This document shows, piece by piece, positions 1 through 32,000 of a stretch of 32,000 nucleotides of DNA. Both the position numbers and the translations under genes were made by a program. Positions within the stretch are counted from its first letter, which is position 1; each line of letters begins with the position of its first letter. Under the pieces are notes generated by a model. That model worked only from the letters and a program-made list of their open reading frames with translations, did not search any database and had not been told where the DNA came from. The stretch comes from Flavobacteriaceae bacterium (GTDB lineage Bacteria; Bacteroidota; Bacteroidia; Flavobacteriales; Flavobacteriaceae): NCBI GenBank assembly GCA_965224465.1, contig OZ245049.1, positions 3,780,001-3,812,000 on the forward strand, read 5' to 3'.

Positions 1-228
1 TTTATAATAGAAAAACAAAAAAAAGAGAGTTTAAGCAAAACCCTTTTACAAATAAAATAGAGAATGGTTCTATTGTTTTAAAATGGTGTGATATAGGTAA
101 TGTCGATGGTTTTTAATCCCCGATCCCGCCAGTTCAATGTTTTTAAGTTAAGAATTTAATCATTTAAAAATTAGTATTTTAAATTTACTTTAATCAAGTA
201 TACATAAATAGCACAAAAACTATCTCGT

Positions 229-1986
229 TTGGTATGTAAGCACAAAAATGAATGGTCTTATACTATGGACGAAATAAAACCAGAAGTAAAAGAACGCTGT
301 GATTTTGGTATACAATTAGAAGAAGTTACAGCCGAAAAACAAAAACTAGAAACCGAAAGGGATGATAGTTTAGCCAAAATGGAAACCAAAATAGAAAATT
401 TAATGTGGTGGGATGAGGCAAGTAAAAAAACCTACACAGCACCCATAAAAGAAGAAGATAAAACAAAAACGAGTAGCACCAAAAGACCTTCTATGTTGCC
501 AGAAGGTACAGTGGTAGAAGAAATACCACAAAAAGATGTTGTACCTTTAGACAATAAAACAAAAGCAGTTAAACCAGATGCTAAACCAACGGAAGATAGT
601 ATACAAACGACAAGTACAACCGCTGCTCCAGCACCAGAAACTAAAGTAGAAGAAAAAGAAGTACCACCAAAACGTATGTTTCCTAAAAGCAATATAGTAC
701 ATCACTTTCATCCAATTGCTTGGGTGGAGCAGATGAGACTTGTTTTTGGAGAGGGTGGCGGAGATTGTGAATCTCTTATTTGGGGAAATAAAGTAAGTTG
801 TGAATTTAGAAAACGAGTAATTCAAATATCTAAACGTCTTGAATGCGATCCTAATCATTTAATGGGAGCTATGGCATTAGAAACTGGAGGGAAATTTGAC
901 CCTAAGGTCGATAATGGTTTAGGTAAAGACAAAGATGGTATTGGTTACATCGGATTAATTCAGCTTGGAAATGATGCTATAAAAGATATGAATAGGAATT
1001 ATTTTCTACATAGGGCAAAAATTAAAAAGAAAGATTTAAGAGCAATGTCTGCCGTAGAGCAATTATGCTATGTAGAATATTATTTAGCCAAACATAAAGG
1101 TAAACTTAAAACCTTAGCAGATTTTTATTTAGCAATACTTTGGCCAGATGCAGTAGGTCACGGTAATGAACCTAATTATATTGTTTTCGATGATGAGGCT
1201 AGTGGTAATAAGAAAAGAGCATATTACTCAAACCCTACGTTTTTTAGAGAAGATGATGAGTTTAAGAAAAATAGTAAGGGAAAAATATACGAAAGACATG
1301 GTAAAACAGGAGGTAAAACGTATGTATGGGAAATAGCTGAAGCCATACAAGAATGGTATGATAAGGGAGTGCCTGAAAAAAACACTTCTAGTAACTGTAC
1401 TTGTAATACAAATTGCTCATGTTGTAAATGTATTGATTTAACAAATAAGGTTATTTGGATAAGTCAGTTTAACAAAAGTGAACGTAGAAGTAATGGCACT
1501 ATGAAAACAGATGGATGCTGGAGAACTTCCCAAAAATTATTAATTGATGCAGGCTTAAGTAAAACTTCGGGTTATAAAACAGGGATGATTATAACAGCAT
1601 TAGAGGATGATGCTCATACTTCTTTATCTTTGACAAAGAGAGTAAAAGATGGTGTCGATTATATTGACTCTGAACTAGAAAAAGGAAATCCTGTCTTAGT
1701 TGGTCTAAATCATACCATTAACTATAGACGCAATGGTAAAATAATTAATGCAGACTCCTCACTAGGAGACCCAGGAACTACAGATCATTATGTGGTTGTC
1801 ATAGGTAGAGGATGTGAAAAAAATAAAGTGTATTATCGTTTTTATGAAGTAGGTACAAGTTGGGCACATTATGGGCAAAACTCTAGAAATAAATTATTTT
1901 TAGGAAGTGACTTTTCTTTAAAGGGAAGTCCTGGAAATAATAAAGAAAAAAAATATACAGTAAGTCAAGTACGAAAAAATCAATAA
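229..1986 (+). CDS. Multidomain polymorphic antibacterial effector candidate (N-terminal region, low-complexity linker, lysozyme-like domain, papain-like Cys/His peptidase domain)
   Basis: 585-aa ORF (TTG at 229; first ATG at 265). Residues ~70-155 are a Pro/Thr/Lys/Glu-rich linker. The 'NIVHHFHPIAWVEQM' block is shared with two downstream cassettes. 'AMALETGG...GYIGLIQLG' resembles the catalytic-Glu plus GLxQ motifs of lysozyme-like transglycosylases or phage-tail lysozymes. A Cys-rich linker 'NCTCNTNCSCCKC' follows. C-terminal 'DGCWRTS' and 'TDHYVVVIGRG' form a Cys/His pair typical of C39-like/NlpC-like peptidases. No signal peptide. Confidence 0.6.
   Translation: MVCKHKNEWSYTMDEIKPEVKERCDFGIQLEEVTAEKQKLETERDDSLAKMETKIENLMWWDEASKKTYTAPIKEEDKTKTSSTKRPSMLPEGTVVEEIPQKDVVPLDNKTKAVKPDAKPTEDSIQTTSTTAAPAPETKVEEKEVPPKRMFPKSNIVHHFHPIAWVEQMRLVFGEGGGDCESLIWGNKVSCEFRKRVIQISKRLECDPNHLMGAMALETGGKFDPKVDNGLGKDKDGIGYIGLIQLGNDAIKDMNRNYFLHRAKIKKKDLRAMSAVEQLCYVEYYLAKHKGKLKTLADFYLAILWPDAVGHGNEPNYIVFDDEASGNKKRAYYSNPTFFREDDEFKKNSKGKIYERHGKTGGKTYVWEIAEAIQEWYDKGVPEKNTSSNCTCNTNCSCCKCIDLTNKVIWISQFNKSERRSNGTMKTDGCWRTSQKLLIDAGLSKTSGYKTGMIITALEDDAHTSLSLTKRVKDGVDYIDSELEKGNPVLVGLNHTINYRRNGKIINADSSLGDPGTTDHYVVVIGRGCEKNKVYYRFYEVGTSWAHYGQNSRNKLFLGSDFSLKGSPGNNKEKKYTVSQVRKNQ
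664..735 (+). repeat. Conserved junction block, copy 1 (inside the full-length effector)
   Basis: 'ccaccaaaacgtatgtttcctaaaagcaatatagtacatcactttcatccaattgcttgggtggagcagatg' is near-identical to 6432..6503, and its 3' 45 bp to 3621..3665. Sequence diverges completely right after 'gagcagatg' in each copy. Confidence 0.85.
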
Positions 1987-1990
1987 CTAA

Positions 1991-2794
1991 ATGAAAAAAA
2001 TAATATTCTTATTCTGTCTAAGTTTTGTTTTGATTTCTTGTGATAATAAAAATCAAAATAATCATTCTAAATTTCAAAGAGAAAATAATCATACGAATCC
2101 CGATAGCAAAGTAAGTAATGTCAGTTTAAAAGGTGATTTTTACGACATAGAGGAATTTAAAAATTTTATCAATAAAAAATGGGTTGATGTAGGAGATGAG
2201 AATCCGTGTCATCCCTATAGTCAAAGTGTAACTGTTAAAAATGGATATGTATATGAATATAATACTATAGAACCTTCAGAATATAAGATAGATACGATTG
2301 TAGAAATTGATTTAAAAACACTAAGTATAAAAATAGAGAATAGCTTAAACCGTGATGTTATATTCAAAGTAGAAGTCTTAAATTTTAAAGAAAAAATTGT
2401 AAAGTGGTCTTTAAATGAAAAATCTTTTGTAGCAAAACCGTATGATGATGTTTGTAATATTGAAGAAAAAGAAAAGATAAATGAAAAGAATACCTTTAGC
2501 AATGATTGGAATGGTTTTTATCAATTTACGAATGCTAAAGAAGATGAAGATTGGAGAGAAGGTAAAGATTACGATTTGTATATTTCTTTAGATTCAGTCA
2601 ATCTAAAAAGTTATGGGTACCAACATTTAAGAAATATAAAATGTTATGTGAGACAGAAAGAAGATAGCTTGTTTATTTATAGTTTAGATAAAGAATATGG
2701 GCTTTTGTTAAAACTTTTTGTTAAAAATGATAAATATGTTGTTTCATCTTTGATCGATAAAAAAGATTTGTTTGAAGTTGTAAAAAAGTATTAA
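1991..2794 (+). CDS. Lipoprotein, putative cognate immunity protein of the 229..1986 effector
   Basis: Starts 4 nt after the effector stop. N-terminus MKKIIFLFCLSFVLISC is a signal peptide plus lipobox Cys. 267 aa, no recognisable enzymatic motif. Confidence 0.6.
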   Translation: MKKIIFLFCLSFVLISCDNKNQNNHSKFQRENNHTNPDSKVSNVSLKGDFYDIEEFKNFINKKWVDVGDENPCHPYSQSVTVKNGYVYEYNTIEPSEYKIDTIVEIDLKTLSIKIENSLNRDVIFKVEVLNFKEKIVKWSLNEKSFVAKPYDDVCNIEEKEKINEKNTFSNDWNGFYQFTNAKEDEDWREGKDYDLYISLDSVNLKSYGYQHLRNIKCYVRQKEDSLFIYSLDKEYGLLLKLFVKNDKYVVSSLIDKKDLFEVVKKY

Positions 2795-2799
2795 TGTAG

Positions 2800-3493
2800 C
2801 CAGCTCTCTTAGTATGGAATGTCTACCTAATGGGAGGCCTTAAAAGAAACACGTCAGCATCATGATTTATCACTACCAGAGGGCTTAGAAGTATTACTGC
2901 AAGCTGAACAGTTATATCATGAAAATAGGCGTTTTGAACGCTTAAAACGAAGTGCTAAGTTTAGATATAGTGCCAGTATAGAGGAGTTAAACTTTGAAAC
3001 CTCTAGAGGCTTAAATAAATCACAAGTGACCTAGCTTGCAACGGGAAACTACATTAAAAACGGAGAGTCAATACTTATAACAGGCTCCACTGGATTTGGT
3101 AAAAGCTTTACAGCATCGGCATTGGGACACAGAGTATGTTCTCAAGGAGTAAAGGTGTTATACTATAACCTTCAAAAACTACTCACCATTATTAAAATGG
3201 CACGTATTGATGGAAGTGTTTTTAAGCTATTGGAGAAAATATCAAAATCTGGATTATTGATACTCGACAATTTTGGAATAACTCATTTAAATAACCAGCA
3301 ACAAATGGATTTAATGGAACTAATTGAAGATCGACACGGAAAATCATCCACCATAATAGCGAGTCAATTACCCGTGGAAAACTGGTATGAAATCATCGGA
3401 GAAGCAACCATAGCAGACGCCATTTTGGATCGATTAGTACACCGCTCTCACCGAATAGAATTAAAAGGAAAAAGTCTAAGAAAAAAACTGTAA
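2800..3493 (+). pseudogene. istB: IS21-family IstB helper ATPase, degraded (5' truncated or frameshifted, in-frame TAG at 3032..3034)
   Basis: Translation '...LEVLLQAEQLYHENRRFERLKRSAKF...FETSRGLNKSQVT*LATGNYIKNGESILITGSTGFGKSF (Walker A)...LLILDNFG (Walker B)...DRLVHRSHRIELKGKSLRKKL'. No istA is adjacent. Confidence 0.8.
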
Positions 3494-3620
3494 CTTTTTC
3501 AGTATCTCATTTTTAAGACCAAAATCTACAGAGGGGTCAACATCATCGGAATATCTACCTTTTCAATTAGAAAAAAATGATTAATTAATAACAAAGTACT
3601 AGAACGGATGTTCAAGTACA

Positions 3621-3665
3621 AATATAGTACATCACTTTCACCCTATTGCTTGGGTGGAGCAGATG
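3621..3665 (+). repeat. Conserved junction block, copy 2
   Basis: 'aatatagtacatcactttcaccctattgcttgggtggagcagatg' encodes NIVHHFHPIAWVEQM. Confidence 0.85.
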
Positions 3666-4042
3666 CGGAGAGTTTTTGGAGATAATGGTATTTGTGTTTG
3701 TGATGCTAGTGTTAGAGCATATATGCGAATGTTGAGAGTTGGTGAAGGTACAGAAAAAGAAATAGGATATACAACTATGTATGAGTAAGCATCCTGAAAA
3801 GGTAATTACTGCGGGAAAATATTCTTCCTCAGTTGTAGGTTCTGGGTGTGAAGAAGGAAAAAGATTCTATAATTTTTTTGATGTTGGTTCTAAAACTAAA
3901 GAAAAAGGTACTGACACAAAGAACAAATTATTTATTGACGATAATTTGCTTATTTCAGGAAAAAGTAATGGAGGGACATATAACTACACAATAACAGAGG
4001 TAAGAAAAAACAACAAAAAAAATATTAAAAATGAAATTATTT
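3621..4042 (+). pseudogene. Degenerate effector cassette 2 (lambda-lysozyme/GH104-like fragment frame-shifted onto a C-terminal peptidase-domain fragment)
   Basis: Frame 0 reads NIVHHFHPIAWVEQMRRVFGDNGICVCDASVRAYMRMLRVGEGTEKEIGYTTMYE* ('MLRVGEGT...GY' resembles 'LDMLAWSEGT...GY' of lambda R-type lytic transglycosylases). Frame +1 from 3781 reads ...GSGCEEGKRFYNFFDVGS...NKLFIDD...YTITEVRKN, homologous to the last ~80 aa of the 229..1986 protein. There is no N-terminal region and the 3' end runs into the IS. Confidence 0.5.
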
Positions 4043-5616
4043 ACTCAAGTTTCGCACTTAGATAGATTTACGCAACCTCTTGATAGTTAAGCTTGTGGGT
4101 ATTCACTAGGAATCCAAAATCTTCAATATTCGCTATTATTTTACGTGTAACCATTTCAACATCAATAGATTCAATCATCTTTTCCAAAATGTCAATCACC
4201 AAGCTGATAACTGCTAATATCCTGATGTTTAGCTTATTCTCTATATAATCTTGTTTTAAATCTTTAAACAAGCCTCCTATAGTTTCGTAGGCTTCCATTC
4301 TATATCGAATACTGGTGAGTAAATATTGAACCATTATAATGCTTATTTGTGCGATTTGAATATCGAAATTAGTAGACTGACATTTTCCAAGACCAAACAA
4401 CTGCTTAGCTTCTTTAAAAAACACTTCTATGGACCATCTGATACTGTATATTTCAATAGCCTTTACAAATTTCAGTGTTGTATCCGTTGATATTAACGTG
4501 TGCCATTTGCCATTCTTTCCACGTTTTGAAATAAATACAGCAACCTTAAGACCATCAATTTCAGTTATGTAATGATGGTAGTAATAATTGAATTTACGGC
4601 ATCGTTTTGGTTTTATTTTCTGTTTTTTGAGTTGTGACAACGTTTTTATCTTTGATCGAACTTCAATCTTACTGTTGTATTTATACATCCCAATAATATG
4701 AGTTGAACTACTAATGTTCCGTAGCTTTCTAAGTAATTTAACACTTGTAAACCAGGTGTCTATTAAGATGTAATCTATGGGGATTTTACGTTTTACAAGC
4801 CTTGAGAACATTTGAACTAGCAGGTCTGTTTTCTTTTTATTGAGTTCCTGATACCTCTTTGCTGCAATTGTTTTACTACATCTTGGAGTTTTCTTTTGAA
4901 GCCTACGTTGCTTCGCCGTTAGACCGTATTTTAATTTTGATGTTTTACTTTCACGATGCAAACTAAAGTCAACAGGGATAAATACACTTCCATTCCAATA
5001 ACCAGCTACAAGTAGCTTAAAGCCTAGGTAATACGTTTTTGACACATGGTTGTATATTTTTGAAACACCTTCAATTGTCTTTCCTGTTTTAGAAAGATCA
5101 GTATCGTCAAAGATCAAGCACTTTGTAGCGTCTTGAGATGGAGTAAAGAACTCTTCTTTTAATAGATATTGCTTCACAAACTGAGCTAGAAAAACCCTCC
5201 AATTTATCTTTTGATTTGCTAGGATTCGATAGTATGAATCTTTACCCGACTGACCTAATCCCTTGTCTTTACTACTTGTAAGTCCATGAATAGAATCAAA
5301 TCCGATAATAGGTAAAATTAAAAGTGTAGAGATTAAATTACCGAATGAAATCCCCGATTTCTTACACCAACTAAACTTGTTTTTAATTTTATTGAATCCT
5401 AAAATATTTAGATGTGCTTGTAGGTATTCTGAACTAAGCCAAATCTTATTAAATTTTCCTTTTATCTCCTGTGTTTTTGTGATATCTTCGTGTTCTAGCA
5501 TGTTTTGTACTTTCTTGTTCGTACTTAAAAGTACAATAAAACCAGGGGATTACCTTGGTTTTCATGCTATTTATTTTTACTTAAACACCTGTAAATGATG
5601 GGTGCGAAACTTGAGT
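4043..5616 (-). mobile_element. IS4-family insertion sequence, copy A (1574 bp)
   Basis: Terminal inverted repeats ACTCAAGTTTCGCAC (4043..4057) and GTGCGAAACTTGAGT (5602..5616). Flanking direct duplication TATTT (4038..4042 and 5617..5621); it reads as 7-bp TTATTTA if the ends are shifted 1 nt. A ~97% identical copy lies at 29771..31344. Confidence 0.85.
4068..5501 (-). CDS. IS4-family DDE transposase
   Basis: 477 aa. Motifs 'LIFDDTD', 'ILIDTWFTS' and 'YSIRWSIEVFFKEAK', the last matching the Y-(2)-R-(3)-E-(6)-K signature of IS4-family transposases. Confidence 0.85.
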   Translation of the reverse strand: MLEHEDITKTQEIKGKFNKIWLSSEYLQAHLNILGFNKIKNKFSWCKKSGISFGNLISTLLILPIIGFDSIHGLTSSKDKGLGQSGKDSYYRILANQKINWRVFLAQFVKQYLLKEEFFTPSQDATKCLIFDDTDLSKTGKTIEGVSKIYNHVSKTYYLGFKLLVAGYWNGSVFIPVDFSLHRESKTSKLKYGLTAKQRRLQKKTPRCSKTIAAKRYQELNKKKTDLLVQMFSRLVKRKIPIDYILIDTWFTSVKLLRKLRNISSSTHIIGMYKYNSKIEVRSKIKTLSQLKKQKIKPKRCRKFNYYYHHYITEIDGLKVAVFISKRGKNGKWHTLISTDTTLKFVKAIEIYSIRWSIEVFFKEAKQLFGLGKCQSTNFDIQIAQISIIMVQYLLTSIRYRMEAYETIGGLFKDLKQDYIENKLNIRILAVISLVIDILEKMIESIDVEMVTRKIIANIEDFGFLVNTHKLNYQEVA

Positions 5617-5621
5617 TATTT

Positions 5622-6425
5622 ATAATTTATGTACTGGCTATCAGTTTGATATCATGCCAACAAAAAAATTCAAATAATACACAAGATTTTAAAGGACATA
5701 CTTTCCTTAAAGTTACTAAGATAAAGTCTAAAAAAGTATTATATAAGCCATGTTATGCATCAATAGAAACATATAAATTTTATAAAGACTCAATATATCA
5801 CAACTGGGGTCAGGAACATTATAATTTTAAAGGTGTATATATAATTAATAACGATGGTAGCTTTTTATTCAAAGGGCTTAATAAGAATTTTTCGAAAAAT
5901 GAATATACTTTAAAAATTAATAAAGTAAAAGGTACAGATTTTTTTTGGTATATAAATGATGATATTTTCATTGATAGTCTTAATATCAAGCAAATCCTTT
6001 TTGAAAAAGAAATTTGCGAAGAAGATATTAATAAGCCTATAAAAAACAATCATCAAATCCTTGATATTAATGGAAGTTGGAAAGTAACATGTATAGAAGA
6101 TAAATCTGCTTTATTAATCTTTGATAAATCAAGAGGGTATTTAGATATCCGAATTAATAATGATTATGCAAGAGTTAGTGTTGATATAAAAGAATATAAT
6201 CATATTTATAATCTTAAATATAATGTATTAACAGGTATAACTCGACACAACGAGTTCGTTGATTGGTTAGATATTTCACATGATAGTATTATAGGTAACT
6301 TTACTATAAAAGATAAGAATATAAAATTTAATTGGTTAGGTTTCTATAATATGAAAACTAGAAAAAGAGAACTTAATCAAAATATTTTTGAAAAAGAGTC
6401 TATATTATTAAAAAAATGTGACTAG
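5622..6425 (+). pseudogene. IS-split lipoprotein gene (putative immunity of cassette 2); its first 12 nt are at 4031..4042
   Basis: Removing the IS and one TSD copy joins ATGAAATTATTT (4031..4042) to ATAATTTATGTACTGGCTATCAGTTTGATATCATGC. This gives MKLFIIYVLAISLISCQQKNS..., a signal peptide plus lipobox. The downstream frame is open to 6425. Confidence 0.7.
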
Positions 6426-6431
6426 AAAACA

Positions 6432-6503
6432 CCATCAAAATGTATGTTTCCTAAAAGTAATATAGTACATCACTTTCATCCTATTGCTTGGGGGGAGCAG
6501 ATG
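6432..6503 (+). repeat. Conserved junction block, copy 3
   Basis: 'ccatcaaaatgtatgtttcctaaaagtaatatagtacatcactttcatcctattgcttggggggagcagatg' starts 6 nt after the preceding lipoprotein stop. It encodes MFPKSNIVHHFHPIAWGEQM, then hits a stop after 8 more codons. Confidence 0.85.
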
Positions 6504-7102
6504 AATGGCTATTATGGTCTGACTTAATCAATCCAATGAATATTTTAAAAGAAGGATGTAAAAGTACTTTTAAAAACAAAAATGACGATACTAAAAGAGT
6601 TAATCCTAAAACTTTGAATACAAGTAAAAAAGGAATCCAATTTATTAAATATTGGGAAAGTTTCAAGAGTGAAGCATATAATGACTCTGAAGACTATTGT
6701 ACAATAGGTTATGGGCACTTAATTGCCCGTGATAAATGTGAAAACATTACTTTATCTGAAGGATTTAAAAATGGAATTACTAAAGAAAAAGCAACCGAAT
6801 TATTTAAAGATCGTCTAGTAGACTTTGAAAATTCTATTCAAAGAGATATAAGTGTTGATTTGCATCAATATGAATTTGATGCATTAGTTAGTTTGGCTTT
6901 CAACACAGGTTCAAACTTTTTAAATACTGGAGGAGCAGGAAAAGGAGAGACCCAAATAAAAAAGAAAATTAATAATGAAAACTACTCTGAAGGAGCTGAT
7001 GAAATGGGTGATGTAACTAATAATGGAACAAGTGGCTTAGTAAAAAGAAGAAAAGCCGAAATTAATATTTTCAAAAATAACATTTATGATTCGACACACT
7101 AA
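6488..7102 (+). CDS. GH24 (T4/phage-type) lysozyme domain protein, orphan toxin module decoupled from the junction block
   Basis: 'FIKYWESFKSEAYNDSEDYCTIGYGH' matches the Glu-8x-Asp-5x-Thr catalytic triad spacing of GH24 lysozymes; 'FDALVSLAFNTG' and 'GLVKRRKAE' are further typical motifs. It is in a different frame from the junction block; the first ATG is at 6536. Confidence 0.7.
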   Translation: MGGADEWLLWSDLINPMNILKEGCKSTFKNKNDDTKRVNPKTLNTSKKGIQFIKYWESFKSEAYNDSEDYCTIGYGHLIARDKCENITLSEGFKNGITKEKATELFKDRLVDFENSIQRDISVDLHQYEFDALVSLAFNTGSNFLNTGGAGKGETQIKKKINNENYSEGADEMGDVTNNGTSGLVKRRKAEINIFKNNIYDSTH

Positions 7103-7333
7103 GCGAAGGTATCTTATAATAGTTGTATTATTTATTTCTTTTATATCATGTAAAAAAGAAATAACAAAAAATAATACTGTAGAAAAATCTACTAAAAAAA
7201 TAAATATACAAGGTTTTTGGAATTGTACAAAAACCGAAAAAGACAAACGATTTACAACAAAATTCGGGGATTTATATACTCAAGAATTTCAACTATATTC
7301 TAAGTTTAGAATTAAAAATGACTCCATCTATAT
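7086..7333 (+). pseudogene. Lipoprotein gene (putative immunity to the GH24 lysozyme), 5' part, interrupted by IS66
   Basis: MIRHTKRRYLIIVVLFISFISCKKE is a signal peptide plus lipobox. The start overlaps the lysozyme ORF end by 17 nt. The frame continues at 9861 after IS removal. Confidence 0.7.
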
Positions 7334-7391
7334 GTATCCGTCCGACCATCCCCATATTTTTTAGTGGAAAAATAGCTTCTATTTTTGACGC

Positions 7392-7700
7392 ATGAGAAAA
7401 AACGAAGAAAAACGAGCCTATATGACAGCTGTTGTTTCCGATTGGAAGTTGAGTGATTTAACCTTGGAAGATTATTGTAAAAGTCATAAAATTACACTTT
7501 GTAAATTTAGGTACTGGAATAAGAAATTGACCTCCAAAAATGCCAGTGGATTTTCAAAGGTTGAACTTATTGATGCTCCTATTGAAAACAGCAGAAATTC
7601 TATTTTAGATAGTTTTAAAATCGAGTATCCAACAGGTGTAAATTTGGTCATTAACAAAGAGATTACACTTATCGATTTACAAAATTTAATTCATTTGTAA
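7392..7700 (+). CDS. tnpA: IS66-family accessory protein TnpA (Orf1)
   Basis: 102-aa first ORF of the IS66 operon, ending 1 nt before tnpB. Confidence 0.7.
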   Translation: MRKNEEKRAYMTAVVSDWKLSDLTLEDYCKSHKITLCKFRYWNKKLTSKNASGFSKVELIDAPIENSRNSILDSFKIEYPTGVNLVINKEITLIDLQNLIHL

Positions 7701-7701
7701 T

Positions 7702-8043
7702 ATGCTAAATCTTTCAAGTGAACTTGATTTTCATCTGTACCTAGAACCCACAGATATGCGTAAAGGATTTAATGGTTTGTCAGGTGTTATCCGTAATAAT
7801 TTAGAAGAGGATCCTAGTAATGGAGCTGTTTTTATCTTCATAAATAAACCTCGAAACAAAATAAAACTATTGCATTGGCAAGCAGGTGGATTTGTACTGT
7901 ATTATAAACGATTGGAACGAGGTACTTTTGAACTTCCGGTGTATGATAATCTGAAAGGAAGTATACAAATGAAATACAGCCAAATGGTGATGCTTCTTGA
8001 TGGACTGTCTATAAAAAACATCCAACAAAGGAAACGTTATTAA
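7702..8043 (+). CDS. tnpB: IS66-family accessory protein TnpB (Orf2)
   Basis: 'DMRKGFNGLSGVIRN...GAVFIFINKPRNKIKLLHWQAGGFVLYYKRLERGTF' is the characteristic IS66 Orf2 signature. Confidence 0.85.
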   Translation: MLNLSSELDFHLYLEPTDMRKGFNGLSGVIRNNLEEDPSNGAVFIFINKPRNKIKLLHWQAGGFVLYYKRLERGTFELPVYDNLKGSIQMKYSQMVMLLDGLSIKNIQQRKRY

Positions 8044-8111
8044 TGTCTTTTTACAGGTAAAAAACCTAATAAAACCAGGCTGTTCATGTATATTTTTCGT
8101 ATATTTAATGT

Positions 8112-9797
8112 ATGGAAAAAGACTTAGAACAGCTATCAAAAAAAGCACTTATAGCCCTATTACAGGAGGCTAATTCTAAGTCAGATTTACTTATCAAAAA
8201 GACAAATTCTCTTAGCTCAAAGAATGAGTTACTTAATACAAAGACAAGTTCTCTTAGCGCAAAGAATGAGTTACTTACTATAAAGACAAAAGACGTTACT
8301 TTACAAAAGGCTATCCTAGAAGCTCAATATAAAGAATTAGAGACAAAATACGGATATGGACAATTTCAATTAGAGCAATTACGTCGTATGATTTTTGGGA
8401 CAAAACGTGAGCGTTTTATAATGGCTAATAACCCTTTTCAAATGCAACTCCCTTTCGAAGTTTTAAAAGAGATGCCCCAGGAAGAAGAAGCTCCTGTAAA
8501 CATTACATATCAACGTAAAAAGGCTAAAAAAAGAACGATTGGAAGTTTAAATCTCCCCAGTCATTTACCTGTTGAAATTATTAATTTAGAGCCTAAAGAG
8601 ACTATAGAGAACCGAATAAAAATAGGTGAAGAAATTACAGATAAATTAGAACTTGTACCCACAAAGCTATACATAAAACGATATGTCAGACCAAAATACG
8701 CCTTAAAAAAGAAAGTACAAGACACATTGATTGACAATGGAAACCCTTTAGGTATTAAGACCGTTATTATGGCTGATTTACCAAGTTTTGCTATTGAAAA
8801 ATCTGTAGCATCAAACAGCCTGCTAGCACAGCTATTGATTGATAAATTCTTAGATCACTTACCGTATTATCGACAGATAGAACGTTTTAAACGAGAAGGA
8901 ATCTCTATAAGTTCATCTACAATAAATGGATGGCAAAACAGCTTAGGACACTTACTTAAGCCGCTGTATCAGGCTATGAAAAACACGGTGCTGTCACAAG
9001 GATATGTACAGGCCGATGAATCAACTATTCCAGTGCTAGACAAACAGAAAAAAGGAAAAACTCATACTGGATATCATTGGGTGTACTATTCACCCATACA
9101 AAAAATGGTATTGTTTGATTATCGTCCCTCTAGATCTAAACATGGACCTAGAGAAATGCTTAAAAACTTTAAAGGGTATTTACAAACAGATGGCTACGCT
9201 GTATATGATGAATTTGCACATAAAAAAGATGTCACTTTAGTAGGGTGTATGGCACATGCACGTCGTTATTTTGAGAAAGCACTAGACTATGACAAAGTAA
9301 AAGCGAGTCATGCGATGGTACTCATTCAACAATTATATGCCATTGAGCGACATTGTAAAAAACAGGAATTTACTCCTGAGCAACGGCATGCTTATCGCCT
9401 AGATAAAGCACAACCAATAATGGATACATTTATAAAATGGTTGATCCATAACACCCAAGGAAGCTTACCGAAAAGTCCACTAGGAAAAGCAATTACTTAT
9501 ACATTAAAACGATGGGACTACTTAAAAGCCTACCTGTATGACGGTACTTTAGAACTAGATAATAACCTAGTAGAAGGATCTATCAGAACATTAGCTATTG
9601 GACGTAAAAATTATTTATTTGCAGGTAGCCATGATGCTGCAAAAAATGCAGCGATGTTCTATTCCTTTTTTGGGACTTGTAAAAAACACCAAGTAAACCC
9701 CTATAAATGGATGAAAAAAATACTGGATATAATCCCTGATTACAATGCTCAAAAATTAAGTGAGCTATTTCCACAAAATTTAAACCTCGATCAATAA
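8112..9797 (+). CDS. tnpC: IS66-family transposase TnpC
   Basis: 561 aa with an N-terminal coiled-coil/leucine-zipper-like region. Motifs 'LPYYRQ...F.REGI.IS..T', 'QADESTIPVL', 'GYHWVY', 'LQTDGYAVY', 'CMAHARRYF', 'DNNLVEGSIR' and 'GRKNYLFAGS'. Confidence 0.9.
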   Translation: MEKDLEQLSKKALIALLQEANSKSDLLIKKTNSLSSKNELLNTKTSSLSAKNELLTIKTKDVTLQKAILEAQYKELETKYGYGQFQLEQLRRMIFGTKRERFIMANNPFQMQLPFEVLKEMPQEEEAPVNITYQRKKAKKRTIGSLNLPSHLPVEIINLEPKETIENRIKIGEEITDKLELVPTKLYIKRYVRPKYALKKKVQDTLIDNGNPLGIKTVIMADLPSFAIEKSVASNSLLAQLLIDKFLDHLPYYRQIERFKREGISISSSTINGWQNSLGHLLKPLYQAMKNTVLSQGYVQADESTIPVLDKQKKGKTHTGYHWVYYSPIQKMVLFDYRPSRSKHGPREMLKNFKGYLQTDGYAVYDEFAHKKDVTLVGCMAHARRYFEKALDYDKVKASHAMVLIQQLYAIERHCKKQEFTPEQRHAYRLDKAQPIMDTFIKWLIHNTQGSLPKSPLGKAITYTLKRWDYLKAYLYDGTLELDNNLVEGSIRTLAIGRKNYLFAGSHDAAKNAAMFYSFFGTCKKHQVNPYKWMKKILDIIPDYNAQKLSELFPQNLNLDQ

Positions 9798-9811
9798 ATC
9801 GAGGTTTTTTT
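9782..9811 (+). terminator. Hairpin plus T-run at the IS66 right end (overlaps the tnpC stop)
   Basis: AAACCTCGAT-caataa-ATCGAGGTTT followed by TTTT. The same hairpin is present in both IS66 remnants (10640s and 11390s, reverse strand). Confidence 0.5.
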
Positions 9812-9860
9812 ATGTATTTTTAATTCCTATACGTACTTCGTCGGACGGATACATCTATAT

Positions 9861-10419
9861 TGGAGAATGTCAAGAAGAAATATTTAAATATAAATACGCA
9901 ACTAAACCTAAAAAGTATGGTGATGAGAGTGTTTTTTTAATTAAAGCAAAAAATATTGACAGCATTTTAATTGTTTCGACGTATGAAAATAAAAATAATT
10001 CTTGTATTCCTTTAGGTAATTTAACTTTTTATTTAAATAATAAAAATGAAATAATAATACATGATAGAGGTTGTTTTTTTACTTTTACTAAGTTTAATAG
10101 AAAGAGTGAAATATGTAATAGTATAGGTTTACCTGGGAATAATCGAAATTATTGGAATGTTGAATGTAAGCTAAAAACAAATGAATTACATGAAGCTTAT
10201 GAAATGTTTAAACAAAAATATCCATATGCATCGAAAAACTTGAAGAGTGTATTGCCAAAACGAAACTACACCGATAATAAAAACAACATAACTTATACTG
10301 TGAAAAAAAATAATGTAATAATACAAAAATCTGATCCCTCAGGTATAATTTATATTGAATTAAAGCAACTGAATAAAAATTATCAACTAAAATATGAAAT
10401 GAAATTCCCTGAATATTAG
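9861..10419 (+). pseudogene. 3' part of the IS66-interrupted lipoprotein (immunity candidate) gene
   Basis: The frame is open from 9862 to the stop at 10419 (…IGECQEEIFKYKYATKPKKYGDESVF…KFPEY*). Joined to 7086..7333 it gives a ~270-aa lipoprotein, the same size class as the other two cassette lipoproteins. Confidence 0.7.
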
Positions 10420-10596
10420 TTAAAGTACTTTCTTAAGGCTCAACTAGCATTTAGCGTTGTTATAAAAATTTTGTCATAATCAGTTTGGATATTGTTATAT
10501 ATTTGAATTGCATTTGAACGTTTCATTGAGTACTTAAGGATAGTAACTATCCAATTTGGTTCTTTACGATATGAATCTTTAATTGTTTGCCTATTT

Positions 10597-10697
10597 GTAT
10601 CCGTCCGACGAAGCACGTATAGGAATTAAAAATACATAAAAAAACCTCGATTTATTGATCGAGGTTTAAATTTTGTAGAAATAGCTCATTTAATTTT
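10597..10697 (-). mobile_element. IS66 right-end remnant (101 bp, inverted orientation)
   Basis: Near-identical to the reverse complement of 9752..9852, including the terminal GTATCCGTCCGAC and the hairpin. Homology stops abruptly at 10697. Confidence 0.85.
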
Positions 10698-10943
10698 AGC
10701 GCAACTACACCACCTTGGATGGAGGTGGCTTTAGCAGAAGCTAAAAAAGCTAAGTTTATTAGAGAAACTTTGAGTCCAACATCTGAAATGGCTAATAAAT
10801 ACCATACTTATGTAGGGATGCCTAAAGCTACTGGTTCTACAGCTTGGAGTGCCTCTTTTGTTAATTGGTGTTTAAACGAATCTGGTCAAAAAAGTGTAAA
10901 ATCAGCCGGTTCACAAAGTATACTTTGGAATGAAGGAAAACTA
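10698..10943 (+). pseudogene. Fragment of an NlpC/P60-like (TIGR02594-like) cell-wall hydrolase toxin domain, truncated at both ends by IS debris
   Basis: 'TTPPWMEVALAEAKKAKFIRE...NKYHTYVG...TAWSASFVNWCLNESGQKSVKSAGSQSILWNEGK' follows my recollection of the PPW..A..E...E...N...WC.AFVNWCL..AG...S..A.S...WG pattern. The frame is open into the IS66 remnant on the left and runs into the IS21 end on the right. Confidence 0.4.
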
Positions 10944-11345
10944 TTTGGCTATTATGGTCGGACCATGCCACTGATTATGGTCAAACAGTGCCACTCTAAA
11001 AGATATGCAATTATAAGAAAAACATTCTTAATCTCAGTTTTGTATTCGTTTTCTTAAAGACTCACCTTGAAGGATTATTCTGTGAGATGAGTTTACGATT
11101 CTATCCAAAACAGCATCTGCAATAGTTCCTTCTCCGATAATATCATACCATCCAGAAACAGGTATTTGTGATGTTATGATGGTGGATTTATTACTGTGTC
11201 GTTCATCAATAATATCCATTAATACTTCCCTAGCATGATTGTCAAAAGACTGTAACCCGAAGTCGTCGAGTATTAATAAGTCTATTTTTATGAGTTTGTT
11301 AAGTTCTTTCAAATAGGTCCCATCGACCTTTGCTGTATCCGTCCG
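10944..11345 (-). mobile_element. istB: IS21-family right-end remnant with a C-terminal istB fragment (11034..11345)
   Basis: The minus-strand translation '...AKVDGTYLKELNKLIKIDLLILDDFG...DERHSNKSTIITSQIPVSGWYDIIGEGTIADAVLDRIVNSSHRIILQGESLRK' is the IstB Walker B through C-terminus. Downstream of its stop are repeated '..GACCATAAT..' motifs ending in ...CCATAATAGCCA, read as TGGCTATTATGG on the + strand at 10944. It is cut at 11345 by an IS66 remnant. Confidence 0.75.
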
Positions 11346-11735
11346 ACGAAGTACGTATAGGAATTAAAAATACATAAAAAAACCTCGATTTATTGATCGA
11401 GGTTTAAATTTTGTGGAAATAGCTCATTTAATTTTTGAGCATTGTAATCAGGGATTATATCCAGTACTTTTTTCATCCATTTATAGGGGTTTACTTGGTG
11501 TTTTTTACAAGTCCCAAAATAAGGAATAGAACATCGCTGCATTTTTTGCAGCATCATGGCTTCCTGCAAATAAATAATTTTTACGTCCAATAGCTAATGT
11601 TCTGATAGATCCTTCTACTAGGTTATTATCTAGTTCTAAAGTACCGTCATACAGATAGGCTTTTAAGTAGTCCCATCGTTTTAATGTATAAGTAATTGCT
11701 TTTCCTAGTGGACTTTTCGGTAAGCTTCCTTGGGT
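11346..11735 (-). mobile_element. IS66 right-end remnant (390 bp, includes the last ~110 codons of tnpC)
   Basis: Reverse complement matches ~9463..9852 of the intact IS66. ORF 11390..11590 (…FGTCKKHQVNPYKWMKKVLDIIPDYNAQKLNELFPQNLNLDQ) is the TnpC C-terminus. Confidence 0.85.
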
Positions 11736-12063
11736 CGTATCTTATAAAAGGAGACGAATTACAAGATTTTTAGGGTGAATATTCCCGTAAGCTAATCTAA
11801 AGGAGGTTTGATTAATTGCATTGAAATAGTCCTAACGGTTACGAACGCGAAGAATATCGATAATTTCGAGAGATATTTTATTCAATACACCTTCTTTTCC
11901 ACCTAAAAAAGAGTAAAATCTCAGTTTTTTTCTTTGTTATTAAAAAACGATAGAGCCCTTTGTTTTATTGATAAAATGAAGGCTTTTCCCAGTGGTGTAC
12001 TGGGCTGAATATGGATGAAATTAATATTTTTTGATTATTAAAAGGATATATGCTTTTTTTTAT

Positions 12064-12071
12064 TACATTTG
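12064..12071 (+). promoter_or_regulatory. Candidate Bacteroidetes -7 promoter element (TAnnTTTG) upstream of hcp-1
   Basis: TACATTTG lies 61 nt upstream of the ATG at 12132. No well-spaced -33 TTG was found, so support is weak. Confidence 0.25.
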
Positions 12072-12131
12072 ACATGTAAATATTTTTATATATATAAATA
12101 TCTTATTATTAATTACTAAAATTTTTTTATT

Positions 12132-12518
12132 ATGTCTTTTAAAGCAAAATTAAAAGTAGGTGGACAAGAGTACAATGTATTGTCTTGTTCTTATGAATTA
12201 CATCAAGAAACTGATGCAACTGGAAGACCATCTTCTATCACTAGAGGTGGGAAAATTAGATTAACGGTTGAGTCTACAGCAGACACAAGTTTGTCTGATT
12301 GGATGTTTAATAACTTTGAGCGTAGAGACGGTTCTATTGTTTTCTTAAAAAGAGATACCGAAGCTACTGCAAAGGAATTAAAGTTTTCTGAAGGTTATAT
12401 GGTGAAATATCTAGAGAATTTTGATTCTACAGGTAAAAATCCAATGTCAGAGTCATTTATCATTTCAGCAAAATCTGTTGCAATGGGGAATGGTGAACAT
12501 GTAAATGATTGGGTGTAA
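12132..12518 (+). CDS. tssD: Bacteroidetes-type T6SS tube protein Hcp/TssD, paralog 1
   Basis: 128 aa. 'MSFKAKL.VGG.EYNVL.CSY.L.Q..DATGRPSS...GG.I.L.VEST.DTS...WM......DG.I.F.K.D....KEL.F...Y...Y.E.F......PM...F.ISA......G.....W' matches the ~130-aa T6SSiii Hcp pattern I recall from Bacteroides and Flavobacterium. Confidence 0.85.
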   Translation: MSFKAKLKVGGQEYNVLSCSYELHQETDATGRPSSITRGGKIRLTVESTADTSLSDWMFNNFERRDGSIVFLKRDTEATAKELKFSEGYMVKYLENFDSTGKNPMSESFIISAKSVAMGNGEHVNDWV

Positions 12519-12720
12519 TACCAATTACAATCCAAAATGACCGATATAAATAGTTTATTTTACGTACTAGCGTTGTTAAAAAATAGAACGATAGCTAAGG
12601 CTATCCTTAGATTTTCCGCCTAGATAGAACATAAAATAATTCTATTTCTAAACCGTCTATTGGAAATGCATTTGGTATAATAGCGTTTTAACTATAGTAT
12701 AACATATCTATGGAAATGAA

Positions 12721-12750
12721 AAGGAAGTGTTACAAAACACTTCCTTTTTT
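12721..12750 (+). terminator. Rho-independent terminator-like hairpin between the two hcp genes
   Basis: AAGGAAGTGTT-acaa-AACACTTCCTT (11-bp perfect stem, 4-nt loop) followed by TTTT; preceded by an A-run. Confidence 0.6.
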
Positions 12751-12792
12751 GCTTTTAATTTTAATTAGTTTAATCATTATAAATACTATAAA

Positions 12793-13188
12793 ATGTCGTT
12801 TTTATCACAATTAACAATAGCCGATGATACCATGAATGTATTGCGATGTTCTTTTAACTTTGAACAAGGTGCAGATGCTGCTGGTAAACCATCACAAAGA
12901 CCAAGTGGAGGGAAACTCATAATTTTAATAGAATCTACTAGTAAAACAGATTTTTTGGAATGGATGATCTCTCCCAATATGACCAAAAATGGAGAAGTTG
13001 TTTTTTATAAAAGAGACAACATGTCTAGTTTAAAAACCATTACTTTTAAAAATGCCTATTGTTTGAGCTATCAAGAAGATTTTGATGCAGAAGGGAACCA
13101 ACCTTTAAAAACACGGATTGTTGTGTCTGCAAAAGAAATTACAGTAAAGGATACTACCTTTTTCAATAACTGGTTTGATAGAGAATAA
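12793..13188 (+). CDS. tssD: Bacteroidetes-type T6SS tube protein Hcp/TssD, paralog 2 (divergent)
   Basis: 131 aa, same architecture (MSF...NVLRCSF.F.Q..DA.GKPS....GGK....IEST....F.EWM......G.V.FYKRD......I.F.NAYC..Y.E.F......P....I.VSAKEI). About one-third identity to paralog 1 by eye. Confidence 0.8.
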   Translation: MSFLSQLTIADDTMNVLRCSFNFEQGADAAGKPSQRPSGGKLIILIESTSKTDFLEWMISPNMTKNGEVVFYKRDNMSSLKTITFKNAYCLSYQEDFDAEGNQPLKTRIVVSAKEITVKDTTFFNNWFDRE

Positions 13189-13273
13189 AAAACGGGAAAG
13201 CATCCTTGATGCAATCAGTTAAAGTGAATTTATTATTGTATTTTTTTTAGAGAACACTATTAATTTAGAAAAT

Positions 13274-15046
13274 ATGGCGCTACAAAGCAACACAACTATA
13301 ATTATTAAGAGACAAGAATTTTCAAGTTTTCAAAGCCTTAACTTACATCAGGAAATTGATGCATCCCATTTGTTAACACTTACGTTTAGAATGGACACAC
13401 TTGAAGATCTAGAAGAAGAACTTGCAACCAACAGTAAGGAGTTTTTGGGGGAAACAATTTCCTTGCAAACGATTCCTGCAAATGGTTTTGAAGACCGTTA
13501 TGGCGAATTGACGTTTAAAGGTATTATTACCGAAATAAAAATCATAAAAGGGCATGAGGTAAGTGATGGTGATAAAGTAGTTATAGTGGCAAAAAGCCCC
13601 GATTTTTTAACAAATGATGGTCCGCATTTTGCGTCTTACAACGATGTTTCCCTCTCAGAAATTATTGATAGTTCGTTTGAAGGCTATGATACTTCAAAAT
13701 TAGAAGTAGACATACGCCCTCAAAACAACCCTAGTTTGCATTATTCGGTACAGCATAACGAAAGTGCTTTTACGTATGTAAGTAGACTTGCAGCACAATA
13801 CGGAGAGTGGTTCTATTACGATGGCGCGAAATTAGTATTTGGAATGCCTGGTACCGAAGACTTAGAACTCACCTATGGATTTGATTTAGTAGAGTATCAG
13901 ATACGTTTGATACCTCAATCCAACAATTACAAAATATTTGCAAATGATTATTTAACCGATGAGGTACAAGAAAAATCAACAAGCGAAACCAATGCCGGTT
14001 TAAGAGGTTTTGGAGGCTTTGTTTCTGAAAAATCAAATGCCATCTACAGAAAAGAAACAAAAATTTGGCACAATTTATACAGCAATACAGAAGTGCAACA
14101 GCGTTTAGATACAGCGGTGGAATTGCAGAAAAAAGCGATTGATGTAAAACAAGTAAAAGTACAGGGTGTTTGTGATAATCCAGGAGTAAAAATTGGGAGA
14201 GTAGTTGTAATAGAAGGCAATAGATACAGAATTATAGAGGTTACACATAGCAATAATGAAATTGGCGATTATACAAATAAATTTGAAGGAATTACCGCAG
14301 ATATAAACGCATATCCATACACCAACATAAACGCATTTCCAAAAAGCGAAACACAGGTAGCTACCGTAAAAGAAAATGCAGATCCCGATGGATTGGGGCG
14401 CATAAGAGTGCAATTTCCATGGCAAGTGGAGTATAGCGAGTTAACCCCATGGGTGCGCATTGTAACACCACATGGAGGAGCAAATAAAGGATTCCATTTT
14501 ATACCAGAAATTGAAGAAAAAGTATTGGTGGGCTTTGAAGGGGGGAATGCAGAACATCCTTATATATTGGGGAGTTTGTACACGGGAAATGCCAAACCCG
14601 AAGCGTTTAAGACAGCAAATAACGATATAAAAGCGATAAAAACACGTAGTGGACATATTATTGAGTTTAATGATAGTGAAAATAAAGAAACAATTACTAT
14701 TAGGGATAAGAATAGCAACATGATACAGTTTAATACCAACGATAGCTCTATCCTTATTTCTGCTCCAGAAAAACTTACAATCATGTCTAAAGACCTAGAT
14801 ATAATGGTAAAAGAAAATTTTACTATTACAGTTGGAAAAGATAAAAAAGAGCAAATTTCAGGTGCTTATAAGTTGTCTGCTACTAACATTATAGAAATAG
14901 CTTCAGAAGCAATAAAAAGCAAAGCTGAAGAGATTTTAAATCAAGCAGATAAAGACATTACCATAACAAGTGTTAACGGGAATATAACTAAGCAGGCTGA
15001 AAAAAAAATAAATAATAACAGTGGTCAGCAAACGAACCTTTTTTAA
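13274..15046 (+). CDS. vgrG: T6SS spike protein VgrG/TssI
   Basis: 590 aa. gp27-like N-terminal half, and a gp5 OB-fold signature 'DPDGLGRIRVQFPWQ...TPWVRIVTPHGGANKGFHFIPEIEEKVLVGFEGGNAEHPYILGSLY'. C-terminal beta-helix-like repeats follow. Confidence 0.9.
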   Translation: MALQSNTTIIIKRQEFSSFQSLNLHQEIDASHLLTLTFRMDTLEDLEEELATNSKEFLGETISLQTIPANGFEDRYGELTFKGIITEIKIIKGHEVSDGDKVVIVAKSPDFLTNDGPHFASYNDVSLSEIIDSSFEGYDTSKLEVDIRPQNNPSLHYSVQHNESAFTYVSRLAAQYGEWFYYDGAKLVFGMPGTEDLELTYGFDLVEYQIRLIPQSNNYKIFANDYLTDEVQEKSTSETNAGLRGFGGFVSEKSNAIYRKETKIWHNLYSNTEVQQRLDTAVELQKKAIDVKQVKVQGVCDNPGVKIGRVVVIEGNRYRIIEVTHSNNEIGDYTNKFEGITADINAYPYTNINAFPKSETQVATVKENADPDGLGRIRVQFPWQVEYSELTPWVRIVTPHGGANKGFHFIPEIEEKVLVGFEGGNAEHPYILGSLYTGNAKPEAFKTANNDIKAIKTRSGHIIEFNDSENKETITIRDKNSNMIQFNTNDSSILISAPEKLTIMSKDLDIMVKENFTITVGKDKKEQISGAYKLSATNIIEIASEAIKSKAEEILNQADKDITITSVNGNITKQAEKKINNNSGQQTNLF

Positions 15047-15055
15047 ATTTTAACA

Positions 15056-15208
15056 ATGGCAAAGAAAAATCAAATACTTAAAATATCTAAAGGTACGATA
15101 CGCCTTTTAGCAAAAAAAGACGTGACTTTAAAAGCAAATAATATTCATTGTTCAGCAGGTGAAAATGTGAACGAAACAGCTAAACAAGGCGTGTTTTTTG
15201 GAAATTAA
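15056..15208 (+). CDS. Small ORF (50 aa) with VgrG-C-terminus-like beta-strand repeats
   Basis: The ATG lies 10 nt after the vgrG stop. MAKKNQILKISKGTIRLLAKKDVTLKANNIHCSAGENVNETAKQGVFFGN resembles the 'ITITSVNGNITKQAEKK' style of the VgrG tail. It is below the ORF-track length cut-off. Confidence 0.35.
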   Translation: MAKKNQILKISKGTIRLLAKKDVTLKANNIHCSAGENVNETAKQGVFFGN

Positions 15209-15216
15209 AAAGGGGA

Positions 15217-16032
15217 ATGAATACAAATACTGAAATACTACTAAATCATTTCAACCATGGTCTTACCAATGTGTATGGCGTAGAATGTTTTTTTAAAGAA
15301 AGCAAGAATTTGGTGAGTTATATAGTAGAAGTAACTTATAAAGCAGTTGAAGAAAGTGATTATTTACTGAAACTTACAAAAAAACGATGCTTTATTAATA
15401 AGTTAGAGCCTAAAAGCCAAATAGATGTGTTAGCACAAAGGTGTGCGGATGTTATATATCCTATAGTTTTTCAAATATCAGCTTTTGGTATTTTAACTAA
15501 AGAAAAAGTTGTGAATTTTGAAGAAATAAAACAGCGATGGAAAAGCACTTTAAAAGAATTAAAAAGGGAGTTTAAAGGCGACTATTGTAAACAGTATTTT
15601 GCGCAAATGGAAGCTAGTTTTAGAACAGAAGAAGTGTTTTATGAAAACATAAAAAACGATTTTTTATATGCACTCTTTTTTCTGAGTTTTCCTGCGTTAT
15701 ATTCAAAACATCAAACAAAGAAGGGGCTTGTTATAAAACTACCTGTTGTGGCTTATAACGATCCCGTATCTTTTGTAGGGACGCAAAAAAGTGTGTTTAC
15801 AAACAAAAAAGTATATGAACTTTATTTTAAAGGTATTGATTATGAGAATAACACCTTGGAAATAGAGCAATTAATTGATAGAGAAAGTTTTGTACTTGCT
15901 AAAGTAAAAGCAATTTATAATGCATTAAAAGAAGATGGTATTACTATTACTATAACCATGTTAAAAGAACGACAAATAAGAGAAGTCTTAAAAGAAAAGA
16001 AAAAAAATTGGTTTAATATTTTTAAAAAATAA
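15217..16032 (+). CDS. Hypothetical protein (271 aa) between vgrG and the PAAR-like gene; possible adaptor or chaperone
   Basis: Tightly packed in the operon (8 nt after the small ORF, 4 nt before the next gene). No signal peptide and no motif I recognise. Confidence 0.6.
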   Translation: MNTNTEILLNHFNHGLTNVYGVECFFKESKNLVSYIVEVTYKAVEESDYLLKLTKKRCFINKLEPKSQIDVLAQRCADVIYPIVFQISAFGILTKEKVVNFEEIKQRWKSTLKELKREFKGDYCKQYFAQMEASFRTEEVFYENIKNDFLYALFFLSFPALYSKHQTKKGLVIKLPVVAYNDPVSFVGTQKSVFTNKKVYELYFKGIDYENNTLEIEQLIDRESFVLAKVKAIYNALKEDGITITITMLKERQIREVLKEKKKNWFNIFKK

Positions 16033-16036
16033 GTGT

Positions 16037-16522
16037 ATGAGCGATGTTGCTATAGTGTGTCAAGGTGCTATGTGTAAATGTAAATATGGTTTTACACCAG
16101 ACACCTTTAAAATTGTAAGCACCCATAAAGAATACGTAAACGAGTCTAATGGCTCATCTAAAATGATTGCGACTACCTTGGATATTGGGCAACCTTTCCA
16201 AGCCAAAACTTTTGGGCAATGTAAATTACAACCTTCATCAAGTGGGTATTTACCATGCGTACCCGCCATAACACAATGGCAAGATTTTTATAAAAAAGTT
16301 ACGATAAGTAACAATGGTAAAATTTTAACAGAAGATAGCAAAGCAATATGTGCTATTGCAGGTAGCCCATGTGTTGAGTTTACTTGGCACGGGCAAATTG
16401 GTGCGCCAAGTCAATCACAAGCAGCAGAAGCAGACAATCAGGTGCATAGTCAGATAAACCCGTTAGCGAGTCCTAAAGGGGCAAAAGAAGAACCTGTTAA
16501 TCATATATTAACCATTAATTAA
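16037..16522 (+). CDS. DUF4280 (PAAR-like) domain protein
   Basis: 'VCQGAMCKCKYGFTPDTFKIV...ATTLDIGQPFQAKTFGQCKL....LPCVPAITQWQ...ILTEDSKAICAIAGSPCVEFTWHGQ' follows the DUF4280 pattern C.C..G..P..L.V...D...FG.C...PC.P....W...L...S...C..G.....GQ. A ~40-aa polar C-terminal tail follows. Confidence 0.75.
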   Translation: MSDVAIVCQGAMCKCKYGFTPDTFKIVSTHKEYVNESNGSSKMIATTLDIGQPFQAKTFGQCKLQPSSSGYLPCVPAITQWQDFYKKVTISNNGKILTEDSKAICAIAGSPCVEFTWHGQIGAPSQSQAAEADNQVHSQINPLASPKGAKEEPVNHILTIN

Positions 16523-16530
16523 AAAAGACG

Positions 16531-19428
16531 ATGCCTCACGATAAAAAGAAGAAGCCTTACGATTATTCAAAAGATGATGTAAAAAGGTCTAAAGGTAGCT
16601 ATCAAAAAGTAATTGTAGCCGACCAAAAAAAATTAGATACTGGTATTGTAAAGAAAAGAATTTATAAAAGGTATTATGTTTTTGAAATACAATTAAATCA
16701 AAAAGTTAACTTTAAATTAAAGGTTCTCAATGCAAAAAACATAAATGAAACTGGGCAAAATGTGTACTGGATATTTCAAGACTCAACGAATTTCGAAAAA
16801 CATGTATACGGATCTTTTGAAAGCCATGAAAATAAAAACGACTTTCAGACCCATTTAAATACTCTTAATATAGGTACTAAGTATGAAGTAGCATTTTTTG
16901 AAGATGGGAGTGAAAATCCAGATTATATACACTATACAGAGGAAAGTACAAAATGTATAGGGAAAAATTATCTACCTACAAACCCTTTTAAAAGTAATAG
17001 AAAAAAAAGAGAAGGAATACTTTTGGGTAGCGTATCATATACGCCAACAGTATTAGGAAAAGGATTATGGATAGAAGGTATTAATTATACTCCTGAGTTT
17101 GAAAGTCAAGGAGCATTTATGATTGCTGTTAGCGAACCACAGATACTTAATTTATATGTAGAAAAAAGATATCGCCCAGAAAAAATTGTTAGAGAATCAG
17201 GGGTTATTACAGATCAGGAAGATACCACTCATGTAACCCAAGAACTTACCTATGGTAATATGTTAGATATACATATAAACTTACACAATATATTAGATGA
17301 TTATACCTGTACTTTAGGCGTTTTTTATGAAGATACATCTATGAGTGAAGGTTACTCAAGAATTATAGATTTAGATCAGAATAAGAAAGACAATCCTTCT
17401 TTAGATTATAACCGAAAATTTATTGAAGAGTTAGTAGTTGATTTACGTTGGGCAGGTAGATCAAAACATAAAGAAGGAAAAGATGATGAAGATTCTCTGC
17501 AAGACTATAAAATGGTGCTTACGTTTAGACCAACAAATGCAGATGAAAAATCACATGCCAAAGACTACCCAATTATAACAAGAGAAATTACGTTTACCGT
17601 AAATTACAAAGGGAATTTTAGTTATGACGAGCATGAACCTAGTTATATAACGCAAGTAGTAAAAGTACATAAACCACCATTGGTAAGTCAATCGTTTGAG
17701 GACTGTAGATACACAAGTTTATCCCTTAAGATAGGAAATCAGCCCAAATTTAATCTTTTGTATGAAGAAAAAGATGGGTCATTATCAGGTAAGTGTACTG
17801 ACAATAAAACAGCCGTTTATCAATTGGTAGCTGGCAATGTAGGTAATGTTATTCCTGTACTCATTGAAATTGATGCAGAGGTTTCAACATGTGAAGATAG
17901 CACGCTAAAGCATCAAAACAATACCTTTAATATCGAAGATATTATTCCATTAGAATTTAAAAAAGGAAAAGGAGTTTGGAAATATATAAAAAACAAGAAT
18001 ATTTTTCCTGAAGTGCAACCCTTTACTTTGGTTGGGAAAATTACAGAAAGCAGCTTGGCGTTTAATGCAGCATACCCCTATCAAGCATGGAGTGAAAGTA
18101 CATTCTTATTTAAATACCTCACTTGGCAGATAGATCCAATAGAACTATTTATTGGTGTGCGTAGCTGTAGATATGTACGTACTCCCTCTATTTATATATA
18201 TCCTGATATGGTATGGTCATTACACTTTAATTATGGTATAAAAGAAAACGAGATCCTTTATTTTCAAAATAAAAAAGTAAACTTAATATTTGGCTATGCT
18301 AACTATATGGATTATATAAAAGATGCTGTCTTATGGATTTATGAACCGTTTAAAGAATATTTTGACACGTTTTTCCCAAATGGAAACCAAGATAAATTAG
18401 AAGAACTTGTTAAAGCACTTGGGCTAGATGATGCTAAAACCTATGCCAGATTAGGCTTACATGTAAGATATGATGGTGATAAAGAAATAGATTATACAGC
18501 CATAACAAGATATAAAGCTTATATGTACTATCTTATTTTTCAGTTTGTTATGGTTTCTCTTGCCGTAGATTTATTTATATTATATCTAACCAGAGGAAAA
18601 GCATTAGAGGGCAAAGCACTAAAATTACAGAGAACGTTAAAAAGGGTAAAGAAGAGAATAAAGTCTATAGAAGAAGCAACAGAACTGGAATTTGCAATAT
18701 TATACCCAAAAATCAATGCCAATGCAGGGATCTACCGAATATCACAAGAAAATGGTGAAATTGCAACCATTATAGAAGCGACCATACAAGCAAAACCATT
18801 AATAGGCTTAAATGTGAAGTGTAAATTTGATCTTAATGAGAAAAAAGGGGTAAGTTTAATTGATAAAAAAGGGAAAGAACATAAAATAAAAAAGTTTAAA
18901 TGGTTAGAAAAACTAGTAGCAACTTTTGAATTAGATGGTCAAATAAATACAGATATTAATATAAAGTACAATACCCATTCACAAAAATTTACTACCAATG
19001 AAAATGGTGTAAAGCAAGAGTTGAAAAACGGGTATATACTTAAGAATAAAGGATCTGTAGTTGGGTATGCTGAATTGAAAGGTAAAATTGTTCTACCTGT
19101 TTCTTCTAGGGCAAACGCAATTTCCTTACATATTACGGCTAGTGCTGATACTGATTTTGGATTTAGTGAAGCTAAGGTTTTTGGAATTGATACTATTGGG
19201 CCCTTTTTTAGAATAGAATATACAATCGAAGAGTTTTCTTTAAATGTTAATATAGATGTAGTAGCTAAAAAAGGAAGAAAAACTCTTTATGATATTAAAA
19301 AAGCATTTTTAGAATTTTTTGGAATTGATACTAATGAGGAAGGTTTTGAAAAAATGTTTTTTGAAGAAAAAAAAATATTACTCCCAAAATTGTATTTATT
19401 TGATCCTTTAAGACAATTTAAAAAATAA
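16531..19428 (+). CDS. Large uncharacterised protein (965 aa), candidate T6SS cargo effector
   Basis: Lies 8 nt downstream of the PAAR-like gene and 6 nt upstream of the lipoprotein array. No signal peptide. One strongly hydrophobic segment 'AYMYYLIFQFVMVSLAVDLFILYLT' (about nt 18517..18591) is followed by a basic stretch. No catalytic motif recognised. Confidence 0.8.
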   Translation: MPHDKKKKPYDYSKDDVKRSKGSYQKVIVADQKKLDTGIVKKRIYKRYYVFEIQLNQKVNFKLKVLNAKNINETGQNVYWIFQDSTNFEKHVYGSFESHENKNDFQTHLNTLNIGTKYEVAFFEDGSENPDYIHYTEESTKCIGKNYLPTNPFKSNRKKREGILLGSVSYTPTVLGKGLWIEGINYTPEFESQGAFMIAVSEPQILNLYVEKRYRPEKIVRESGVITDQEDTTHVTQELTYGNMLDIHINLHNILDDYTCTLGVFYEDTSMSEGYSRIIDLDQNKKDNPSLDYNRKFIEELVVDLRWAGRSKHKEGKDDEDSLQDYKMVLTFRPTNADEKSHAKDYPIITREITFTVNYKGNFSYDEHEPSYITQVVKVHKPPLVSQSFEDCRYTSLSLKIGNQPKFNLLYEEKDGSLSGKCTDNKTAVYQLVAGNVGNVIPVLIEIDAEVSTCEDSTLKHQNNTFNIEDIIPLEFKKGKGVWKYIKNKNIFPEVQPFTLVGKITESSLAFNAAYPYQAWSESTFLFKYLTWQIDPIELFIGVRSCRYVRTPSIYIYPDMVWSLHFNYGIKENEILYFQNKKVNLIFGYANYMDYIKDAVLWIYEPFKEYFDTFFPNGNQDKLEELVKALGLDDAKTYARLGLHVRYDGDKEIDYTAITRYKAYMYYLIFQFVMVSLAVDLFILYLTRGKALEGKALKLQRTLKRVKKRIKSIEEATELEFAILYPKINANAGIYRISQENGEIATIIEATIQAKPLIGLNVKCKFDLNEKKGVSLIDKKGKEHKIKKFKWLEKLVATFELDGQINTDINIKYNTHSQKFTTNENGVKQELKNGYILKNKGSVVGYAELKGKIVLPVSSRANAISLHITASADTDFGFSEAKVFGIDTIGPFFRIEYTIEEFSLNVNIDVVAKKGRKTLYDIKKAFLEFFGIDTNEEGFEKMFFEEKKILLPKLYLFDPLRQFKK

Positions 19429-19434
19429 AAATTT

Positions 19435-20508
19435 ATGAATTTTAAAATCTATTATCTCCTATTTGCTTTTTCATTTATAGGATGCTCACAAAATAAAAAA
19501 ACTGATACTTATACGATGAAATTAGATACTTATATAAATGACATATTAAAAAATGTTAAACATTCTATTGATGAAGAAGTGTTTTTTTTATCAATAAGAG
19601 CGTCAAAATCAACTTATAATATTCGGGTTAATGATATGTCGATTAAACAATCTTTTGATTATGAAGATGATAAAAAACAAAGGGTTTCACTAAACTTTCA
19701 TAATCTCAATAAAACATTTAAAAATTCAGGTAAACAAAGAATCTCTTTTAGTATTTATCCATTTAATAGAGACAGATTTAAAGCAAACGATAGAATAAAA
19801 ATTACTATTGAGAAATCAGATAAAACAGGTAATCTTACAGATTATATTGAATATAAGCCGAAAATGATTGACGATGCAGAAACTCCTGAGTTTACTGACA
19901 CAGAAGTGCATGAAGGAAGCTTTGAGTTTGAAGCAAAATTACCTTATAAAAAACAAATAGACTGGTCTGAGTCTAAAAGTTTAAAAGATCAAGAAAATAC
20001 AGAGCAAGAAGTACTAGAGGCGTATAAAGAAGTGATGAGATTATATGCAGAAGGAGATTTAGACAGTTTGTTAGAACTCTACAAACCTATTTTTCAAGAT
20101 GAGGCGCAGTCTGTATATGCAACTAAAGAAAAAGATTATAGGCTATCTTATGAATTAAACTGGGAACGTTTACATCCGTTTTTTTATAAATCAAAACCTA
20201 GATTAGATGCTGATTATGAATTAAAATTTTATGCAGACGGTAGATTGGTTACTTTAGAAAAGAAAAAAAACACGGCTTTAAGTTGTAACAAAAGTGCATT
20301 ATCCATCATATACGATAAAGATTTTGATAAATTCCCTGACAACTTGTTTGTAAGTGCCAAAGATTTAATAATGTTTGGAGATGGTACGATTCCGAAAAAA
20401 GAAATGGAAATATACTTATTCTTCTATAAACCAAAAGGATCAAATACTTTAAAATTAGCTACAGATATTTTTAGAAAAGAAAAATTATTAAATCCAATAG
20501 AAGATTAA
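19435..20508 (+). CDS. Array lipoprotein L1 (type A; putative immunity)
   Basis: 357 aa. MNFKIYYLLFAFSFIGCSQNKK is a lipobox. The conserved core 'GSFEFEAKLPYKKQIDWSES...EVLEAYKEVMRLYAEGDLDSLLELYKPIF' is shared with L2-L10. Confidence 0.85.
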   Translation: MNFKIYYLLFAFSFIGCSQNKKTDTYTMKLDTYINDILKNVKHSIDEEVFFLSIRASKSTYNIRVNDMSIKQSFDYEDDKKQRVSLNFHNLNKTFKNSGKQRISFSIYPFNRDRFKANDRIKITIEKSDKTGNLTDYIEYKPKMIDDAETPEFTDTEVHEGSFEFEAKLPYKKQIDWSESKSLKDQENTEQEVLEAYKEVMRLYAEGDLDSLLELYKPIFQDEAQSVYATKEKDYRLSYELNWERLHPFFYKSKPRLDADYELKFYADGRLVTLEKKKNTALSCNKSALSIIYDKDFDKFPDNLFVSAKDLIMFGDGTIPKKEMEIYLFFYKPKGSNTLKLATDIFRKEKLLNPIED

Positions 20509-21611
20509 TGAGATTAGGTAAACACATATTTCAGCATATAAAGATCGTTTTTGTGATGAGTCTTGTTTTTTGTACCGCATGTTCACAAACAAAAAATCAA
20601 AAAAAACTAGATAAAATGGCGACCAAAATAGACACTTATATAAACACCATATTAAAAAACGTAAAACACTATCCAGAAGAACCTGTTTATTTTATAGGTA
20701 GCACTGGTTCATATAAATACTACGAAATTAAGATAAATGATGTAATAGTCGTGCAAAACTATTTTTTAAAAGGTGAGGATACTTCTTCTCTTAGGAGATT
20801 TAGTAGTATCAACAATGCTCTTAATAAACAGGGCAAGCAAAAATTATCGTTTGCCCTCTTTCCTGAGGATGGTAAAACGTTTAAGTCCAATGATTGGGTT
20901 GAATTATCGATAGAAACTATGGATCAATTTAGAGAAACAAAAGAAATTTTCACGTTTGAACCTCCTATGAAATCTGATGGAGAAACCTCGGAGCATATTG
21001 GTTTAGAAAGCTATTCGGGAAGCTTTGAGTTTGAAGGAAAATTACCTTATAAAAAACAAATAGATTGGTCTGAATCTAATAGCTTAAAAGATCAAAAAAA
21101 CATAGAGCAAGAAGTGCTAGAGGCGTATAAAGAAGTGATGAGATTATATGCGGAAGGAGATTTAGACAGTTTGTTAGAACTCTACAAGCCTATTTTTCTA
21201 GACGAAGCACAGTCTGTATATGCTACTAAAGAAAAAGATTATAGGCTATCTTATGAATTAAACTGGGAACGTTTACATCCATTTTTTTATAAATCAAAAC
21301 CTACATTAGATGCGGATTATGAATTAAAATTTTATGCAGACGGTAGATTGGTTACTTTAGAAAAGAAAAAAAACACGGCTTTAAGTTATAACAAAAGTGC
21401 ATTATCCATCATATACGATAAAGATTTTGATAAATTCCCTGATGGCCTTACTAGAGCAAATAGGGATGTAGTAATGTTTGAAGATGTTGCCACTCCTAAA
21501 AAAGAAATGGAATTATACTTATTCTTCTATAAACCAAAAGGATCAAATACCTTAAAATTAGCTACAGATGTTTTTAGAGAGGAAGAATTATTAAATCCAA
21601 TAGAAGATTAA
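20508..21611 (+). CDS. Array lipoprotein L2 (type B)
   Basis: 367 aa. MRLGKHIFQHIKIVFVMSLVFCTACSQTK. The start ATG overlaps the L1 TAA by 1 nt. Confidence 0.85.
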   Translation: MRLGKHIFQHIKIVFVMSLVFCTACSQTKNQKKLDKMATKIDTYINTILKNVKHYPEEPVYFIGSTGSYKYYEIKINDVIVVQNYFLKGEDTSSLRRFSSINNALNKQGKQKLSFALFPEDGKTFKSNDWVELSIETMDQFRETKEIFTFEPPMKSDGETSEHIGLESYSGSFEFEGKLPYKKQIDWSESNSLKDQKNIEQEVLEAYKEVMRLYAEGDLDSLLELYKPIFLDEAQSVYATKEKDYRLSYELNWERLHPFFYKSKPTLDADYELKFYADGRLVTLEKKKNTALSYNKSALSIIYDKDFDKFPDGLTRANRDVVMFEDVATPKKEMELYLFFYKPKGSNTLKLATDVFREEELLNPIED

Positions 21612-22711
21612 TGAGATTAGGTAAACACATATTTCAGCATATAAAGATCGTTTTTGTGATGAGTCTTGTTTTTTGCACCGCTTGTGGGCAAACAAAAAAT
21701 CAAAAAAAACTAGATGAAATGGCTATCAAAATAGACACTTATATAAATACCATATTAAAAAATGTAAAACACTACCCAGAAGAACCTGTTTATTTAGTAG
21801 ATCTCTCTTCTCCATCAACATACTATGAAATTAAAGTAAATAATATAATAGTTGAGGAAAGTTATACAAATAATGAAGGGTCTTTTCCTATTAAATTATT
21901 TAGCAGTGTAAATGATGCTATCAATAAAGAAGGCAAGCAAAAAGTAACGTTTACTCTATTTCCTGCAGAAGATAAAACATTTAAATCTAATAGTTGGGTT
22001 GAAATATCTATAGAAACTATAAATCAATTTAGAGAAACAAAAGAAATTTTCACTTATGAACCTCCTATGAAATCTGATGGAGAAACCTCTGAACATATTG
22101 GTTTAGAAAGTTATTCGGGAAGCTTTGAGTTTGAAGCAAAATTACCTTATAAAAAACAAATAGATTGGTCTGAGTCTAAAAGCCTAAAAGAACAAAAAAA
22201 CATAGAACAAGAAGTGCTAGAGGCGTATAAAGAAGTAATGAGATTATATGCAGAAGGAGATATAGACAGTTTATTAGAACTCTATAAACCTATTTTTCAA
22301 GATGAGGCACAGTCTGTATATACTACTAAAGACAAAAAAGGTTGGGTAAATTACCGATTGAAATGGGAACGTTTACATCCATTTTTTTATAAATCAAAAC
22401 CTATATTAGATACTGATTATGAATTAAAATTTTATGCAGAGGGTAGATTAGTTACTTTAGAAAAGAAAAAAGATACTGCTTTAAGTTATAACAAAAGTGC
22501 ATTATCCATCATATACGATAAAGATTTTGATAAATTTACTGACAACTTATTTGTAAGTGCCAAAGATTTAATAATGTTTGGAGATGGTACGATTCCTAAA
22601 AAAGAAATGGAATTATACTTATTCTTTTATAAACCAAAAGGATCAAATACTTTAAAATTAGCTACAGATATTTTTAGAGAGGAAAAATTATTAAATCCAA
22701 TAGAAGATTAA
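21611..22711 (+). CDS. Array lipoprotein L3 (type B)
   Basis: 366 aa, TAATG overlap with L2. Carries the variant modules 'TTKDKKGWVNYRLKW' and 'FTDNLFVSAKDLIMFGDGTIP'. Confidence 0.85.
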   Translation: MRLGKHIFQHIKIVFVMSLVFCTACGQTKNQKKLDEMAIKIDTYINTILKNVKHYPEEPVYLVDLSSPSTYYEIKVNNIIVEESYTNNEGSFPIKLFSSVNDAINKEGKQKVTFTLFPAEDKTFKSNSWVEISIETINQFRETKEIFTYEPPMKSDGETSEHIGLESYSGSFEFEAKLPYKKQIDWSESKSLKEQKNIEQEVLEAYKEVMRLYAEGDIDSLLELYKPIFQDEAQSVYTTKDKKGWVNYRLKWERLHPFFYKSKPILDTDYELKFYAEGRLVTLEKKKDTALSYNKSALSIIYDKDFDKFTDNLFVSAKDLIMFGDGTIPKKEMELYLFFYKPKGSNTLKLATDIFREEKLLNPIED

Positions 22712-23811
22712 TGAGATTAGGTAAATACATATTTCAGCATATAAAGATCATTTTTTTGATGAGTCTTGTTTTTTGCACCGCATGTTCACAAACAAAAAAT
22801 CAAAAAAAACTAGATGAAATGGCTATCAAAATCGACACTTATATAAATACCATATTAAAAAACGTAAAACACTATCCAGAAGAACCTGTTTATTTTATAA
22901 GTAGCCCAGGTCCATATAAATACTACGAAATTAAAATAAATGATATTATAGTTATACAAAATTATTTTTCAAAAGGTGATGCCCCTTCTTATAGGAATTT
23001 TAGTAGTATCAACAATGCTCTTAATAAAAAGGGCAAGCAAAATTTAACGTTTACTCTATTCCCTTCAAAAGATAAAACGTTTCAGTCCAATGATTGGGTT
23101 GAGTTATCGATAGAAACTATGGATCAATTTAGAGAAAGAAAAGAAATTTTCACGTTTGAACCTCCTATGAAATCTGATGGAGAAACCTCGGAGCATATTG
23201 GTTTAGAAAGCTATTCGGGAAGCTTTGAGTTTGAAGCAAAATTACCTTATAAAAAACAAATAGATTGGTCTGAGTCTAAAAGTTTAAAAGATCAAAAAAA
23301 TACAGAGCAAGAAGTGCTAGAGGCGTATAAAGAAGTAATGAGATTATATGCAGAAGGAGATTTAGACAGTTTGTTAGAACTCTACAAACCTATTTTTCAA
23401 GATGAGGCGCAGTCTGTATATGCAACTAAAGAAAAAAAGAGTAGGCTAAGTTACCGATTAAACTGGGAACGTTTACATCCATTTTTTTATAAATCAAAAC
23501 CTACATTAGATGCTGATTATGAATTAAAATTTTATGCAGAGGGTAGATTGGTTACTTTAGAAAAGAAAAAAAACACGGCTTTAAGTTGTAACAAAAGTGC
23601 ATTATCCATCATATACGATAAAGATTTTGATAAATTCCCTGATGGCCTTACTAGAGCAAATAGGGATGTAGTAATGTTTGAAGATGTTGCCACTCCTAAA
23701 AAAGAAATGGAATTATACTTATTCTTCTATAAACCAAAAGGATCAAATACCTTAAAATTAGCTACAGATGTTTTTAGAGAGGAAGAATTATTAAATCCAA
23801 TAGAAGATTAA
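22711..23811 (+). CDS. Array lipoprotein L4 (type B)
   Basis: 366 aa, TAATG overlap. Carries the modules 'ATKEKKSRLSYRLNW' and 'FPDGLTRANRDVVMFEDVATP'. Same protein as L9 except three residues in the last 14 aa (DVFREEE vs DIFRKEK). Confidence 0.85.
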   Translation: MRLGKYIFQHIKIIFLMSLVFCTACSQTKNQKKLDEMAIKIDTYINTILKNVKHYPEEPVYFISSPGPYKYYEIKINDIIVIQNYFSKGDAPSYRNFSSINNALNKKGKQNLTFTLFPSKDKTFQSNDWVELSIETMDQFRERKEIFTFEPPMKSDGETSEHIGLESYSGSFEFEAKLPYKKQIDWSESKSLKDQKNTEQEVLEAYKEVMRLYAEGDLDSLLELYKPIFQDEAQSVYATKEKKSRLSYRLNWERLHPFFYKSKPTLDADYELKFYAEGRLVTLEKKKNTALSCNKSALSIIYDKDFDKFPDGLTRANRDVVMFEDVATPKKEMELYLFFYKPKGSNTLKLATDVFREEELLNPIED

Positions 23812-24878
23812 TGAGATTAGGTAAACACATATTTCAGTATATAAAGATCATTTTTGTGATGAGTCTTGTTTTTTGCACCGCTTGTGGGCAAACAAAAAAT
23901 CAAAAAAAACTAGATGAAATGGCTGTCAAAATAGACACTTATGTGAATACCATATTAAAAAATGTAAAGTATTACCCAGAAGAACCTGTTTATTTAGTGG
24001 ATCTCTCTTCTTCATCAGGATATTACGAAATTAAAATAAATGATGTAATAGTCGAGCAAAACTATTTCTCAAAAGGTGAGGACCCTTCTTCTTTTAGGAG
24101 ATTTAGTAGTATCAACAATGCTCTTAATAAACAGGGCAAGCAAAAAATATCGTTTGCCCTGTTTTCTGAGGAATATAAAACGTTTCAGTCCAATGATTGG
24201 CTTGATGTATCGATAGAAACGATGGATCAATTTAGAGAAACAAAAGAAATTTTCACGTTTGAGCCTCCTATGAAATCTGATGGAGAAACCTCGGAGCATA
24301 TTGGTTTAGAAAGCTATTCGGGAAGCTTTGAGTTTGAAGCAAAATTACCTTATAAAAAACAAATAGATTGGTCTGAGTCTAAAAGTTTAAAAGATCAAAA
24401 AAATACAGAGCAAGAAGTGTTAGAGGCGTATAAAGAAGTGATGAGATTATATGCAGAAGGAGATTTAGACAGTTTGTTAGAACTCTACAAACCTATTTTT
24501 CAAGATGAGGCGCAGTCTGTATATGCAACTAAAGAAAAAGATTATAGGGTCTCTTATGAATTAAACTGGGAACGTTTACATCCATTTTTTTATAAATCAA
24601 AACCTAGATTAGATGCGGATTATGAATTAAAATTTTATGCAGACGGTAGATTGGTTACTTTAGATAAGAAAAAAAACACGGCTTTAAGTTGTAACAAAAG
24701 TGCATTATCCATCATATACGATAAAGATTTTGATAAAATGCCTGATGGTACAAGGGTAAATATAAAATATTTAAAAATGTTTGAGGATGGTGTGGTGCCT
24801 AAAATGGAAATGGAAATATACTTATTCTTTTATAAACCAAAAGGATCAAATACTTTAAAATTAGCTACAGATATTTAA
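23811..24878 (+). CDS. Array lipoprotein L5 (type B, lacks the last ~11 conserved residues)
   Basis: 355 aa, ending '...LKLATDI*' where the other members continue 'FR.E.LLNPIED'. The 3' end is replaced by the effector-3' relic. Confidence 0.8.
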   Translation: MRLGKHIFQYIKIIFVMSLVFCTACGQTKNQKKLDEMAVKIDTYVNTILKNVKYYPEEPVYLVDLSSSSGYYEIKINDVIVEQNYFSKGEDPSSFRRFSSINNALNKQGKQKISFALFSEEYKTFQSNDWLDVSIETMDQFRETKEIFTFEPPMKSDGETSEHIGLESYSGSFEFEAKLPYKKQIDWSESKSLKDQKNTEQEVLEAYKEVMRLYAEGDLDSLLELYKPIFQDEAQSVYATKEKDYRVSYELNWERLHPFFYKSKPRLDADYELKFYADGRLVTLDKKKNTALSCNKSALSIIYDKDFDKMPDGTRVNIKYLKMFEDGVVPKMEMEIYLFFYKPKGSNTLKLATDI

Positions 24879-24940
24879 AGAAAAAAAAATTTTACTACCG
24901 AAAATTTATTTATTTGATCCATTAAGAAATTTTAAAACAA
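24877..24940 (+). pseudogene. Relic of the 3' end of a second (variant) copy of the 965-aa effector gene
   Basis: About 80% nt identity by hand alignment to 19363..19425. It translates as KEKKILLPKIYLFDPLRNFK, versus EEKKILLPKLYLFDPLRQFKK* at the end of ORF 16531..19428. It has the same spacing to the following lipoprotein start. Confidence 0.75.
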
Positions 24941-24946
24941 TTGAAA

Positions 24947-26023
24947 ATGAAAATTATTAAATTTTGTAACCGATTACTATTGATATTTACATTAGTGGCT
25001 TGCTCACAAACAAAAAGTAAGCTAAAAATAAAAAACGATCTTAAAATTATGAAAATAGATAGCTATATTTCTAACCTTATAAAAAATGTGGAGCACTTTG
25101 GTGAGGAAAAAACATTTAATCTCGATGTGTGGGTAACAAAATCGAACTATAAAATACAAATAAATGATTTGCCAGTAGAAGAATGTTTTGACTATGAAAA
25201 TAATCAACATATTTTCCGAAGTTATCAAAGTGTTAATAGTGTTCTTAAAATAGGTAGTAAACAAAAAGTGTCTTTTAAAATATGGCCACTAGATAGAAAG
25301 ACCTTTCTAAGTACTGACAAGATTAAAATAACAATAGAGGAAATAGATCAAACAGGTGAATTAAGTGATTTTTTTATTTATAATCCTCCAATGTTAGATG
25401 ATGGGGAAACCCCAGAATATGTTGGCAAAGAAAGTTATTCGGGTAGTTTTGAATTTGAAGCAACTTTACCTTATAAAAAAGAAGTTGATTGGTTTAAATC
25501 CGAAGATTTAAGGAATTCACCAAATATTCAACAGGAAGTACTAGTAGCATACAAAGAAATAGGGCGGTTGTATGAAAGTGGGGATTTTGAAACTCTGTTA
25601 CAACTATATGATCCCATATTTAAAACTGAGGCACAATCCACTTTTGCTACTAAAGAAAGATTAGACTATTTAAATGTTCCTGACAGGATTTACCCTTTTT
25701 TATATAAATCGAAAGTTGTATTAGACCCCAATTATGAAATAAAATTTTATGCTGACGGAACATTAGTAGCTTTGAAAACGAAAACTTCTGAACGGAATTA
25801 TTCTAAATCACCATTAACGATTAGATATGATAAAGATTTTGATCTTTTGCCAGAGAGTGCAAATGTAAATTCTAAAGAATTAAAACTTAATCTCAGTGGT
25901 ACGATTCCTAAAAAAGAAATGGAATTATACTTATTCTTCTATAAACCAAAAGGATCAAATACCTTAAAATTAGCTACAGATGTTTTTAGAGAGGAAGAAT
26001 TATTAAATCCAATAGAAGATTAA
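24947..26023 (+). CDS. Array lipoprotein L6 (type A, divergent)
   Basis: ATG at 24947 (the ORF track starts at TTG 24941). MKIIKFCNRLLLIFTLVACSQTK is a lipobox. It diverges from type B through most of its length, but the last ~110 nt match the L4 3' end with no differences seen. Confidence 0.85.
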   Translation: MKIIKFCNRLLLIFTLVACSQTKSKLKIKNDLKIMKIDSYISNLIKNVEHFGEEKTFNLDVWVTKSNYKIQINDLPVEECFDYENNQHIFRSYQSVNSVLKIGSKQKVSFKIWPLDRKTFLSTDKIKITIEEIDQTGELSDFFIYNPPMLDDGETPEYVGKESYSGSFEFEATLPYKKEVDWFKSEDLRNSPNIQQEVLVAYKEIGRLYESGDFETLLQLYDPIFKTEAQSTFATKERLDYLNVPDRIYPFLYKSKVVLDPNYEIKFYADGTLVALKTKTSERNYSKSPLTIRYDKDFDLLPESANVNSKELKLNLSGTIPKKEMELYLFFYKPKGSNTLKLATDVFREEELLNPIED

Positions 26024-27120
26024 TGAGATTAGGTAAATACATATTTCAGCATATAAAGATCGTTTTTGTGATGAGTCTTGTTTTTTGCACCGCTTGTTCA
26101 CAAACAAAAAATCAAAAAAAACTAGATGAAATGGCTATTAAAATAGACACTTATATAAATACCATATTAAAAAATGTAAAACACTACCCAGAAGAACCTG
26201 TTTATTTAGTAGACCTCTCTTCTTCATCAGGATATTACGAAATTAAAATAAATGATGTTATAATTGATCAACATTATTTTTCAAAAGATTACCCTACCAC
26301 AATCAGAACTTATAGCAGTATCAACAATGCTCTTAATAAAGAAGGCAAGCAAAAAGTAACGTTTACTCTATTTCCTGCAGAAGATAAAACATTTAAATCT
26401 AATAGTTGGGTTGAAATATCTATAGAAACTATAAATCAATTTAGAGAAACAAAAGAAATTTTCACTTATGAACCTCCTATGAAATCTGATGGAGAAACCT
26501 CTGAACATATTGGTTTAGAAAGTTATTCGGGAAGCTTTGAGTTTGAAGCAAAATTACCTTATAAAAAACAAATAGATTGGTCTGAGTCTAAAAGCCTAAA
26601 AGAACAAAAAAACATAGAACAAGAAGTGCTAGAGGCGTATAAAGAAGTAATGAGATTATATGCAGAAGGAGATATAGACAGTTTATTAGAACTCTATAAA
26701 CCTATTTTTCAAGATGAGGCACAGTCTGTATATACTACTAAAGACAAAAAAGGTTGGGTAAATTACCGATTGAAATGGGAACGTTTACATCCATTTTTTT
26801 ATAAATCAAAACCTATATTAGATACTGATTATGAATTAAAATTTTATGCAGAGGGTAGATTAGTTACTTTAGAAAAGAAAAAAGATACTGCTTTAAGTTA
26901 TAACAAAAGTGCATTATCCATCATATACGATAAAGATTTTGATAAATTTACTGACAACTTATTTGTAAGTGCCAAAGATTTAATAATGTTTGGAGATGGT
27001 ACGATTCCGAAAAAAGAAATGGAATTATACTTATTCTTTTATAAACCAAAAGGATCAAATACTTTAAAATTAGCAACGGATATTTTTAGAAAAGAAAAAT
27101 TATTAAACGGAGAGGATTAA
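26023..27120 (+). CDS. Array lipoprotein L7 (type B)
   Basis: 365 aa. It has a unique N-terminal patch 'IIDQHYFSKDYPTTIRTY'; from ~aa 105 it is identical to L3 except the C-terminal 'FRKEKLLNGED'. Confidence 0.85.
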   Translation: MRLGKYIFQHIKIVFVMSLVFCTACSQTKNQKKLDEMAIKIDTYINTILKNVKHYPEEPVYLVDLSSSSGYYEIKINDVIIDQHYFSKDYPTTIRTYSSINNALNKEGKQKVTFTLFPAEDKTFKSNSWVEISIETINQFRETKEIFTYEPPMKSDGETSEHIGLESYSGSFEFEAKLPYKKQIDWSESKSLKEQKNIEQEVLEAYKEVMRLYAEGDIDSLLELYKPIFQDEAQSVYTTKDKKGWVNYRLKWERLHPFFYKSKPILDTDYELKFYAEGRLVTLEKKKDTALSYNKSALSIIYDKDFDKFTDNLFVSAKDLIMFGDGTIPKKEMELYLFFYKPKGSNTLKLATDIFRKEKLLNGED

Positions 27121-28220
27121 TGATATTTGGTAAACGTATATTTCAGCATATAAAAATCATTTTGGTAATGAGTCTTGTTTTTTGCACCGCATGTTCACAA
27201 ACAAAAAATCAAAAAAAACTAGATGAAATGGCTATCAAAATCGACACTTATATAAATACCATATTAAAAAACGTAAAACACTATCCAGAAGAACCTGTTT
27301 ATTTTATAAGTAGCCCAGGTCCATATAAATACTACGAAATTAAAATAAATGATATTATAGTTATACAAAATTATTTTTCAAAAGGTGATGCCCCTTCTTA
27401 TAGGAATTTTAGTAGTATCAACAATGCTCTTAATAAAAAGGGCAAGCAAAATTTAACGTTTACCCTATTTCCTTCAAAAGATAAAACGTTTCAGTCCAAT
27501 GATTGGGTTGAGTTATCGATAGAAACTATGGACCAATTTAGAGAAACAAAAGAAATTTTCACGTTTGAACCTCCTATGAAATCTGATGGAGAAACCTCGG
27601 AGCATATTGGTTTAGAAAGCTATTCGGGAAGCTTTGAGTTTGAAGCAAAATTACCTTATAAAAAACAAATAGATTGGTCTGAGTCTAAAAGCCTAAAAGA
27701 ACAAAAAAACATAGAACAAGAAGTGCTAGAGGCGTATAAAGAAGTAATGAGATTATATGCAGAAGGAGATATAGACAGTTTATTAGAACTCTATAAACCT
27801 ATTTTTCAAGATGAGGCACAGTCTGTATATACTACTAAAGACAAAAAAGGTTGGGTAAATTACCGATTGAAATGGGAACGTTTACATCCATTTTTTTATA
27901 AATCAAAACCTATATTAGATACTGATTATGAATTAAAATTTTATGCAGAGGGTAGATTAGTTACTTTAGAAAAGAAAAAAGATACTGCTTTAAGTTATAA
28001 CAAAAGTGCATTATCCATCATATACGATAAAGATTTTGATAAATTTACTGACAACTTATTTGTAAGTGCCAAAGATTTAATAATGTTTGGAGATGGTACG
28101 ATTCCTAAAAAAGAAATGGAATTATACTTATTCTTTTATAAACCAAAAGGATCAAATACTTTAAAATTAGCTACAGATATTTTTAGAGAGGAAAAATTAT
28201 TAAATCCAATAGAAGATTAA
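27120..28220 (+). CDS. Array lipoprotein L8 (type B, chimera of an L4-like N-half and an L3-like C-half)
   Basis: 366 aa with the variant leader MIFGKRIFQHIKIILVM. Residues ~17-180 match L4/L9 and residues ~180-366 match L3. Confidence 0.85.
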   Translation: MIFGKRIFQHIKIILVMSLVFCTACSQTKNQKKLDEMAIKIDTYINTILKNVKHYPEEPVYFISSPGPYKYYEIKINDIIVIQNYFSKGDAPSYRNFSSINNALNKKGKQNLTFTLFPSKDKTFQSNDWVELSIETMDQFRETKEIFTFEPPMKSDGETSEHIGLESYSGSFEFEAKLPYKKQIDWSESKSLKEQKNIEQEVLEAYKEVMRLYAEGDIDSLLELYKPIFQDEAQSVYTTKDKKGWVNYRLKWERLHPFFYKSKPILDTDYELKFYAEGRLVTLEKKKDTALSYNKSALSIIYDKDFDKFTDNLFVSAKDLIMFGDGTIPKKEMELYLFFYKPKGSNTLKLATDIFREEKLLNPIED

Positions 28221-29320
28221 TGAGATTAGGTAAATACATATTTCAGCATATAAAGATCATTTTTTTGATGAGTCTTGTTTTTTGCACCGCATGTTCACAA
28301 ACAAAAAATCAAAAAAAACTAGATGAAATGGCTATCAAAATCGACACTTATATAAATACCATATTAAAAAACGTAAAACACTATCCAGAAGAACCTGTTT
28401 ATTTTATAAGTAGCCCAGGTCCATATAAATACTACGAAATTAAAATAAATGATATTATAGTTATACAAAATTATTTTTCAAAAGGTGATGCCCCTTCTTA
28501 TAGGAATTTTAGTAGTATCAACAATGCTCTTAATAAAAAGGGCAAGCAAAATTTAACGTTTACTCTATTCCCTTCAAAAGATAAAACGTTTCAGTCCAAT
28601 GATTGGGTTGAGTTATCGATAGAAACTATGGATCAATTTAGAGAAAGAAAAGAAATTTTCACGTTTGAACCTCCTATGAAATCTGATGGAGAAACCTCGG
28701 AGCATATTGGTTTAGAAAGCTATTCGGGAAGCTTTGAGTTTGAAGCAAAATTACCTTATAAAAAACAAATAGATTGGTCTGAGTCTAAAAGTTTAAAAGA
28801 TCAAAAAAATACAGAGCAAGAAGTGCTAGAGGCGTATAAAGAAGTAATGAGATTATATGCAGAAGGAGATTTAGACAGTTTGTTAGAACTCTACAAACCT
28901 ATTTTTCAAGATGAGGCGCAGTCTGTATATGCAACTAAAGAAAAAAAGAGTAGGCTAAGTTACCGATTAAACTGGGAACGTTTACATCCATTTTTTTATA
29001 AATCAAAACCTACATTAGATGCTGATTATGAATTAAAATTTTATGCAGAGGGTAGATTGGTTACTTTAGAAAAGAAAAAAAACACGGCTTTAAGTTGTAA
29101 CAAAAGTGCATTATCCATCATATACGATAAAGATTTTGATAAATTCCCTGATGGCCTTACTAGAGCAAATAGGGATGTAGTAATGTTTGAAGATGTTGCC
29201 ACTCCTAAAAAAGAAATGGAATTATACTTATTCTTCTATAAACCAAAAGGATCAAATACTTTAAAATTAGCTACAGATATTTTTAGAAAAGAAAAATTAT
29301 TAAATCCAATAGAAGATTAA
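28220..29320 (+). CDS. Array lipoprotein L9 (type B; near-duplicate of L4)
   Basis: 366 aa. No nucleotide differences from L4 seen over ~1.03 kb from the start (offset 5509 bp). Confidence 0.85.
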   Translation: MRLGKYIFQHIKIIFLMSLVFCTACSQTKNQKKLDEMAIKIDTYINTILKNVKHYPEEPVYFISSPGPYKYYEIKINDIIVIQNYFSKGDAPSYRNFSSINNALNKKGKQNLTFTLFPSKDKTFQSNDWVELSIETMDQFRERKEIFTFEPPMKSDGETSEHIGLESYSGSFEFEAKLPYKKQIDWSESKSLKDQKNTEQEVLEAYKEVMRLYAEGDLDSLLELYKPIFQDEAQSVYATKEKKSRLSYRLNWERLHPFFYKSKPTLDADYELKFYAEGRLVTLEKKKNTALSCNKSALSIIYDKDFDKFPDGLTRANRDVVMFEDVATPKKEMELYLFFYKPKGSNTLKLATDIFRKEKLLNPIED

Positions 29321-29770
29321 TGAGATTAGGTAAACACATATTTCAGCATATAAAGATCATTTTTGTGATGAGTCTTGTTTTTTGCACCGCTTGTGGGCAA
29401 ACAAAAAGTAAGCTAAAAATAAAAAACGATCTTAAAATTATGAAAATAGATAGCTATATTTCTAACCTTATAAAAAATGTGGAGCACTTTGGTGAGGAAA
29501 AAACATTTAATCTCGATGTGTGGGTAACAAAATCGAACTATAAAATACAAATAAATGATTTGCCAGTAGAAGAATGTTTTGACTATGAAAATAATCAACA
29601 TATTTTCCGAAGTTATCAAAGTGTTAATAGTGTTCTTAAAATAGGTAGTAAACAAAAAGTGTCTTTTAAAATATGGCCACTAGATAGAAAGACCTTTCTA
29701 AGTACTGACAAGATTAAAATAACAATAGAGGAAATAGATCAAACAGGTGAATTAAGTGGTTTTTTTATTT
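29320..29770 (+). pseudogene. Array lipoprotein L10, 5' part (type-B leader fused to a type-A body), interrupted by IS4 copy B
   Basis: MRLGKHIFQHIKIIFVMSLVFCTACGQTK|SKLKIKNDLKIMKIDSY..., with the crossover inside 'caaacaaaaa'. The body is near-identical to L6. The frame resumes at 31350. Confidence 0.8.
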
Positions 29771-31344
29771 ACTCAAGTTTCGCACTTAGATAGATTTACG
29801 CAACCTCTTGGCAATTAAGTTTATGGGTATTTACTAGAAATCCAAAATTCTCAATATTCACTATTATTTTACGTGTAATTAACTCAATATCAATAGATTC
29901 AATCATCTTTTCCAAAACATCAATCACCAAACTGACAACTGCTAATATCCTGATGTTTAGCTTATTCTCTATATAATCTTGTTTTAAATCTTTAAACAAC
30001 CCTCCTATTGTTTCGTAGGCTTCCATTCTATATCGAATACTGGTGAGTAAATATTGAACCATTATAATGCTTATTTGTGCGATTTGAATATCAAAATTAG
30101 TGGACTGACATTTTCCAAGACCAAACAACTGCTTAGCTTCTTTAAAAAACACTTCTATGGACCATCTGATACTGTATATTTCAATAGCCTTTACGAATTT
30201 CAGTGTTGTGTCAGTTGATATTAACGTATGCCATTTGCCATTCTTTCCACGTTTTGAAATAAATACAGCAACCTTAAGACCGTCAATTTCAGTTATGTAA
30301 TGATGGTAGTAATAATTGAATTTACGGCATCGTTTTGGTTTTATTTTCTGTTTTTTGAGTTGTGACAAGGTTTTAATCTTTGATTTAACTTCAATTTTAC
30401 TGTTGTATTTATACATTCCTATAATATGAGTTAAGCTACTAATGTCCCGTAACTTTCTAAGTAATTTAACACTTGTAAACCAACTGTCTATTAAGATGTA
30501 ATCTACAGGTACCTTACGTTTTATAAGCCTTGAGAACATTTGCACCAACAAGTCTGTTTTCTTTTTATTGAGTTCCTGATACCTTTTTGCTGCAATTGTT
30601 TTACTACATCTCGGCGTTTTCTTTTGAAGTCTACGTTGCTTTGCTGTTAGTCCGTATTTTAATTTTGATGTTTTACTTTCACGGTGTAAACTAAAATCAA
30701 CAGGAATAAATACACTTCCGTTCCAGTAACCAGCAACAAGTAGTTTATAACCTAGGTAATACGTTTTTGATACATGGTTGTATATTTTTGAAACACCTTC
30801 AATTGTCTTTCCTGTTTTAGAAAGATCAGTATCATCAAAGATCAAGCATCTTGTAGCATCTTTAGATGGAGTAAAGAACTCTTCTTTTAATAGATATTGC
30901 TTCACAAACTGAGCTAGAAAAACCCTCCAATTTATCTTTTGATTTGCTAGGATTCGATAGTATGAATCTTTACCAGACTGACCTAATCCTTTGTCTTTAT
31001 TGCTTGTAAGTCCATGAATAGAGTCAAATCCAATAATAGGTAAAATTAAAAGTGTAGAAATCAAATTACCGAATGAAATCCCCGATTTCTTACACCAACT
31101 AAACTTGTTTTTAATTTTATTGAATCCTAAAATATTTAGATGTGCTTGTAGGTATTCTGAACTAAGCCAAATCTTATTAAATTTTCCTTTTATCTCCTGT
31201 GTTTTTGTGATATCTTCGTGTTCTAGCATGTTTTGTACTTTCTTGTTCGTACTTAAAAGTACAATAAAACCAGGGGATTACCTTGGTTTTCATGCTATTT
31301 ATTTTCACTTAAACACCTGTAAATGATGGGTGCGAAACTTGAGT
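29771..31344 (-). mobile_element. IS4-family insertion sequence, copy B (1574 bp)
   Basis: Same terminal inverted repeats (29771..29785 and 31330..31344). TSD TATTT (29766..29770 and 31345..31349). The uninterrupted target can be read in L6 at 25381..25395 (tttttatttataatc). Confidence 0.9.
29796..31229 (-). CDS. IS4-family DDE transposase (copy B)
   Basis: 477 aa, differing from copy A at about 15 residues; same YREK motif. Confidence 0.85.
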   Translation of the reverse strand: MLEHEDITKTQEIKGKFNKIWLSSEYLQAHLNILGFNKIKNKFSWCKKSGISFGNLISTLLILPIIGFDSIHGLTSNKDKGLGQSGKDSYYRILANQKINWRVFLAQFVKQYLLKEEFFTPSKDATRCLIFDDTDLSKTGKTIEGVSKIYNHVSKTYYLGYKLLVAGYWNGSVFIPVDFSLHRESKTSKLKYGLTAKQRRLQKKTPRCSKTIAAKRYQELNKKKTDLLVQMFSRLIKRKVPVDYILIDSWFTSVKLLRKLRDISSLTHIIGMYKYNSKIEVKSKIKTLSQLKKQKIKPKRCRKFNYYYHHYITEIDGLKVAVFISKRGKNGKWHTLISTDTTLKFVKAIEIYSIRWSIEVFFKEAKQLFGLGKCQSTNFDIQIAQISIIMVQYLLTSIRYRMEAYETIGGLFKDLKQDYIENKLNIRILAVVSLVIDVLEKMIESIDIELITRKIIVNIENFGFLVNTHKLNCQEVA

Positions 31345-31349
31345 TATTT

Positions 31350-31993
31350 ATAATCCTCCAATGTTAGATGATGGGGAAACCCCAGAATATGTTGGCAAAG
31401 AAAGTTATTCGGGTAGTTTTGAATTTGAAGCAACTTTACCTTATAAAAAAGAAGTTGATTGGTTTAAATTCGAAGATTTAAGGAATTCACCAAATATTCA
31501 ACAGGAAGTACTAGTAGCATACAAAGAAATAGGGCGGTTGTATGAAAGTGGGGATTTTGAAACTCTGTTACAACTATATGATCCCATATTTAAAACTGAG
31601 GCACAATCCACTTTTGCTACTAAAGAAAGATTAGACTATTTAAATGTTCCTGACAGGATTCACCCTTTTTTATATAAATCGAAAGTTGTATTAGATCCTA
31701 ATTATGAAATAAAATTTTATGCTGACGGAACATTAGTAGCTTTGAAAACGAAAACTTCTGAACGGAATTATTCTAAATCACCATTAACGATTAGATATGA
31801 TAAAGATTTTGATCTTTTGCCAGAGAGTGCAAATGTAAATTCTAAAGAATTAAAACTTAATCTCAGTGGTACGATTCCGAAAAAAGAAATGGAATTATAC
31901 TTATTCTTCTATAAACCAAAAGGATCAAATACTTTAAAATTAGCTACAGATATTTTTAGAGAGGAAAAATTATTAAATCCAATAGAAGATTAA
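31350..31993 (+). pseudogene. Array lipoprotein L10, 3' part
   Basis: Codon T(29770)+AT(31350..31351) restores '...FFIYNPPMLDDGETPEY...' exactly as in L6. The frame is open to TAA at 31991..31993. Confidence 0.8.
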
Positions 31994-32000
31994 TGAGATT
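31993..32000 (+). CDS. Start of a further array lipoprotein (L11), truncated by the window end
   Basis: 'TAATGAGATT' is the same stop/start overlap and 'MRL...' leader as the other type-B units. Confidence 0.6.

Follow-up and report, generated by a model that had tools for sequence, protein, structure and literature searches.

Short, sharply bounded motifs between a conserved delivery region and unrelated C-terminal toxins are known from the CdiA-CT/CdiI systems (VENN), where the immunity gene lies directly downstream and tandem 5'-truncated orphan pairs retain upstream homology and are exchanged at the junction. The Rhs/YD-repeat effectors of type VI secretion systems (T6SS), encoded for example by the rhs loci of Salmonella and E. 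coli, likewise join a conserved core to a variable toxin and have downstream orphan toxin/immunity modules which recombination can transfer to the main gene; their boundary motif, PxxxxDPxGL, belongs to an aspartyl autoprotease. In the T6SS auxiliary clusters of Vibrio cholerae (PMC5361080), effector modules that arrive from outside recombine in a conserved region upstream, and immunity genes or orphans that were displaced stay behind in arrays. The units exchanged there are whole effector genes or their C-terminal parts, and a defined short peptide motif of this type is not known from them. Finally, PT-VENN, PT-TG, PT-HINT and DUF637 are conserved elements directly N-terminal to variable toxins, which have been proposed as processing or recombination boundaries (Zhang et al. 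2012, PMC3482391).

In a 32,000-nucleotide stretch of DNA from a Flavobacteriaceae bacterium (the window), three copies of a short repeat very probably represent the fixed junction of a polymorphic Bacteroidota T6SS effector family, at which toxin/immunity pairs are swapped by recombination. The family would be a polymorphic toxin system with orphan cassettes and an HFHP..QM junction. It resembles CdiA-CT/CdiI in its sharply bounded motif, its orphan pairs and the putative immunity gene directly behind each toxin, but has no TPS domain, FHA repeats, CdiB or VENN, and contact-dependent inhibition was rejected as an identity since TPS, haemagglutinin repeats, VENN and CdiB had no Pfam/NCBIfam match in window proteins or full-length relatives. 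Furthermore, CdiA uses type V secretion and its toxins are mostly nucleases or pore formers, whereas the Bacteroidota family is associated with Hcp, VgrG and PAAR genes, its toxins are so far all periplasm-acting cell-wall enzymes, and its putative immunity proteins are lipoproteins. With the Rhs effectors it shares the T6SS linkage and the recombinable orphans, but not the YD repeats or Rhs core; an Rhs/YD-repeat effector was rejected, as there were no RHS or YD Pfam matches and the junction is unrelated to the Rhs motif, with no protease function detectable at it. The V. cholerae clusters differ in being from Proteobacteria and of the T6SS-i type. The pre-toxin domains of Zhang et al. embody the same concept as the junction, but gave no Pfam match to the Bacteroidota proteins; a text search of PMC3482391 did not find the terms M23 or LytM. 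The original prediction had not recognised the motif as a described demarcation element; it has no Pfam or NCBIfam model and is absent from the relevant papers found.

Four orphan cassettes in the window

A repeat search of the window returned a three-copy family at 663-736, 3593-3666 and 6431-6504 (plus strand here and below, unless stated otherwise). Its 45-nt core, AATATAGTACATCACTTTCATCCAATTGCTTGGGTGGAGCAGATG, is present without mismatch at 691-735 and with two mismatches at both 3621-3665 and 6459-6503, against a chance expectation of 0 for blocks with at most two mismatches, and there was no core match in 100 dinucleotide shuffles, which places the predicted three-copy block far above chance. 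Searching the window in six frames gave no HFHP-coding copy beyond these three. Handle copy 1 (NIVHHFHPIAWVEQM; 691..735) is part of the full repeat at 663-736, and handle copy 3 (6431..6503) has a W-to-G change and a reading frame that stops 7 codons after EQM. Copy 2 (3603..3665) is similar only back to ~3603; its 5' part is degenerate and has an indel, and a stop codon lies in frame just 5' of it. In each of the three copies similarity disappears within a few bases 3' of ...CAGATG, the divergence being complete directly after ...GAGCAGATG, just as predicted.

Cassette 1 begins with a leader (208..690), which corresponds to the 3' portion of the pre-toxin region conserved in the family and consists, in the module alignment, of ..IAQKLSRLVCKHKNEWSY.., a coiled coil, MWWDEA and then a low-complexity K/E/T/P linker. 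Its homology to longer paralogues starts abruptly at nt 208, with a stop codon at 205 and a translation unrelated to the paralogues 5' of this point, and residues 349-944 of paralogue P0060 align with 208-1983 at 97%. The gene at 229..1986 had been taken for a full-length effector, but it covers only the last 596 aa of this 944-aa paralogue, and complete relatives are ~1200 aa long; it is in its turn a cassette truncated at the 5' end, one that has kept a long leader. Its start codon is likely to be ATG 265, with TTG 229 a mechanical ORF start. There was no full-length acceptor gene within the window, and no Bacteroidota-type -7 promoter motif upstream of cassette 1. The intact ORF of toxin 1 (736..1986) contains a lytic-transglycosylase-like domain (~778-1287; PDB 9udh, E=3e-19 (2.8e-19)), a Cys-rich linker and a C39/papain-like peptidase domain (~1423-1980; PDB 9jdd, E=6e-27; 9jg8, E=3e-26); homology thus supports both domains proposed for this module, and toxin 1 is predicted to be an effector combining a lytic transglycosylase with a C39-like peptidase. 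The gene at 1991..2794, an intact ORF for a 267-aa lipoprotein with lipobox LISC, is by its position a putative immunity gene (immunity gene 1), and a 45% identical homologue adjoins a handle remnant in an Aquimarina hainanensis locus (L047).

Cassettes 1 and 2 are separated by a remnant of IS21 IstB (3122..3493; PF01695 IstB_IS21, E=1e-32, profile positions 112-233 only). Toxin 2 (3666..4030) is a remnant as well, consisting of a 55-aa GH104-like N-terminal piece that runs to 3775 and ends in a stop, and, in another frame, the C-terminal ~60 aa of a C39-like peptidase (3832-4005), with ~275 aa deleted inside the toxin. In tblastn searches residues 141-195 of P0040 matched 3615-3779 (74% identical) and residues 564-622 of P0037 matched 3832-4005, while the copy 2 domain is 56% identical to a T. 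maritimum protein named GH104 by NCBI. The predicted GH104-type module is there in its start, but only as the 55-aa piece joined out of frame to a peptidase end. Immunity gene 2 (4031..6425) encodes 271 aa after repair, the repaired ORF beginning MKLFIIYVLAISLISC..., and is interrupted behind codon four, where an element of the IS4 family has inserted (4044-5615; transposase 4068-5501, minus strand; NCBIfam IS4 transposase, 1.6e-116) with a 7-bp target duplication, TTATTTA, at 4037-4043 and 5616-5622. This element recurs at 29765-31354 in a copy of 94.8% identity, which is flanked by the same duplication.

The GH24 lysozyme predicted for cassette 3 is supported by a match of the toxin 3 remnant (6527..7102) to PF00959 Phage_lysozyme (E=2e-27; 96.3 bits vs a gathering cut-off of 22.3), but the domain is out of frame with handle copy 3. 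Residues 392-585 of P0053 match 6527-7099 at 87%, and the remnant is without the PG_binding and M15-like domains that precede GH24 in the intact P0052, P0053 and P0055. The interruption in immunity gene 3 (7086..10419; 268 aa after repair) comes from an element of the IS66 family (7334-9852; ORFs 7392-7700, 7702-8043 and 8112-9797; NCBIfam IS66, 2e-117, plus TnpB_IS66), which has inverted ends and an 8-bp duplication, ATCTATAT. Excision of the two IS elements at their target-site duplications leaves an uninterrupted lipoprotein ORF with a lipobox behind each of the three modules (267, 271 and 268 aa), in line with the predicted ~270 aa; the three lipoproteins are mutually non-homologous and would be expected to have a protective function.

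Cassette 4 (10704..10990) survives as the first part of an amidase toxin of TIGR02594/CHAP-like type (..SATTPPWMEVALAEAKK..; TIGR02594, 5e-06), with its handle replaced by an IS66 end fragment (10596-10703) and its 3' end cut by an IstB remnant (11034-11312, minus strand). The same PPWM(E/D).A start stands 8-9 aa past the handle in loci L007, L013 and L035, and this fourth fragment is a further cassette remnant, as had been suggested. The cassettes sit upstream of two Hcp (TssD) genes (12132-12518 and 12793-13188; PF17642, 2e-52 and 8e-47), with IS debris in between, and a VgrG gene (13274-15046; VgrG models) is also present, while no VgrG-PAAR pair belonging to the effector family was found within the window.

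The window contains a row of four orphan cassettes. Cassette 1 combines a 176-aa leader with a toxin and an immunity gene that are both intact, while internal deletions, frameshifts and IS4/IS66/IS21 insertions have disabled cassettes 2-4. Cassettes 2 and 3 had been thought of as silent spares, but are dead relics in the window, with deleted and frameshifted toxins and IS-split immunity genes; given the decay of cassettes 2-4, no working toxin could be obtained from them. This decay, the loss of the cassette 4 handle to the IS66 end, the IS21 and IS66 fragments flanking the cassettes, and the mere 45-74 nt of homology retained by copies 2 and 3 would all fit the view that the window copies are debris from duplication and IS decay of once-complete effectors, with no present role in recombination. 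While true of cassettes 2-4 today, this view does not account for the 3' limit of homology that all window copies share with 48 other loci, nor for the start of handle copy 3 only 6 nt past the end of immunity gene 2 (counted from its stop codon), an arrangement also seen in the intact arrays of other genomes. The perfect target-site duplications also indicate that the IS insertions are recent events on an older cassette array, and we consider debris a somewhat unlikely explanation of the repeats.

The junction motif in Bacteroidota effectors

A degenerate DNA pattern for the motif was searched in the Bacteroidota, and 48 further loci from five orders carry it (60 instances in all), with the consensus FPxxxxV[YH]HFHP[IV]A[FW]VEQM[KR]; an exhaustive profile search gave 174 clusters at 50% identity. 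In the 48 loci, 650-1120 aa precede the motif in large proteins, the genes of which are just downstream of Hcp-VgrG-PAAR. Complete members are ~950-1550 aa long, and their genes come straight behind those for Hcp, VgrG and PAAR (or DUF4280), with full-length members in this position in at least nine loci; by gene neighbourhood the full-length family are T6SS cargo effectors, and their delivery would be T6SS-dependent. Their N-terminus is an M23-like domain with an SH3 insert, followed by an EF-hand-like segment, an invariant ..LVCKHxxEW.. helix, a coiled coil, F/W-W and a linker of variable length, then the junction motif and one or two interchangeable peptidoglycan-degrading domains, with the putative lipoprotein immunity gene next. 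The source genome itself, for which the other copies are known from protein sequences alone and not from gene layout, has at least 15 paralogues in which a near-identical leader and handle are followed by CHAP, M23, GH24, GH104-like, PG_binding and other domains, and their 5' extents are nested (944, 772, ~630, ~535, ~585, 515, 510, 488 and 454 aa).

Conservation over the 60 instances drops from >3 bits to <1 bit three codons past QM, and the sequences behind the motif belong to 8 Pfam families in 51 sequences and to 12 in 62 library representatives, all of them cell-wall enzymes. The folds are unrelated (CHAP, M23, GH19-like, GH24, GH108, pesticin-type lysozyme, N-acetylmuramidase, YkuD, SLT and C39), as was anticipated if the motif precedes many different C-terminal domains. 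That every toxin found acts on the cell wall would suit a motif that serves as N-terminal element to a single hydrolase fold and moves along with it, but with at least 12 Pfam families behind the motif, a mean column identity of 10% among the 51 post-motif toxin sequences, and Chryseobacterium homologues of toxin 1 that have other N-termini and no motif, this reading is refuted and has practically no probability left. A conserved N-terminal region joined to many unrelated toxins would instead class the family, as far as sequences can tell, as polymorphic toxins.

Toxin exchange at the junction

In orthologous full-length proteins the 300 aa upstream of the motif agree at 74-84% identity, and what lies downstream at 1-12% (orthologue pairs: 84% vs 9%, 80% vs 12% and 78% vs 1%). 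The comparison of strains gave the alternative toxins expected at this position: two draft-contig assemblies of Tenacibaculum maritimum (L051 and L050) are 99.6% identical over 1909 bp up to the motif ATG and unrelated beyond, and for the alternative toxin there is a 96.8% match in a different cassette of the other strain. Loci L004, L009, L024, L026 and L035 contain intact cassettes, truncated at the 5' end, in tandem arrays, where each orphan ORF is intact and has its own lipoprotein gene, these lipoproteins again being mutually non-homologous. Array copies in these other genomes share 55-270 nt upstream at 81-94% identity, and their homology ends 45-59 nt from the motif start. With these arrays and the identity break between orthologues, the idea of orphan cassettes behind a demarcation motif extends beyond the window: the motif is shared by unrelated folds, and homologues do part at it.

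The repeats are very probably 3' boundary copies of the conserved pre-toxin region of the T6SS effector family, and spare cassettes, each with a short leader, junction, toxin and immunity gene, would pile up in tandem downstream. Recombination in the 50-300 bp of shared leader and junction, within a genome or with incoming DNA, could then join another toxin/immunity pair to the delivery region or displace the old pair, and this would leave nested 5'-truncated orphans. The alignments point to such exchange by recombination at the junction, for which a RecA-type process is the presumed mechanism; in the window, the longest unbroken identity between copies 1 and 3 is only 23 nt, which is marginal for recombination of this type.

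Constraint on the motif as peptide and as nucleic acid

Across the five orders the third codon positions of the motif vary while its residues are fixed, which indicates selection at the amino-acid level and does not fit the earlier notion of a mere patch of DNA homology. There is roughly an even chance that the motif is kept for a job in the protein, either as a cleavage site after delivery or as a docking contact to the delivery region or the PAAR/VgrG tip, with recombination a by-product. Besides the constant residues, FP (-7,-6), V (-1), A (+6) and [KR] (+12) are conserved despite lying outside the search pattern, and invariance is shared by HFHP, QM, the W of FW and, in LVCKHxxEW, the residues H, E and W, which suggests one functional unit, possibly a metal site. 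A processing role has also been proposed for the pre-toxin domains of other polymorphic toxins (PMC3482391). Set against this, no known protease or intein-like domain was detected, and the structure model of the pre-toxin region (pLDDT 43) is uninformative; in any case a protein job is compatible with the exchange of toxins at the junction rather than opposed to it.

The junction could also be a nucleic-acid signal, i.e. a hairpin, an attC-like recombinase site, or a signal for pausing or restarting translation, with the invariant ATG at its end, although we think this quite improbable. Its 3' half (GCT TTT GTG GAG CAG ATG A[AG]G) favours codons that these ORFs otherwise seldom use (73-87% vs 14-37%, with p-values inflated by the phylogenetic non-independence of the instances), in contrast to the freely drifting 5' half, but an Aquimarina/Cellulophaga subgroup has AT-ending codons. 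A hairpin can be drawn, since the H-F-H codons are the reverse complement of the M-K-M codons, yet there is no compensatory pair, 482 of 500 shuffles equal the proposed helix, RNAalifold gave no consensus structure, the mean folding z-score is only -0.5, and the biased sites GTG and AAG give G-U where A-U would pair better. An integron-like cassette system was rejected on the same lack of covariation and on the recombinase genes in the window, which are IS transposases only, with no integrase. The QM ATG is the first in-frame ATG in about a dozen orphans, which would suit a restart.

More speculatively, and with a low probability, the junction may be a dual-purpose element, in which a protein-level release site is overlaid with a DNA/RNA signal. 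As a peptide it might allow self-processing or metal-dependent release of the cell-wall enzyme in the target periplasm, and as DNA or RNA it might signal cassette exchange or internal translation of orphan toxins; if true, it would add to the pre-toxin modules a new class that is specific to the T6SS of Bacteroidota. The suggestion stems from the nucleotide constraint in the 3' half, the invariant ATG, and the joint invariance of HFHP and QM with the H, E and W of the distant LVCKHxxEW helix.

The handle in the window and its motif across the Bacteroidota

The repeat search of the window identified one three-copy direct-repeat family (663-736, 3593-3666 and 6431-6504), with a 45-nt core at 691-735, 3621-3665 and 6459-6503 containing 0, 2 and 2 mismatches respectively, and the similarity of all three copies ends a few bases past ...GAGCAGATG. 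As the core was matched in 0/100 dinucleotide-preserving shuffles, this family bears out the original prediction of a thrice-repeated block followed by divergence; a six-frame scan of the window gave no additional HFHP-coding copy. The window itself is a low-GC segment of Flavobacteriaceae type, with two Hcp/TssD genes (12132 and 12793), VgrG (13274), a PAAR-like gene of DUF4280 type (16037), the gene of a 965-aa protein, and a long row of paralogous lipoprotein genes, and no tRNA was found at the window start as a candidate att site.

We scanned a degenerate DNA pattern for [YH]HFHPxx[FW][VI]xQM over one genome per GTDB species, and 48 of the 49 matching stretches were from Bacteroidota (Aquimarina, Cellulophaga, Tamlana, Saccharicrinis, Labilibaculum, Marinifilum, Plebeiibacterium, Cytophagales, Xanthovirga, Saprospiraceae and Bacteroidales). 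The single match outside this phylum (L010, Marinospirillum) has no FP, no [KR], an ORF tail of 14 aa and none of the context of the family, and was taken as a chance match. The consensus over 60 instances is FPxxxxVYHFHP[IV]AFVEQM[KR][RL][IM], with FP, V, A, E and [KR] conserved though not required by the pattern, and the information content drops from >3 bits to <1 bit three codons past QM. When 1.84 billion representative proteins were searched exhaustively with a profile, 174 clusters were obtained, 92 of them at E≤1e-10 and most of the 174 with 950-1550 aa; since motif variants such as VWHFHPIAFVEHM are among the matches, the DNA scan undercounts the family. A word-indexed search missed the relatives of leader (the pre-toxin stretch 5' of the handle) and handle, and returned 2 proteins with the 30-sequence alignment of the pre-toxin module, where local phmmer and the exhaustive search found many.

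Approximately 22 instances are located 650-1120 aa into large ORFs. These have at their start an M23-like domain (..WHGGIHIEG..AIADGRIIAYR..H[LIV]E[VI]F..) and carry SH3_3 domains, after which come an EF-hand-like segment, the invariant LVCKHxxEW, a coiled coil and F/W-W, and finally a linker of 0-100 aa which separates LVCKHxxEW and F/W-W from HFHP..QM; no Pfam or NCBIfam model was found for this N-terminal architecture or for the motif. The full-length genes lie directly 3' of Hcp and VgrG genes and of a further gene, located between VgrG and the effector, for a PAAR protein of ~160 aa whose C-terminal tail is conserved; one locus has DUF4280 in its place. The tail reads ..MP[LV]xEIPFPxI....KEEAKKHGYLxDFxxS (L017:4602-5090(-), L012:4566-5069(-), L021:3586-4065, L001:3981-4466 and 4738-5223, and others), and may be where the M23-like N-terminal domain of the effector docks.

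Diversity and exchange at the junction

The check put forward with the original prediction, a motif search across Bacteroidota, showed that the motif precedes many different C-terminal domains, at 48 loci. The 51 toxin sequences from the loci have a mean column identity of 10%, and represent the CHAP, M23, GH19-like, PG_binding_1, N-acetylmuramidase, VgrG3-like C, Phage_lysozyme and C39_2 families, to which 62 library representatives add Pesticin, GH108, DUF5675, PG_binding_3, YkuD and SLT. All identified families are cell-wall-acting, which is consistent with the lipoproteins as periplasm-facing immunity candidates. That the motif is part of one hydrolase fold is ruled out by this variety of toxin families and by the homologues of the cassette 1 toxin in Chryseobacterium, which have other N-termini and no motif; the motif thus lies outside any hydrolase fold.

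In three pairs of orthologous full-length proteins the upstream region is kept and the downstream region differs, with 84% over 300 aa upstream vs 9% over 200 aa downstream for Tamlana and Pseudotamlana, 80% vs 12% for Plebeiibacterium and Saccharicrinis, and 78% vs 1% for Cellulophaga and Aquimarina, over the same lengths. At strain level, two assemblies of Tenacibaculum maritimum (GCA_045312775.1 and GCA_045312215.1) share a stretch of 1909 bp at 99.6% identity that stops exactly at the ATG of the motif and is random beyond, and the toxin of one assembly matches a different cassette in the other at 96.8%. This break in identity places a crossover at the handle, within the ~100 bp of leader and handle, in draft contigs where misassembly is possible. 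The domain swapping that had been proposed for this position is therefore seen in the comparison of strains as well as orthologues. There is also a second shuffling point inside the toxins, at the Cys-rich linker between their glycosidase-type and peptidase-type domains: T. maritimum P0003 and P0012 share their first domain (96.8% over 534 bp, L051 1807-2340 vs L050 1387-1920), and differ in their peptidase domains and immunity genes.

Tandem arrays were present in other genomes (L004, L009, L024, L026 and L035), and consist of intact orphan ORFs (5'-truncated cassettes) that are each followed by their own, mostly lipoprotein-like ORF. On the 5' side of the motif the array copies have 55-270 nt in common, at 81-94% identity, and the homology always stops 45-59 nt past the motif start. 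In the mechanism we propose, HFHP..QM would be the junction where the delivery region of a VgrG/PAAR-associated cargo effector ends, new pairs of toxin and immunity genes would recombine at the leader and junction, and displaced pairs would accumulate downstream as 5'-truncated orphans, similar to CdiA-CT and Rhs-CT modules.

This logic is shared with CdiA (VENN), with Rhs (PxxxxDPxGL) and with the displacement arrays of Vibrio cholerae, but none of the defining domains of these systems is present in the HFHP..QM family. The family is a third, unrelated scaffold for the orphan-cassette strategy known from CdiA and Rhs. The catalogue of pre-toxin domains by Zhang et al. 2012 (PMC3482391) contains nothing matching the motif. 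Literature searches with the motif strings gave irrelevant results only, and of the titles and abstracts obtained on T6SS-iii or Tenacibaculum effectors none describes the HFHP..QM family; such absence from a partial set of papers is weak evidence. What is new here is the delivery scaffold and the demarcation motif, while the diversification strategy is familiar. The effectors of this T6SS class are poorly charted; to our knowledge, almost nothing is known about cargo recognition and diversification in the T6SS-iii of Bacteroidota. The marker V[YWH]HFHP[IV]AF[VI]x[QH]M, combined with the conserved N-terminal architecture, can be used to find effector/immunity pairs in Bacteroidota from marine and host-associated settings, among them the fish pathogen T. 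maritimum. In these genomes, many short genes starting at or near the motif are orphan cassettes rather than independent genes. The family forms a natural collection of peptidoglycan hydrolases, with the junction marking the point of domain exchange.

Constraints on the motif peptide and its codons

Within the motif the third codon positions vary and the residues are fixed, which argues that the peptide itself is under selection, and that the motif is not merely a patch of DNA homology. In alignment A2 (30 sequences from five orders), HFHP and QM are invariant, and so are the H, E and W of LVCKHxxEW (LVCKHKNEW in the pre-toxin module of the window, 229-260) as well as the W of F/W-W. This pattern suggests that LVCKHxxEW, F/W-W, HFHP and QM may act as one functional unit, and the co-invariant residues may form a single site, possibly a metal-binding one. 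An AlphaFold2 model of the pre-toxin module, made with a 5-sequence alignment, reached a pLDDT of 43 and was discarded.

Synonymous codon choice in the handle differs between its two halves. The 3' half, GCT TTT GTG GAG CAG ATG A[AG]G (window 718-741 and the 60 instances, L001-L049), is written in codons seldom used elsewhere in these ORFs (73-87% vs 14-37%; for example CAG with 85% vs 27%, and GTG with 76% vs 14%), and in the 5' half the codons drift freely. Possible causes of the 3' constraint are selection for DNA identity that permits exchange among lineages, pausing of translation where the domains meet, or an internal start at the invariant ATG. The codons for H-F-H and for M-K-M are reverse complements of each other and a hairpin can be drawn, but an RNA or DNA hairpin across the handle was rejected as unsupported, as there were no compensatory changes, shuffles performed equally and RNAalifold found nothing.

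Orphan cassettes in the window and their erosion

The original prediction regarded the gene with the first handle copy as a full-length effector, which did not hold. The 5.24 Mb source genome encodes a protein of 944 aa (P0060), of which the last 596 aa are 97% identical to window 208-1983, while the window sequence 5' of nt 208 is unrelated to P0060 and has a stop codon at 205; the closest complete relative (L017, from a Flavobacteriaceae MAG, with identical HHFHPIAWVEQM) is 1220 aa long. All handle copies in the window are thus orphans, and cassette 1 is merely the one with the longest leader (176 aa). The source genome contains at least 15 paralogues with near-identical leader and handle, their homology having nested 5' extents (944, 772, ~630, ~535, ~585, 515, 510, 488 and 454 aa) and their toxins differing (CHAP, M23, GH24, GH104-like, PG_binding and others).

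The different cell-wall enzyme modules expected behind the three copies were all recognised; those of copies 2 and 3 have frame breaks and internal deletions. Copy 1 reads in frame into an intact 413-aa toxin (736-1986), followed by an intact gene for a 267-aa lipoprotein (1991-2794). The toxin combines a lytic-transglycosylase-like domain (PDB 9udh, 3e-19) with a C39/papain-like peptidase (PDB 9jdd and 9jg8, about 1e-26), and a Cys-rich linker (..CTCNTNCSCCKCIDLTNKV..) at ~1290-1425 joins these glycosidase-type and peptidase-type domains. Both domains have close sequence relatives of solved structure; the entry 9udh bears the name 'lytic transglycosidase', and 9jdd and 9jg8/9jg9 (a 617-aa chain) that of 'Peptidase C39-like domain-containing protein'. 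In the papers searched, 9jg8, 9jdd and 9udh gave irrelevant results only, and none that cites these entries. Copy 2 is followed by 37 codons of the start of a GH104-type domain (74% identity to P0040 aa 141-195) and a stop, after which the final ~60 aa of a C39-like peptidase are found in another frame, with ~275 aa missing. Copy 3 has a W-to-G change and a stop 7 codons past EQM; the GH24 domain 3' of it (PF00959, 2e-27) is in a different frame from the handle, and the PG_binding and M15-like domains found before GH24 in P0052, P0053 and P0055, which are intact paralogues, are missing. The suspected fourth remnant could be confirmed as the start of a TIGR02594/CHAP-like toxin (10704-10990, ..PPWMEVALAEAKK..), since this start sits 8-9 residues past the motif in other genomes; here an IS66 end fragment replaces the motif.

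Each of the first three modules indeed has its own lipoprotein gene of about the predicted 270 aa, although those of cassettes 2 and 3 are interrupted by an IS4-family element with the 7-bp duplication TTATTTA and an IS66-family element with the 8-bp duplication ATCTATAT, respectively, and give ORFs of 271 and 268 aa with lipoboxes after IS removal. The three lipoproteins have no homology to one another. Cassette 1 is hence the sole remaining plausible donor, or plausibly even an expressed product from the ATG at 265. The longest uninterrupted identity between copies 1 and 3 is at most 23 nt, so any further exchange involving the short copies would have low efficiency and lead to dead toxins. 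The Bacteroidota-type -7 promoter motif TAnnTTTG is absent upstream of cassettes 1, 2 and 4. One match lies at 6383, within the lipoprotein gene of cassette 2, and another at 12064, ahead of the first Hcp gene; a consensus match is too weak to interpret.

Deletions, together with IS4, IS66 and IS21 activity, have later eroded the array in the window. The two IS4-family copies (4037-5626 and 29765-31354) are 94.8% identical, and both are inserted in the target TTATTTA inside a lipoprotein (immunity-type) gene, the identical 7-bp target suggesting a target-sequence preference of this element. Partial IS66 ends (10596-10703 and 11334-11740) match, in inverted orientation and at 95-99% identity, the 3' end (9448-9853) of the complete IS66 element, and together with two IstB (IS21) fragments (3122-3493 and 11034-11312) they bracket cassette 4 and part the cassette row from the Hcp genes, which points to IS-mediated rearrangement of the cassette locus.

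Downstream of VgrG, a 271-aa ORF, DUF4280 and the 965-aa protein there are ~11 tandem paralogous lipoprotein genes of ~366 aa (19435-29793 and 31361-31993), arranged head to tail with overlapping stop and start codons. Their products are mosaic, with blocks such as ..KDKKGWVNYRLKWERL.. vs ..KEKDYRLSYELNWERL.. shuffled between copies, and the second IS4-family element (29765-31354) interrupts the last gene of the row. The row probably represents an expansion of immunity genes for the 965-aa effector.

Follow-up and report, generated by a model that had tools for sequence, protein, structure and literature searches.

The closest described system is Bte3/Ate3/Pte3/Bti3 of Bacteroides fragilis (Nat Commun 2026, PMC13402684), with which the present locus is compared here through its published description. 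[quoted passage not shown] Bte3 has to be directed to the periplasm to be toxic, its immunity protein Bti3 is a lipoprotein of the periplasm/outer membrane, and the authors of the study prefer an outer-membrane target over pore formation (PMC13402684). BtapC (Afe5) is an orthologue of Ate3, and structural orthologues of Bte3 occur in free-living Bacteroidota (Flavobacterium) (PMC13402684). Deletion of bte3 in B. fragilis abolishes Hcp secretion (PMC13402684), and Bte3 may therefore have a partly structural role.

In the BtapC-BtpeA spike-tip complex of Bacteroides (PDB 9jg8 / 9jg9), a PAAR-like domain carries its own DUF3289 effector domain as a fusion (608 aa). The Rhs and CdiA-CT polymorphic toxins combine a constant N-terminal part with a variable toxic C-terminal part, separated by a conserved pre-junction motif, and have start-less orphan tips with their own immunity genes downstream as well as immunity gene arrays. 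Membrane-targeting T6SS effectors (VasX, Tse4, Ssp6, Tme and Tke5) are antibacterial, act from the periplasm, carry hydrophobic membrane-inserting segments and have immunity proteins located in the membrane or periplasm.

Here we analyze a window of 32,000 nucleotides from a Flavobacteriaceae bacterium (GCA_965224465.1 OZ245049.1:3780001-3812000). Its sequence indicates that a 965-aa protein is very probably an antibacterial toxin loaded on the T6SS spike of this marine flavobacterium.

Gene order of the T6SS locus

A first-pass annotation of the window had read the gene order as hcp, hcp, vgrG, 50-aa ORF, 271-aa protein, DUF4280 protein, effector and lipoproteins, and the ORF coordinates and Pfam assignments bear this out:

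12132 to 12518, plus strand: hcp/tssD copy 1 (Pfam TssD, E 2.2e-52)
12723 to 12744: terminator-like hairpin after hcp/tssD copy 1
12793 to 13188, plus strand: hcp/tssD copy 2 (Pfam TssD, E 8.1e-47)
13274 to 15046, plus strand: vgrG/tssI spike (Pfam Phage_base_V 8.8e-23 and Phage_GPD 1.2e-10; NCBIfam vgr_GE 6e-34)
15056 to 15208, plus strand: 50-aa ORF that encodes by itself the N-terminal ~50-aa module of VgrG-adjacent cargo effectors
15217 to 16032, plus strand: 271-aa BtapC/Ate3-type T6SS adaptor (phmmer match to PDB 9jg8_A)
16037 to 16522, plus strand: DUF4280 PAAR-like spike tip, 161 aa (Pfam DUF4280, E 3.6e-20)
16531 to 19428, plus strand: 965-aa putative cargo effector (ATG start; ORF confirmed)

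The 4-10 nt spacers described for the whole run hold from vgrG onward, where vgrG, the 50-aa ORF, the adaptor, the DUF4280 gene, the effector and lipoprotein 1 are separated by 9, 8, 4, 8 and 6 nt, but not upstream, where the hcp-hcp gap is 274 nt and the hcp-vgrG gap 85 nt. Over their first ~50 residues, proteins of 440-604 aa encoded directly after vgrG in other loci (L001-L003, L006, L010) are 42-55% identical to the 50-aa ORF; one of them, at L002, is a Tle1-like lipase. The module also stands alone (48-49 aa) in Tenacibaculum loci L009 and L012, and the window copy has a weak DUF2345-like match in Pfam (E 0.014).

The adaptor and the DUF4280 protein are sequence homologues of BtapC and of the N-terminus of its partner chain. 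The 271-aa protein matched PDB 9jg8_A, "Bacteroides T6SS Adapter Protein C", over residues 28-156 in phmmer (E 2.1e-9), and the DUF4280 protein matched the N-terminus of 9jg8_B (E 3.9e-22) and an IglG-like NCBIfam model (E 1.2e-5). In contrast to the fused PAAR-like domain in 9jg8, that of the window is a stand-alone protein, and the PDB sequence search found no similarity between the 965-aa protein and any 9jg8/9jg9 chain. An adaptor homologue lies directly upstream of the DUF4280 gene in every related locus, and the adaptor, PAAR-like, effector and immunity genes are present as a cassette in all 10 close-family loci that have flanks. The same four genes occur together in three distant relatives (Flavobacterium kingsejongi, a gut metagenome and one further assembly), the gut-metagenome cassette being embedded in a ClpV-Hcp-TssC-VgrG...TssG cluster; at L013 the cassette lies within the core T6SS cluster. 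The family is also found in accessory vgrG islands next to other effector/immunity pairs, the cassette comes after other, separate effector/immunity modules (Tle1/DUF2931, for example), and a single MAG carries two different effector cassettes (L008 and L010). By Pfam, NCBIfam and PDB sequence searches, then, the 965-aa protein is encoded in a vgrG operon beside an adaptor and a PAAR-like gene, as are T6SS spike-loaded cargo effectors, and these neighbors are of the Ate3 type and the DUF4280 Pte3 type that accompany Bte3-like effectors.

Homology to a structural T6SS component or a housekeeping family, which the first-pass annotation had named as grounds against an effector, was looked for and not found. 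The 965-aa protein had no match among the Tss models in Pfam and NCBIfam, collections from which TssN-R models are perhaps absent. A structural or membrane-complex component of T6SSiii was rejected as a candidate on this result together with the polymorphism of the protein, its occurrence twice in one MAG and its presence in accessory vgrG islands.

Domain structure of the 965-aa protein

The protein lacks a signal peptide, as had been noted, and has a hydrophilic N-terminus. No motif had been recognized in it, and we likewise obtained no match in Pfam, NCBIfam, PHROG or PDB sequences; whole-chain Foldseek returned generic Ig/MG-like matches only. The ~660-aa N-terminal part, previously treated as one unit, splits into beta-sandwiches, a Cys3His beta-domain and a helical linker. 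The following features were delineated:

16603 to 17655, plus strand: N-terminal beta-sandwich region, residues 25-375 (AlphaFold2 all-beta, pLDDT mostly 77-91)
17656 to 18270, plus strand: conserved beta-domain, residues 376-580, with invariant C392, C454, H461 and C546, plus D559
18271 to 19425, plus strand: putative swappable toxin module, residues 581-965 (L012 orphan fragment, P0018 divergence and 3' stub, see below)
18505 to 18588, plus strand: 28-residue hydrophobic helix, residues 659-686, with buried D680 (Kyte-Doolittle)
18601 to 18681, plus strand: Lys/Arg-rich amphipathic helix, residues 691-717 (hydrophobic moment 0.49-0.61)
18688 to 19293, plus strand: sheet of long (~23-residue) antiparallel beta-hairpins, residues 720-921 (AlphaFold2)

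The close family comprises 18 clusters, and a profile search placed it in a superfamily of at least 166 representative clusters at 50% identity across Bacteroidota that have residues ~375-945 in common. Distant members of ~750 aa keep a conserved beta-domain (~260-450) and a C-terminal beta region (~520-755). Residues 25-375 are 43-52% identical to all homologues, independent of relatedness elsewhere in the protein, and are missing or replaced in distant superfamily members. This region appears to evolve as a separate module, and is probably involved in loading or recognition.

Within domain 376-580, C392, C454, H461 and C546 are invariant in 81 of 81 divergent members and D559 is present in 79 of them. 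Secondary structure, hydropathy and model confidence values suggest that the Cys3His set is probably a structural metal site. Cysteine peptidase and amidase toxins (NlpC/P60, papain-like, clan CD) were considered and rejected, given no family match in Pfam or NCBIfam, no fold match in Foldseek, and three Cys plus one His that suggest a metal site. A peptidoglycan-binding OmpA domain is inserted within this beta-domain in ~11 superfamily members. The domain ends with an invariant SCRYxRTP...YPDxxW motif, just before a recombination breakpoint.

Region-wise identity to the homologues is a mosaic. Homologue P0018 drops to ~17% identity after residue ~580, and locus L012 contains a start-less orphan fragment (6848-8107) encoding the last ~420 aa, 80% identical to residues 629-969 of P0011, which is followed by an immunity gene (8094-9098). 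Both the orphan fragment and the P0018 divergence start just past domain 376-580. The window carries a stub of its own:

24879 to 24940, plus strand: ~60-nt remnant of another effector gene, from its 3' end, ~85% identical to 19366-19428, encoding KKILLPKIYLFDPLR

The L012 orphan tip with its immunity gene and the stub in the window thus point to a polymorphic toxin with a swappable tip that starts near residue 580. A constant N-terminal part meets a variable C-terminal part at a conserved junction, and orphan tip/immunity modules lie downstream, as in polymorphic toxins generally; on this comparative genomic evidence the C-terminal ~385 residues are shown to be the putative toxic module specified by the immunity protein. 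SCRYxRTP...YPDxxW occupies the place of the pre-junction motif of Rhs and CdiA-CT proteins. Unlike those toxins, the 965-aa protein lacks YD/Rhs repeats, pre-toxin motifs of the FHA/VENN or PT type and motifs for autoproteolytic cleavage, and the variable tips of its family are diverged forms of a single fold instead of unrelated toxin domains.

The single very hydrophobic segment followed by a Lys/Arg-rich helix, described in the first-pass annotation, was recovered by Kyte-Doolittle and hydrophobic moment analysis. The strongly hydrophobic segment spans residues 663-689, with a 19-residue Kyte-Doolittle maximum of 2.29. The hydrophobic helix has a pLDDT of 87-97 in the core model and is followed by a conserved T-R-G-K motif. 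The column at position 680 is Asp or Glu in 68 of the 73 members that have the helix, and residues 691-720 carry a net charge of +4. The C-terminal part had been called beta-rich, and AlphaFold2 gives the C-terminal ~250 aa as almost all beta. Predicted strands 744-767, 792-814, 835-858 and 864-886 lie in a sheet that is strictly dyad-amphipathic, with a mean hydropathy of +1.7 to +2.7 on one face and -0.7 to -2.1 on the other, a pattern conserved in the family. The core model is compact and confident (pLDDT 82.6, pTM 0.78). Foldseek found no significant neighbor for it (best E 0.097 in PDB and 0.041 in BFVD), and the top, non-significant matches were the lipid-transfer beta-sheet proteins MTP, lipovitellin, JHBP and BPIFA1.

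Bte3 and the 965-aa protein are alike in being large cargo proteins, putatively so for the latter, that lack a signal peptide and recognizable motifs, in having N-terminal beta-sandwiches before a large C-terminal beta domain, as predicted for the 965-aa protein, in the Ate3/BtapC-type adaptor and DUF4280 tip encoded next to the cognate VgrG, and in a lipoprotein as established or presumed immunity protein. The AlphaFold2 secondary structure and the conserved core (375-945) are consistent with the sandwich/barrel layout of Bte3, as a comparison of layouts and not of superposed models. The window protein is larger (965 versus 768 aa), and its adaptor and DUF4280 genes lie upstream of the effector gene, whereas the accessory ORFs of B. 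fragilis lie downstream of bti3. It also has a TM-like hydrophobic helix, a Cys3His set, a swappable tip and an immunity array, none of which the Bte3 paper mentions. Profile and single-sequence searches returned no Bacteroides-named relatives, and the PDB contained no Bte3 structure.

The downstream lipoprotein genes

The lipoprotein genes reported after the effector are present and can now be described as ten tandem paralogues of one family, the last of which is split by an insertion sequence:

19435 to 20508, plus strand: lipoprotein 1, 357 aa, presumed cognate immunity protein (lipobox FIGC followed by SQNKK)
20508 to 24878, plus strand: lipoproteins 2-5, type B (79-91% mutual identity, ~63% to copy 1)
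24941 to 26023, plus strand: lipoprotein 6, type C (~50% identical to the others)
26023 to 29320, plus strand: lipoproteins 7-9, type B (copies 9 and 4 share 99% identity, copies 7 and 3 share 93%)
29320 to 31993, plus strand: lipoprotein 10, type C, interrupted by an IS4-like element (remainder 31361-31993)
29796 to 31229, minus strand: IS4-like transposase inside lipoprotein 10

The array genes overlap as TAATG, and a lipobox followed by basic residues is present in all ten paralogues. Copy 5 is C-terminally truncated, and the two halves of copy 10 are 89% and 98% identical to copy 6. The transposase domains (Pfam DDE_5 and DDE_Tnp_1) were identified on a near-identical copy at 4068-5501. 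Lipoprotein 6 directly follows the effector stub, just as copy 1 follows the intact effector gene, and is the putative immunity gene of the lost effector.

Every locus has an immunity-family gene directly downstream of the effector gene. The two vary in identity together, the immunity protein being 64% identical where the effector is 61% identical, and 25-29% where the effectors are ~40%. The 965-aa protein has no signal peptide and is followed immediately by a co-varying immunity gene, as cargo effectors are. Adaptor/tip homology, cassette conservation, lipoprotein co-divergence and orphan tip/immunity modules together give strong computational support to the original proposal of a spike-associated cargo effector, and we regard a T6SS cargo effector with cognate lipoprotein immunity as highly likely. 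Distant immunity-family homologues at L013 (294 aa) and L016 (273 aa) have no signal peptide as called, which fits poorly with a purely periplasmic target across the whole superfamily.

Site of action and mechanism

The first-pass annotation had suggested an envelope or membrane target. We still infer this target, but it is now better supported, because the lipoboxes are followed by basic residues, a subgroup carries the OmpA insertion, and Bte3 offers an analogy. An envelope or periplasmic site of action for the window protein is likely. Considering all of the evidence, the best explanation, to which we assign a probability of about 0.6, is a polymorphic antibacterial effector carried as spike cargo of a Bacteroidota T6SSiii, for which membrane insertion from the periplasm is our tentative choice of mechanism.

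By homology, the 271-aa BtapC/Ate3-type adaptor would couple the effector to the DUF4280 PAAR-like tip on VgrG. The variable beta-sandwich region (25-375) and the Cys3His domain (376-580) would together make up the constant part that serves delivery. While the protein is soluble, the 28-residue hydrophobic helix may be shielded by the apolar face of the amphipathic sheet, a picture built from secondary structure, hydropathy and confidence values. In the periplasm of a rival, the basic amphipathic helix would dock onto anionic lipid head groups, and the hydrophobic helix with its buried Asp/Glu would then insert and oligomerize, leaving the target membrane leaky or depolarized. Oligomerization is assumed because one TM-length helix alone makes no pore. 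The periplasm-facing lipoprotein encoded immediately downstream would bind and block the toxin module, and the nine extra paralogues may protect against variant tips of relatives. Insertion or permeabilization as the killing step is a tentative proposal, to which we give somewhat less than even odds. VasX, Tse4, Ssp6, Tme and Tke5 are alpha-helical, glycine-zipper or colicin-like, whereas the 965-aa protein has one hydrophobic helix within a large beta structure, and its membrane activity, unlike theirs, is one that we infer. It resembled none of VasX/colicin-like proteins, Tse4, Ssp6, Tme or BTH_I2691/Tke5 in Pfam, NCBIfam, PDB sequence or Foldseek searches (best E 0.097).

With the same delivery, the C-terminal module could instead be a non-pore open beta-barrel that captures a conserved envelope lipid or lipidated molecule, or that obstructs a machine for outer-membrane assembly or transport (for example in the lipoprotein, LPS or BAM pathways), in line with the proposal for Bte3. 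The resemblance to Bte3 in layout, adaptor, DUF4280 tip and lipoprotein immunity extends to the ~750-aa superfamily members, whose ~260-450 and ~520-755 regions recall beta3 and the barrel, but it is a likeness of description and not of sequence or model. The lipid-transfer proteins at the top of the Foldseek results speak for such a binder but are far from significance. The OmpA insertion would put some members at the peptidoglycan/outer-membrane interface; a very hydrophobic helix that bears a conserved acidic residue and is flanked by a basic helix, however, is a combination more typical of membrane-inserting proteins than of ligand binders. We consider a binder possible but doubtful.

An enzymatic toxin is improbable. 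C546, H461 and D559 would here form a Cys-His-Asp triad (peptidase, amidase or transglutaminase-like) that attacks peptidoglycan or envelope proteins, the C-terminal part serving only to target or anchor it. The (near-)invariance of these residues across very divergent members, and an OmpA domain inserted in exactly this domain, would suit such an enzyme, but three invariant Cys and one His suit a metal site better than a triad. Neither fold nor sequence matched a peptidase or amidase in Pfam, NCBIfam, PDB sequence or Foldseek searches, and the earlier search for lipase GxSxG, PLD HxKxxxxD, HNH/nuclease, NlpC/P60 and lysozyme motifs was also negative. Moreover, the swappable, immunity-linked part begins after residue 580, and the immunity-specified toxic activity should therefore lie downstream of domain 376-580. 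A role as a structural or accessory part of the spike, for example extending its tip or helping it to puncture membranes, with some other function for the lipoproteins, would accord with the loss of Hcp secretion in the bte3 mutant (PMC13402684) and the L013 cassette in a core T6SS cluster, but is very improbable given the mosaic identity, orphan tip/immunity modules, tenfold immunity array, two cassettes in one MAG, position after modules such as Tle1/DUF2931 and lack of matches to T6SS structural families in Pfam and NCBIfam.

In a bolder reading, the core (~375-965) might represent a new class of membrane-active toxin fold, in which a carboxylate-bearing helix is stored in an amphipathic beta-can and released in the periplasm, where it would form or hijack an ion path; the helix could, for instance, imitate the Asp-bearing single-helix subunits of the Tol/Exb/Mot proton channels. 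Such a family would span Bacteroidota, Bte3 included, with tip-swapping comparable to that of Rhs/CdiA. We think this reading unlikely.

Significance

Hardly any T6SSiii effectors have been characterized in free-living or marine Bacteroidota, and the present family, for all its breadth, lacks both a Pfam model and a relative of solved structure. Its loading apparently follows the adaptor plus PAAR-like route that was only recently defined in gut Bacteroides, which would therefore be a cassette of ancient origin found throughout the phylum. Handles on mechanism are offered by the boundary of the toxin module near residue 580, the invariant Cys3His set, the conserved intra-helix D680 and the three immunity types in one array. 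Some relevance to aquaculture microbiology is possible, since the Tenacibaculum members are fish pathogens. Should Bte3 belong to the family, these features would have a direct bearing on a toxin that has been shown to shape colonization of the neonatal gut.

Gene context of the predicted 965-residue effector

We verified an open reading frame at 16531-19428 on the forward strand with a product of 965 aa. Searches with Pfam and NCBIfam bore out the gene context described in the first-pass annotation, with minor corrections.

Genes of the effector locus
12132-12518: hcp/TssD copy 1 (Pfam and NCBIfam)
12793-13188: hcp/TssD copy 2 (Pfam and NCBIfam)
13274-15046: VgrG (Pfam and NCBIfam)
15056-15208: 50-aa ORF
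15217-16032: 271-aa ORF
16037-16522: DUF4280 PAAR-like gene (Pfam, E 3.6e-20; NCBIfam)
16531-19428 (+): 965-aa effector
19435-31993: array of ten lipoprotein genes

Short spacers had been described throughout this region, and they are found from vgrG onward (9, 8, 4, 8 and 6 nt), but the gaps between the two hcp genes (274 nt) and between hcp and vgrG (85 nt) are longer. A perfect, GC-containing hairpin with a 3' T-run (GGAAGTGTTACAAAACACTTCC TTTTTT) lies between the hcp genes at 12723-12744 and suggests that hcp1 is transcribed apart from hcp2-vgrG and the cassette.

The two genes 5' of the effector encode a predicted loading pair of known type. The 271-aa protein matched chain A of PDB entry 9jg8, the Bacteroides T6SS Adapter Protein C (BtapC), over 129 residues (E 2.1e-9), and the DUF4280 protein matched the PAAR-like N-terminus of chain B (E 3.9e-22). 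Both accessory proteins are thus assigned by sequence to the BtapC/Ate3 plus DUF4280 delivery route. In Bacteroides fragilis, the large, motif-less effector Bte3 requires both Ate3, the BtapC orthologue, and the DUF4280 tip Pte3 for loading onto a specific VgrG (PMC13402684). We rejected the DUF2169/PIPY chaperone system as a parallel because its PAAR-like family is DUF4150, a different one, and Fte1 of F. johnsoniae as an effector homologue because Fte1 is itself the DUF4280 protein, Fjoh_3275.

The 50-aa ORF matches (42-55%) the N-terminal ~50 residues of 440-604-aa cargo proteins encoded directly 3' of vgrG elsewhere, one of them a Tle1-like lipase. Free-standing homologues of 48-49 aa occur in two Tenacibaculum loci, and the ORF itself gives a weak DUF2345-like signal. 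It may represent a VgrG-docking module with both free and fused forms.

Further probable effector-immunity pairs lie upstream in the window, at 229-2794 and 5595-7102. In the first, a 585-aa protein with similarity to phage baseplate-hub/peptidase PHROGs at residues 182-339 (E 4e-23) precedes a 267-aa lipoprotein. The second consists of a 276-aa lipoprotein and then a 204-aa ORF with a TTG start and a GH24 phage-lysozyme domain (Pfam 2e-27), which may be a fragment. The island as a whole is dense in IS elements, with an IstB (IS21) fragment (3122-3493) and a complete IS66 set (7392-9797; TnpB and a 561-aa transposase). A 112-aa ORF (10719-11057) resembles a truncated CHAP/amidase-type gene, judging by eye from a WSASFVNWC motif.

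The effector cassette is conserved and its lipoprotein gene co-diverges

A word-indexed search retrieved a close family of 18 clusters from Aquimarina, Tenacibaculum and uncultured Flavobacteriaceae, every one annotated as hypothetical. A genome scan with the close alignment found matches in these same three groups only; the nearest relatives are from Aquimarina. Gene order is the same in all ten loci of the close family for which flanks are present: a BtapC-like gene, a DUF4280 gene, the effector homologue and one to five lipoprotein genes of the same family. The lipoprotein next to the effector diverges in step with it, being 64% identical where the effector is 61% identical (locus L003) and 25-29% identical where the effector is ~40% identical (L001 and L002). 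Locus L002 has a separate Tle1-lipase/DUF2931 effector-immunity module followed by the cassette, and two distinct cassettes, L008 and L010, come from a single MAG.

The effector and its immunity genes resemble a polymorphic toxin system

Identity along the effector is mosaic. Residues 25-375 are 43-52% identical to every homologue, and over residues 376-965 the homologues fall into two groups, one close (60-82%) and one distant (24-49%). In one cluster only, P0018, identity drops to ~17% past residue 580. In a Tenacibaculum locus (L012), a P0018-type effector gene and a pair of immunity genes precede an ORF that lacks a start and has its own immunity gene downstream. This ORF corresponds to the last ~420 residues of an effector of the P0011 type (80% identity) and begins directly past the invariant SCRYxRTP...YPDxxW motif. 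The window itself contains a 60-nt relic of the effector 3' end (24879-24940, encoding KKILLPKIYLFDPLR), ~85% identical to 19366-19428. It separates lipoprotein gene 5, which is C-terminally truncated at this junction, from gene 6. The relic marks a second effector-immunity cassette from which the effector was deleted. Together, the mosaic identities, the orphan fragment with its immunity gene and the relic form a polymorphic-toxin signature, and the genetic organization is that of polymorphic toxin systems. Comparative evidence places the putative immunity-specified module at roughly residues 581-965, the C-terminal ~385 residues.

The ten lipoprotein genes fall into three sequence types, and nearly all of their junctions are TAATG overlaps.

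Lipoprotein types in the array at 19435-31993
Type A: copy 1
Type B: copies 2-5 and 7-9, with mutual identity of 79-99%
Type C: copies 6 and 10, ~50% identical to the other copies

Identity reaches 99% between copies 4 and 9 and 93% between copies 3 and 7, pointing to a recent segmental duplication. The last lipoprotein gene is split into 29320-29793 and 31361-31993 by an IS4-like DDE transposase gene at 29796-31229 (-); a near-identical copy, also encoding 477 aa, lies at 4068-5501 (-).

These comparisons, with the neighboring genes and the conserved cassette, support the earlier proposal that the protein is a spike-associated effector. Comparative evidence identifies it as the predicted cargo of a VgrG/DUF4280/BtapC-type spike, and its assignment as a T6SS cargo effector accompanied by an array of immunity lipoproteins is likewise supported.

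The effector belongs to a large superfamily

An exhaustive profile search recovered 166 representative clusters, and for 113 of these the match reached E <= 1e-10. Named members were found in Flavobacterium, Flavivirga, Tenacibaculum, Aquimarina, Sungkyunkwania, Mucilaginibacter, Pedobacter and one Bacteroidales MAG. Distant members are mostly 700-1070 aa and align to profile positions ~375-945 only, indicating that the N-terminal third is variable; many of them share an N-terminal 'MAKGVKKI...' motif. In 81 members with just 14-20% identity to the effector, residues C392, C454, H461, C546 and P756 never vary, and D559 is kept in 79 of these 81. The hydrophobic helix is retained in most members, with an acidic residue at the D680 column (68 of 73) followed by T-R-G-K. 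About eleven members (P0044, P0045, P0047, P0050, P0052, P0056, P0060, P0063, P0065, P0073 and P0162) have an OmpA peptidoglycan-binding domain inserted into the Cys-bearing domain, between the residues that correspond to C392 and C546. The F. kingsejongi effector P0044 (L004, 10001-12874) and two other distant members examined, P0138 and P0163, lie in the same four-gene cassette, with all four families homologous to those of the window. The L013 cassette sits within a ClpV-Hcp-TssC-VgrG...TssG cluster. Unlike all ten lipoproteins of the window, the immunity-family homologues at L013 10273-11157 and L016 10305-11126, as called, have neither a signal peptide nor a lipobox, reflecting either mis-called starts or a different compartment for some superfamily members.

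We found no Bacteroides-named relative when a profile of the 81 divergent members was run against the named-protein database, which retrieved the close family only, nor when distant member P0138 was used as the query.

Predicted structure and mode of action

As first described, the effector lacks a signal peptide and has a single strongly hydrophobic segment (residues 663-689; 19-residue hydropathy maximum 2.29), followed by a Lys/Arg-rich amphipathic helix. Pfam, NCBIfam and PHROG scans gave sub-threshold noise only (CTNNBL, ScpB, phrog_20216), and single-sequence and profile searches of PDB sequences gave nothing better than E 0.7. In these and the fold searches, the protein fell outside every known pore-former, peptidase and Tss structural family. 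The whole-chain model was mediocre (pLDDT 69), with confident beta-sandwich domains at 25-360; its Foldseek matches (alpha-2-macroglobulin, complement and ciliary proteins, of generic Ig/MG-like multi-beta-sandwich type) were set aside as uninformative (TM <= 0.11). A model of the core (residues 375-965, 75 sequences) was confident (pLDDT 82.6, pTM 0.78).

Elements of the core model (full-length numbering)
About 394-568: beta-domain
592-629: two helices, then a hairpin
659-686: hydrophobic helix of 28 residues, then a poorly defined basic helix
719-950: sheet of four ~23-residue strands and shorter ones

Along the long strands, residues point in strict alternation to an apolar and a polar face, with mean hydropathies of +1.7 to +2.7 and -0.7 to -2.1, respectively, a pattern kept family-wide. 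Foldseek searches with the core model found no significant neighbor in PDB (best E 0.097) or BFVD (best E 0.041). Because the top, insignificant matches were lipid-transfer beta-sheets, plugged and ordinary outer-membrane barrels, beta-pore-formers and GFP-like cans, there is a hint that the sheet might curl around the hydrophobic helix.

In the immunity lipoproteins, basic residues follow the lipid-modified Cys, as would fit a periplasm-facing location. A target in the periplasm or envelope is suggested by the OmpA insertions and by the precedent of Bte3, which is toxic from the periplasm only, by an unknown mechanism (PMC13402684, 2026); immunity to Bte3 comes from Bti3, a lipoprotein of the periplasm/outer membrane (PMC13402684). 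We infer that the C-terminal module is a self-shielded membrane-inserting device, in which a hydrophobic helix with a buried carboxylate, a basic interfacial helix and an amphipathic sheet would together permeabilize or depolarize a membrane. The Cys3His set would be a structural metal site.

The strongest rival is a non-pore protein that binds a conserved envelope component in the manner of Bte3. By its published description, Bte3 appears to have a comparable architecture and type of immunity protein and is encoded with a similar accessory set, and the distant ~750-aa superfamily members resemble its reported layout. We consider such a binder somewhat unlikely. BteO, an OmpA-targeting effector, was rejected as a relative: it is small and alpha-helical, with a TM helix at its N-terminus. 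The conserved Cys, His and Asp residues could instead belong to an enzyme, but the swappable, immunity-linked part begins only after that domain, which makes an enzyme improbable. A purely structural role is the least credible reading, given the conserved cassette, the lipoprotein co-divergence, the separate L002 module and the two cassettes in one MAG.

Membrane insertion by the C-terminal module is our preferred, tentative reading for this member of a large Bacteroidota family that has no annotation. A system of this kind is expected, and its paradigm appeared in 2026; the family-wide features described here make the question of mechanism directly testable.

Follow-up and report, generated by a model that had tools for sequence, protein, structure and literature searches.

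Long immunity arrays have been published for other systems (PMC5361080, PMC9484751, PMC12247911). In Vibrio T6SS arrays, up to about seven immunity genes lie 3' of an effector-immunity module (2017, PMC5361080). These genes belong to differing immunity types and were acquired by horizontal gene transfer together with effectors that were later displaced, and where effectors were displaced or deleted in the past, remnants of their 3' ends are left; in-situ duplication was rejected by the authors, who proposed that the arrays broaden protection (PMC5361080). In Staphylococcus and Streptococcus, the T7SS genes esaG and tipC form strings of non-identical paralogues behind a polymorphic toxin gene (RN6390 has 12 copies of esaG), and conserved end blocks mediate homologous recombination which leads to chimeras, expansions and losses (Garrett et al. 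2022, PMC9484751). Within the Bacteroidota, the T6SS effector Bte3 of B. fragilis GA3, paired with Bti3, depends on the dedicated adaptor Ate3 (BtapC family) and the DUF4280 tip Pte3. Bte3 is a large, beta-rich protein without an enzymatic signature that is toxic from the periplasm, and its immunity protein Bti3 is a lipoprotein that is described as having a beta-sandwich at the N-terminus and a helical part at the C-terminus (PMC13402684).

Gene organization of the L array

The window, i.e. the whole 32-kb stretch of DNA that was analysed, is from a marine Aquimarina genome and contains at least ten copies of a lipoprotein gene, here called L. The ten same-strand paralogues span positions 19435-31993 and encode proteins of 355-367 residues each. 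We propose, with a probability of roughly 0.7, that this array serves as an immunity-gene bank for T6SS(iii) cargo effectors of one polymorphic family, to which the 965-aa protein encoded ahead of the array would belong. The features of the array are as follows.

19435-20508, + strand: L1, type-A lipoprotein, 357 aa (ORF, lipobox FIGC/SQ)
20508-21611, + strand: L2, type B, 367 aa
21611-22711, + strand: L3, type B, 366 aa
22711-23811, + strand: L4, type B, 366 aa, 99% identity to L9
23811-24878, + strand: L5, type B, 355 aa, lacking the final 12 codons
24874-24941, + strand: relic of a second effector gene (its 3' end), joined to the truncated L5 end, before L6
24947-26023, + strand: L6, divergent type A, 358 aa counted from the ATG, about 50% identity to the other copies
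26023-27120, + strand: L7, type B, 365 aa
27120-28220, + strand: L8, chimera with a 5' half of L4/L9 type and a 3' half of L3/L7 type
28220-29320, + strand: L9, type B, 366 aa
29320-29771, + strand: L10, 5' part, B-type in the signal peptide and L6-type in the body
29772-31343, - strand: IS4-family element of 1,572 bp that splits L10 (transposase 29796-31229)
31351-31993, + strand: L10, 3' part; the reconstructed ORF is intact (364 aa, 94% identity to L6)
31993-32000, + strand: start only of an eleventh gene (ATG, ATGAGATT, MR...), with a TAATG junction at the window end

An initial annotation of this DNA had placed the starts of L1 to L11 and had described nine junctions as 1-nt stop/start overlaps (TAATG, GATTAATGA); re-examination of the ORFs and junctions confirmed all of these. 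For L6, the ORF lister takes an upstream TTG at 24941 as the start, and the ATG is at 24947. No terminator-like sites were found inside the array, the IS element excepted, and the L genes probably share a transcript, and translational coupling, with the effector operon. Pairwise amino-acid identity among L1-L10 ranges from 49% to 99%, and the distinct L sequences recovered from the 5.24-Mb source contig all correspond to these ten genes. The intact copies L1-L4 and L6-L9 are full length; all copies look functional, with L5 minus its 12 codons and L10 whole after removal of the IS element.

The interruption of L10, already noticed in the initial annotation, is substantiated by terminal inverted repeats (CTCAAGTTTCGCAC), by a 7-bp target duplication (TTATTTA, at 29765-29771 and 31344-31350), and by the restoration of the ORF. 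The transposase matches the NCBIfam model transpos_IS4_4 (E=4e-116), and the element has 94.8% identity to a second copy at 4037-5626. L10 would have been inactivated by a recent insertion.

The division into types A and B that had been seen earlier is real, except that L10 is chimeric, with its B-type signal peptide on an L6-type body. The ten L genes carry seven distinct N-domain alleles. The N-domain is identical in L4, L8 and L9, which adds dosage, not breadth. Type A was also thought to be the type next to the effector. This holds in the window and in one Aquimarina MAG, but not in Aquimarina sp. I32.4, where the order is effector-B-A; therefore, the position next to the effector does not identify the cognate L protein.

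Upstream T6SS genes and the putative effector

The array adjoins, and is co-oriented with, a gene for a putative effector in an hcp-hcp-vgrG/adaptor/PAAR-like cluster. The order of these upstream genes had been read correctly from the ORFs, as Pfam, NCBIfam and PDB searches gave the following assignments.

12132-12518, + strand: hcp/tssD copy 1, Bacteroidota-type Hcp (Pfam TssD PF17642, E=2e-52)
12793-13188, + strand: hcp/tssD copy 2, divergent (Pfam TssD PF17642, E=8e-47)
13274-15046, + strand: vgrG/tssI spike (Phage_base_V, Phage_GPD and TIGR01646 matches)
15217-16032, + strand: BtapC/Ate3-like effector-specific adaptor, 271 aa (phmmer versus PDB 9jg8_A, E=2.1e-9)
16037-16522, + strand: DUF4280 PAAR-like tip (Pfam DUF4280, E=4e-20; N-terminus of PDB 9jg8_B, E=4e-22)
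16531-19428, + strand: putative cargo effector of an uncharacterised family, 965 aa (homologues and AF2 model)

The adaptor homologue 9jg8_A is the 'Bacteroides T6SS Adapter Protein C', and the BtapC-like gene is kept directly 5' of the DUF4280 gene in all related loci. The 965-aa protein itself has no match in Pfam, NCBIfam or PDB searches, and a recognisable toxin domain is absent; its 18 homologues are all found in Flavobacteriia-type loci. The AF2 model, which is of moderate confidence (pLDDT 69, pTM 0.44), is beta-rich in its N-terminal domains and has a hydrophobic helix (664-687) and, within 720-920, long amphipathic beta-hairpins. Because of this predicted helix and these hairpins, the model suggests that the effector attacks a membrane. 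It is probably loaded onto VgrG via the BtapC-like adaptor and the DUF4280 tip, and probably delivered into the periplasm of rival Bacteroidota.

Features of the L proteins

The reading of the L proteins as lipobox lipoproteins is supported by conservation of the lipobox Cys in at least 90% of 70 diverse family members. Behind this Cys, basic and polar residues are found (mature N-terminus CSQTKNQKK), while the export signal of Bacteroidota lipoproteins is acidic, K-(D/E)2 or SDDFE (PMC5080379). A surface-export motif of this kind was looked for behind the L lipobox Cys and is absent, in agreement with the earlier remark that an acidic stretch is lacking. We infer from these sequence features that the L proteins are periplasm-facing lipoproteins.

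Profile and structure searches bear out the initial impression that the family is not a described one, as the L proteins match nothing in Pfam, NCBIfam or PDB. One homologue (P0009) carries the NCBI label TraB/GumN; this identity was rejected, as there is no Pfam or NCBIfam match to it even at E<=10. AF2 modelling (pLDDT 81 for L1) predicts a variable beta-sandwich at the N-terminus and a conserved, weakly NTF2-like domain at the C-terminus, the latter with an order of secondary-structure elements that fits the NTF2-like fold. With Foldseek the model retrieved the CaMKII hub, SnoaL-type cyclases and NXT1 (TM about 0.5 on the target), the best E-value being 0.03 and none significant. The NTF2/SnoaL-like fold guessed at earlier therefore has weak structural support, but no significant match.

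Mosaic structure and selection

The L genes are mosaics. The C-terminal half of L1 has 95-100% nucleotide identity to type B, as compared to about 45-75% in its N-terminal half, and dS between L1 and L2 is 2.7 for the N-domain and 0.25 for the C-domain; among the L copies, the C-terminal half has about a tenth of the synonymous divergence of the N-terminal half. C-domains group by genome, and the N-domain types A and B are common to several genomes. The non-identical tandem paralogues share conserved end blocks, and chimeric members are present. An exact repeat of 1,639 bp links 22112-23750 on the + strand (L3 nt 502 to L4 nt 1040) to 27621-29259 (L8 nt 502 to L9 nt 1040), and the exact-match scan found a second repeat of 674 bp inside the array. 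The near-identical 3' tail, the TAATG junction, the signal-peptide block and the conserved C-terminal half would be the recombination tracts, and the array would have grown in place by unequal crossing-over and gene conversion among paralogues.

B-type copies have 79-99% identity among themselves and at most about 73% to any external homologue, related genomes being few. Since they are closer to each other than to the copies of other genomes, sequence comparison favours duplication in place over the uptake of foreign immunity genes.

The L genes are under purifying selection, with dN/dS values of 0.2-0.6 in those comparisons that had enough substitutions for an estimate, and there is no dN/dS signal of region-wide diversifying selection. 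The N-domains of L2, L3, L5 and L7 show 10-20% non-synonymous divergence with hypervariable patches.

The effector relic that had been suspected ahead of L6 is borne out by about 88% nucleotide identity between 24874-24941 and 19360-19428, the final ~68 nt of the gene for the 965-aa protein (frame-3 translation KEKKILLPKIYLFDPLRNFK, effector counterpart EEKKILLPKLYLFDPLRQFKK). No effector relics are present at the other nine L junctions. In at least one event, a second effector gene would have been deleted except for its final ~68 nt, which persist ahead of L6.

Related loci in other genomes

The order adaptor, DUF4280, effector homologue and L genes (1 to about 7) recurs beyond this window, in three Aquimarina genomes, A. 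algicola, Lacinutrix mariniflava, Porphyromonas loveana and one Flavobacterium MAG. L genes follow the homologue of the 965-aa protein in all seven independent related loci with intact context, from four genera. This includes the Flavobacterium MAG, whose effector, despite only about 21% identity, was picked up as a homologue by hhalign (97.8% probability). P. loveana and a second Flavobacterium MAG, the latter with about nine L ORFs, have effector fragments scattered among their L genes; the array of locus L010 carries effector fragments only. A survey of homologous loci had been suggested in the initial annotation, and L copy number indeed varies in it, from a single L gene behind the effector in one Aquimarina genome (locus L002) to about 7 copies in L. 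mariniflava, with TAATG junctions as here. The copy number in the window, considered far beyond the usual, is high but not unprecedented, in view of Lacinutrix and the published arrays.

Proposed function of the L array

All lines of computational evidence, the conserved synteny included, agree with the T6SS immunity role that was suggested at the outset, and from the gene context we infer the immunity function. Through its lipidated Cys, each L protein would sit anchored at the periplasmic face and would bind an incoming or self effector, probably by the variable N-terminal beta-sandwich, with the NTF2-like C-terminal domain serving as a conserved scaffold. One or two L copies would be cognate to the resident effector, and the remaining copies would cover allelic effectors from neighbouring strains.

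At least one A and at least one B gene accompany the effector in three genomes (the window, the Aquimarina MAG and Aquimarina sp. I32.4), in either order; instead of alternative specificities, the two types may thus represent a pair of required partners. This would fit a two-component immunity system that requires both A and B, e.g. as parts of a hetero-oligomer or to counter two effector activities, and in which extra copies mainly raise expression of specificities already present without widening protection. The identical N-domains of L4, L8 and L9 and the 1.6-kb exact repeat, which indicates a very recent duplication, would fit it too. We regard such a system as rather unlikely, given the Aquimarina genome with a single L gene after the effector and the N-domain divergence of L2, L3, L5 and L7, which exceeds that expected of dosage duplicates under purifying selection. 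A role other than immunity, e.g. as a maturation, export or activation factor, as a decoy, or as unrelated expanding lipoproteins travelling with the locus, would be in line with the lack of homology to known immunity families and with a function deduced from synteny alone; however, ten divergent tandem copies are unexpected for an accessory factor, the jobs of adaptor and tip are already held by the BtapC-like and DUF4280 genes, and the L genes occupy the canonical immunity position, immediately 3' of the effector gene and with start codons that overlap or adjoin, and also occur behind effector relics and in arrays with effector fragments only. Such a role seems quite improbable to us. Finally, the two exact repeats are beyond short-read resolution and could have led to a mis-assembled or over-expanded array with one to three true copies. 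The source is a single 5.24-Mb contig, however, in which the seven N-domain alleles are distinct, most units have unique variable segments, most pairs have 86-95% nucleotide identity, and the relic and the IS element with its clean target duplication are unique landmarks. As the Lacinutrix genome independently shows an array of about 7 copies with the same junction style, we consider an artefact extremely unlikely.

Within the immunity-bank reading, a tentative extension, possible but doubtful, is that the array is a self-diversifying immunity library, in which junction blocks and the homogenised C-domain act as built-in recombination tracts that shuffle N-terminal beta-sandwich cassettes. If true, it would yield new immunity specificities against polymorphic membrane-targeting effectors among marine Flavobacteriia, and would be the counterpart, in T6SS(iii) interbacterial defence, of antigenic-variation cassette systems.

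Comparison with known systems

The L lipoproteins are a new protein family in an arrangement of known kind. Like Bte3-Bti3, the locus comprises a putative Bacteroidota T6SS(iii) cargo effector with a BtapC/Ate3-family adaptor and a DUF4280 tip, and the AF2 models share no more than a broadly similar theme with the published descriptions of Bte3 and Bti3. The differences are in gene order (bte3-bti3-orf1/2/3 versus adaptor-PAAR-effector-L), in effector length (768 versus 965 aa), in the L protein, which is about 360 aa with a mixed alpha/beta C-terminal domain, and in copy number, as a single bti3 has been described and orphans are rare (3/882 isolates; PMC13402684).

With the Vibrio arrays the locus shares an effector remnant between immunity genes, of which there is one here (24874-24941). 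In contrast to Vibrio, the L genes form a single family, adjacent genes mostly overlap directly with no relic between them, and the copies resemble one another most, so that local duplication and gene conversion dominate here. Of two signs of sequential displacement as in Vibrio, the remnant is present, and a greater closeness of orphan copies to cognate immunity genes from other strains is not seen for the B copies in comparison with the few related genomes. The esaG/tipC strings are similar in having recombining tandem paralogues with conserved end blocks and chimeras, but differ in secretion system, phylum and protein family and show no sequence relationship; EsaG, for its part, is a cytoplasmic protein.

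The rAID (recombinase-associated acquired interbacterial defence) clusters of Bacteroidales are likewise Bacteroidota T6SS orphan immunity arrays, diverged from their cognates and still protective. They differ in being unlinked to an effector, associated with a tyrosine recombinase and a mixture of many immunity families (e.g. SUKH), whereas the L array is continuous with the operon of its own effector. Identity with rAID was rejected, since the array is effector-linked and the 32-kb window has no recombinase gene, only IS4, IS66 and IS21 transposase genes. Most likely, the L array represents cognate and paralogous or orphan immunity genes that have been expanded by unequal crossing-over and gene conversion, with at least one effector deletion.

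Organization of the array

From position 19435 to the end of the AT-rich window (GC about 30%), same-strand head-to-tail ORFs of 355–367 residues were found, exactly at the coordinates given in the initial annotation. Nine junctions in this series of lipoprotein paralogues (L1–L10) consist of a 1-nt stop/start overlap, reading GATTAATGA. The start codon of an eleventh gene is at 31993; since every distinct L sequence obtained from the source contig corresponds to one of L1–L10, L11 must be identical to one of these, degraded, or undetected. Pairwise amino-acid identity ranges from 49% (L6, of type A like L1 and L10, versus type B, the remaining copies) to 99% (L4 versus L9). No terminator-like site could be identified in the array outside its IS element, and the overlapping stops and starts suggest a single operon with translational coupling. 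A sigma-70 promoter scan gave fewer sites than in shuffled sequences, this model being uninformative for Bacteroidota.

L5 lacks its last 12 codons, and the effector relic noted earlier between L5 and L6 is real: about 68 nt (translation KEKKILLPKIYLFDPLRNFK) match the terminal 3' part of the 965-aa effector gene upstream of L1 at ~88% identity. L10 is interrupted by an IS4-family element that is present twice in the window:

4037–5626, minus strand, IS4-family copy
29772–31343, minus strand, IS4-family copy within L10 (1,572 bp, 14-bp terminal inverted repeats, 7-bp target duplication)

Without the element, L10 is an intact 364-aa ORF with 94% identity to L6, and judging from the clean target duplication this copy is a simple insertion. 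The two copies are only 94.8% identical, suggesting two element lineages rather than one recent burst.

The L protein family

Neither the L family nor the 965-aa protein matched any entry of Pfam, NCBIfam or PADLOC, or of the PDB in sequence searches with single sequences and with profiles; no described family had been recognised initially either. A word-indexed search returned only 19 close relatives of L, those with a source name being from Aquimarina, and with a 70-sequence profile it added nothing to these. An exhaustive profile search of public data identified 339 clusters at 50% identity (141 at E<=1e-10), mostly of 300–340-aa proteins, from Tenacibaculum, Cellulophaga, Flavobacterium and metagenomes; none has a Pfam or NCBIfam model. 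One type-B homologue from Aquimarina sp. I32.4 (P0009) is named 'TraB/GumN family protein' at NCBI; this label has no Pfam or NCBIfam support even at E<=10, the AF2 fold of the L family is unrelated, and the label appears spurious.

The lipobox cysteine is conserved in at least 90% of 70 diverse members. Bacteroidota lipoproteins destined for export carry an acidic signal, K-(D/E)2, SDDDD or SDDFE (PMC5080379), which the basic or polar residues following the cysteine in L proteins (CSQTKNQKK, CSQNKKTD) do not resemble. The L proteins are therefore best predicted to be periplasm-facing lipoproteins, as initially proposed. In its AF2 model (pLDDT 81, pTM 0.79), L1 has an N-terminal beta-sandwich (residues ~49–166) and a C-terminal domain of three helices followed by about six strands. 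An NTF2/SnoaL-like fold had been guessed; in Foldseek searches, NTF2-like proteins (CaMKII hub, SnoaL-type cyclases, NXT1) did recur with a target TM of about 0.5, none of them significantly. An NTF2-like C-terminal domain is plausible but unproven.

Recombination among the copies

Several copies are mosaics. L8 combines a 5' half from L4/L9 with a 3' half from L3/L7, L10 has an L6-type body behind a B-type signal peptide, and L9 equals L4 apart from its last ~80 nt, which match L1. An exact-run scan revealed a perfectly identical direct repeat of 1,639 bp, at 22112–23750 (L3 nt 502 to L4 nt 1040) and 27621–29259 (L8–L9), 5,509 bp apart, the trace of a very recent segmental duplication or conversion; L3 and L7 also have a 674-bp exact stretch in common.

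Variation is concentrated at residues ~60–140, 245–255 and 315–335, and the ten genes carry seven distinct N-domain alleles. L1 and L2 diverge at synonymous sites by about 2.7 in the N-domain but by 0.25 in the C-domain, indicating that recombination or gene conversion, and not selection alone, maintains the uniformity of the C-terminal half and the junction block. C-domains group by genome, and N-domain types A and B are common to different Aquimarina genomes. The dN/dS ratio is 0.2–0.6 in comparisons with enough substitutions to estimate it, and the copies are evidently kept as proteins; a region-level dN/dS test detected no positive selection.

The upstream T6SS genes and putative effector

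The array is preceded, in this order, by two Bacteroidota-type hcp genes, vgrG, the genes of a 271-aa protein and of a PAAR-like DUF4280 protein, and the 965-aa gene. In sequence, the 271-aa protein is homologous to 'Bacteroides T6SS Adapter Protein C', whose structure is solved (PDB 9jg8_A, E=2e-9); the partner chain 9jg8_B is matched at its N-terminus by the DUF4280 protein (E=4e-22). A strong terminator-like hairpin (12718–12749; 14-bp stem followed by a T-run) is located between the two divergent hcp genes, which may give the first hcp a transcript separate from that of hcp2, vgrG, effector and array.

The AF2 model of the 965-aa protein is moderate (pLDDT 69), with beta-rich N-terminal domains, a single strongly hydrophobic helix (residues 664–687) and long amphipathic beta-hairpins (residues ~720–920). 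Foldseek retrieved only generic Ig/beta-sandwich multi-domain proteins (TM ~0.1). A membrane-directed toxin acting in the periplasm is a reasonable but unproven reading of this model. Among five Aquimarina effectors of ~60% identity, variability is higher in the N-terminal 400 residues than in the middle, and identity falls to 34% at residues 841–880 (window 19051–19170), compared with 59–89% in the flanking windows, making this hot spot a candidate immunity-contact region.

IS elements and other upstream genes

The region preceding the hcp genes is dense in IS sequence and also contains other ORFs:

3122–3493, IS sequence
6488–7102, 204-aa protein with a Phage_lysozyme domain (E=2e-27), ~5 kb upstream of hcp
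7392–9797, IS sequence
10719–11057, 112-aa ORF, no Pfam match
11034–11312, minus strand, IS sequence
11390–11590, minus strand, IS sequence

Besides a complete IS66 unit of three genes (orf1, TnpB, DDE transposase), the IS content comprises an IstB (IS21) fragment, another IstB-like fragment and a duplicated 3' fragment of IS66. The surroundings of the T6SS auxiliary cluster are a recombination-prone IS graveyard. The Phage_lysozyme protein, adjoined upstream by an unannotated 276-aa ORF (5595–6425), could be a second cell-wall-targeting effector with its partner, or a phage remnant. By eye, the N-terminal half of the 112-aa ORF (…TGSTAWSASFVNWCLNESG…) resembles a peptidoglycan amidase or CHAP-type enzyme around the catalytic Cys, and the C-terminal half resembles read-through into IS debris; on this visual impression it may be a truncated former effector.

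Conserved gene order in related genomes

Profile HMMs of the L and effector families were run on ten fetched loci, two of which are re-sampled (L005 equals L001, L007 equals L003). In related loci the gene order is again adaptor, DUF4280, effector, L genes.

L-family genes and effector fragments in related loci
Three Aquimarina genomes: 1–2 L-family genes after the effector
A. algicola: 2 after the effector
Lacinutrix mariniflava: ~7 after the effector, one fragmented
Porphyromonas loveana (L009): 3 after the effector, with a 149-aa effector fragment between L-family genes (7842–8291)
Flavobacterium MAG (L010): effector-family fragment between L-family genes (9004–9990)

Over the 16 kb covered, the L010 contig has about nine complete or fragmentary L ORFs and lacks an intact effector; it resembles an orphan immunity island. 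In a second Flavobacterium MAG (L008), HMMER missed the protein encoded between DUF4280 and the L gene, which hhalign recognised as a distant effector homologue (97.8% probability, ~21% identity). With this homologue included, the recurring gene order shows that the effector–L association persists through deep divergence. The family also shows multi-copy arrays and effector relics recurrently, and the TAATG junctions and lipobox are also found in the Lacinutrix array.

In three Aquimarina loci (L001–L003), three to four extra genes (~450–490, 220–235 and 220–265 aa, and additionally 236 aa in L001) separate vgrG from the adaptor gene, which follow each other directly in the window; these genes may represent a second effector–immunity set lost from the window.

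Proposed role of the array

We propose, with a probability of roughly 0.7, that the array is a locally expanded bank of immunity genes whose products, periplasmic lipoproteins, act against a polymorphic T6SS(iii) cargo effector. Growth in place would have come about by unequal crossing-over and gene conversion, deletion of at least one second effector gene would have left the relic ahead of L6, and the IS insertion in L10 would be recent. The main support for an immunity role is the conserved effector–L synteny, which is contextual rather than functional evidence; that L is an accessory lipoprotein without such a role we consider improbable. Slightly less improbable, though still doubtful, is a two-component immunity requiring both types A and B, with dosage amplification, as both accompany the effector in three genomes. 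Their order there is found either way, and the reversed order in Aquimarina sp. I32.4 rules out type A as the always effector-adjacent cognate; hence the cognate copy cannot be read from position. Mis-assembly is very unlikely: the 1,639-bp exact repeat is the part most exposed to such error, but the array contains unique variable segments and landmarks, the source is a single 5.24-Mb contig, and the Lacinutrix array is independent.

As a bank of immunity genes, the array would define an effector–immunity family pair, previously unannotated, of Bacteroidota-type T6SS beyond the gut. It connects the L family with the loading route through a BtapC/Ate3 adaptor plus DUF4280 that has recently been described. 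With seven N-domain alleles on a common scaffold, recombination events that can be dated and a single effector relic, the locus is a compact natural experiment in how immunity repertoires expand. Should the L proteins confer immunity, the surface that binds the effector would be mapped by the variable patches of their beta-sandwich, and the effector's periplasmic or membrane target could be pursued. The current picture of T6SS biology is unchanged.

Individual features have precedents. Loading through an adaptor plus a PAAR-like protein is known from B. fragilis Bte3, and the adaptor and DUF4280 genes of the window match the loading module of the Bte3/Ate3/Pte3 and BtapC paradigm (PMC13402684). 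In Vibrio, long immunity arrays with effector remnants occur 3' of T6SS effectors; these consist of heterologous genes acquired by HGT (PMC5361080), whereas the window array is of a single family. Recombining strings of one immunity family are known for T7SS esaG and tipC (PMC9484751), and Bacteroidales rAID clusters are linked to recombinases, not to effectors (PMC12247911). In an unannotated protein family of marine Flavobacteriia, the locus combines a Vibrio-like position and relic with esaG-like recombination among paralogues.

What the first reader, a model, noticed from the sequence alone, without database searches (positions are those of the whole stretch)
21611..29320. Array members are mosaics: hypervariable patches on a constant scaffold, chimeric genes and a ~1.6-kb repeat with no differences seen
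Aligning the translations shows a constant core (GSFEFEAKLPYKKQIDWSES...LHPFFYKSKP...DYELKFYA.GRLVTLEKKK..ALS.NKSALSIIYDKDFDK...KKEMELYLFFYKPKGSNTLKLATD). Three variable patches occur as discrete alternative modules.
- HV1, aa ~60-135: at least 6 versions.
- HV2, aa ~231-245: ATKEKDYRLSYELNW, TTKDKKGWVNYRLKW, ATKEKKSRLSYRLNW or ATKERLDYLNVPDRI.
- HV3, aa ~300-322: FPDNLFVSAKDLIMFGDGTIP, FPDGLTRANRDVVMFEDVATP, MPDGTRVNIKYLKMFEDGVVP or LPESANVNSKELKLNLSGTIP.

The modules are shuffled between genes.
- L8 is an L4/L9 N-half joined to an L3/L7 C-half, with the switch near 27630.
- L5 HV1 begins like L7 and ends like L2.
- L1 (type A) carries the same HV2 as L2 and the same HV3 as L3.
- About 22125..23745 recurs at about 27634..29254 (offset 5509 bp) with no differences that I could see.

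This is the pattern expected from repeated unequal crossing-over and gene conversion. Diversity is concentrated in a few surface patches, as expected for a repertoire of binding specificities.
Basis: seen in the sequence. Interest (0 to 1): 0.75.

Follow-up and report, generated by a model that had tools for sequence, protein, structure and literature searches.

The report
Mosaic T6SS immunity-gene array
Eleven or more back-to-back copies of a lipoprotein gene follow a type VI secretion toxin gene in a marine Flavobacteriaceae genome, most likely antidote (immunity) genes that recombination keeps duplicating and reshuffling, a pattern already known from other bacterial toxin systems.

Summary
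The array is 19435-32000 and runs past the window end. It holds ten ~1.1-kb paralogues, L1-L10, plus the first bases of an L11. They are joined by overlapping stop/start codons (TAATG).

- **Repeat:** 22112-23750 is base-for-base identical to 27621-29259 (1639 bp).
- **Clustering:** differences are strongly clustered (chi-square p about 1e-15).
- **Recombination:** a site-order permutation test gives p<0.001, and at least 21 recombination events are needed among seven genes.
- **L8:** it is an L4/L9-L3/L7 chimera with its breakpoint in 27621-27691.

The array lies directly after two Hcp genes, VgrG, a conserved 271-aa gene, a DUF4280 PAAR-like gene and a 965-aa effector candidate. That order recurs in seven loci from other genomes, six of them with 2-3 family genes and Lacinutrix with six. 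A relic of an effector 3' end sits between L5 and L6.

My reading is a co-transcribed set of periplasmic lipoprotein immunity proteins, diversified by unequal crossing-over and gene conversion.

Positive selection is not shown. dN/dS in the variable patches is 0.43-0.62, and dS is raised there too.

The kind is already known: T7SS esaG/tipC arrays and Vibrio cholerae orphan immunity arrays. This is a new member, with a new unnamed protein family in a Bacteroidota T6SS.

The parts
12132..12518 (+). Hcp/TssD paralogue 1
   Evidence: Pfam TssD PF17642, E 2e-52
12793..13188 (+). Hcp/TssD paralogue 2
   Evidence: Pfam TssD PF17642, E 8e-47
13274..15046 (+). VgrG spike protein
   Evidence: Pfam Phage_base_V, Phage_GPD and DUF2345. 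NCBIfam vgr_GE E 6e-34, just under its curated cut-off
15217..16032 (+). Conserved 271-aa gene at the position of a T6SS adaptor
   Evidence: No Pfam or NCBIfam hit. 31-34% identical homologues sit at the same position in L001-L004. The adaptor role is inferred from the Ate3 position in the B. fragilis Bte3 module (PMC13402684).
16037..16522 (+). DUF4280 PAAR-like spike-tip protein
   Evidence: Pfam DUF4280 E 4e-20 and weak NCBIfam IglG match. 70-77% identical in L001-L004.
16531..19428 (+). 965-aa putative T6SS effector
   Evidence: No known family. Homologues only in Aquimarina, Tenacibaculum and Lacinutrix (L003). Always found between the DUF4280 gene and the lipoprotein genes. AF2 model has pLDDT 69: beta-rich N part, hydrophobic helix 659-686, long beta-hairpins 720-920.
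19435..20508 (+). L1, A-type lipoprotein whose C-half has been converted to B-type
20508..21611 (+). L2, B-type
21611..22711 (+). L3, B-type. Its C part (from 22112) lies in the exact repeat.
22711..23811 (+). L4, B-type. It differs from L9 at 5 bases only, all in the last 60 nt.
23811..24878 (+). L5, B-type. It lacks the last 12 codons because the gene runs into the effector-tail relic.
24875..24940 (+). Relic of an effector gene 3' end. In frame it reads KEKKILLPKIYLFDPLRNFK, against EEKKILLPKLYLFDPLRQFKK* at 19375-19431.
   Evidence: Alignment and translation
24947..26023 (+). L6, divergent A-type member and first gene after the effector relic. Only its last ~40 codons are homogenised with the others.
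   Evidence: Start taken as in database protein P0018.
26023..27120 (+). L7, B-type. From codon 105 it is 99.4% identical to L3.
27120..28220 (+). L8, chimera of an L4/L9-type N part and an L3/L7-type C part. Breakpoint interval 27621-27691.
28220..29320 (+). L9, near-copy of L4
29320..29771 (+). L10 N part. It carries a B-type signal peptide, then an L6-type body from codon 27 on.
29772..31343 (-). IS element inside L10, with a DDE transposase at 29796-31229, terminal inverted repeat CTCAAGTTTCGCAC and a 7-bp duplication TTATTTA.
   Evidence: A second copy lies at 4044-5615, 94.8% identical.
31351..31993 (+). L10 C part. Removing the IS and one copy of the duplication restores a 364-codon reading frame.
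31993..32000 (+). Start of an eleventh gene (TAATGAGATT junction), cut off by the window end
22112..23750 (+). Exact repeat, copy 1 (L3 C part plus almost all of L4)
27621..29259 (+). Exact repeat, copy 2 (L8 C part plus almost all of L9)

Best explanation
The array is a co-transcribed set of at least 11 paralogous lipoprotein immunity genes. It belongs to a Bacteroidota-type (T6SSiii) effector module made of VgrG, a 271-aa adaptor-like protein, a DUF4280 PAAR-like tip and a 965-aa effector.

How it most likely works:
- The effector is delivered on the spike into neighbouring cells and acts in the cell envelope.
- The lipoproteins sit in the periplasm, bind incoming effector and neutralise it.
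- The other Aquimarina loci carry 2-3 genes of the family, with one A-type-like and one B-type-like gene where I compared them. Here the set has expanded.

How the array evolves:
- Stretches of 100-400 nt or more at 97-100% identity, together with identical gene junctions, allow RecA-type unequal crossing-over. This changes copy number; the 1.6-1.9-kb duplicate lies five units apart.
- The same stretches allow gene conversion, which homogenises the scaffold and reassorts three divergent segments (HV1, HV2, HV3) into new combinations.
- At least one block, the effector-tail relic plus L6 onwards, came from a module that once followed a different effector allele.
- The likely benefit is protection against several effector variants carried by related strains.

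Shown: the anatomy, the recombination, and the conserved synteny with T6SS spike genes. Inferred: the toxin and immunity functions, periplasmic localisation, and any difference in specificity between copies.
For: **Context.** Two TssD genes, VgrG and DUF4280 lie directly upstream.

**Synteny.** The order DUF4280 / 950-995-aa homologue / family lipoproteins recurs in seven loci from Aquimarina and Lacinutrix genomes. A homologue of the 271-aa gene was confirmed upstream in L001-L004; L006-L008 have a 288-289-aa gene at that position that I did not compare.

**Effector and immunity co-vary.**
- Genomes whose effector C-half is 70-90% identical carry 50-72% identical lipoproteins.
- Genomes with a distant effector (37-40%) carry a distant family member (26-28%) in first position.

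**Export signal.** Every copy has an N-terminal hydrophobic stretch followed by Cys-Ser/Gly-Gln.

**Operon structure.** TAATG overlaps at 8 of 9 lipoprotein junctions, and no terminator-like site inside the array outside the IS.

**Effector 3' relic before L6**.

**Recombination.**

**Precedent.**
- In B. fragilis, the module of adaptor, DUF4280, Bte3 effector and Bti3 lipoprotein immunity has been tested experimentally, and Bte3 is toxic in the periplasm (PMC13402684).
- Immunity paralogue arrays that recombine through conserved blocks, with toxin 3' fragments inside the array, are described for T7SS (PMC9484751).
Against: - No toxin or immunity activity has been tested. Neither protein matches any Pfam, NCBIfam, PADLOC or PDB family.
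- Structure searches gave no match at E<=0.001 for the lipoprotein, and only low-TM matches (TM <= 0.11 over the whole model) for the effector.
- The lipobox of the B-type copies (F-C-T-A-C) is non-canonical at position -3.
- dN/dS in the variable patches is below 1, so selection for new specificities is not demonstrated.
- L4 and L9 encode nearly the same protein, so part of the expansion adds dose, not diversity.
- Core T6SS apparatus genes are not in the window.
Confidence: 0.75

Rival explanations
1. The genes are immunity genes, but the expansion is a neutral or dosage-driven by-product of unequal crossing-over. The copies would not differ in specificity, and the variable patches would simply be the least constrained parts of the protein, having escaped homogenisation.
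For: - dN/dS is below 1 in all patches, and dS is raised there too.
- Per-site variability among the window's paralogues tracks variability among homologues elsewhere (Spearman 0.64). HV2 is no more variable than the scaffold family-wide.
- L4 and L9 are near-duplicates.
- L5 is truncated and L10 is broken by an IS.
Against: - Seven distinct HV1 versions are kept in intact reading frames.
- HV segments differ by 16-21% at non-synonymous sites while the adjacent scaffold is 2-7%.
- Related effectors are polymorphic, with a sharp dip in identity at residues 841-880 among close relatives.
- Other loci also keep more than one family member.
Confidence: 0.2
2. The lipoproteins are not immunity proteins. 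They would be another envelope family that happens to be linked to the T6SS island, for example variable surface lipoproteins or adhesins, or accessory factors for effector delivery.
For: - No family assignment is possible.
- Tandem lipoprotein arrays that recombine also exist outside toxin systems; the S. aureus lpl genes are cited in PMC9484751.
Against: - The genes lie strictly and recurrently right after the effector homologue in eight loci.
- The family type changes with the effector C-half.
- An effector-tail relic sits inside the array.
- There is no acidic stretch after the lipid-attachment Cys (CSQTKNQKK), as would be expected for a surface-export signal of Bacteroidota lipoproteins (my own knowledge).
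Confidence: 0.07
3. The long identical segment and the high copy number are assembly artefacts of a shorter array.
For: A perfect 1639-bp repeat within a tandem array is the kind of sequence that assemblers can misplace. No reads were available here.
Against: - The database places these proteins on a single 5.24-Mb contig, which suggests a finished assembly.
- Both ends of the repeat lie in frame within intact genes and have different flanks.
- Assemblers usually collapse such repeats rather than expand them (my own knowledge).
- Mosaicism does not depend on this one repeat; Rmin is 21, with many shorter tracts.
Confidence: 0.04

Closest known systems
T7SS immunity paralogue arrays (esaG in Staphylococcus aureus, tipC in Streptococcus; Garrett et al. 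2022, PMC9484751)
   Same: - Strings of up to 12-15 non-identical immunity paralogues lie beside a polymorphic toxin.
- Conserved nucleotide blocks flank variable segments.
- Recombination between paralogues changes both copy number and sequence.
- A toxin 3' fragment sits inside the S. aureus tsaI immunity array (the tspA fragment described in the same paper).
- That paper interprets the conserved parts as a scaffold and the variable parts as the toxin-binding region.
   Different: - The secretion system (T6SSiii, not T7SS) and the phylum (Bacteroidota, not Firmicutes) differ.
- The protein family is unrelated and unnamed.
- The genes here are about 1.1 kb with three variable segments, and their stop and start codons overlap.
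Orphan immunity gene arrays of Vibrio cholerae T6SS clusters (Kirchberger et al. 2017, PMC5361080)
   Same: - Arrays of immunity genes lie 3' of the effector.
- Effector 3' ends are left behind when a new effector-immunity module displaces an old effector. The L5/L6 relic fits this.
- The proposed benefit is protection against effectors of kin strains.
   Different: The Vibrio arrays are heterogeneous: they hold different immunity families acquired horizontally, and the authors argue against duplication. Here all members belong to one family, and most of the array arose by duplication and gene conversion within the locus.
Bacteroides fragilis GA3 Bte3 module: Ate3 adaptor, Pte3 (DUF4280), Bte3 effector and Bti3 lipoprotein immunity (PMC13402684)
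   Same: - The module has the same components: a VgrG, an adaptor, a DUF4280 PAAR-like protein, a large beta-rich effector with no signal peptide, and a lipoprotein immunity protein with an N-terminal beta-sandwich.
- The paper reports such modules in free-living Bacteroidota too.
   Different: - In B. fragilis the accessory genes lie downstream of bti3; here they lie upstream of the effector.
- No sequence relationship was detected. The effector profile search found only marine Flavobacteriaceae.
- Bti3 is described as a beta-sandwich plus four helices. The L4 model has a beta-sandwich plus an alpha+beta, NTF2-like domain.
- Bte3 has a single immunity gene, not an array.
[quoted passage not shown]
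   Same: Arrays of divergent orphan immunity genes in Bacteroidota that protect against T6SS effectors of other strains.
   Different: - rAID arrays are mobile, lie next to a tyrosine recombinase and are separate from the effector locus.
- Here the array follows its own effector, and the window holds no tyrosine recombinase, only IS transposases.

Membership tests
T6SS effector-immunity locus (Bacteroidota T6SSiii) | Physical linkage to T6SS spike genes (Hcp/TssD, VgrG, PAAR or PAAR-like) | tested here: met
   TssD x2, VgrG and DUF4280 lie at 12132-16522, immediately upstream.
T6SS effector-immunity locus (Bacteroidota T6SSiii) | The effector gene is followed by the candidate immunity gene(s), and this order is conserved across genomes | tested here: met
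   The window and seven loci from other genomes, eight in all, share the order DUF4280 / 950-995-aa protein / family lipoproteins.
T6SS effector-immunity locus (Bacteroidota T6SSiii) | The immunity protein carries an export signal that matches the compartment where the toxin acts | tested here: inconclusive
   All copies have a hydrophobic N-terminus and a Cys in a lipobox-like context. It is canonical in L1 and L6 and non-canonical at -3 in the B-type copies. No signal-peptide predictor was available, and the toxin's compartment is unknown.
T6SS effector-immunity locus (Bacteroidota T6SSiii) | The effector is toxic and the immunity protein neutralises it | not testable with these tools
   This needs toxicity, rescue and binding experiments.
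T6SS effector-immunity locus (Bacteroidota T6SSiii) | Core apparatus genes (TssB, C, E, F, G, K, N, O, P, R) are present in the genome | not testable with these tools
   These genes are outside the 32-kb window, and the source genome could not be retrieved.
Bte3/Bti3-type module (B. fragilis GA3) | A DUF4280 PAAR-like gene and an adaptor gene accompany the effector | tested here: inconclusive
   DUF4280 is met. A conserved 271-aa gene occupies the adaptor position, but its relationship to Ate3 was not tested because no Ate3 sequence or model was at hand.
Bte3/Bti3-type module (B. fragilis GA3) | [quoted passage not shown] | tested here: inconclusive
   The AF2 model (pLDDT 69, pTM 0.44) is beta-rich, with 20-25-residue strands over 720-920. 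The PDB fold search gave only low-TM matches to multi-beta-sandwich proteins. No comparison with a Bte3 model was possible.
Bte3/Bti3-type module (B. fragilis GA3) | Detectable sequence homology of the effector or immunity protein to Bte3 or Bti3 | tested here: not met
   Profile searches of the effector recovered 19 proteins, and those that carry a taxon name are all from marine Flavobacteriaceae. The 339 representatives of the lipoprotein family carry no names. The searches could miss very distant relatives.
Immunity paralogue arrays that evolve by inter-paralogue recombination (esaG/tipC type) | Tandem non-identical paralogues next to a polymorphic toxin gene | tested here: met
   At least 11 paralogues are present. 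The effector homologues are 37-61% identical and modular.
Immunity paralogue arrays that evolve by inter-paralogue recombination (esaG/tipC type) | Conserved nucleotide blocks separate variable segments | tested here: met
   See the sliding-window painting and the segment barcode. Clustering of variable sites has p = 4e-15.
Immunity paralogue arrays that evolve by inter-paralogue recombination (esaG/tipC type) | Statistical evidence of recombination between paralogues | tested here: met
   Permutation p<0.001 and Rmin 21, the L8 breakpoint interval, and the contrast between the two halves of L1.
Immunity paralogue arrays that evolve by inter-paralogue recombination (esaG/tipC type) | Copy number varies between related genomes | tested here: met
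   2, 2, 3, 2 and 2 family genes in five Aquimarina loci, 2 in A. algicola and 6 in Lacinutrix, against at least 11 here. No same-species strains were available.
Immunity paralogue arrays that evolve by inter-paralogue recombination (esaG/tipC type) | Belongs to a T7SS of Firmicutes | tested here: not met
   The context is T6SS (TssD, VgrG, DUF4280) in a Flavobacteriaceae-like genome. This is therefore an analogue, not a member.
rAID (recombinase-associated acquired interbacterial defence) | A tyrosine recombinase lies next to the orphan immunity array, and the array is detached from an effector | tested here: not met
   No such recombinase was found among the window ORFs scanned against Pfam, only DDE, IS66 and IstB elements. 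The array follows its effector.
Diversity-generating retroelement target | A reverse transcriptase, and template/variable repeats that differ at adenines | tested here: not met
   No reverse-transcriptase domain was found among the ORFs scanned against Pfam. The share of HV differences at A positions (0.14-0.58) is about the A content (0.34-0.41).

The most novel reading that the evidence does not exclude
The three variable segments would be independent specificity determinants that contact different polymorphic parts of the effector. One candidate is the patch at effector residues 841-880, which is only 34% conserved among otherwise 60-90% identical C-halves. On this reading, gene conversion between co-expressed paralogues works as a combinatorial generator of new immunity specificities. 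The cell would then hold a standing, reassortable anticipatory repertoire against effector alleles it has not yet met. The short homology between the live effector 3' end (19375-19431) and the relic (24875-24935) could in addition allow a one-step deletion that swaps which block of the array follows the effector.
Probability: 0.2. Interest if true: 0.65.

Novelty: new member of a known kind. Interest (0 to 1): 0.4.

Why it matters
- **First T6SS example in my literature searches.** It extends the principle that tandem immunity paralogues diversify by recombination through conserved blocks. That principle was documented for Gram-positive T7SS, and here it appears in a Bacteroidota T6SS.
- **Unusually legible example.** There are at least 11 translationally coupled copies. 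Three segments reassort. One perfect 1.6-kb recent duplicate is present. An effector-tail scar dates an older module fusion.
- **Two unannotated families flagged for experiment.**
  - A ~965-aa effector known only from marine Flavobacteriaceae.
  - A lipoprotein family with 339 representative clusters at E<=0.001 and no Pfam model.
- **Practical point.** Arrays like this are easily mis-assembled or mis-annotated, and they distort estimates of effector-immunity repertoires.

Tried and rejected
- **Family searches.** Pfam, NCBIfam, PADLOC and PDB-sequence searches of the lipoproteins, the effector and the 271-aa protein gave nothing significant.
- **A source name I could not support.** One homologue (P0007) is called 'TraB/GumN family protein' by NCBI. 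It has no Pfam hit here at E<=0.05, so I disregard the name.
- **Fold search of the L4 model against PDB.** There was no hit at E<=0.001. The only consistent weak signal is NTF2-like folds for the C-terminal domain (CaMKII hub, designed NTF2 binder, NXT1, SnoaL-like cyclase; target TM 0.4-0.6) and Ig-like folds for the N-terminal domain.
- **Fold search of the effector model.** Only low-TM matches to multi-beta-sandwich proteins.
- **Source genome.** Exact look-ups of P0002 and P0020 found no record, and cluster members carry no accession.
- **Link to Bacteroides Bte3.** The profile search for distant effector relatives added only one fragment.
- **Diversity-generating retroelement.** Rejected: no adenine bias and no reverse-transcriptase domain among the ORFs scanned.
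- **Invertible or shufflon-type switching.** Rejected: all genes are co-oriented with overlapping stops and starts, and there is no site-specific recombinase.
- **Internal promoters or terminators.** Promoter-like hits are fewer than in shuffles (58 against 88). The only terminator-like site within the array span lies inside the IS.
- **My PHI-type statistic.** It uses a simplified incompatibility score, so only its permutation p-value is meaningful, not its absolute value.

Full report
**1. What is in the sequence**

The window has about 30% G+C. From 19435 to its end it carries a head-to-tail series of ~1.1-kb open reading frames on the + strand.

| Gene | Coordinates |
|---|---|
| L1 | 19435-20508 |
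| L2 | 20508-21611 |
| L3 | 21611-22711 |
| L4 | 22711-23811 |
| L5 | 23811-24878 |
| L6 | 24947-26023 |
| L7 | 26023-27120 |
| L8 | 27120-28220 |
| L9 | 28220-29320 |
| L10 | 29320-29771 plus 31351-31993 |

- L10 is interrupted by a 1572-bp IS element at 29772-31343. The IS has a DDE transposase, terminal inverted repeats CTCAAGTTTCGCAC and a 7-bp duplication TTATTTA.
- Removing the IS and one copy of the duplication restores a 364-codon frame.
- The window ends with ...GAAGATTAATGAGATT. This is the same junction as between all other members, so an eleventh gene starts at 31993 and the array continues beyond the window.
- Eight of the nine junctions between lipoprotein genes are TAATG overlaps of stop and start.
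- No terminator-like site lies within the array outside the IS, and promoter-like matches are fewer than in shuffled sequence.
- The genes therefore look like one translationally coupled operon. All copies would be expressed together, rather than one at a time.

**2. Check of the observation**

*The repeat.* The claimed repeat is real and slightly longer than reported.
- 22112-23750 equals 27621-29259 over 1639 bp without a mismatch.
- It lies inside a 1874-bp segment with 11 mismatches.

*Clustering of variation.* Variation is not spread evenly.
- Among the seven B-type genes, the count of variable sites per 30-nt bin runs from 0 to 18 (chi-square p = 4e-15).
- The maxima are at codons ~60-135 (HV1), ~240-260 (HV2) and ~310-335 (HV3).

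*Reassortment.* I clustered each segment at 97% nucleotide identity to give every gene a 'barcode'. The barcodes show reassortment.
- L8 carries the L4/L9 allele of the linker and HV1, and the L3/L7 allele of HV2 and HV3.
- L1, L4, L5 and L9 share the mid-1b allele but have different HV1 alleles.
- L2, L4 and L9 share the HV3 allele.

*Recombination.*
- The L8 breakpoint lies in 27621-27691, the 71 bp where L8 matches both parents.
- Shuffling site order never reached the observed clustering of compatible sites (0 of 1000).
- The four-gamete test needs at least 21 recombination events among seven genes.

- HV1 has seven versions, not six.
- HV2 has a fifth, one-residue variant in L5.
- L1 HV3 differs from L3 HV3 by one residue.

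**3. Gene conversion and older history**

*L1.* L1 is the clearest case of conversion.
- Its N-half (residues 27-160) is 31-34% identical to the B-type neighbours and 56-62% identical to proteins P0013 and P0014 from other Aquimarina genomes.
- Its C-half (161-352) is 86-89% identical to the neighbours and only 71-72% identical to P0013 and P0014.
- The C-half has therefore been homogenised inside this genome.

*L6 and L10.* These two form a divergent type.
- L6 is 59-61% identical to the B-type genes in the C-half.
- Only its last ~40 codons and the following junction are homogenised (99.5% identical to L2/L3).

*L5/L6 relic.* The 68-bp spacer between L5 and L6 is not random.
- Positions 24875-24940 align at about 85% with the last ~60 nt of the 965-aa gene.
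- In frame they read KEKKILLPKIYLFDPLRNFK, against EEKKILLPKLYLFDPLRQFKK* in the effector.
- L5 lacks its last 12 codons because it runs into this relic.
- So L6 and the genes after it once followed another copy or allele of the effector. The two modules were joined by a recombination that deleted most of that effector.

*L10.* L10 has a B-type signal peptide that matches L5 codons 1-30 with one mismatch, and an L6-type body from codon 27 on. It is a further chimera.

**4. Selection**

I pooled Nei-Gojobori estimates over the five non-redundant B-type genes.

| Region | dN/dS | dS |
|---|---|---|
| HV1 | 0.43 | 0.49 |
| HV2 | 0.58 | 0.30 |
| HV3 | 0.62 | 0.39 |
| Scaffold segments | 0.11-0.33 | 0.12-0.26 |

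- The patches are relatively enriched in amino-acid change, but none exceeds 1.
- Their higher dS means they are older haplotypes, while the scaffold has been homogenised.
- Per-site variability among the paralogues correlates with variability among homologues from other genomes (Spearman 0.64).
- HV1 and HV3 are variable family-wide. HV2 is not.
- This fits an interface under diversifying pressure, but it fits low constraint equally well.
- There is no adenine bias of the kind made by diversity-generating retroelements.

**5. What the genes are**

*The lipoproteins.*
- They have no Pfam, NCBIfam, PADLOC or PDB-sequence match.
- Close relatives number 19 proteins. The named ones are from Aquimarina, and one cluster also holds Lacinutrix mariniflava proteins.
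- A profile search of 1.84 billion representatives finds 339 clusters at E<=0.001. The best-scoring ones are mostly ~320-aa proteins, and none of those scanned had a Pfam domain for this region.

*The L4 structure model* (pLDDT 75.7) has these parts:
- an N-terminal helix, which is the signal peptide and linker;
- a beta-sandwich over residues 60-175;
- a C-terminal domain of three helices packed on a six-stranded sheet over residues 198-355.

Fold search of the L4 model:
- Only weak matches. The consistent ones for the C-terminal domain are NTF2-like folds, at target TM 0.4-0.6.
- No match reaches E<=0.001.
- HV2 and HV3 include the two low-confidence loops at 242-247 and 317-322.
- HV1 covers the first four or five strands of the sandwich.

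*The upstream context* is informative. In order it holds:
- two Hcp/TssD genes (12132-12518 and 12793-13188);
- VgrG (13274-15046);
- a conserved 271-aa gene (15217-16032);
- a DUF4280 PAAR-like gene (16037-16522);
- a 965-aa gene (16531-19428) that ends 6 bp before L1.

*Synteny elsewhere*.
- The order DUF4280 / 950-995-aa homologue / family lipoproteins recurs in Aquimarina sp. I32.4, an uncultured Aquimarina, A. algicola, Lacinutrix mariniflava and three further assemblies.
- A homologue of the 271-aa gene was confirmed upstream in L001-L004.
- Six of these loci carry two or three family genes.

*The Lacinutrix locus*.
- It carries six family genes, one of them a pseudogene.
- It has its own 2.9-kb segmental duplication at 84% identity.
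- Expansion of this family is therefore recurrent.

*The effector is itself modular*.
- Its N-half is about 50% identical to all relatives.
- Its C-half is 70-90% identical to four Aquimarina relatives and 11-44% identical to thirteen others.
- Among the close relatives there is a dip to 34% at residues 841-880.

*The lipoprotein type follows the effector C-half*.
- Loci with a close C-half have 57-70% identical lipoproteins.
- Loci with a distant effector have a 26-28% identical family member in first position, and an L4-like gene (52-60%) further downstream, which looks like an orphan.

*The effector model* (pLDDT 69).
- It is beta-rich.
- It has a strongly hydrophobic helix at 659-686.
- It has a series of 20-25-residue strands between 720 and 920.
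- The fold search gave no useful match.

**6. Most likely mechanism**

The array most likely encodes periplasmic lipoprotein immunity proteins against the adjacent T6SS effector and its allelic variants in related strains.

Shown:
- linkage to spike genes;
- synteny conserved across genera;
- co-variation of the effector C-half with lipoprotein type;
- export signals;
- operon structure;
- an effector-tail relic;
- pervasive recombination.

Inferred:
- toxicity of the effector;
- its site of action;
- binding by the lipoproteins;
- differences in specificity between copies.

An experimentally tested module with the same components exists in Bacteroides fragilis (PMC13402684).
- VgrG, adaptor Ate3, DUF4280 protein Pte3 and effector Bte3 form a pre-secretion complex.
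- Bte3 kills only when sent to the periplasm.
- The lipoprotein Bti3 protects against it.

I could not establish homology to that module, only the same logic.

**7. Comparison with what is known**

- The evolutionary pattern is known. In T7SS, esaG and tipC immunity paralogues recombine through conserved blocks, which changes copy number and sequence. A toxin 3' fragment lies within the tsaI array (PMC9484751).
- In Vibrio cholerae, orphan immunity arrays arise when incoming modules displace effectors and leave their 3' ends behind (PMC5361080).
- Gut Bacteroidales carry recombinase-associated arrays of orphan immunity genes (PMC12247911).
- The present array combines the first two processes. 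One junction (L5/L6) is of the displacement type. The rest is within-family duplication and conversion.
- It is not an rAID cluster, because it has no recombinase and follows its own effector.

I therefore rate it a new member of a known kind. The example is clear and large, in a secretion-system class and protein families where my literature searches turned up no description of it.

**8. Limits**

- No reads were available, so an assembly artefact cannot be formally excluded. The proteins map to one 5.24-Mb contig, and the mosaic signal does not depend on the one long repeat.
- The source genome and its core T6SS genes could not be retrieved.

Noticed in passing
window 24875-24940: The L5/L6 spacer is a relic of an effector gene 3' end, about 85% identical to 19375-19431. 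It marks the join of two formerly separate effector-immunity modules and explains why L5 lacks its last 12 codons.
   Followed up: yes
window 31993-32000: The window ends on the standard TAATGAGATT junction, so the array has at least an eleventh member beyond the window.
   Followed up: partly
window 4044-5615 and 29772-31343: Two copies of the same IS (DDE transposase, 94.8% identical, same orientation) are both flanked by TTATTTA. Between them lie about 24 kb holding the Hcp genes, VgrG, DUF4280, the effector and most of the array. This could be a composite-transposon-like unit or simply a shared target preference.
   Followed up: partly
window 3781-4043 and 5595-6425: A 94-aa ORF matches the C-terminal ~60 residues of the 585-aa ORF at 229-1986 (36-37% identity, E 1e-10 to 1e-12). 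The first IS copy cuts it off. A lipoprotein-like ORF follows the IS. This looks like another orphaned effector tail with a possible immunity gene.
   Followed up: partly
window 229-2794: A 585-aa ORF with no Pfam or NCBIfam hit is followed 4 bp later by a 267-aa lipoprotein-like ORF. This is possibly a further effector-immunity pair.
   Followed up: no
window 6488-7364: An ORF with a phage-lysozyme domain (Pfam E 2e-27) overlaps the start of a small lipoprotein-like ORF. This is probably a peptidoglycan-hydrolase effector with its immunity gene.
   Followed up: no
window 7392-9797; 3122-3493; 11034-11590: An intact three-gene IS66 element is present (TnpB and transposase domains found), together with IstB (IS21) and IS66 fragments. 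The island is heavily colonised by insertion sequences.
   Followed up: partly
window 16531-19428 (effector), alignment A2: The effector is modular. Its N-half is about 50% identical to all relatives. Its C-half is 70-90% identical to four Aquimarina relatives and 11-44% to the others. Among the close relatives there is a local dip to 34% at residues 841-880, which is a candidate contact region for the immunity proteins.
   Followed up: partly
L003 4944-11026 (Lacinutrix mariniflava): An independent array holds four ~322-aa distant family members, one full-length L4-like pseudogene with a single stop (6904-8011) and one intact L4-like gene. It contains a 2.9-kb segmental duplication at 84% identity.
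   Followed up: partly
L006, L007 and L008 (Aquimarina assemblies): In these relatives VgrG is followed by a ~486-aa gene and three to five ~205-232-aa genes before the adaptor-like gene. This may be a second effector with its own small array. That block is absent between VgrG and the 271-aa gene in the window.
   Followed up: no

Follow-up and report, generated by a model that had tools for sequence, protein, structure and literature searches.

A relic effector 3′ end within the lipoprotein gene array of a Flavobacteriaceae T6SS operon

A short segment lodged between two lipoprotein genes of a Flavobacteriaceae T6SS operon constitutes a genuine, statistically secure recombination scar and preserves the tail of a second effector allele (eff′). 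It lies between L5 and L6 of a ten-gene array (L1–L10), and eff′ was presumably once located directly upstream of L6, its putative cognate immunity gene. The phenomenon itself, in which an effector is replaced and its orphan immunity gene is retained, is known; the present locus adds a further case from a T6SS effector/immunity family of the Flavobacteriaceae that is uncharacterised and has no Pfam or NCBIfam model. The stub is sequence-level evidence that the module swapping of Vibrio T6SS and Rhs/CDI loci, in which old immunity genes outlast the replacement or loss of their effector, also takes place in the Bacteroidota-type T6SS of marine Flavobacteriaceae.

From ~12 kb onward, the window (i.e., the entire 32,000-nt stretch of DNA that was analysed, with a G+C content of 30.6%) is, judged by its sequence, a Bacteroidota-type T6SS spike/effector operon of an Aquimarina-like member of the Flavobacteriaceae (Table 1). 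The sole Bacteroidetes −7 box (TAnnTTTG) near any gene start is found at 12064. No integrase or recombinase is present between 12 kb and 32 kb, and the only mobile element there is an IS inside L10. Related loci from species-representative genomes (denoted by three-digit numbers, e.g., L001) have the same gene order, each with 1–5 downstream lipoprotein genes of the same superfamily. The 271-aa gene has no Pfam or NCBIfam match; however, equivalents of 280–302 aa precede the DUF4280 gene in L001, L002, L003, and L008, and its position suggests a role as an adaptor, after Ate3/BtapC (PMC13402684).

Table 1. Features of the T6SS spike/effector operon and its lipoprotein gene array (positions counted from the first nucleotide of the window)
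Feature	Position	Strand	Remarks
Two Hcp (TssD) genes	12132–12518, 12793–13188	+	Pfam TssD, E = 2e-52 and 8e-47; operon start
VgrG spike gene	13274–15046	+	Pfam Phage_base_V, Phage_GPD
271-aa adaptor-like gene	15217–16032	+	Position conserved
DUF4280 PAAR-like tip protein gene	16037–16522	+	Pfam DUF4280, E = 4e-20
Resident 965-aa effector gene (putative)	16531–19428	+	Homologues, AF2 model, Foldseek
Resident effector 3′ tail, stub homologue	19360–19428	+	Encodes EEKKILLPKLYLFDPLRQFKK and stop
L1–L10, ten tandem ~1.1-kb homologous lipoprotein genes	19435 to 31993	+	Immunity-like by position and lipoprotein signal peptides
L1, A-type lipoprotein immunity-like gene	19435–20508	+	Lipobox FIGCSQ
L2, L3, L4, B-type immunity-like genes	20508–23811	+	Stop/start overlap TAATG
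L5, B-type gene short by 11 codons	23811–24878	+	TAA stop made at stub junction
Recombination junction, L5 3′ end / effector 3′ end	24873–24877	+	Inside ~34-nt similarity patch
Effector 3′ stub, last ~21 codons of second effector allele	24874–24940	+	Non-coding now
L6, divergent A-type immunity-like gene	24947–26023	+	Presumed partner of lost effector allele
L7, L8, L9, recent mosaic copies of L3 and L4	26023–29320	+	~100% identity
L10, chimera of L5 nt 1–88 and L6 body	29320–31993	+	Crossover in CAAACAAAAA

The 965-aa protein is a putative toxin with only 18 homologues among 5.8 billion proteins, the named sources of which are all Aquimarina or Tenacibaculum. Its AF2 model (pLDDT 67.7) shows N-terminal β-sandwiches, a helical/TM segment (residues 592–717), and long β-hairpins (residues 719–921). 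Foldseek matches the effector model to BtaeB-NTD (PDB 9jdh) with a probability of 1.00 and E = 4e-4, at TM-scores of only 0.14–0.28, the low values being due to the multi-domain nature and medium confidence of the models. The downstream lipoproteins have no Pfam or NCBIfam match, and the NCBI label “TraB/GumN family” attached to one relative (P0031) was not reproduced. Their position and signal peptides point to an immunity function. The AF2 model of the immunity protein (pLDDT 67) comprises an N-terminal β-sandwich followed by helices and has no PDB fold match below E = 0.04.

The GA3 spike-complex modules of Bacteroides fragilis include Bte3/Bti3 with the Ate3 adaptor and the Pte3 DUF4280 tip, as well as BtaeB/BtapC (PMC13402684; PDB 9jdh). 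The present locus shares with Bte3/BtaeB the order of VgrG, adaptor-like gene (by position), DUF4280, large effector, and lipoprotein immunity gene; its medium-confidence models suggest a further likeness, with N-terminal β-sandwiches and a C-terminal long-hairpin β domain in the effector and a β-sandwich preceding helices in the immunity protein. On the basis of this operon grammar, the effector model, and the Foldseek match, the designations “effector” and “immunity” appear well founded. In contrast, homology to Bte3/BtaeB is undetectable at the sequence level, and descriptions of Bte3 loci mention neither effector stubs nor immunity arrays of ten genes.

In its best register, the stub (24874–24937) agrees with the terminal 64 nt of the gene for the 965-aa protein (19360–19423) at 55 of 64 positions, while 24877–24940 and 19363–19426 share 53 of 64 bases. 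When the 64-mer was searched on either strand of 200 first-order Markov 32-kb sequences, the best chance match averaged 37.2 ± 1.2 and peaked at 42, and the next-best match elsewhere in the real window is 37. With ≤3 mismatches allowed, the stub occurs a single time. Outside the matched segment, identity drops to about 40–65% on both sides. The in-frame translation of the stub is (F)KEKKILLPKIYLFDPLRNFK(TIENENY, stop), and that of the resident gene is (F)EEKKILLPKLYLFDPLRQFKK followed by its stop codon; the tails compared are FKEKKILLPKIYLFDPLRNFK for the stub and FEEKKILLPKLYLFDPLRQFKK (stop) for the intact gene. In a tblastn search against the window and related loci, the stub peptide matches the resident tail with 85.7% identity over 21 aa (E = 7e-9).

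Every close (type-1) effector allele ends in K-x-YLFDPLR. The YLFDPLR motif is found once in each of the five other type-1 loci, in every case closing the full-length effector; across the window and eleven related loci, it is present only at such type-1 ends and at the stub. Given this distribution, the stub is not an instance of some generic intergenic motif rich in A/T. It is extremely improbable that the resemblance is due to chance or that the stub is a functional non-coding element (i.e., a promoter, terminator, or RNA): although the sequence is rich in A/T, with an A9 run of low complexity at the 5′ end, the match lies ~13 sd above the chance maximum, and the motif is present only at effector ends. 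In addition, the stub has no Rfam family match and no predicted stable RNA fold (z = +1.3), and no TAnnTTTG box is located in or near it; a function as a promoter, terminator, or RNA was rejected on these grounds.

Frame translation reveals no ATG, GTG, or TTG between the upstream in-frame stop and the coding stretch of the stub. Its translation via a +1 frameshift from L5 was likewise discarded, by inference only, AUU-UAA-A being implausible as a slippery site. The stub and the resident tail differ at ten bases, distributed 3/1/6 over the codon positions, and four of the eight changed codons are synonymous; with ten differences only, the third-position bias hints at purifying selection but falls short of significance (p ~0.15).

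The join that gave rise to the stub truncates the preceding gene. The other array genes close with …LKLATD[IV]FR[KE]E[KE]LLNPIED, their stop codons overlapping the start of the following gene (TAATG), whereas L5 terminates at 355 aa with …LKLATDI and lacks the nearly invariant tail FREEKLLNPIED, i.e., the conserved last 11 codons. Downstream of the stub, 19 nt separate the Arg codon from the next ATG, compared with 21 nt at the effector–L1 boundary. The initial annotation had reported ~80% identity of the stub to the last ~63 nt of the 965-aa gene, a premature end of L5, and a stub–L6 spacing resembling that of effector and L1, all of which are borne out by the values above.

The sequences at the join are GATATTT/AAAGAAAAAAAAATTTTACTACCG for L5 and the stub (the slash marks the join), GATATTTTTAGAAAAGAAAAATTATTAAATCC for a normal immunity tail, and ATGTTTTTTGAAGAAAAAAAAATATTACTCCC for the effector. 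Aligned, the three place the crossover inside a ~34-nt patch in which immunity and effector tails are identical at 26 of 34 positions; the significance of the patch is marginal, with a score of 16.5 against a null maximum of 15.5 (768 tiles). It is very unlikely that the immunity tail (…DIFREEKLLNP) and the effector segment before YLFDPLR (…FFEEKKILLPK) form a built-in landing site for register-shifted recombination between immunity and effector 3′ ends. If this were true, Flavobacteriaceae T6SS arrays would be a cassette-capture system without a recombinase, and the invariant immunity tail could even be an effector stub captured anciently.

The nearest relative of the stub is the resident tail, with which it has in common KKILLPK and a short ending that lacks the DKI extension, and an intragenomic origin would also fit this closeness. 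The likeness is, however, partly explained by the conservation of the last 15 effector residues, an island of 75% identity among close alleles. Residues 800–950, just before this island, are variable (49–57% identity); thus, a close tail does not imply a close toxin. The initial annotation had proposed a full-length allele ending in …YLFDPLRNFK before an L6-like gene, and none was found in the collections searched: no protein among the 18 effector homologues and 14 L6 homologues ends in RNFK, and metagenome scans with back-translated YLFDPLRNFK and then with the looser K-x-YLFDPLR-x-[FY]-[KN] returned zero matches each. Such an absence says little, since the known type-1 alleles total only six.

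The genes behind L6 are recent. L7 equals L3 except for a unique 100-nt hypervariable patch (26223–26322), L8 joins the 5′ half of L4 to the 3′ half of L3, and L9 equals L4. Since L7–L10 are essentially 100% mosaics of L3, L4, L5 (5′ part), and L6, the older array can be reconstructed as effector-L1-L2-L3-L4-L5-stub-L6. The initial annotation had envisaged a second old module in which the stub is followed by an A-type and several B-type genes, a proposal that gives way to this reconstruction. In this reconstructed array, L6 occupies the last position, as a displacement model predicts (“oldest at the back”).

The array genes form a single protein family that grows largely by duplication and concerted evolution. 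The N- and C-terminal domains of the immunity proteins yield different trees. In the N-domain tree, the B-type genes cluster together, while L1 and L6 have their neighbours among foreign genomes: L1 groups with the Aquimarina immunity genes L001_1 and L002_2 (54–62% identity), and L6 as a lone branch in the “A” clade with ≤47% identity to any relative, in keeping with its initial assignment to type A alongside L1. In the C-domain tree, genes cluster by genome, which points to concerted evolution of the array, with the exception of L6 and its copy L10. The C-domain of L1 is 87–89% identical to those of L2–L9, while that of L6 branches outside the type-1 immunity genes altogether (53–62% identity). 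Because both of its domains stand apart, L6 has a history separate from that of L1–L5; no other array member is as divergent, and on these trees L6 is the only lineage to have escaped the concerted evolution of the array. L1 is the likely partner of the resident effector, and L6 would neutralise eff′. The best foreign relative of L6 has 56–58% identity (P0021, i.e., L002_2) and is located away from its effector; no closer relative is present among 5.8 billion proteins, in which the genus is thinly sampled, and neither these proteins nor the metagenome contigs contain an L6 orthologue adjoining an effector. An alternative TTG start of L6 lies at 24941.

The divergence of L6 bears directly on an origin of the scar within the genome, i.e., internal duplication of a block of effector tail, L1, and further sequence by unequal crossing-over between an immunity 3′ end and the effector 3′ patch, in which case the stub would have diverged from the resident tail and L6 from L1. 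Unequal crossing-over is very frequent in the array, the distance between stub and effector tail equals five gene-lengths (5514 nt), and the stub matches the resident tail at 55 of 64 positions compared with 41–50 of 64 for other alleles, the short ending being common to both. Nevertheless, this origin is quite unlikely. L6 and L1 (38% identity in the N-domain and 60% in the C-domain) are more divergent than L1 and its orthologues in other species (54–62% and 71–73%, respectively), yet the stub is closer to the resident tail than the alleles of other species are. One duplication cannot give both ages, because L6 is too diverged from L1 and the stub is too close. Moreover, L6 escaped the homogenisation that merged L1 with L2–L9, all recent duplicates known in the array are 98–100% identical, and the family-invariant residues are intact in the stub.

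Scars of similar kind are found in related loci. In Tenacibaculum sp. 1_MG-2023 (L008), effector residues 1–549 run into an unrelated C-terminal domain followed by two immunity genes; directly after the immunity stop codon come the old residues 548–969 (83% identity to P0011) with their own immunity gene. The split point is codon ~548, and the orphan consists of a 383-aa C-terminal fragment and an immunity gene. The right join lies at a common “IW” codon pair, the immunity gene ending in …KELKIW (stop) and the effector reading …DVIW/ASHLAL. An 856-aa chimeric effector from another Tenacibaculum assembly (P0018) is 98.6% identical to the L008 chimera and, compared with P0011, represents a further case of an N-half with alternative C-terminal domains. 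In an uncultured Aquimarina (L001), a ~190-nt unit is present in two copies downstream of the type-1 module, in each of which the 3′ end of an immunity gene is followed by ~17 terminal codons from a type-2 effector, GTMYLFEMFTLKNTYS. An eroded stub before an orphan type-1 immunity gene of A. algicola (L003, 15232–15382) was considered and rejected, its alignment score falling within the null distribution.

Displacement of eff′ by an incoming block of effector and L1–L5 is the favoured account of the scar, held with slightly less than even confidence; it is preferred because L008 shows this polarity directly and because L6 is terminal in the older array. Incoming DNA with the present effector and L1–L5 would have recombined into the locus, with the left crossover in homologous upstream sequence (VgrG, the adaptor, PAAR, or the N-terminal half of the effector). 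The right join, which connected the 3′ ends of L5 and eff′, would have been illegitimate and microhomology-assisted, corresponding to the homology-facilitated illegitimate recombination proposed for V. cholerae. The body of eff′ would have been lost, while its tail and L6 would have shifted downstream, preserving protection against kin that carry eff′. Later unequal crossing-over inside the array produced L7–L10 from L3, L4, and L6. The initial annotation had invoked sequential displacement of this kind. The effector remnant fused to a truncated L5, its place before the divergent L6, and the similar scars of L008 and L001 uphold that part of the proposal; the analogy to V. cholerae is weakened by the single-family, duplicating array, and displacement, import of the stub with L6, and deletion of a second effector all lead to the same junction.

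Import is a possible but distinctly less probable alternative to displacement. A donor fragment that started within the eff′ 3′ end and carried L6 would have joined the distal end of an existing effector-L1–L5 array, via an illegitimate left join to L5 and a homologous right crossover, located either in the conserved 3′ end of the immunity genes or in the flank downstream, such that an immunity gene was gained and no effector was displaced. The anatomy of the junction would be as under displacement, a gained immunity gene is directly selectable, and both domains of L6 look foreign. Acquisition of orphan immunity genes is also documented in Bacteroidales AID loci, as summarised in PMC13402684. 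The last ~130 nt of L6 are B-like (97.8% identity to the L2/L3 junction) and could have served as the homologous anchor; however, the later unequal crossover that gave rise to L7 explains them as well. In L008, the sole relative with a readable direction, the new module is proximal and the old one distal, which is the arrangement of displacement and not of import.

It is unlikely that two modules, effector-L1..L5 and eff′-L6, stood in tandem and that an internal deletion via the patch common to the L5 and eff′ 3′ ends removed eff′. Such a deletion would produce the observed junction, tandem effector copies do occur in the family (in L007, an effector 3′ end, two immunity genes, and a TM protein are followed by a second effector-like region), and the array does undergo microhomology deletions, as exemplified by L10 (L5(1–88)::L6 at CAAACAAAAA). 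However, an earlier event that placed the modules in tandem is still needed, VgrG, adaptor, and PAAR genes are not present a second time between L5 and the stub, even as remnants, and the loss of a working toxin needs explaining.

In V. cholerae T6SS, orphan immunity arrays are attributed to sequential displacement, with one retained effector 3′ end (Kirchberger et al. 2017, PMC5361080). The model comprises homologous anchoring on the left and an illegitimate join on the right, for which homology-facilitated illegitimate recombination was hypothesised (PMC5361080). The crossover points of the window and L008 at short microhomologies lend support to this step, which was only hypothesised for Vibrio. 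As in the V. cholerae arrays, the T6SS cluster has at its 3′ end a single intact effector with several immunity genes behind it, the 3′ end of an older effector is kept inside the array upstream of an orphan immunity gene, and the old immunity gene is retained, presumably against kin. In contrast to the heterogeneous V. cholerae arrays, that of the window consists of one protein family, mostly duplication paralogues homogenised by concerted evolution. For the orphan gene L6, the collections searched contain no highly similar immunity gene in a complete pair. Furthermore, the system is of the Bacteroidota type with a DUF4280 tip, and the join truncates the preceding immunity gene.

Rhs/CDI loci harbor Rhs/YD repeats and demarcation motifs of the VENN or PxxxxDPxGL type, none of which was seen here in a non-exhaustive look. 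They undergo C-terminal displacement that leaves orphan toxin-CT/immunity modules (Jackson 2009; Koskiniemi 2014; both as cited in PMC5361080). The effector family shares with them a modular organisation of a conserved N-half and an exchangeable C-half, as indicated by an effector profile for which many of the 141 representative clusters match the N half only or the C half only (partial representatives cover profile positions 16–470/580 only, or 376/541–945 only). Short matches to the C-terminal half were considered as displaced C-terminal domains and left unused as evidence, because the one that was checked (P0038 in L012) is an assembly artefact, split by a scaffold gap of Ns. L008 is a textbook case of the Rhs/CDI type, with a new C-terminal domain and immunity genes at codon ~548 and the old pair displaced. 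Unlike such modules, the remnant in the window amounts to only 64 nt (21 codons) and has no toxin domain, making reactivation impossible.

The AID orphan immunity islands of Bacteroidales are located outside T6SS clusters and are associated with mobile elements, as summarised in PMC13402684. They resemble the present array in that immunity genes pile up without their effectors in Bacteroidota. In contrast, the array lies inside a T6SS operon directly behind the effector and has no recombinase nearby, its IS elements being unrelated insertions.

The retention of L6 leads to the prediction that it protects against an effector allele that is still unsampled. More unusual than the scar itself are the array of ten genes from one family that undergo concerted evolution, the preserved microhomology junctions, and the hypervariable patch, which lies in the N-domain of the lipoproteins and is the probable determinant of specificity. 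At the distal end of the array, L10 was later split by an IS (29772–31343) flanked by a 7-bp target duplication, TTATTTA.

In the tandem array of ten immunity-like lipoprotein genes (L1-L10) behind the resident 965-aa T6SS effector gene, the right half (26023-31993) reproduces segments of the left half (21611-26023) in mosaic form, at ~100% identity. L7 corresponds to L3 and L9 to L4, L8 combines the 5′ part of L4 with the 3′ part of L3, and L10 joins L5(1-88) to L6. This near-complete identity implies that the right-half copies arose by very recent unequal crossing-over; the repeats being exact, tandem, and 1 kb long, an assembly error is conceivable. Within these otherwise identical genes, L7 harbors a ~100-nt hypervariable patch (26223-26322) in which its identity to L3 is ~72%, compared with 100% on either flank. 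Hypervariability is found more generally at residues ~58-105 of the B-type lipoproteins, and the patch looks like a specificity-determining region diversified through patchy gene conversion or selection.

Modular rearrangements are also observed in related loci. In Tenacibaculum sp. 1_MG-2023 (L008, 2329-9098), the effector gene is interrupted at codon ~548 by 2.9 kb of inserted DNA, which encodes a new C-terminal domain as well as two immunity proteins and whose right junction falls at an “IW” microhomology. The old C-terminal domain is retained as a 383-aa ORF together with its immunity gene. This arrangement is a textbook C-terminal displacement. The uncultured Aquimarina locus (L001) contains a ~190-nt unit in two copies (15060-15247 and 16430-16617), each consisting of an immunity-gene 3′ end and the tail stub of a type-2 effector (a type other than that of the resident protein). 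Both units sit downstream of a type-1 effector module, i.e., one close to the resident allele, and in the second the immunity gene body is gone. Two further loci, L009 and L011, are collinear and 92-93% identical apart from exactly one A-type immunity gene (L009 12883-13971), which lies directly behind the effector without a stub; the difference is a clean gain or loss of one gene. L009 additionally carries an isolated remnant of an immunity 3′ end (17012-17170).

Comparison of window positions 19353-19387 with the 3′ end of every array gene reveals a likeness between effector and immunity tails. Directly ahead of its C-terminal YLFDPLR motif the effector reads FFEEKKILLPK, which is similar to DIFREEKLLNP, the almost invariant tail of the immunity proteins; comparable pairs occur in the related loci L001, L002, and L009. 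The likeness may be coincidental, may mark a landing patch for recombination, or may go back to a stub captured in ancient times.

The entire T6SS effector region is bracketed by two copies of an IS encoding a 477-aa DDE transposase (DDE_5/DDE_Tnp_1). Both copies are bordered by an identical 7-bp TTATTTA, and one of them splits L10.

Mobile elements and a lysozyme-like ORF in the window
Feature	Coordinates	Description
1.57-kb IS, two copies	4037-5626 and 29772-31343	same orientation, ~95% identical
IS66-family element	7392-9853	TnpB_IS66 ORF and 561-aa transposase
IS66 partial copy	11334-11735	402 nt, inverted, 98.8% identity, ~1.5 kb downstream of the 7392-9853 element
IstB-like ORF	3122-3493	truncated
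204-aa ORF	6488-7102	Phage_lysozyme domain, E=2e-27, upstream of the Hcp genes

A Bacteroidetes-type -7 box (TAnnTTTG) is present at 12064, 68 nt before hcp1. Since it is the only such box within 150 nt upstream of any T6SS-block gene, it suggests a single long operon that would extend from Hcp through the immunity array. The Phage_lysozyme ORF could encode a further cargo of the T6SS or be left over from a phage.
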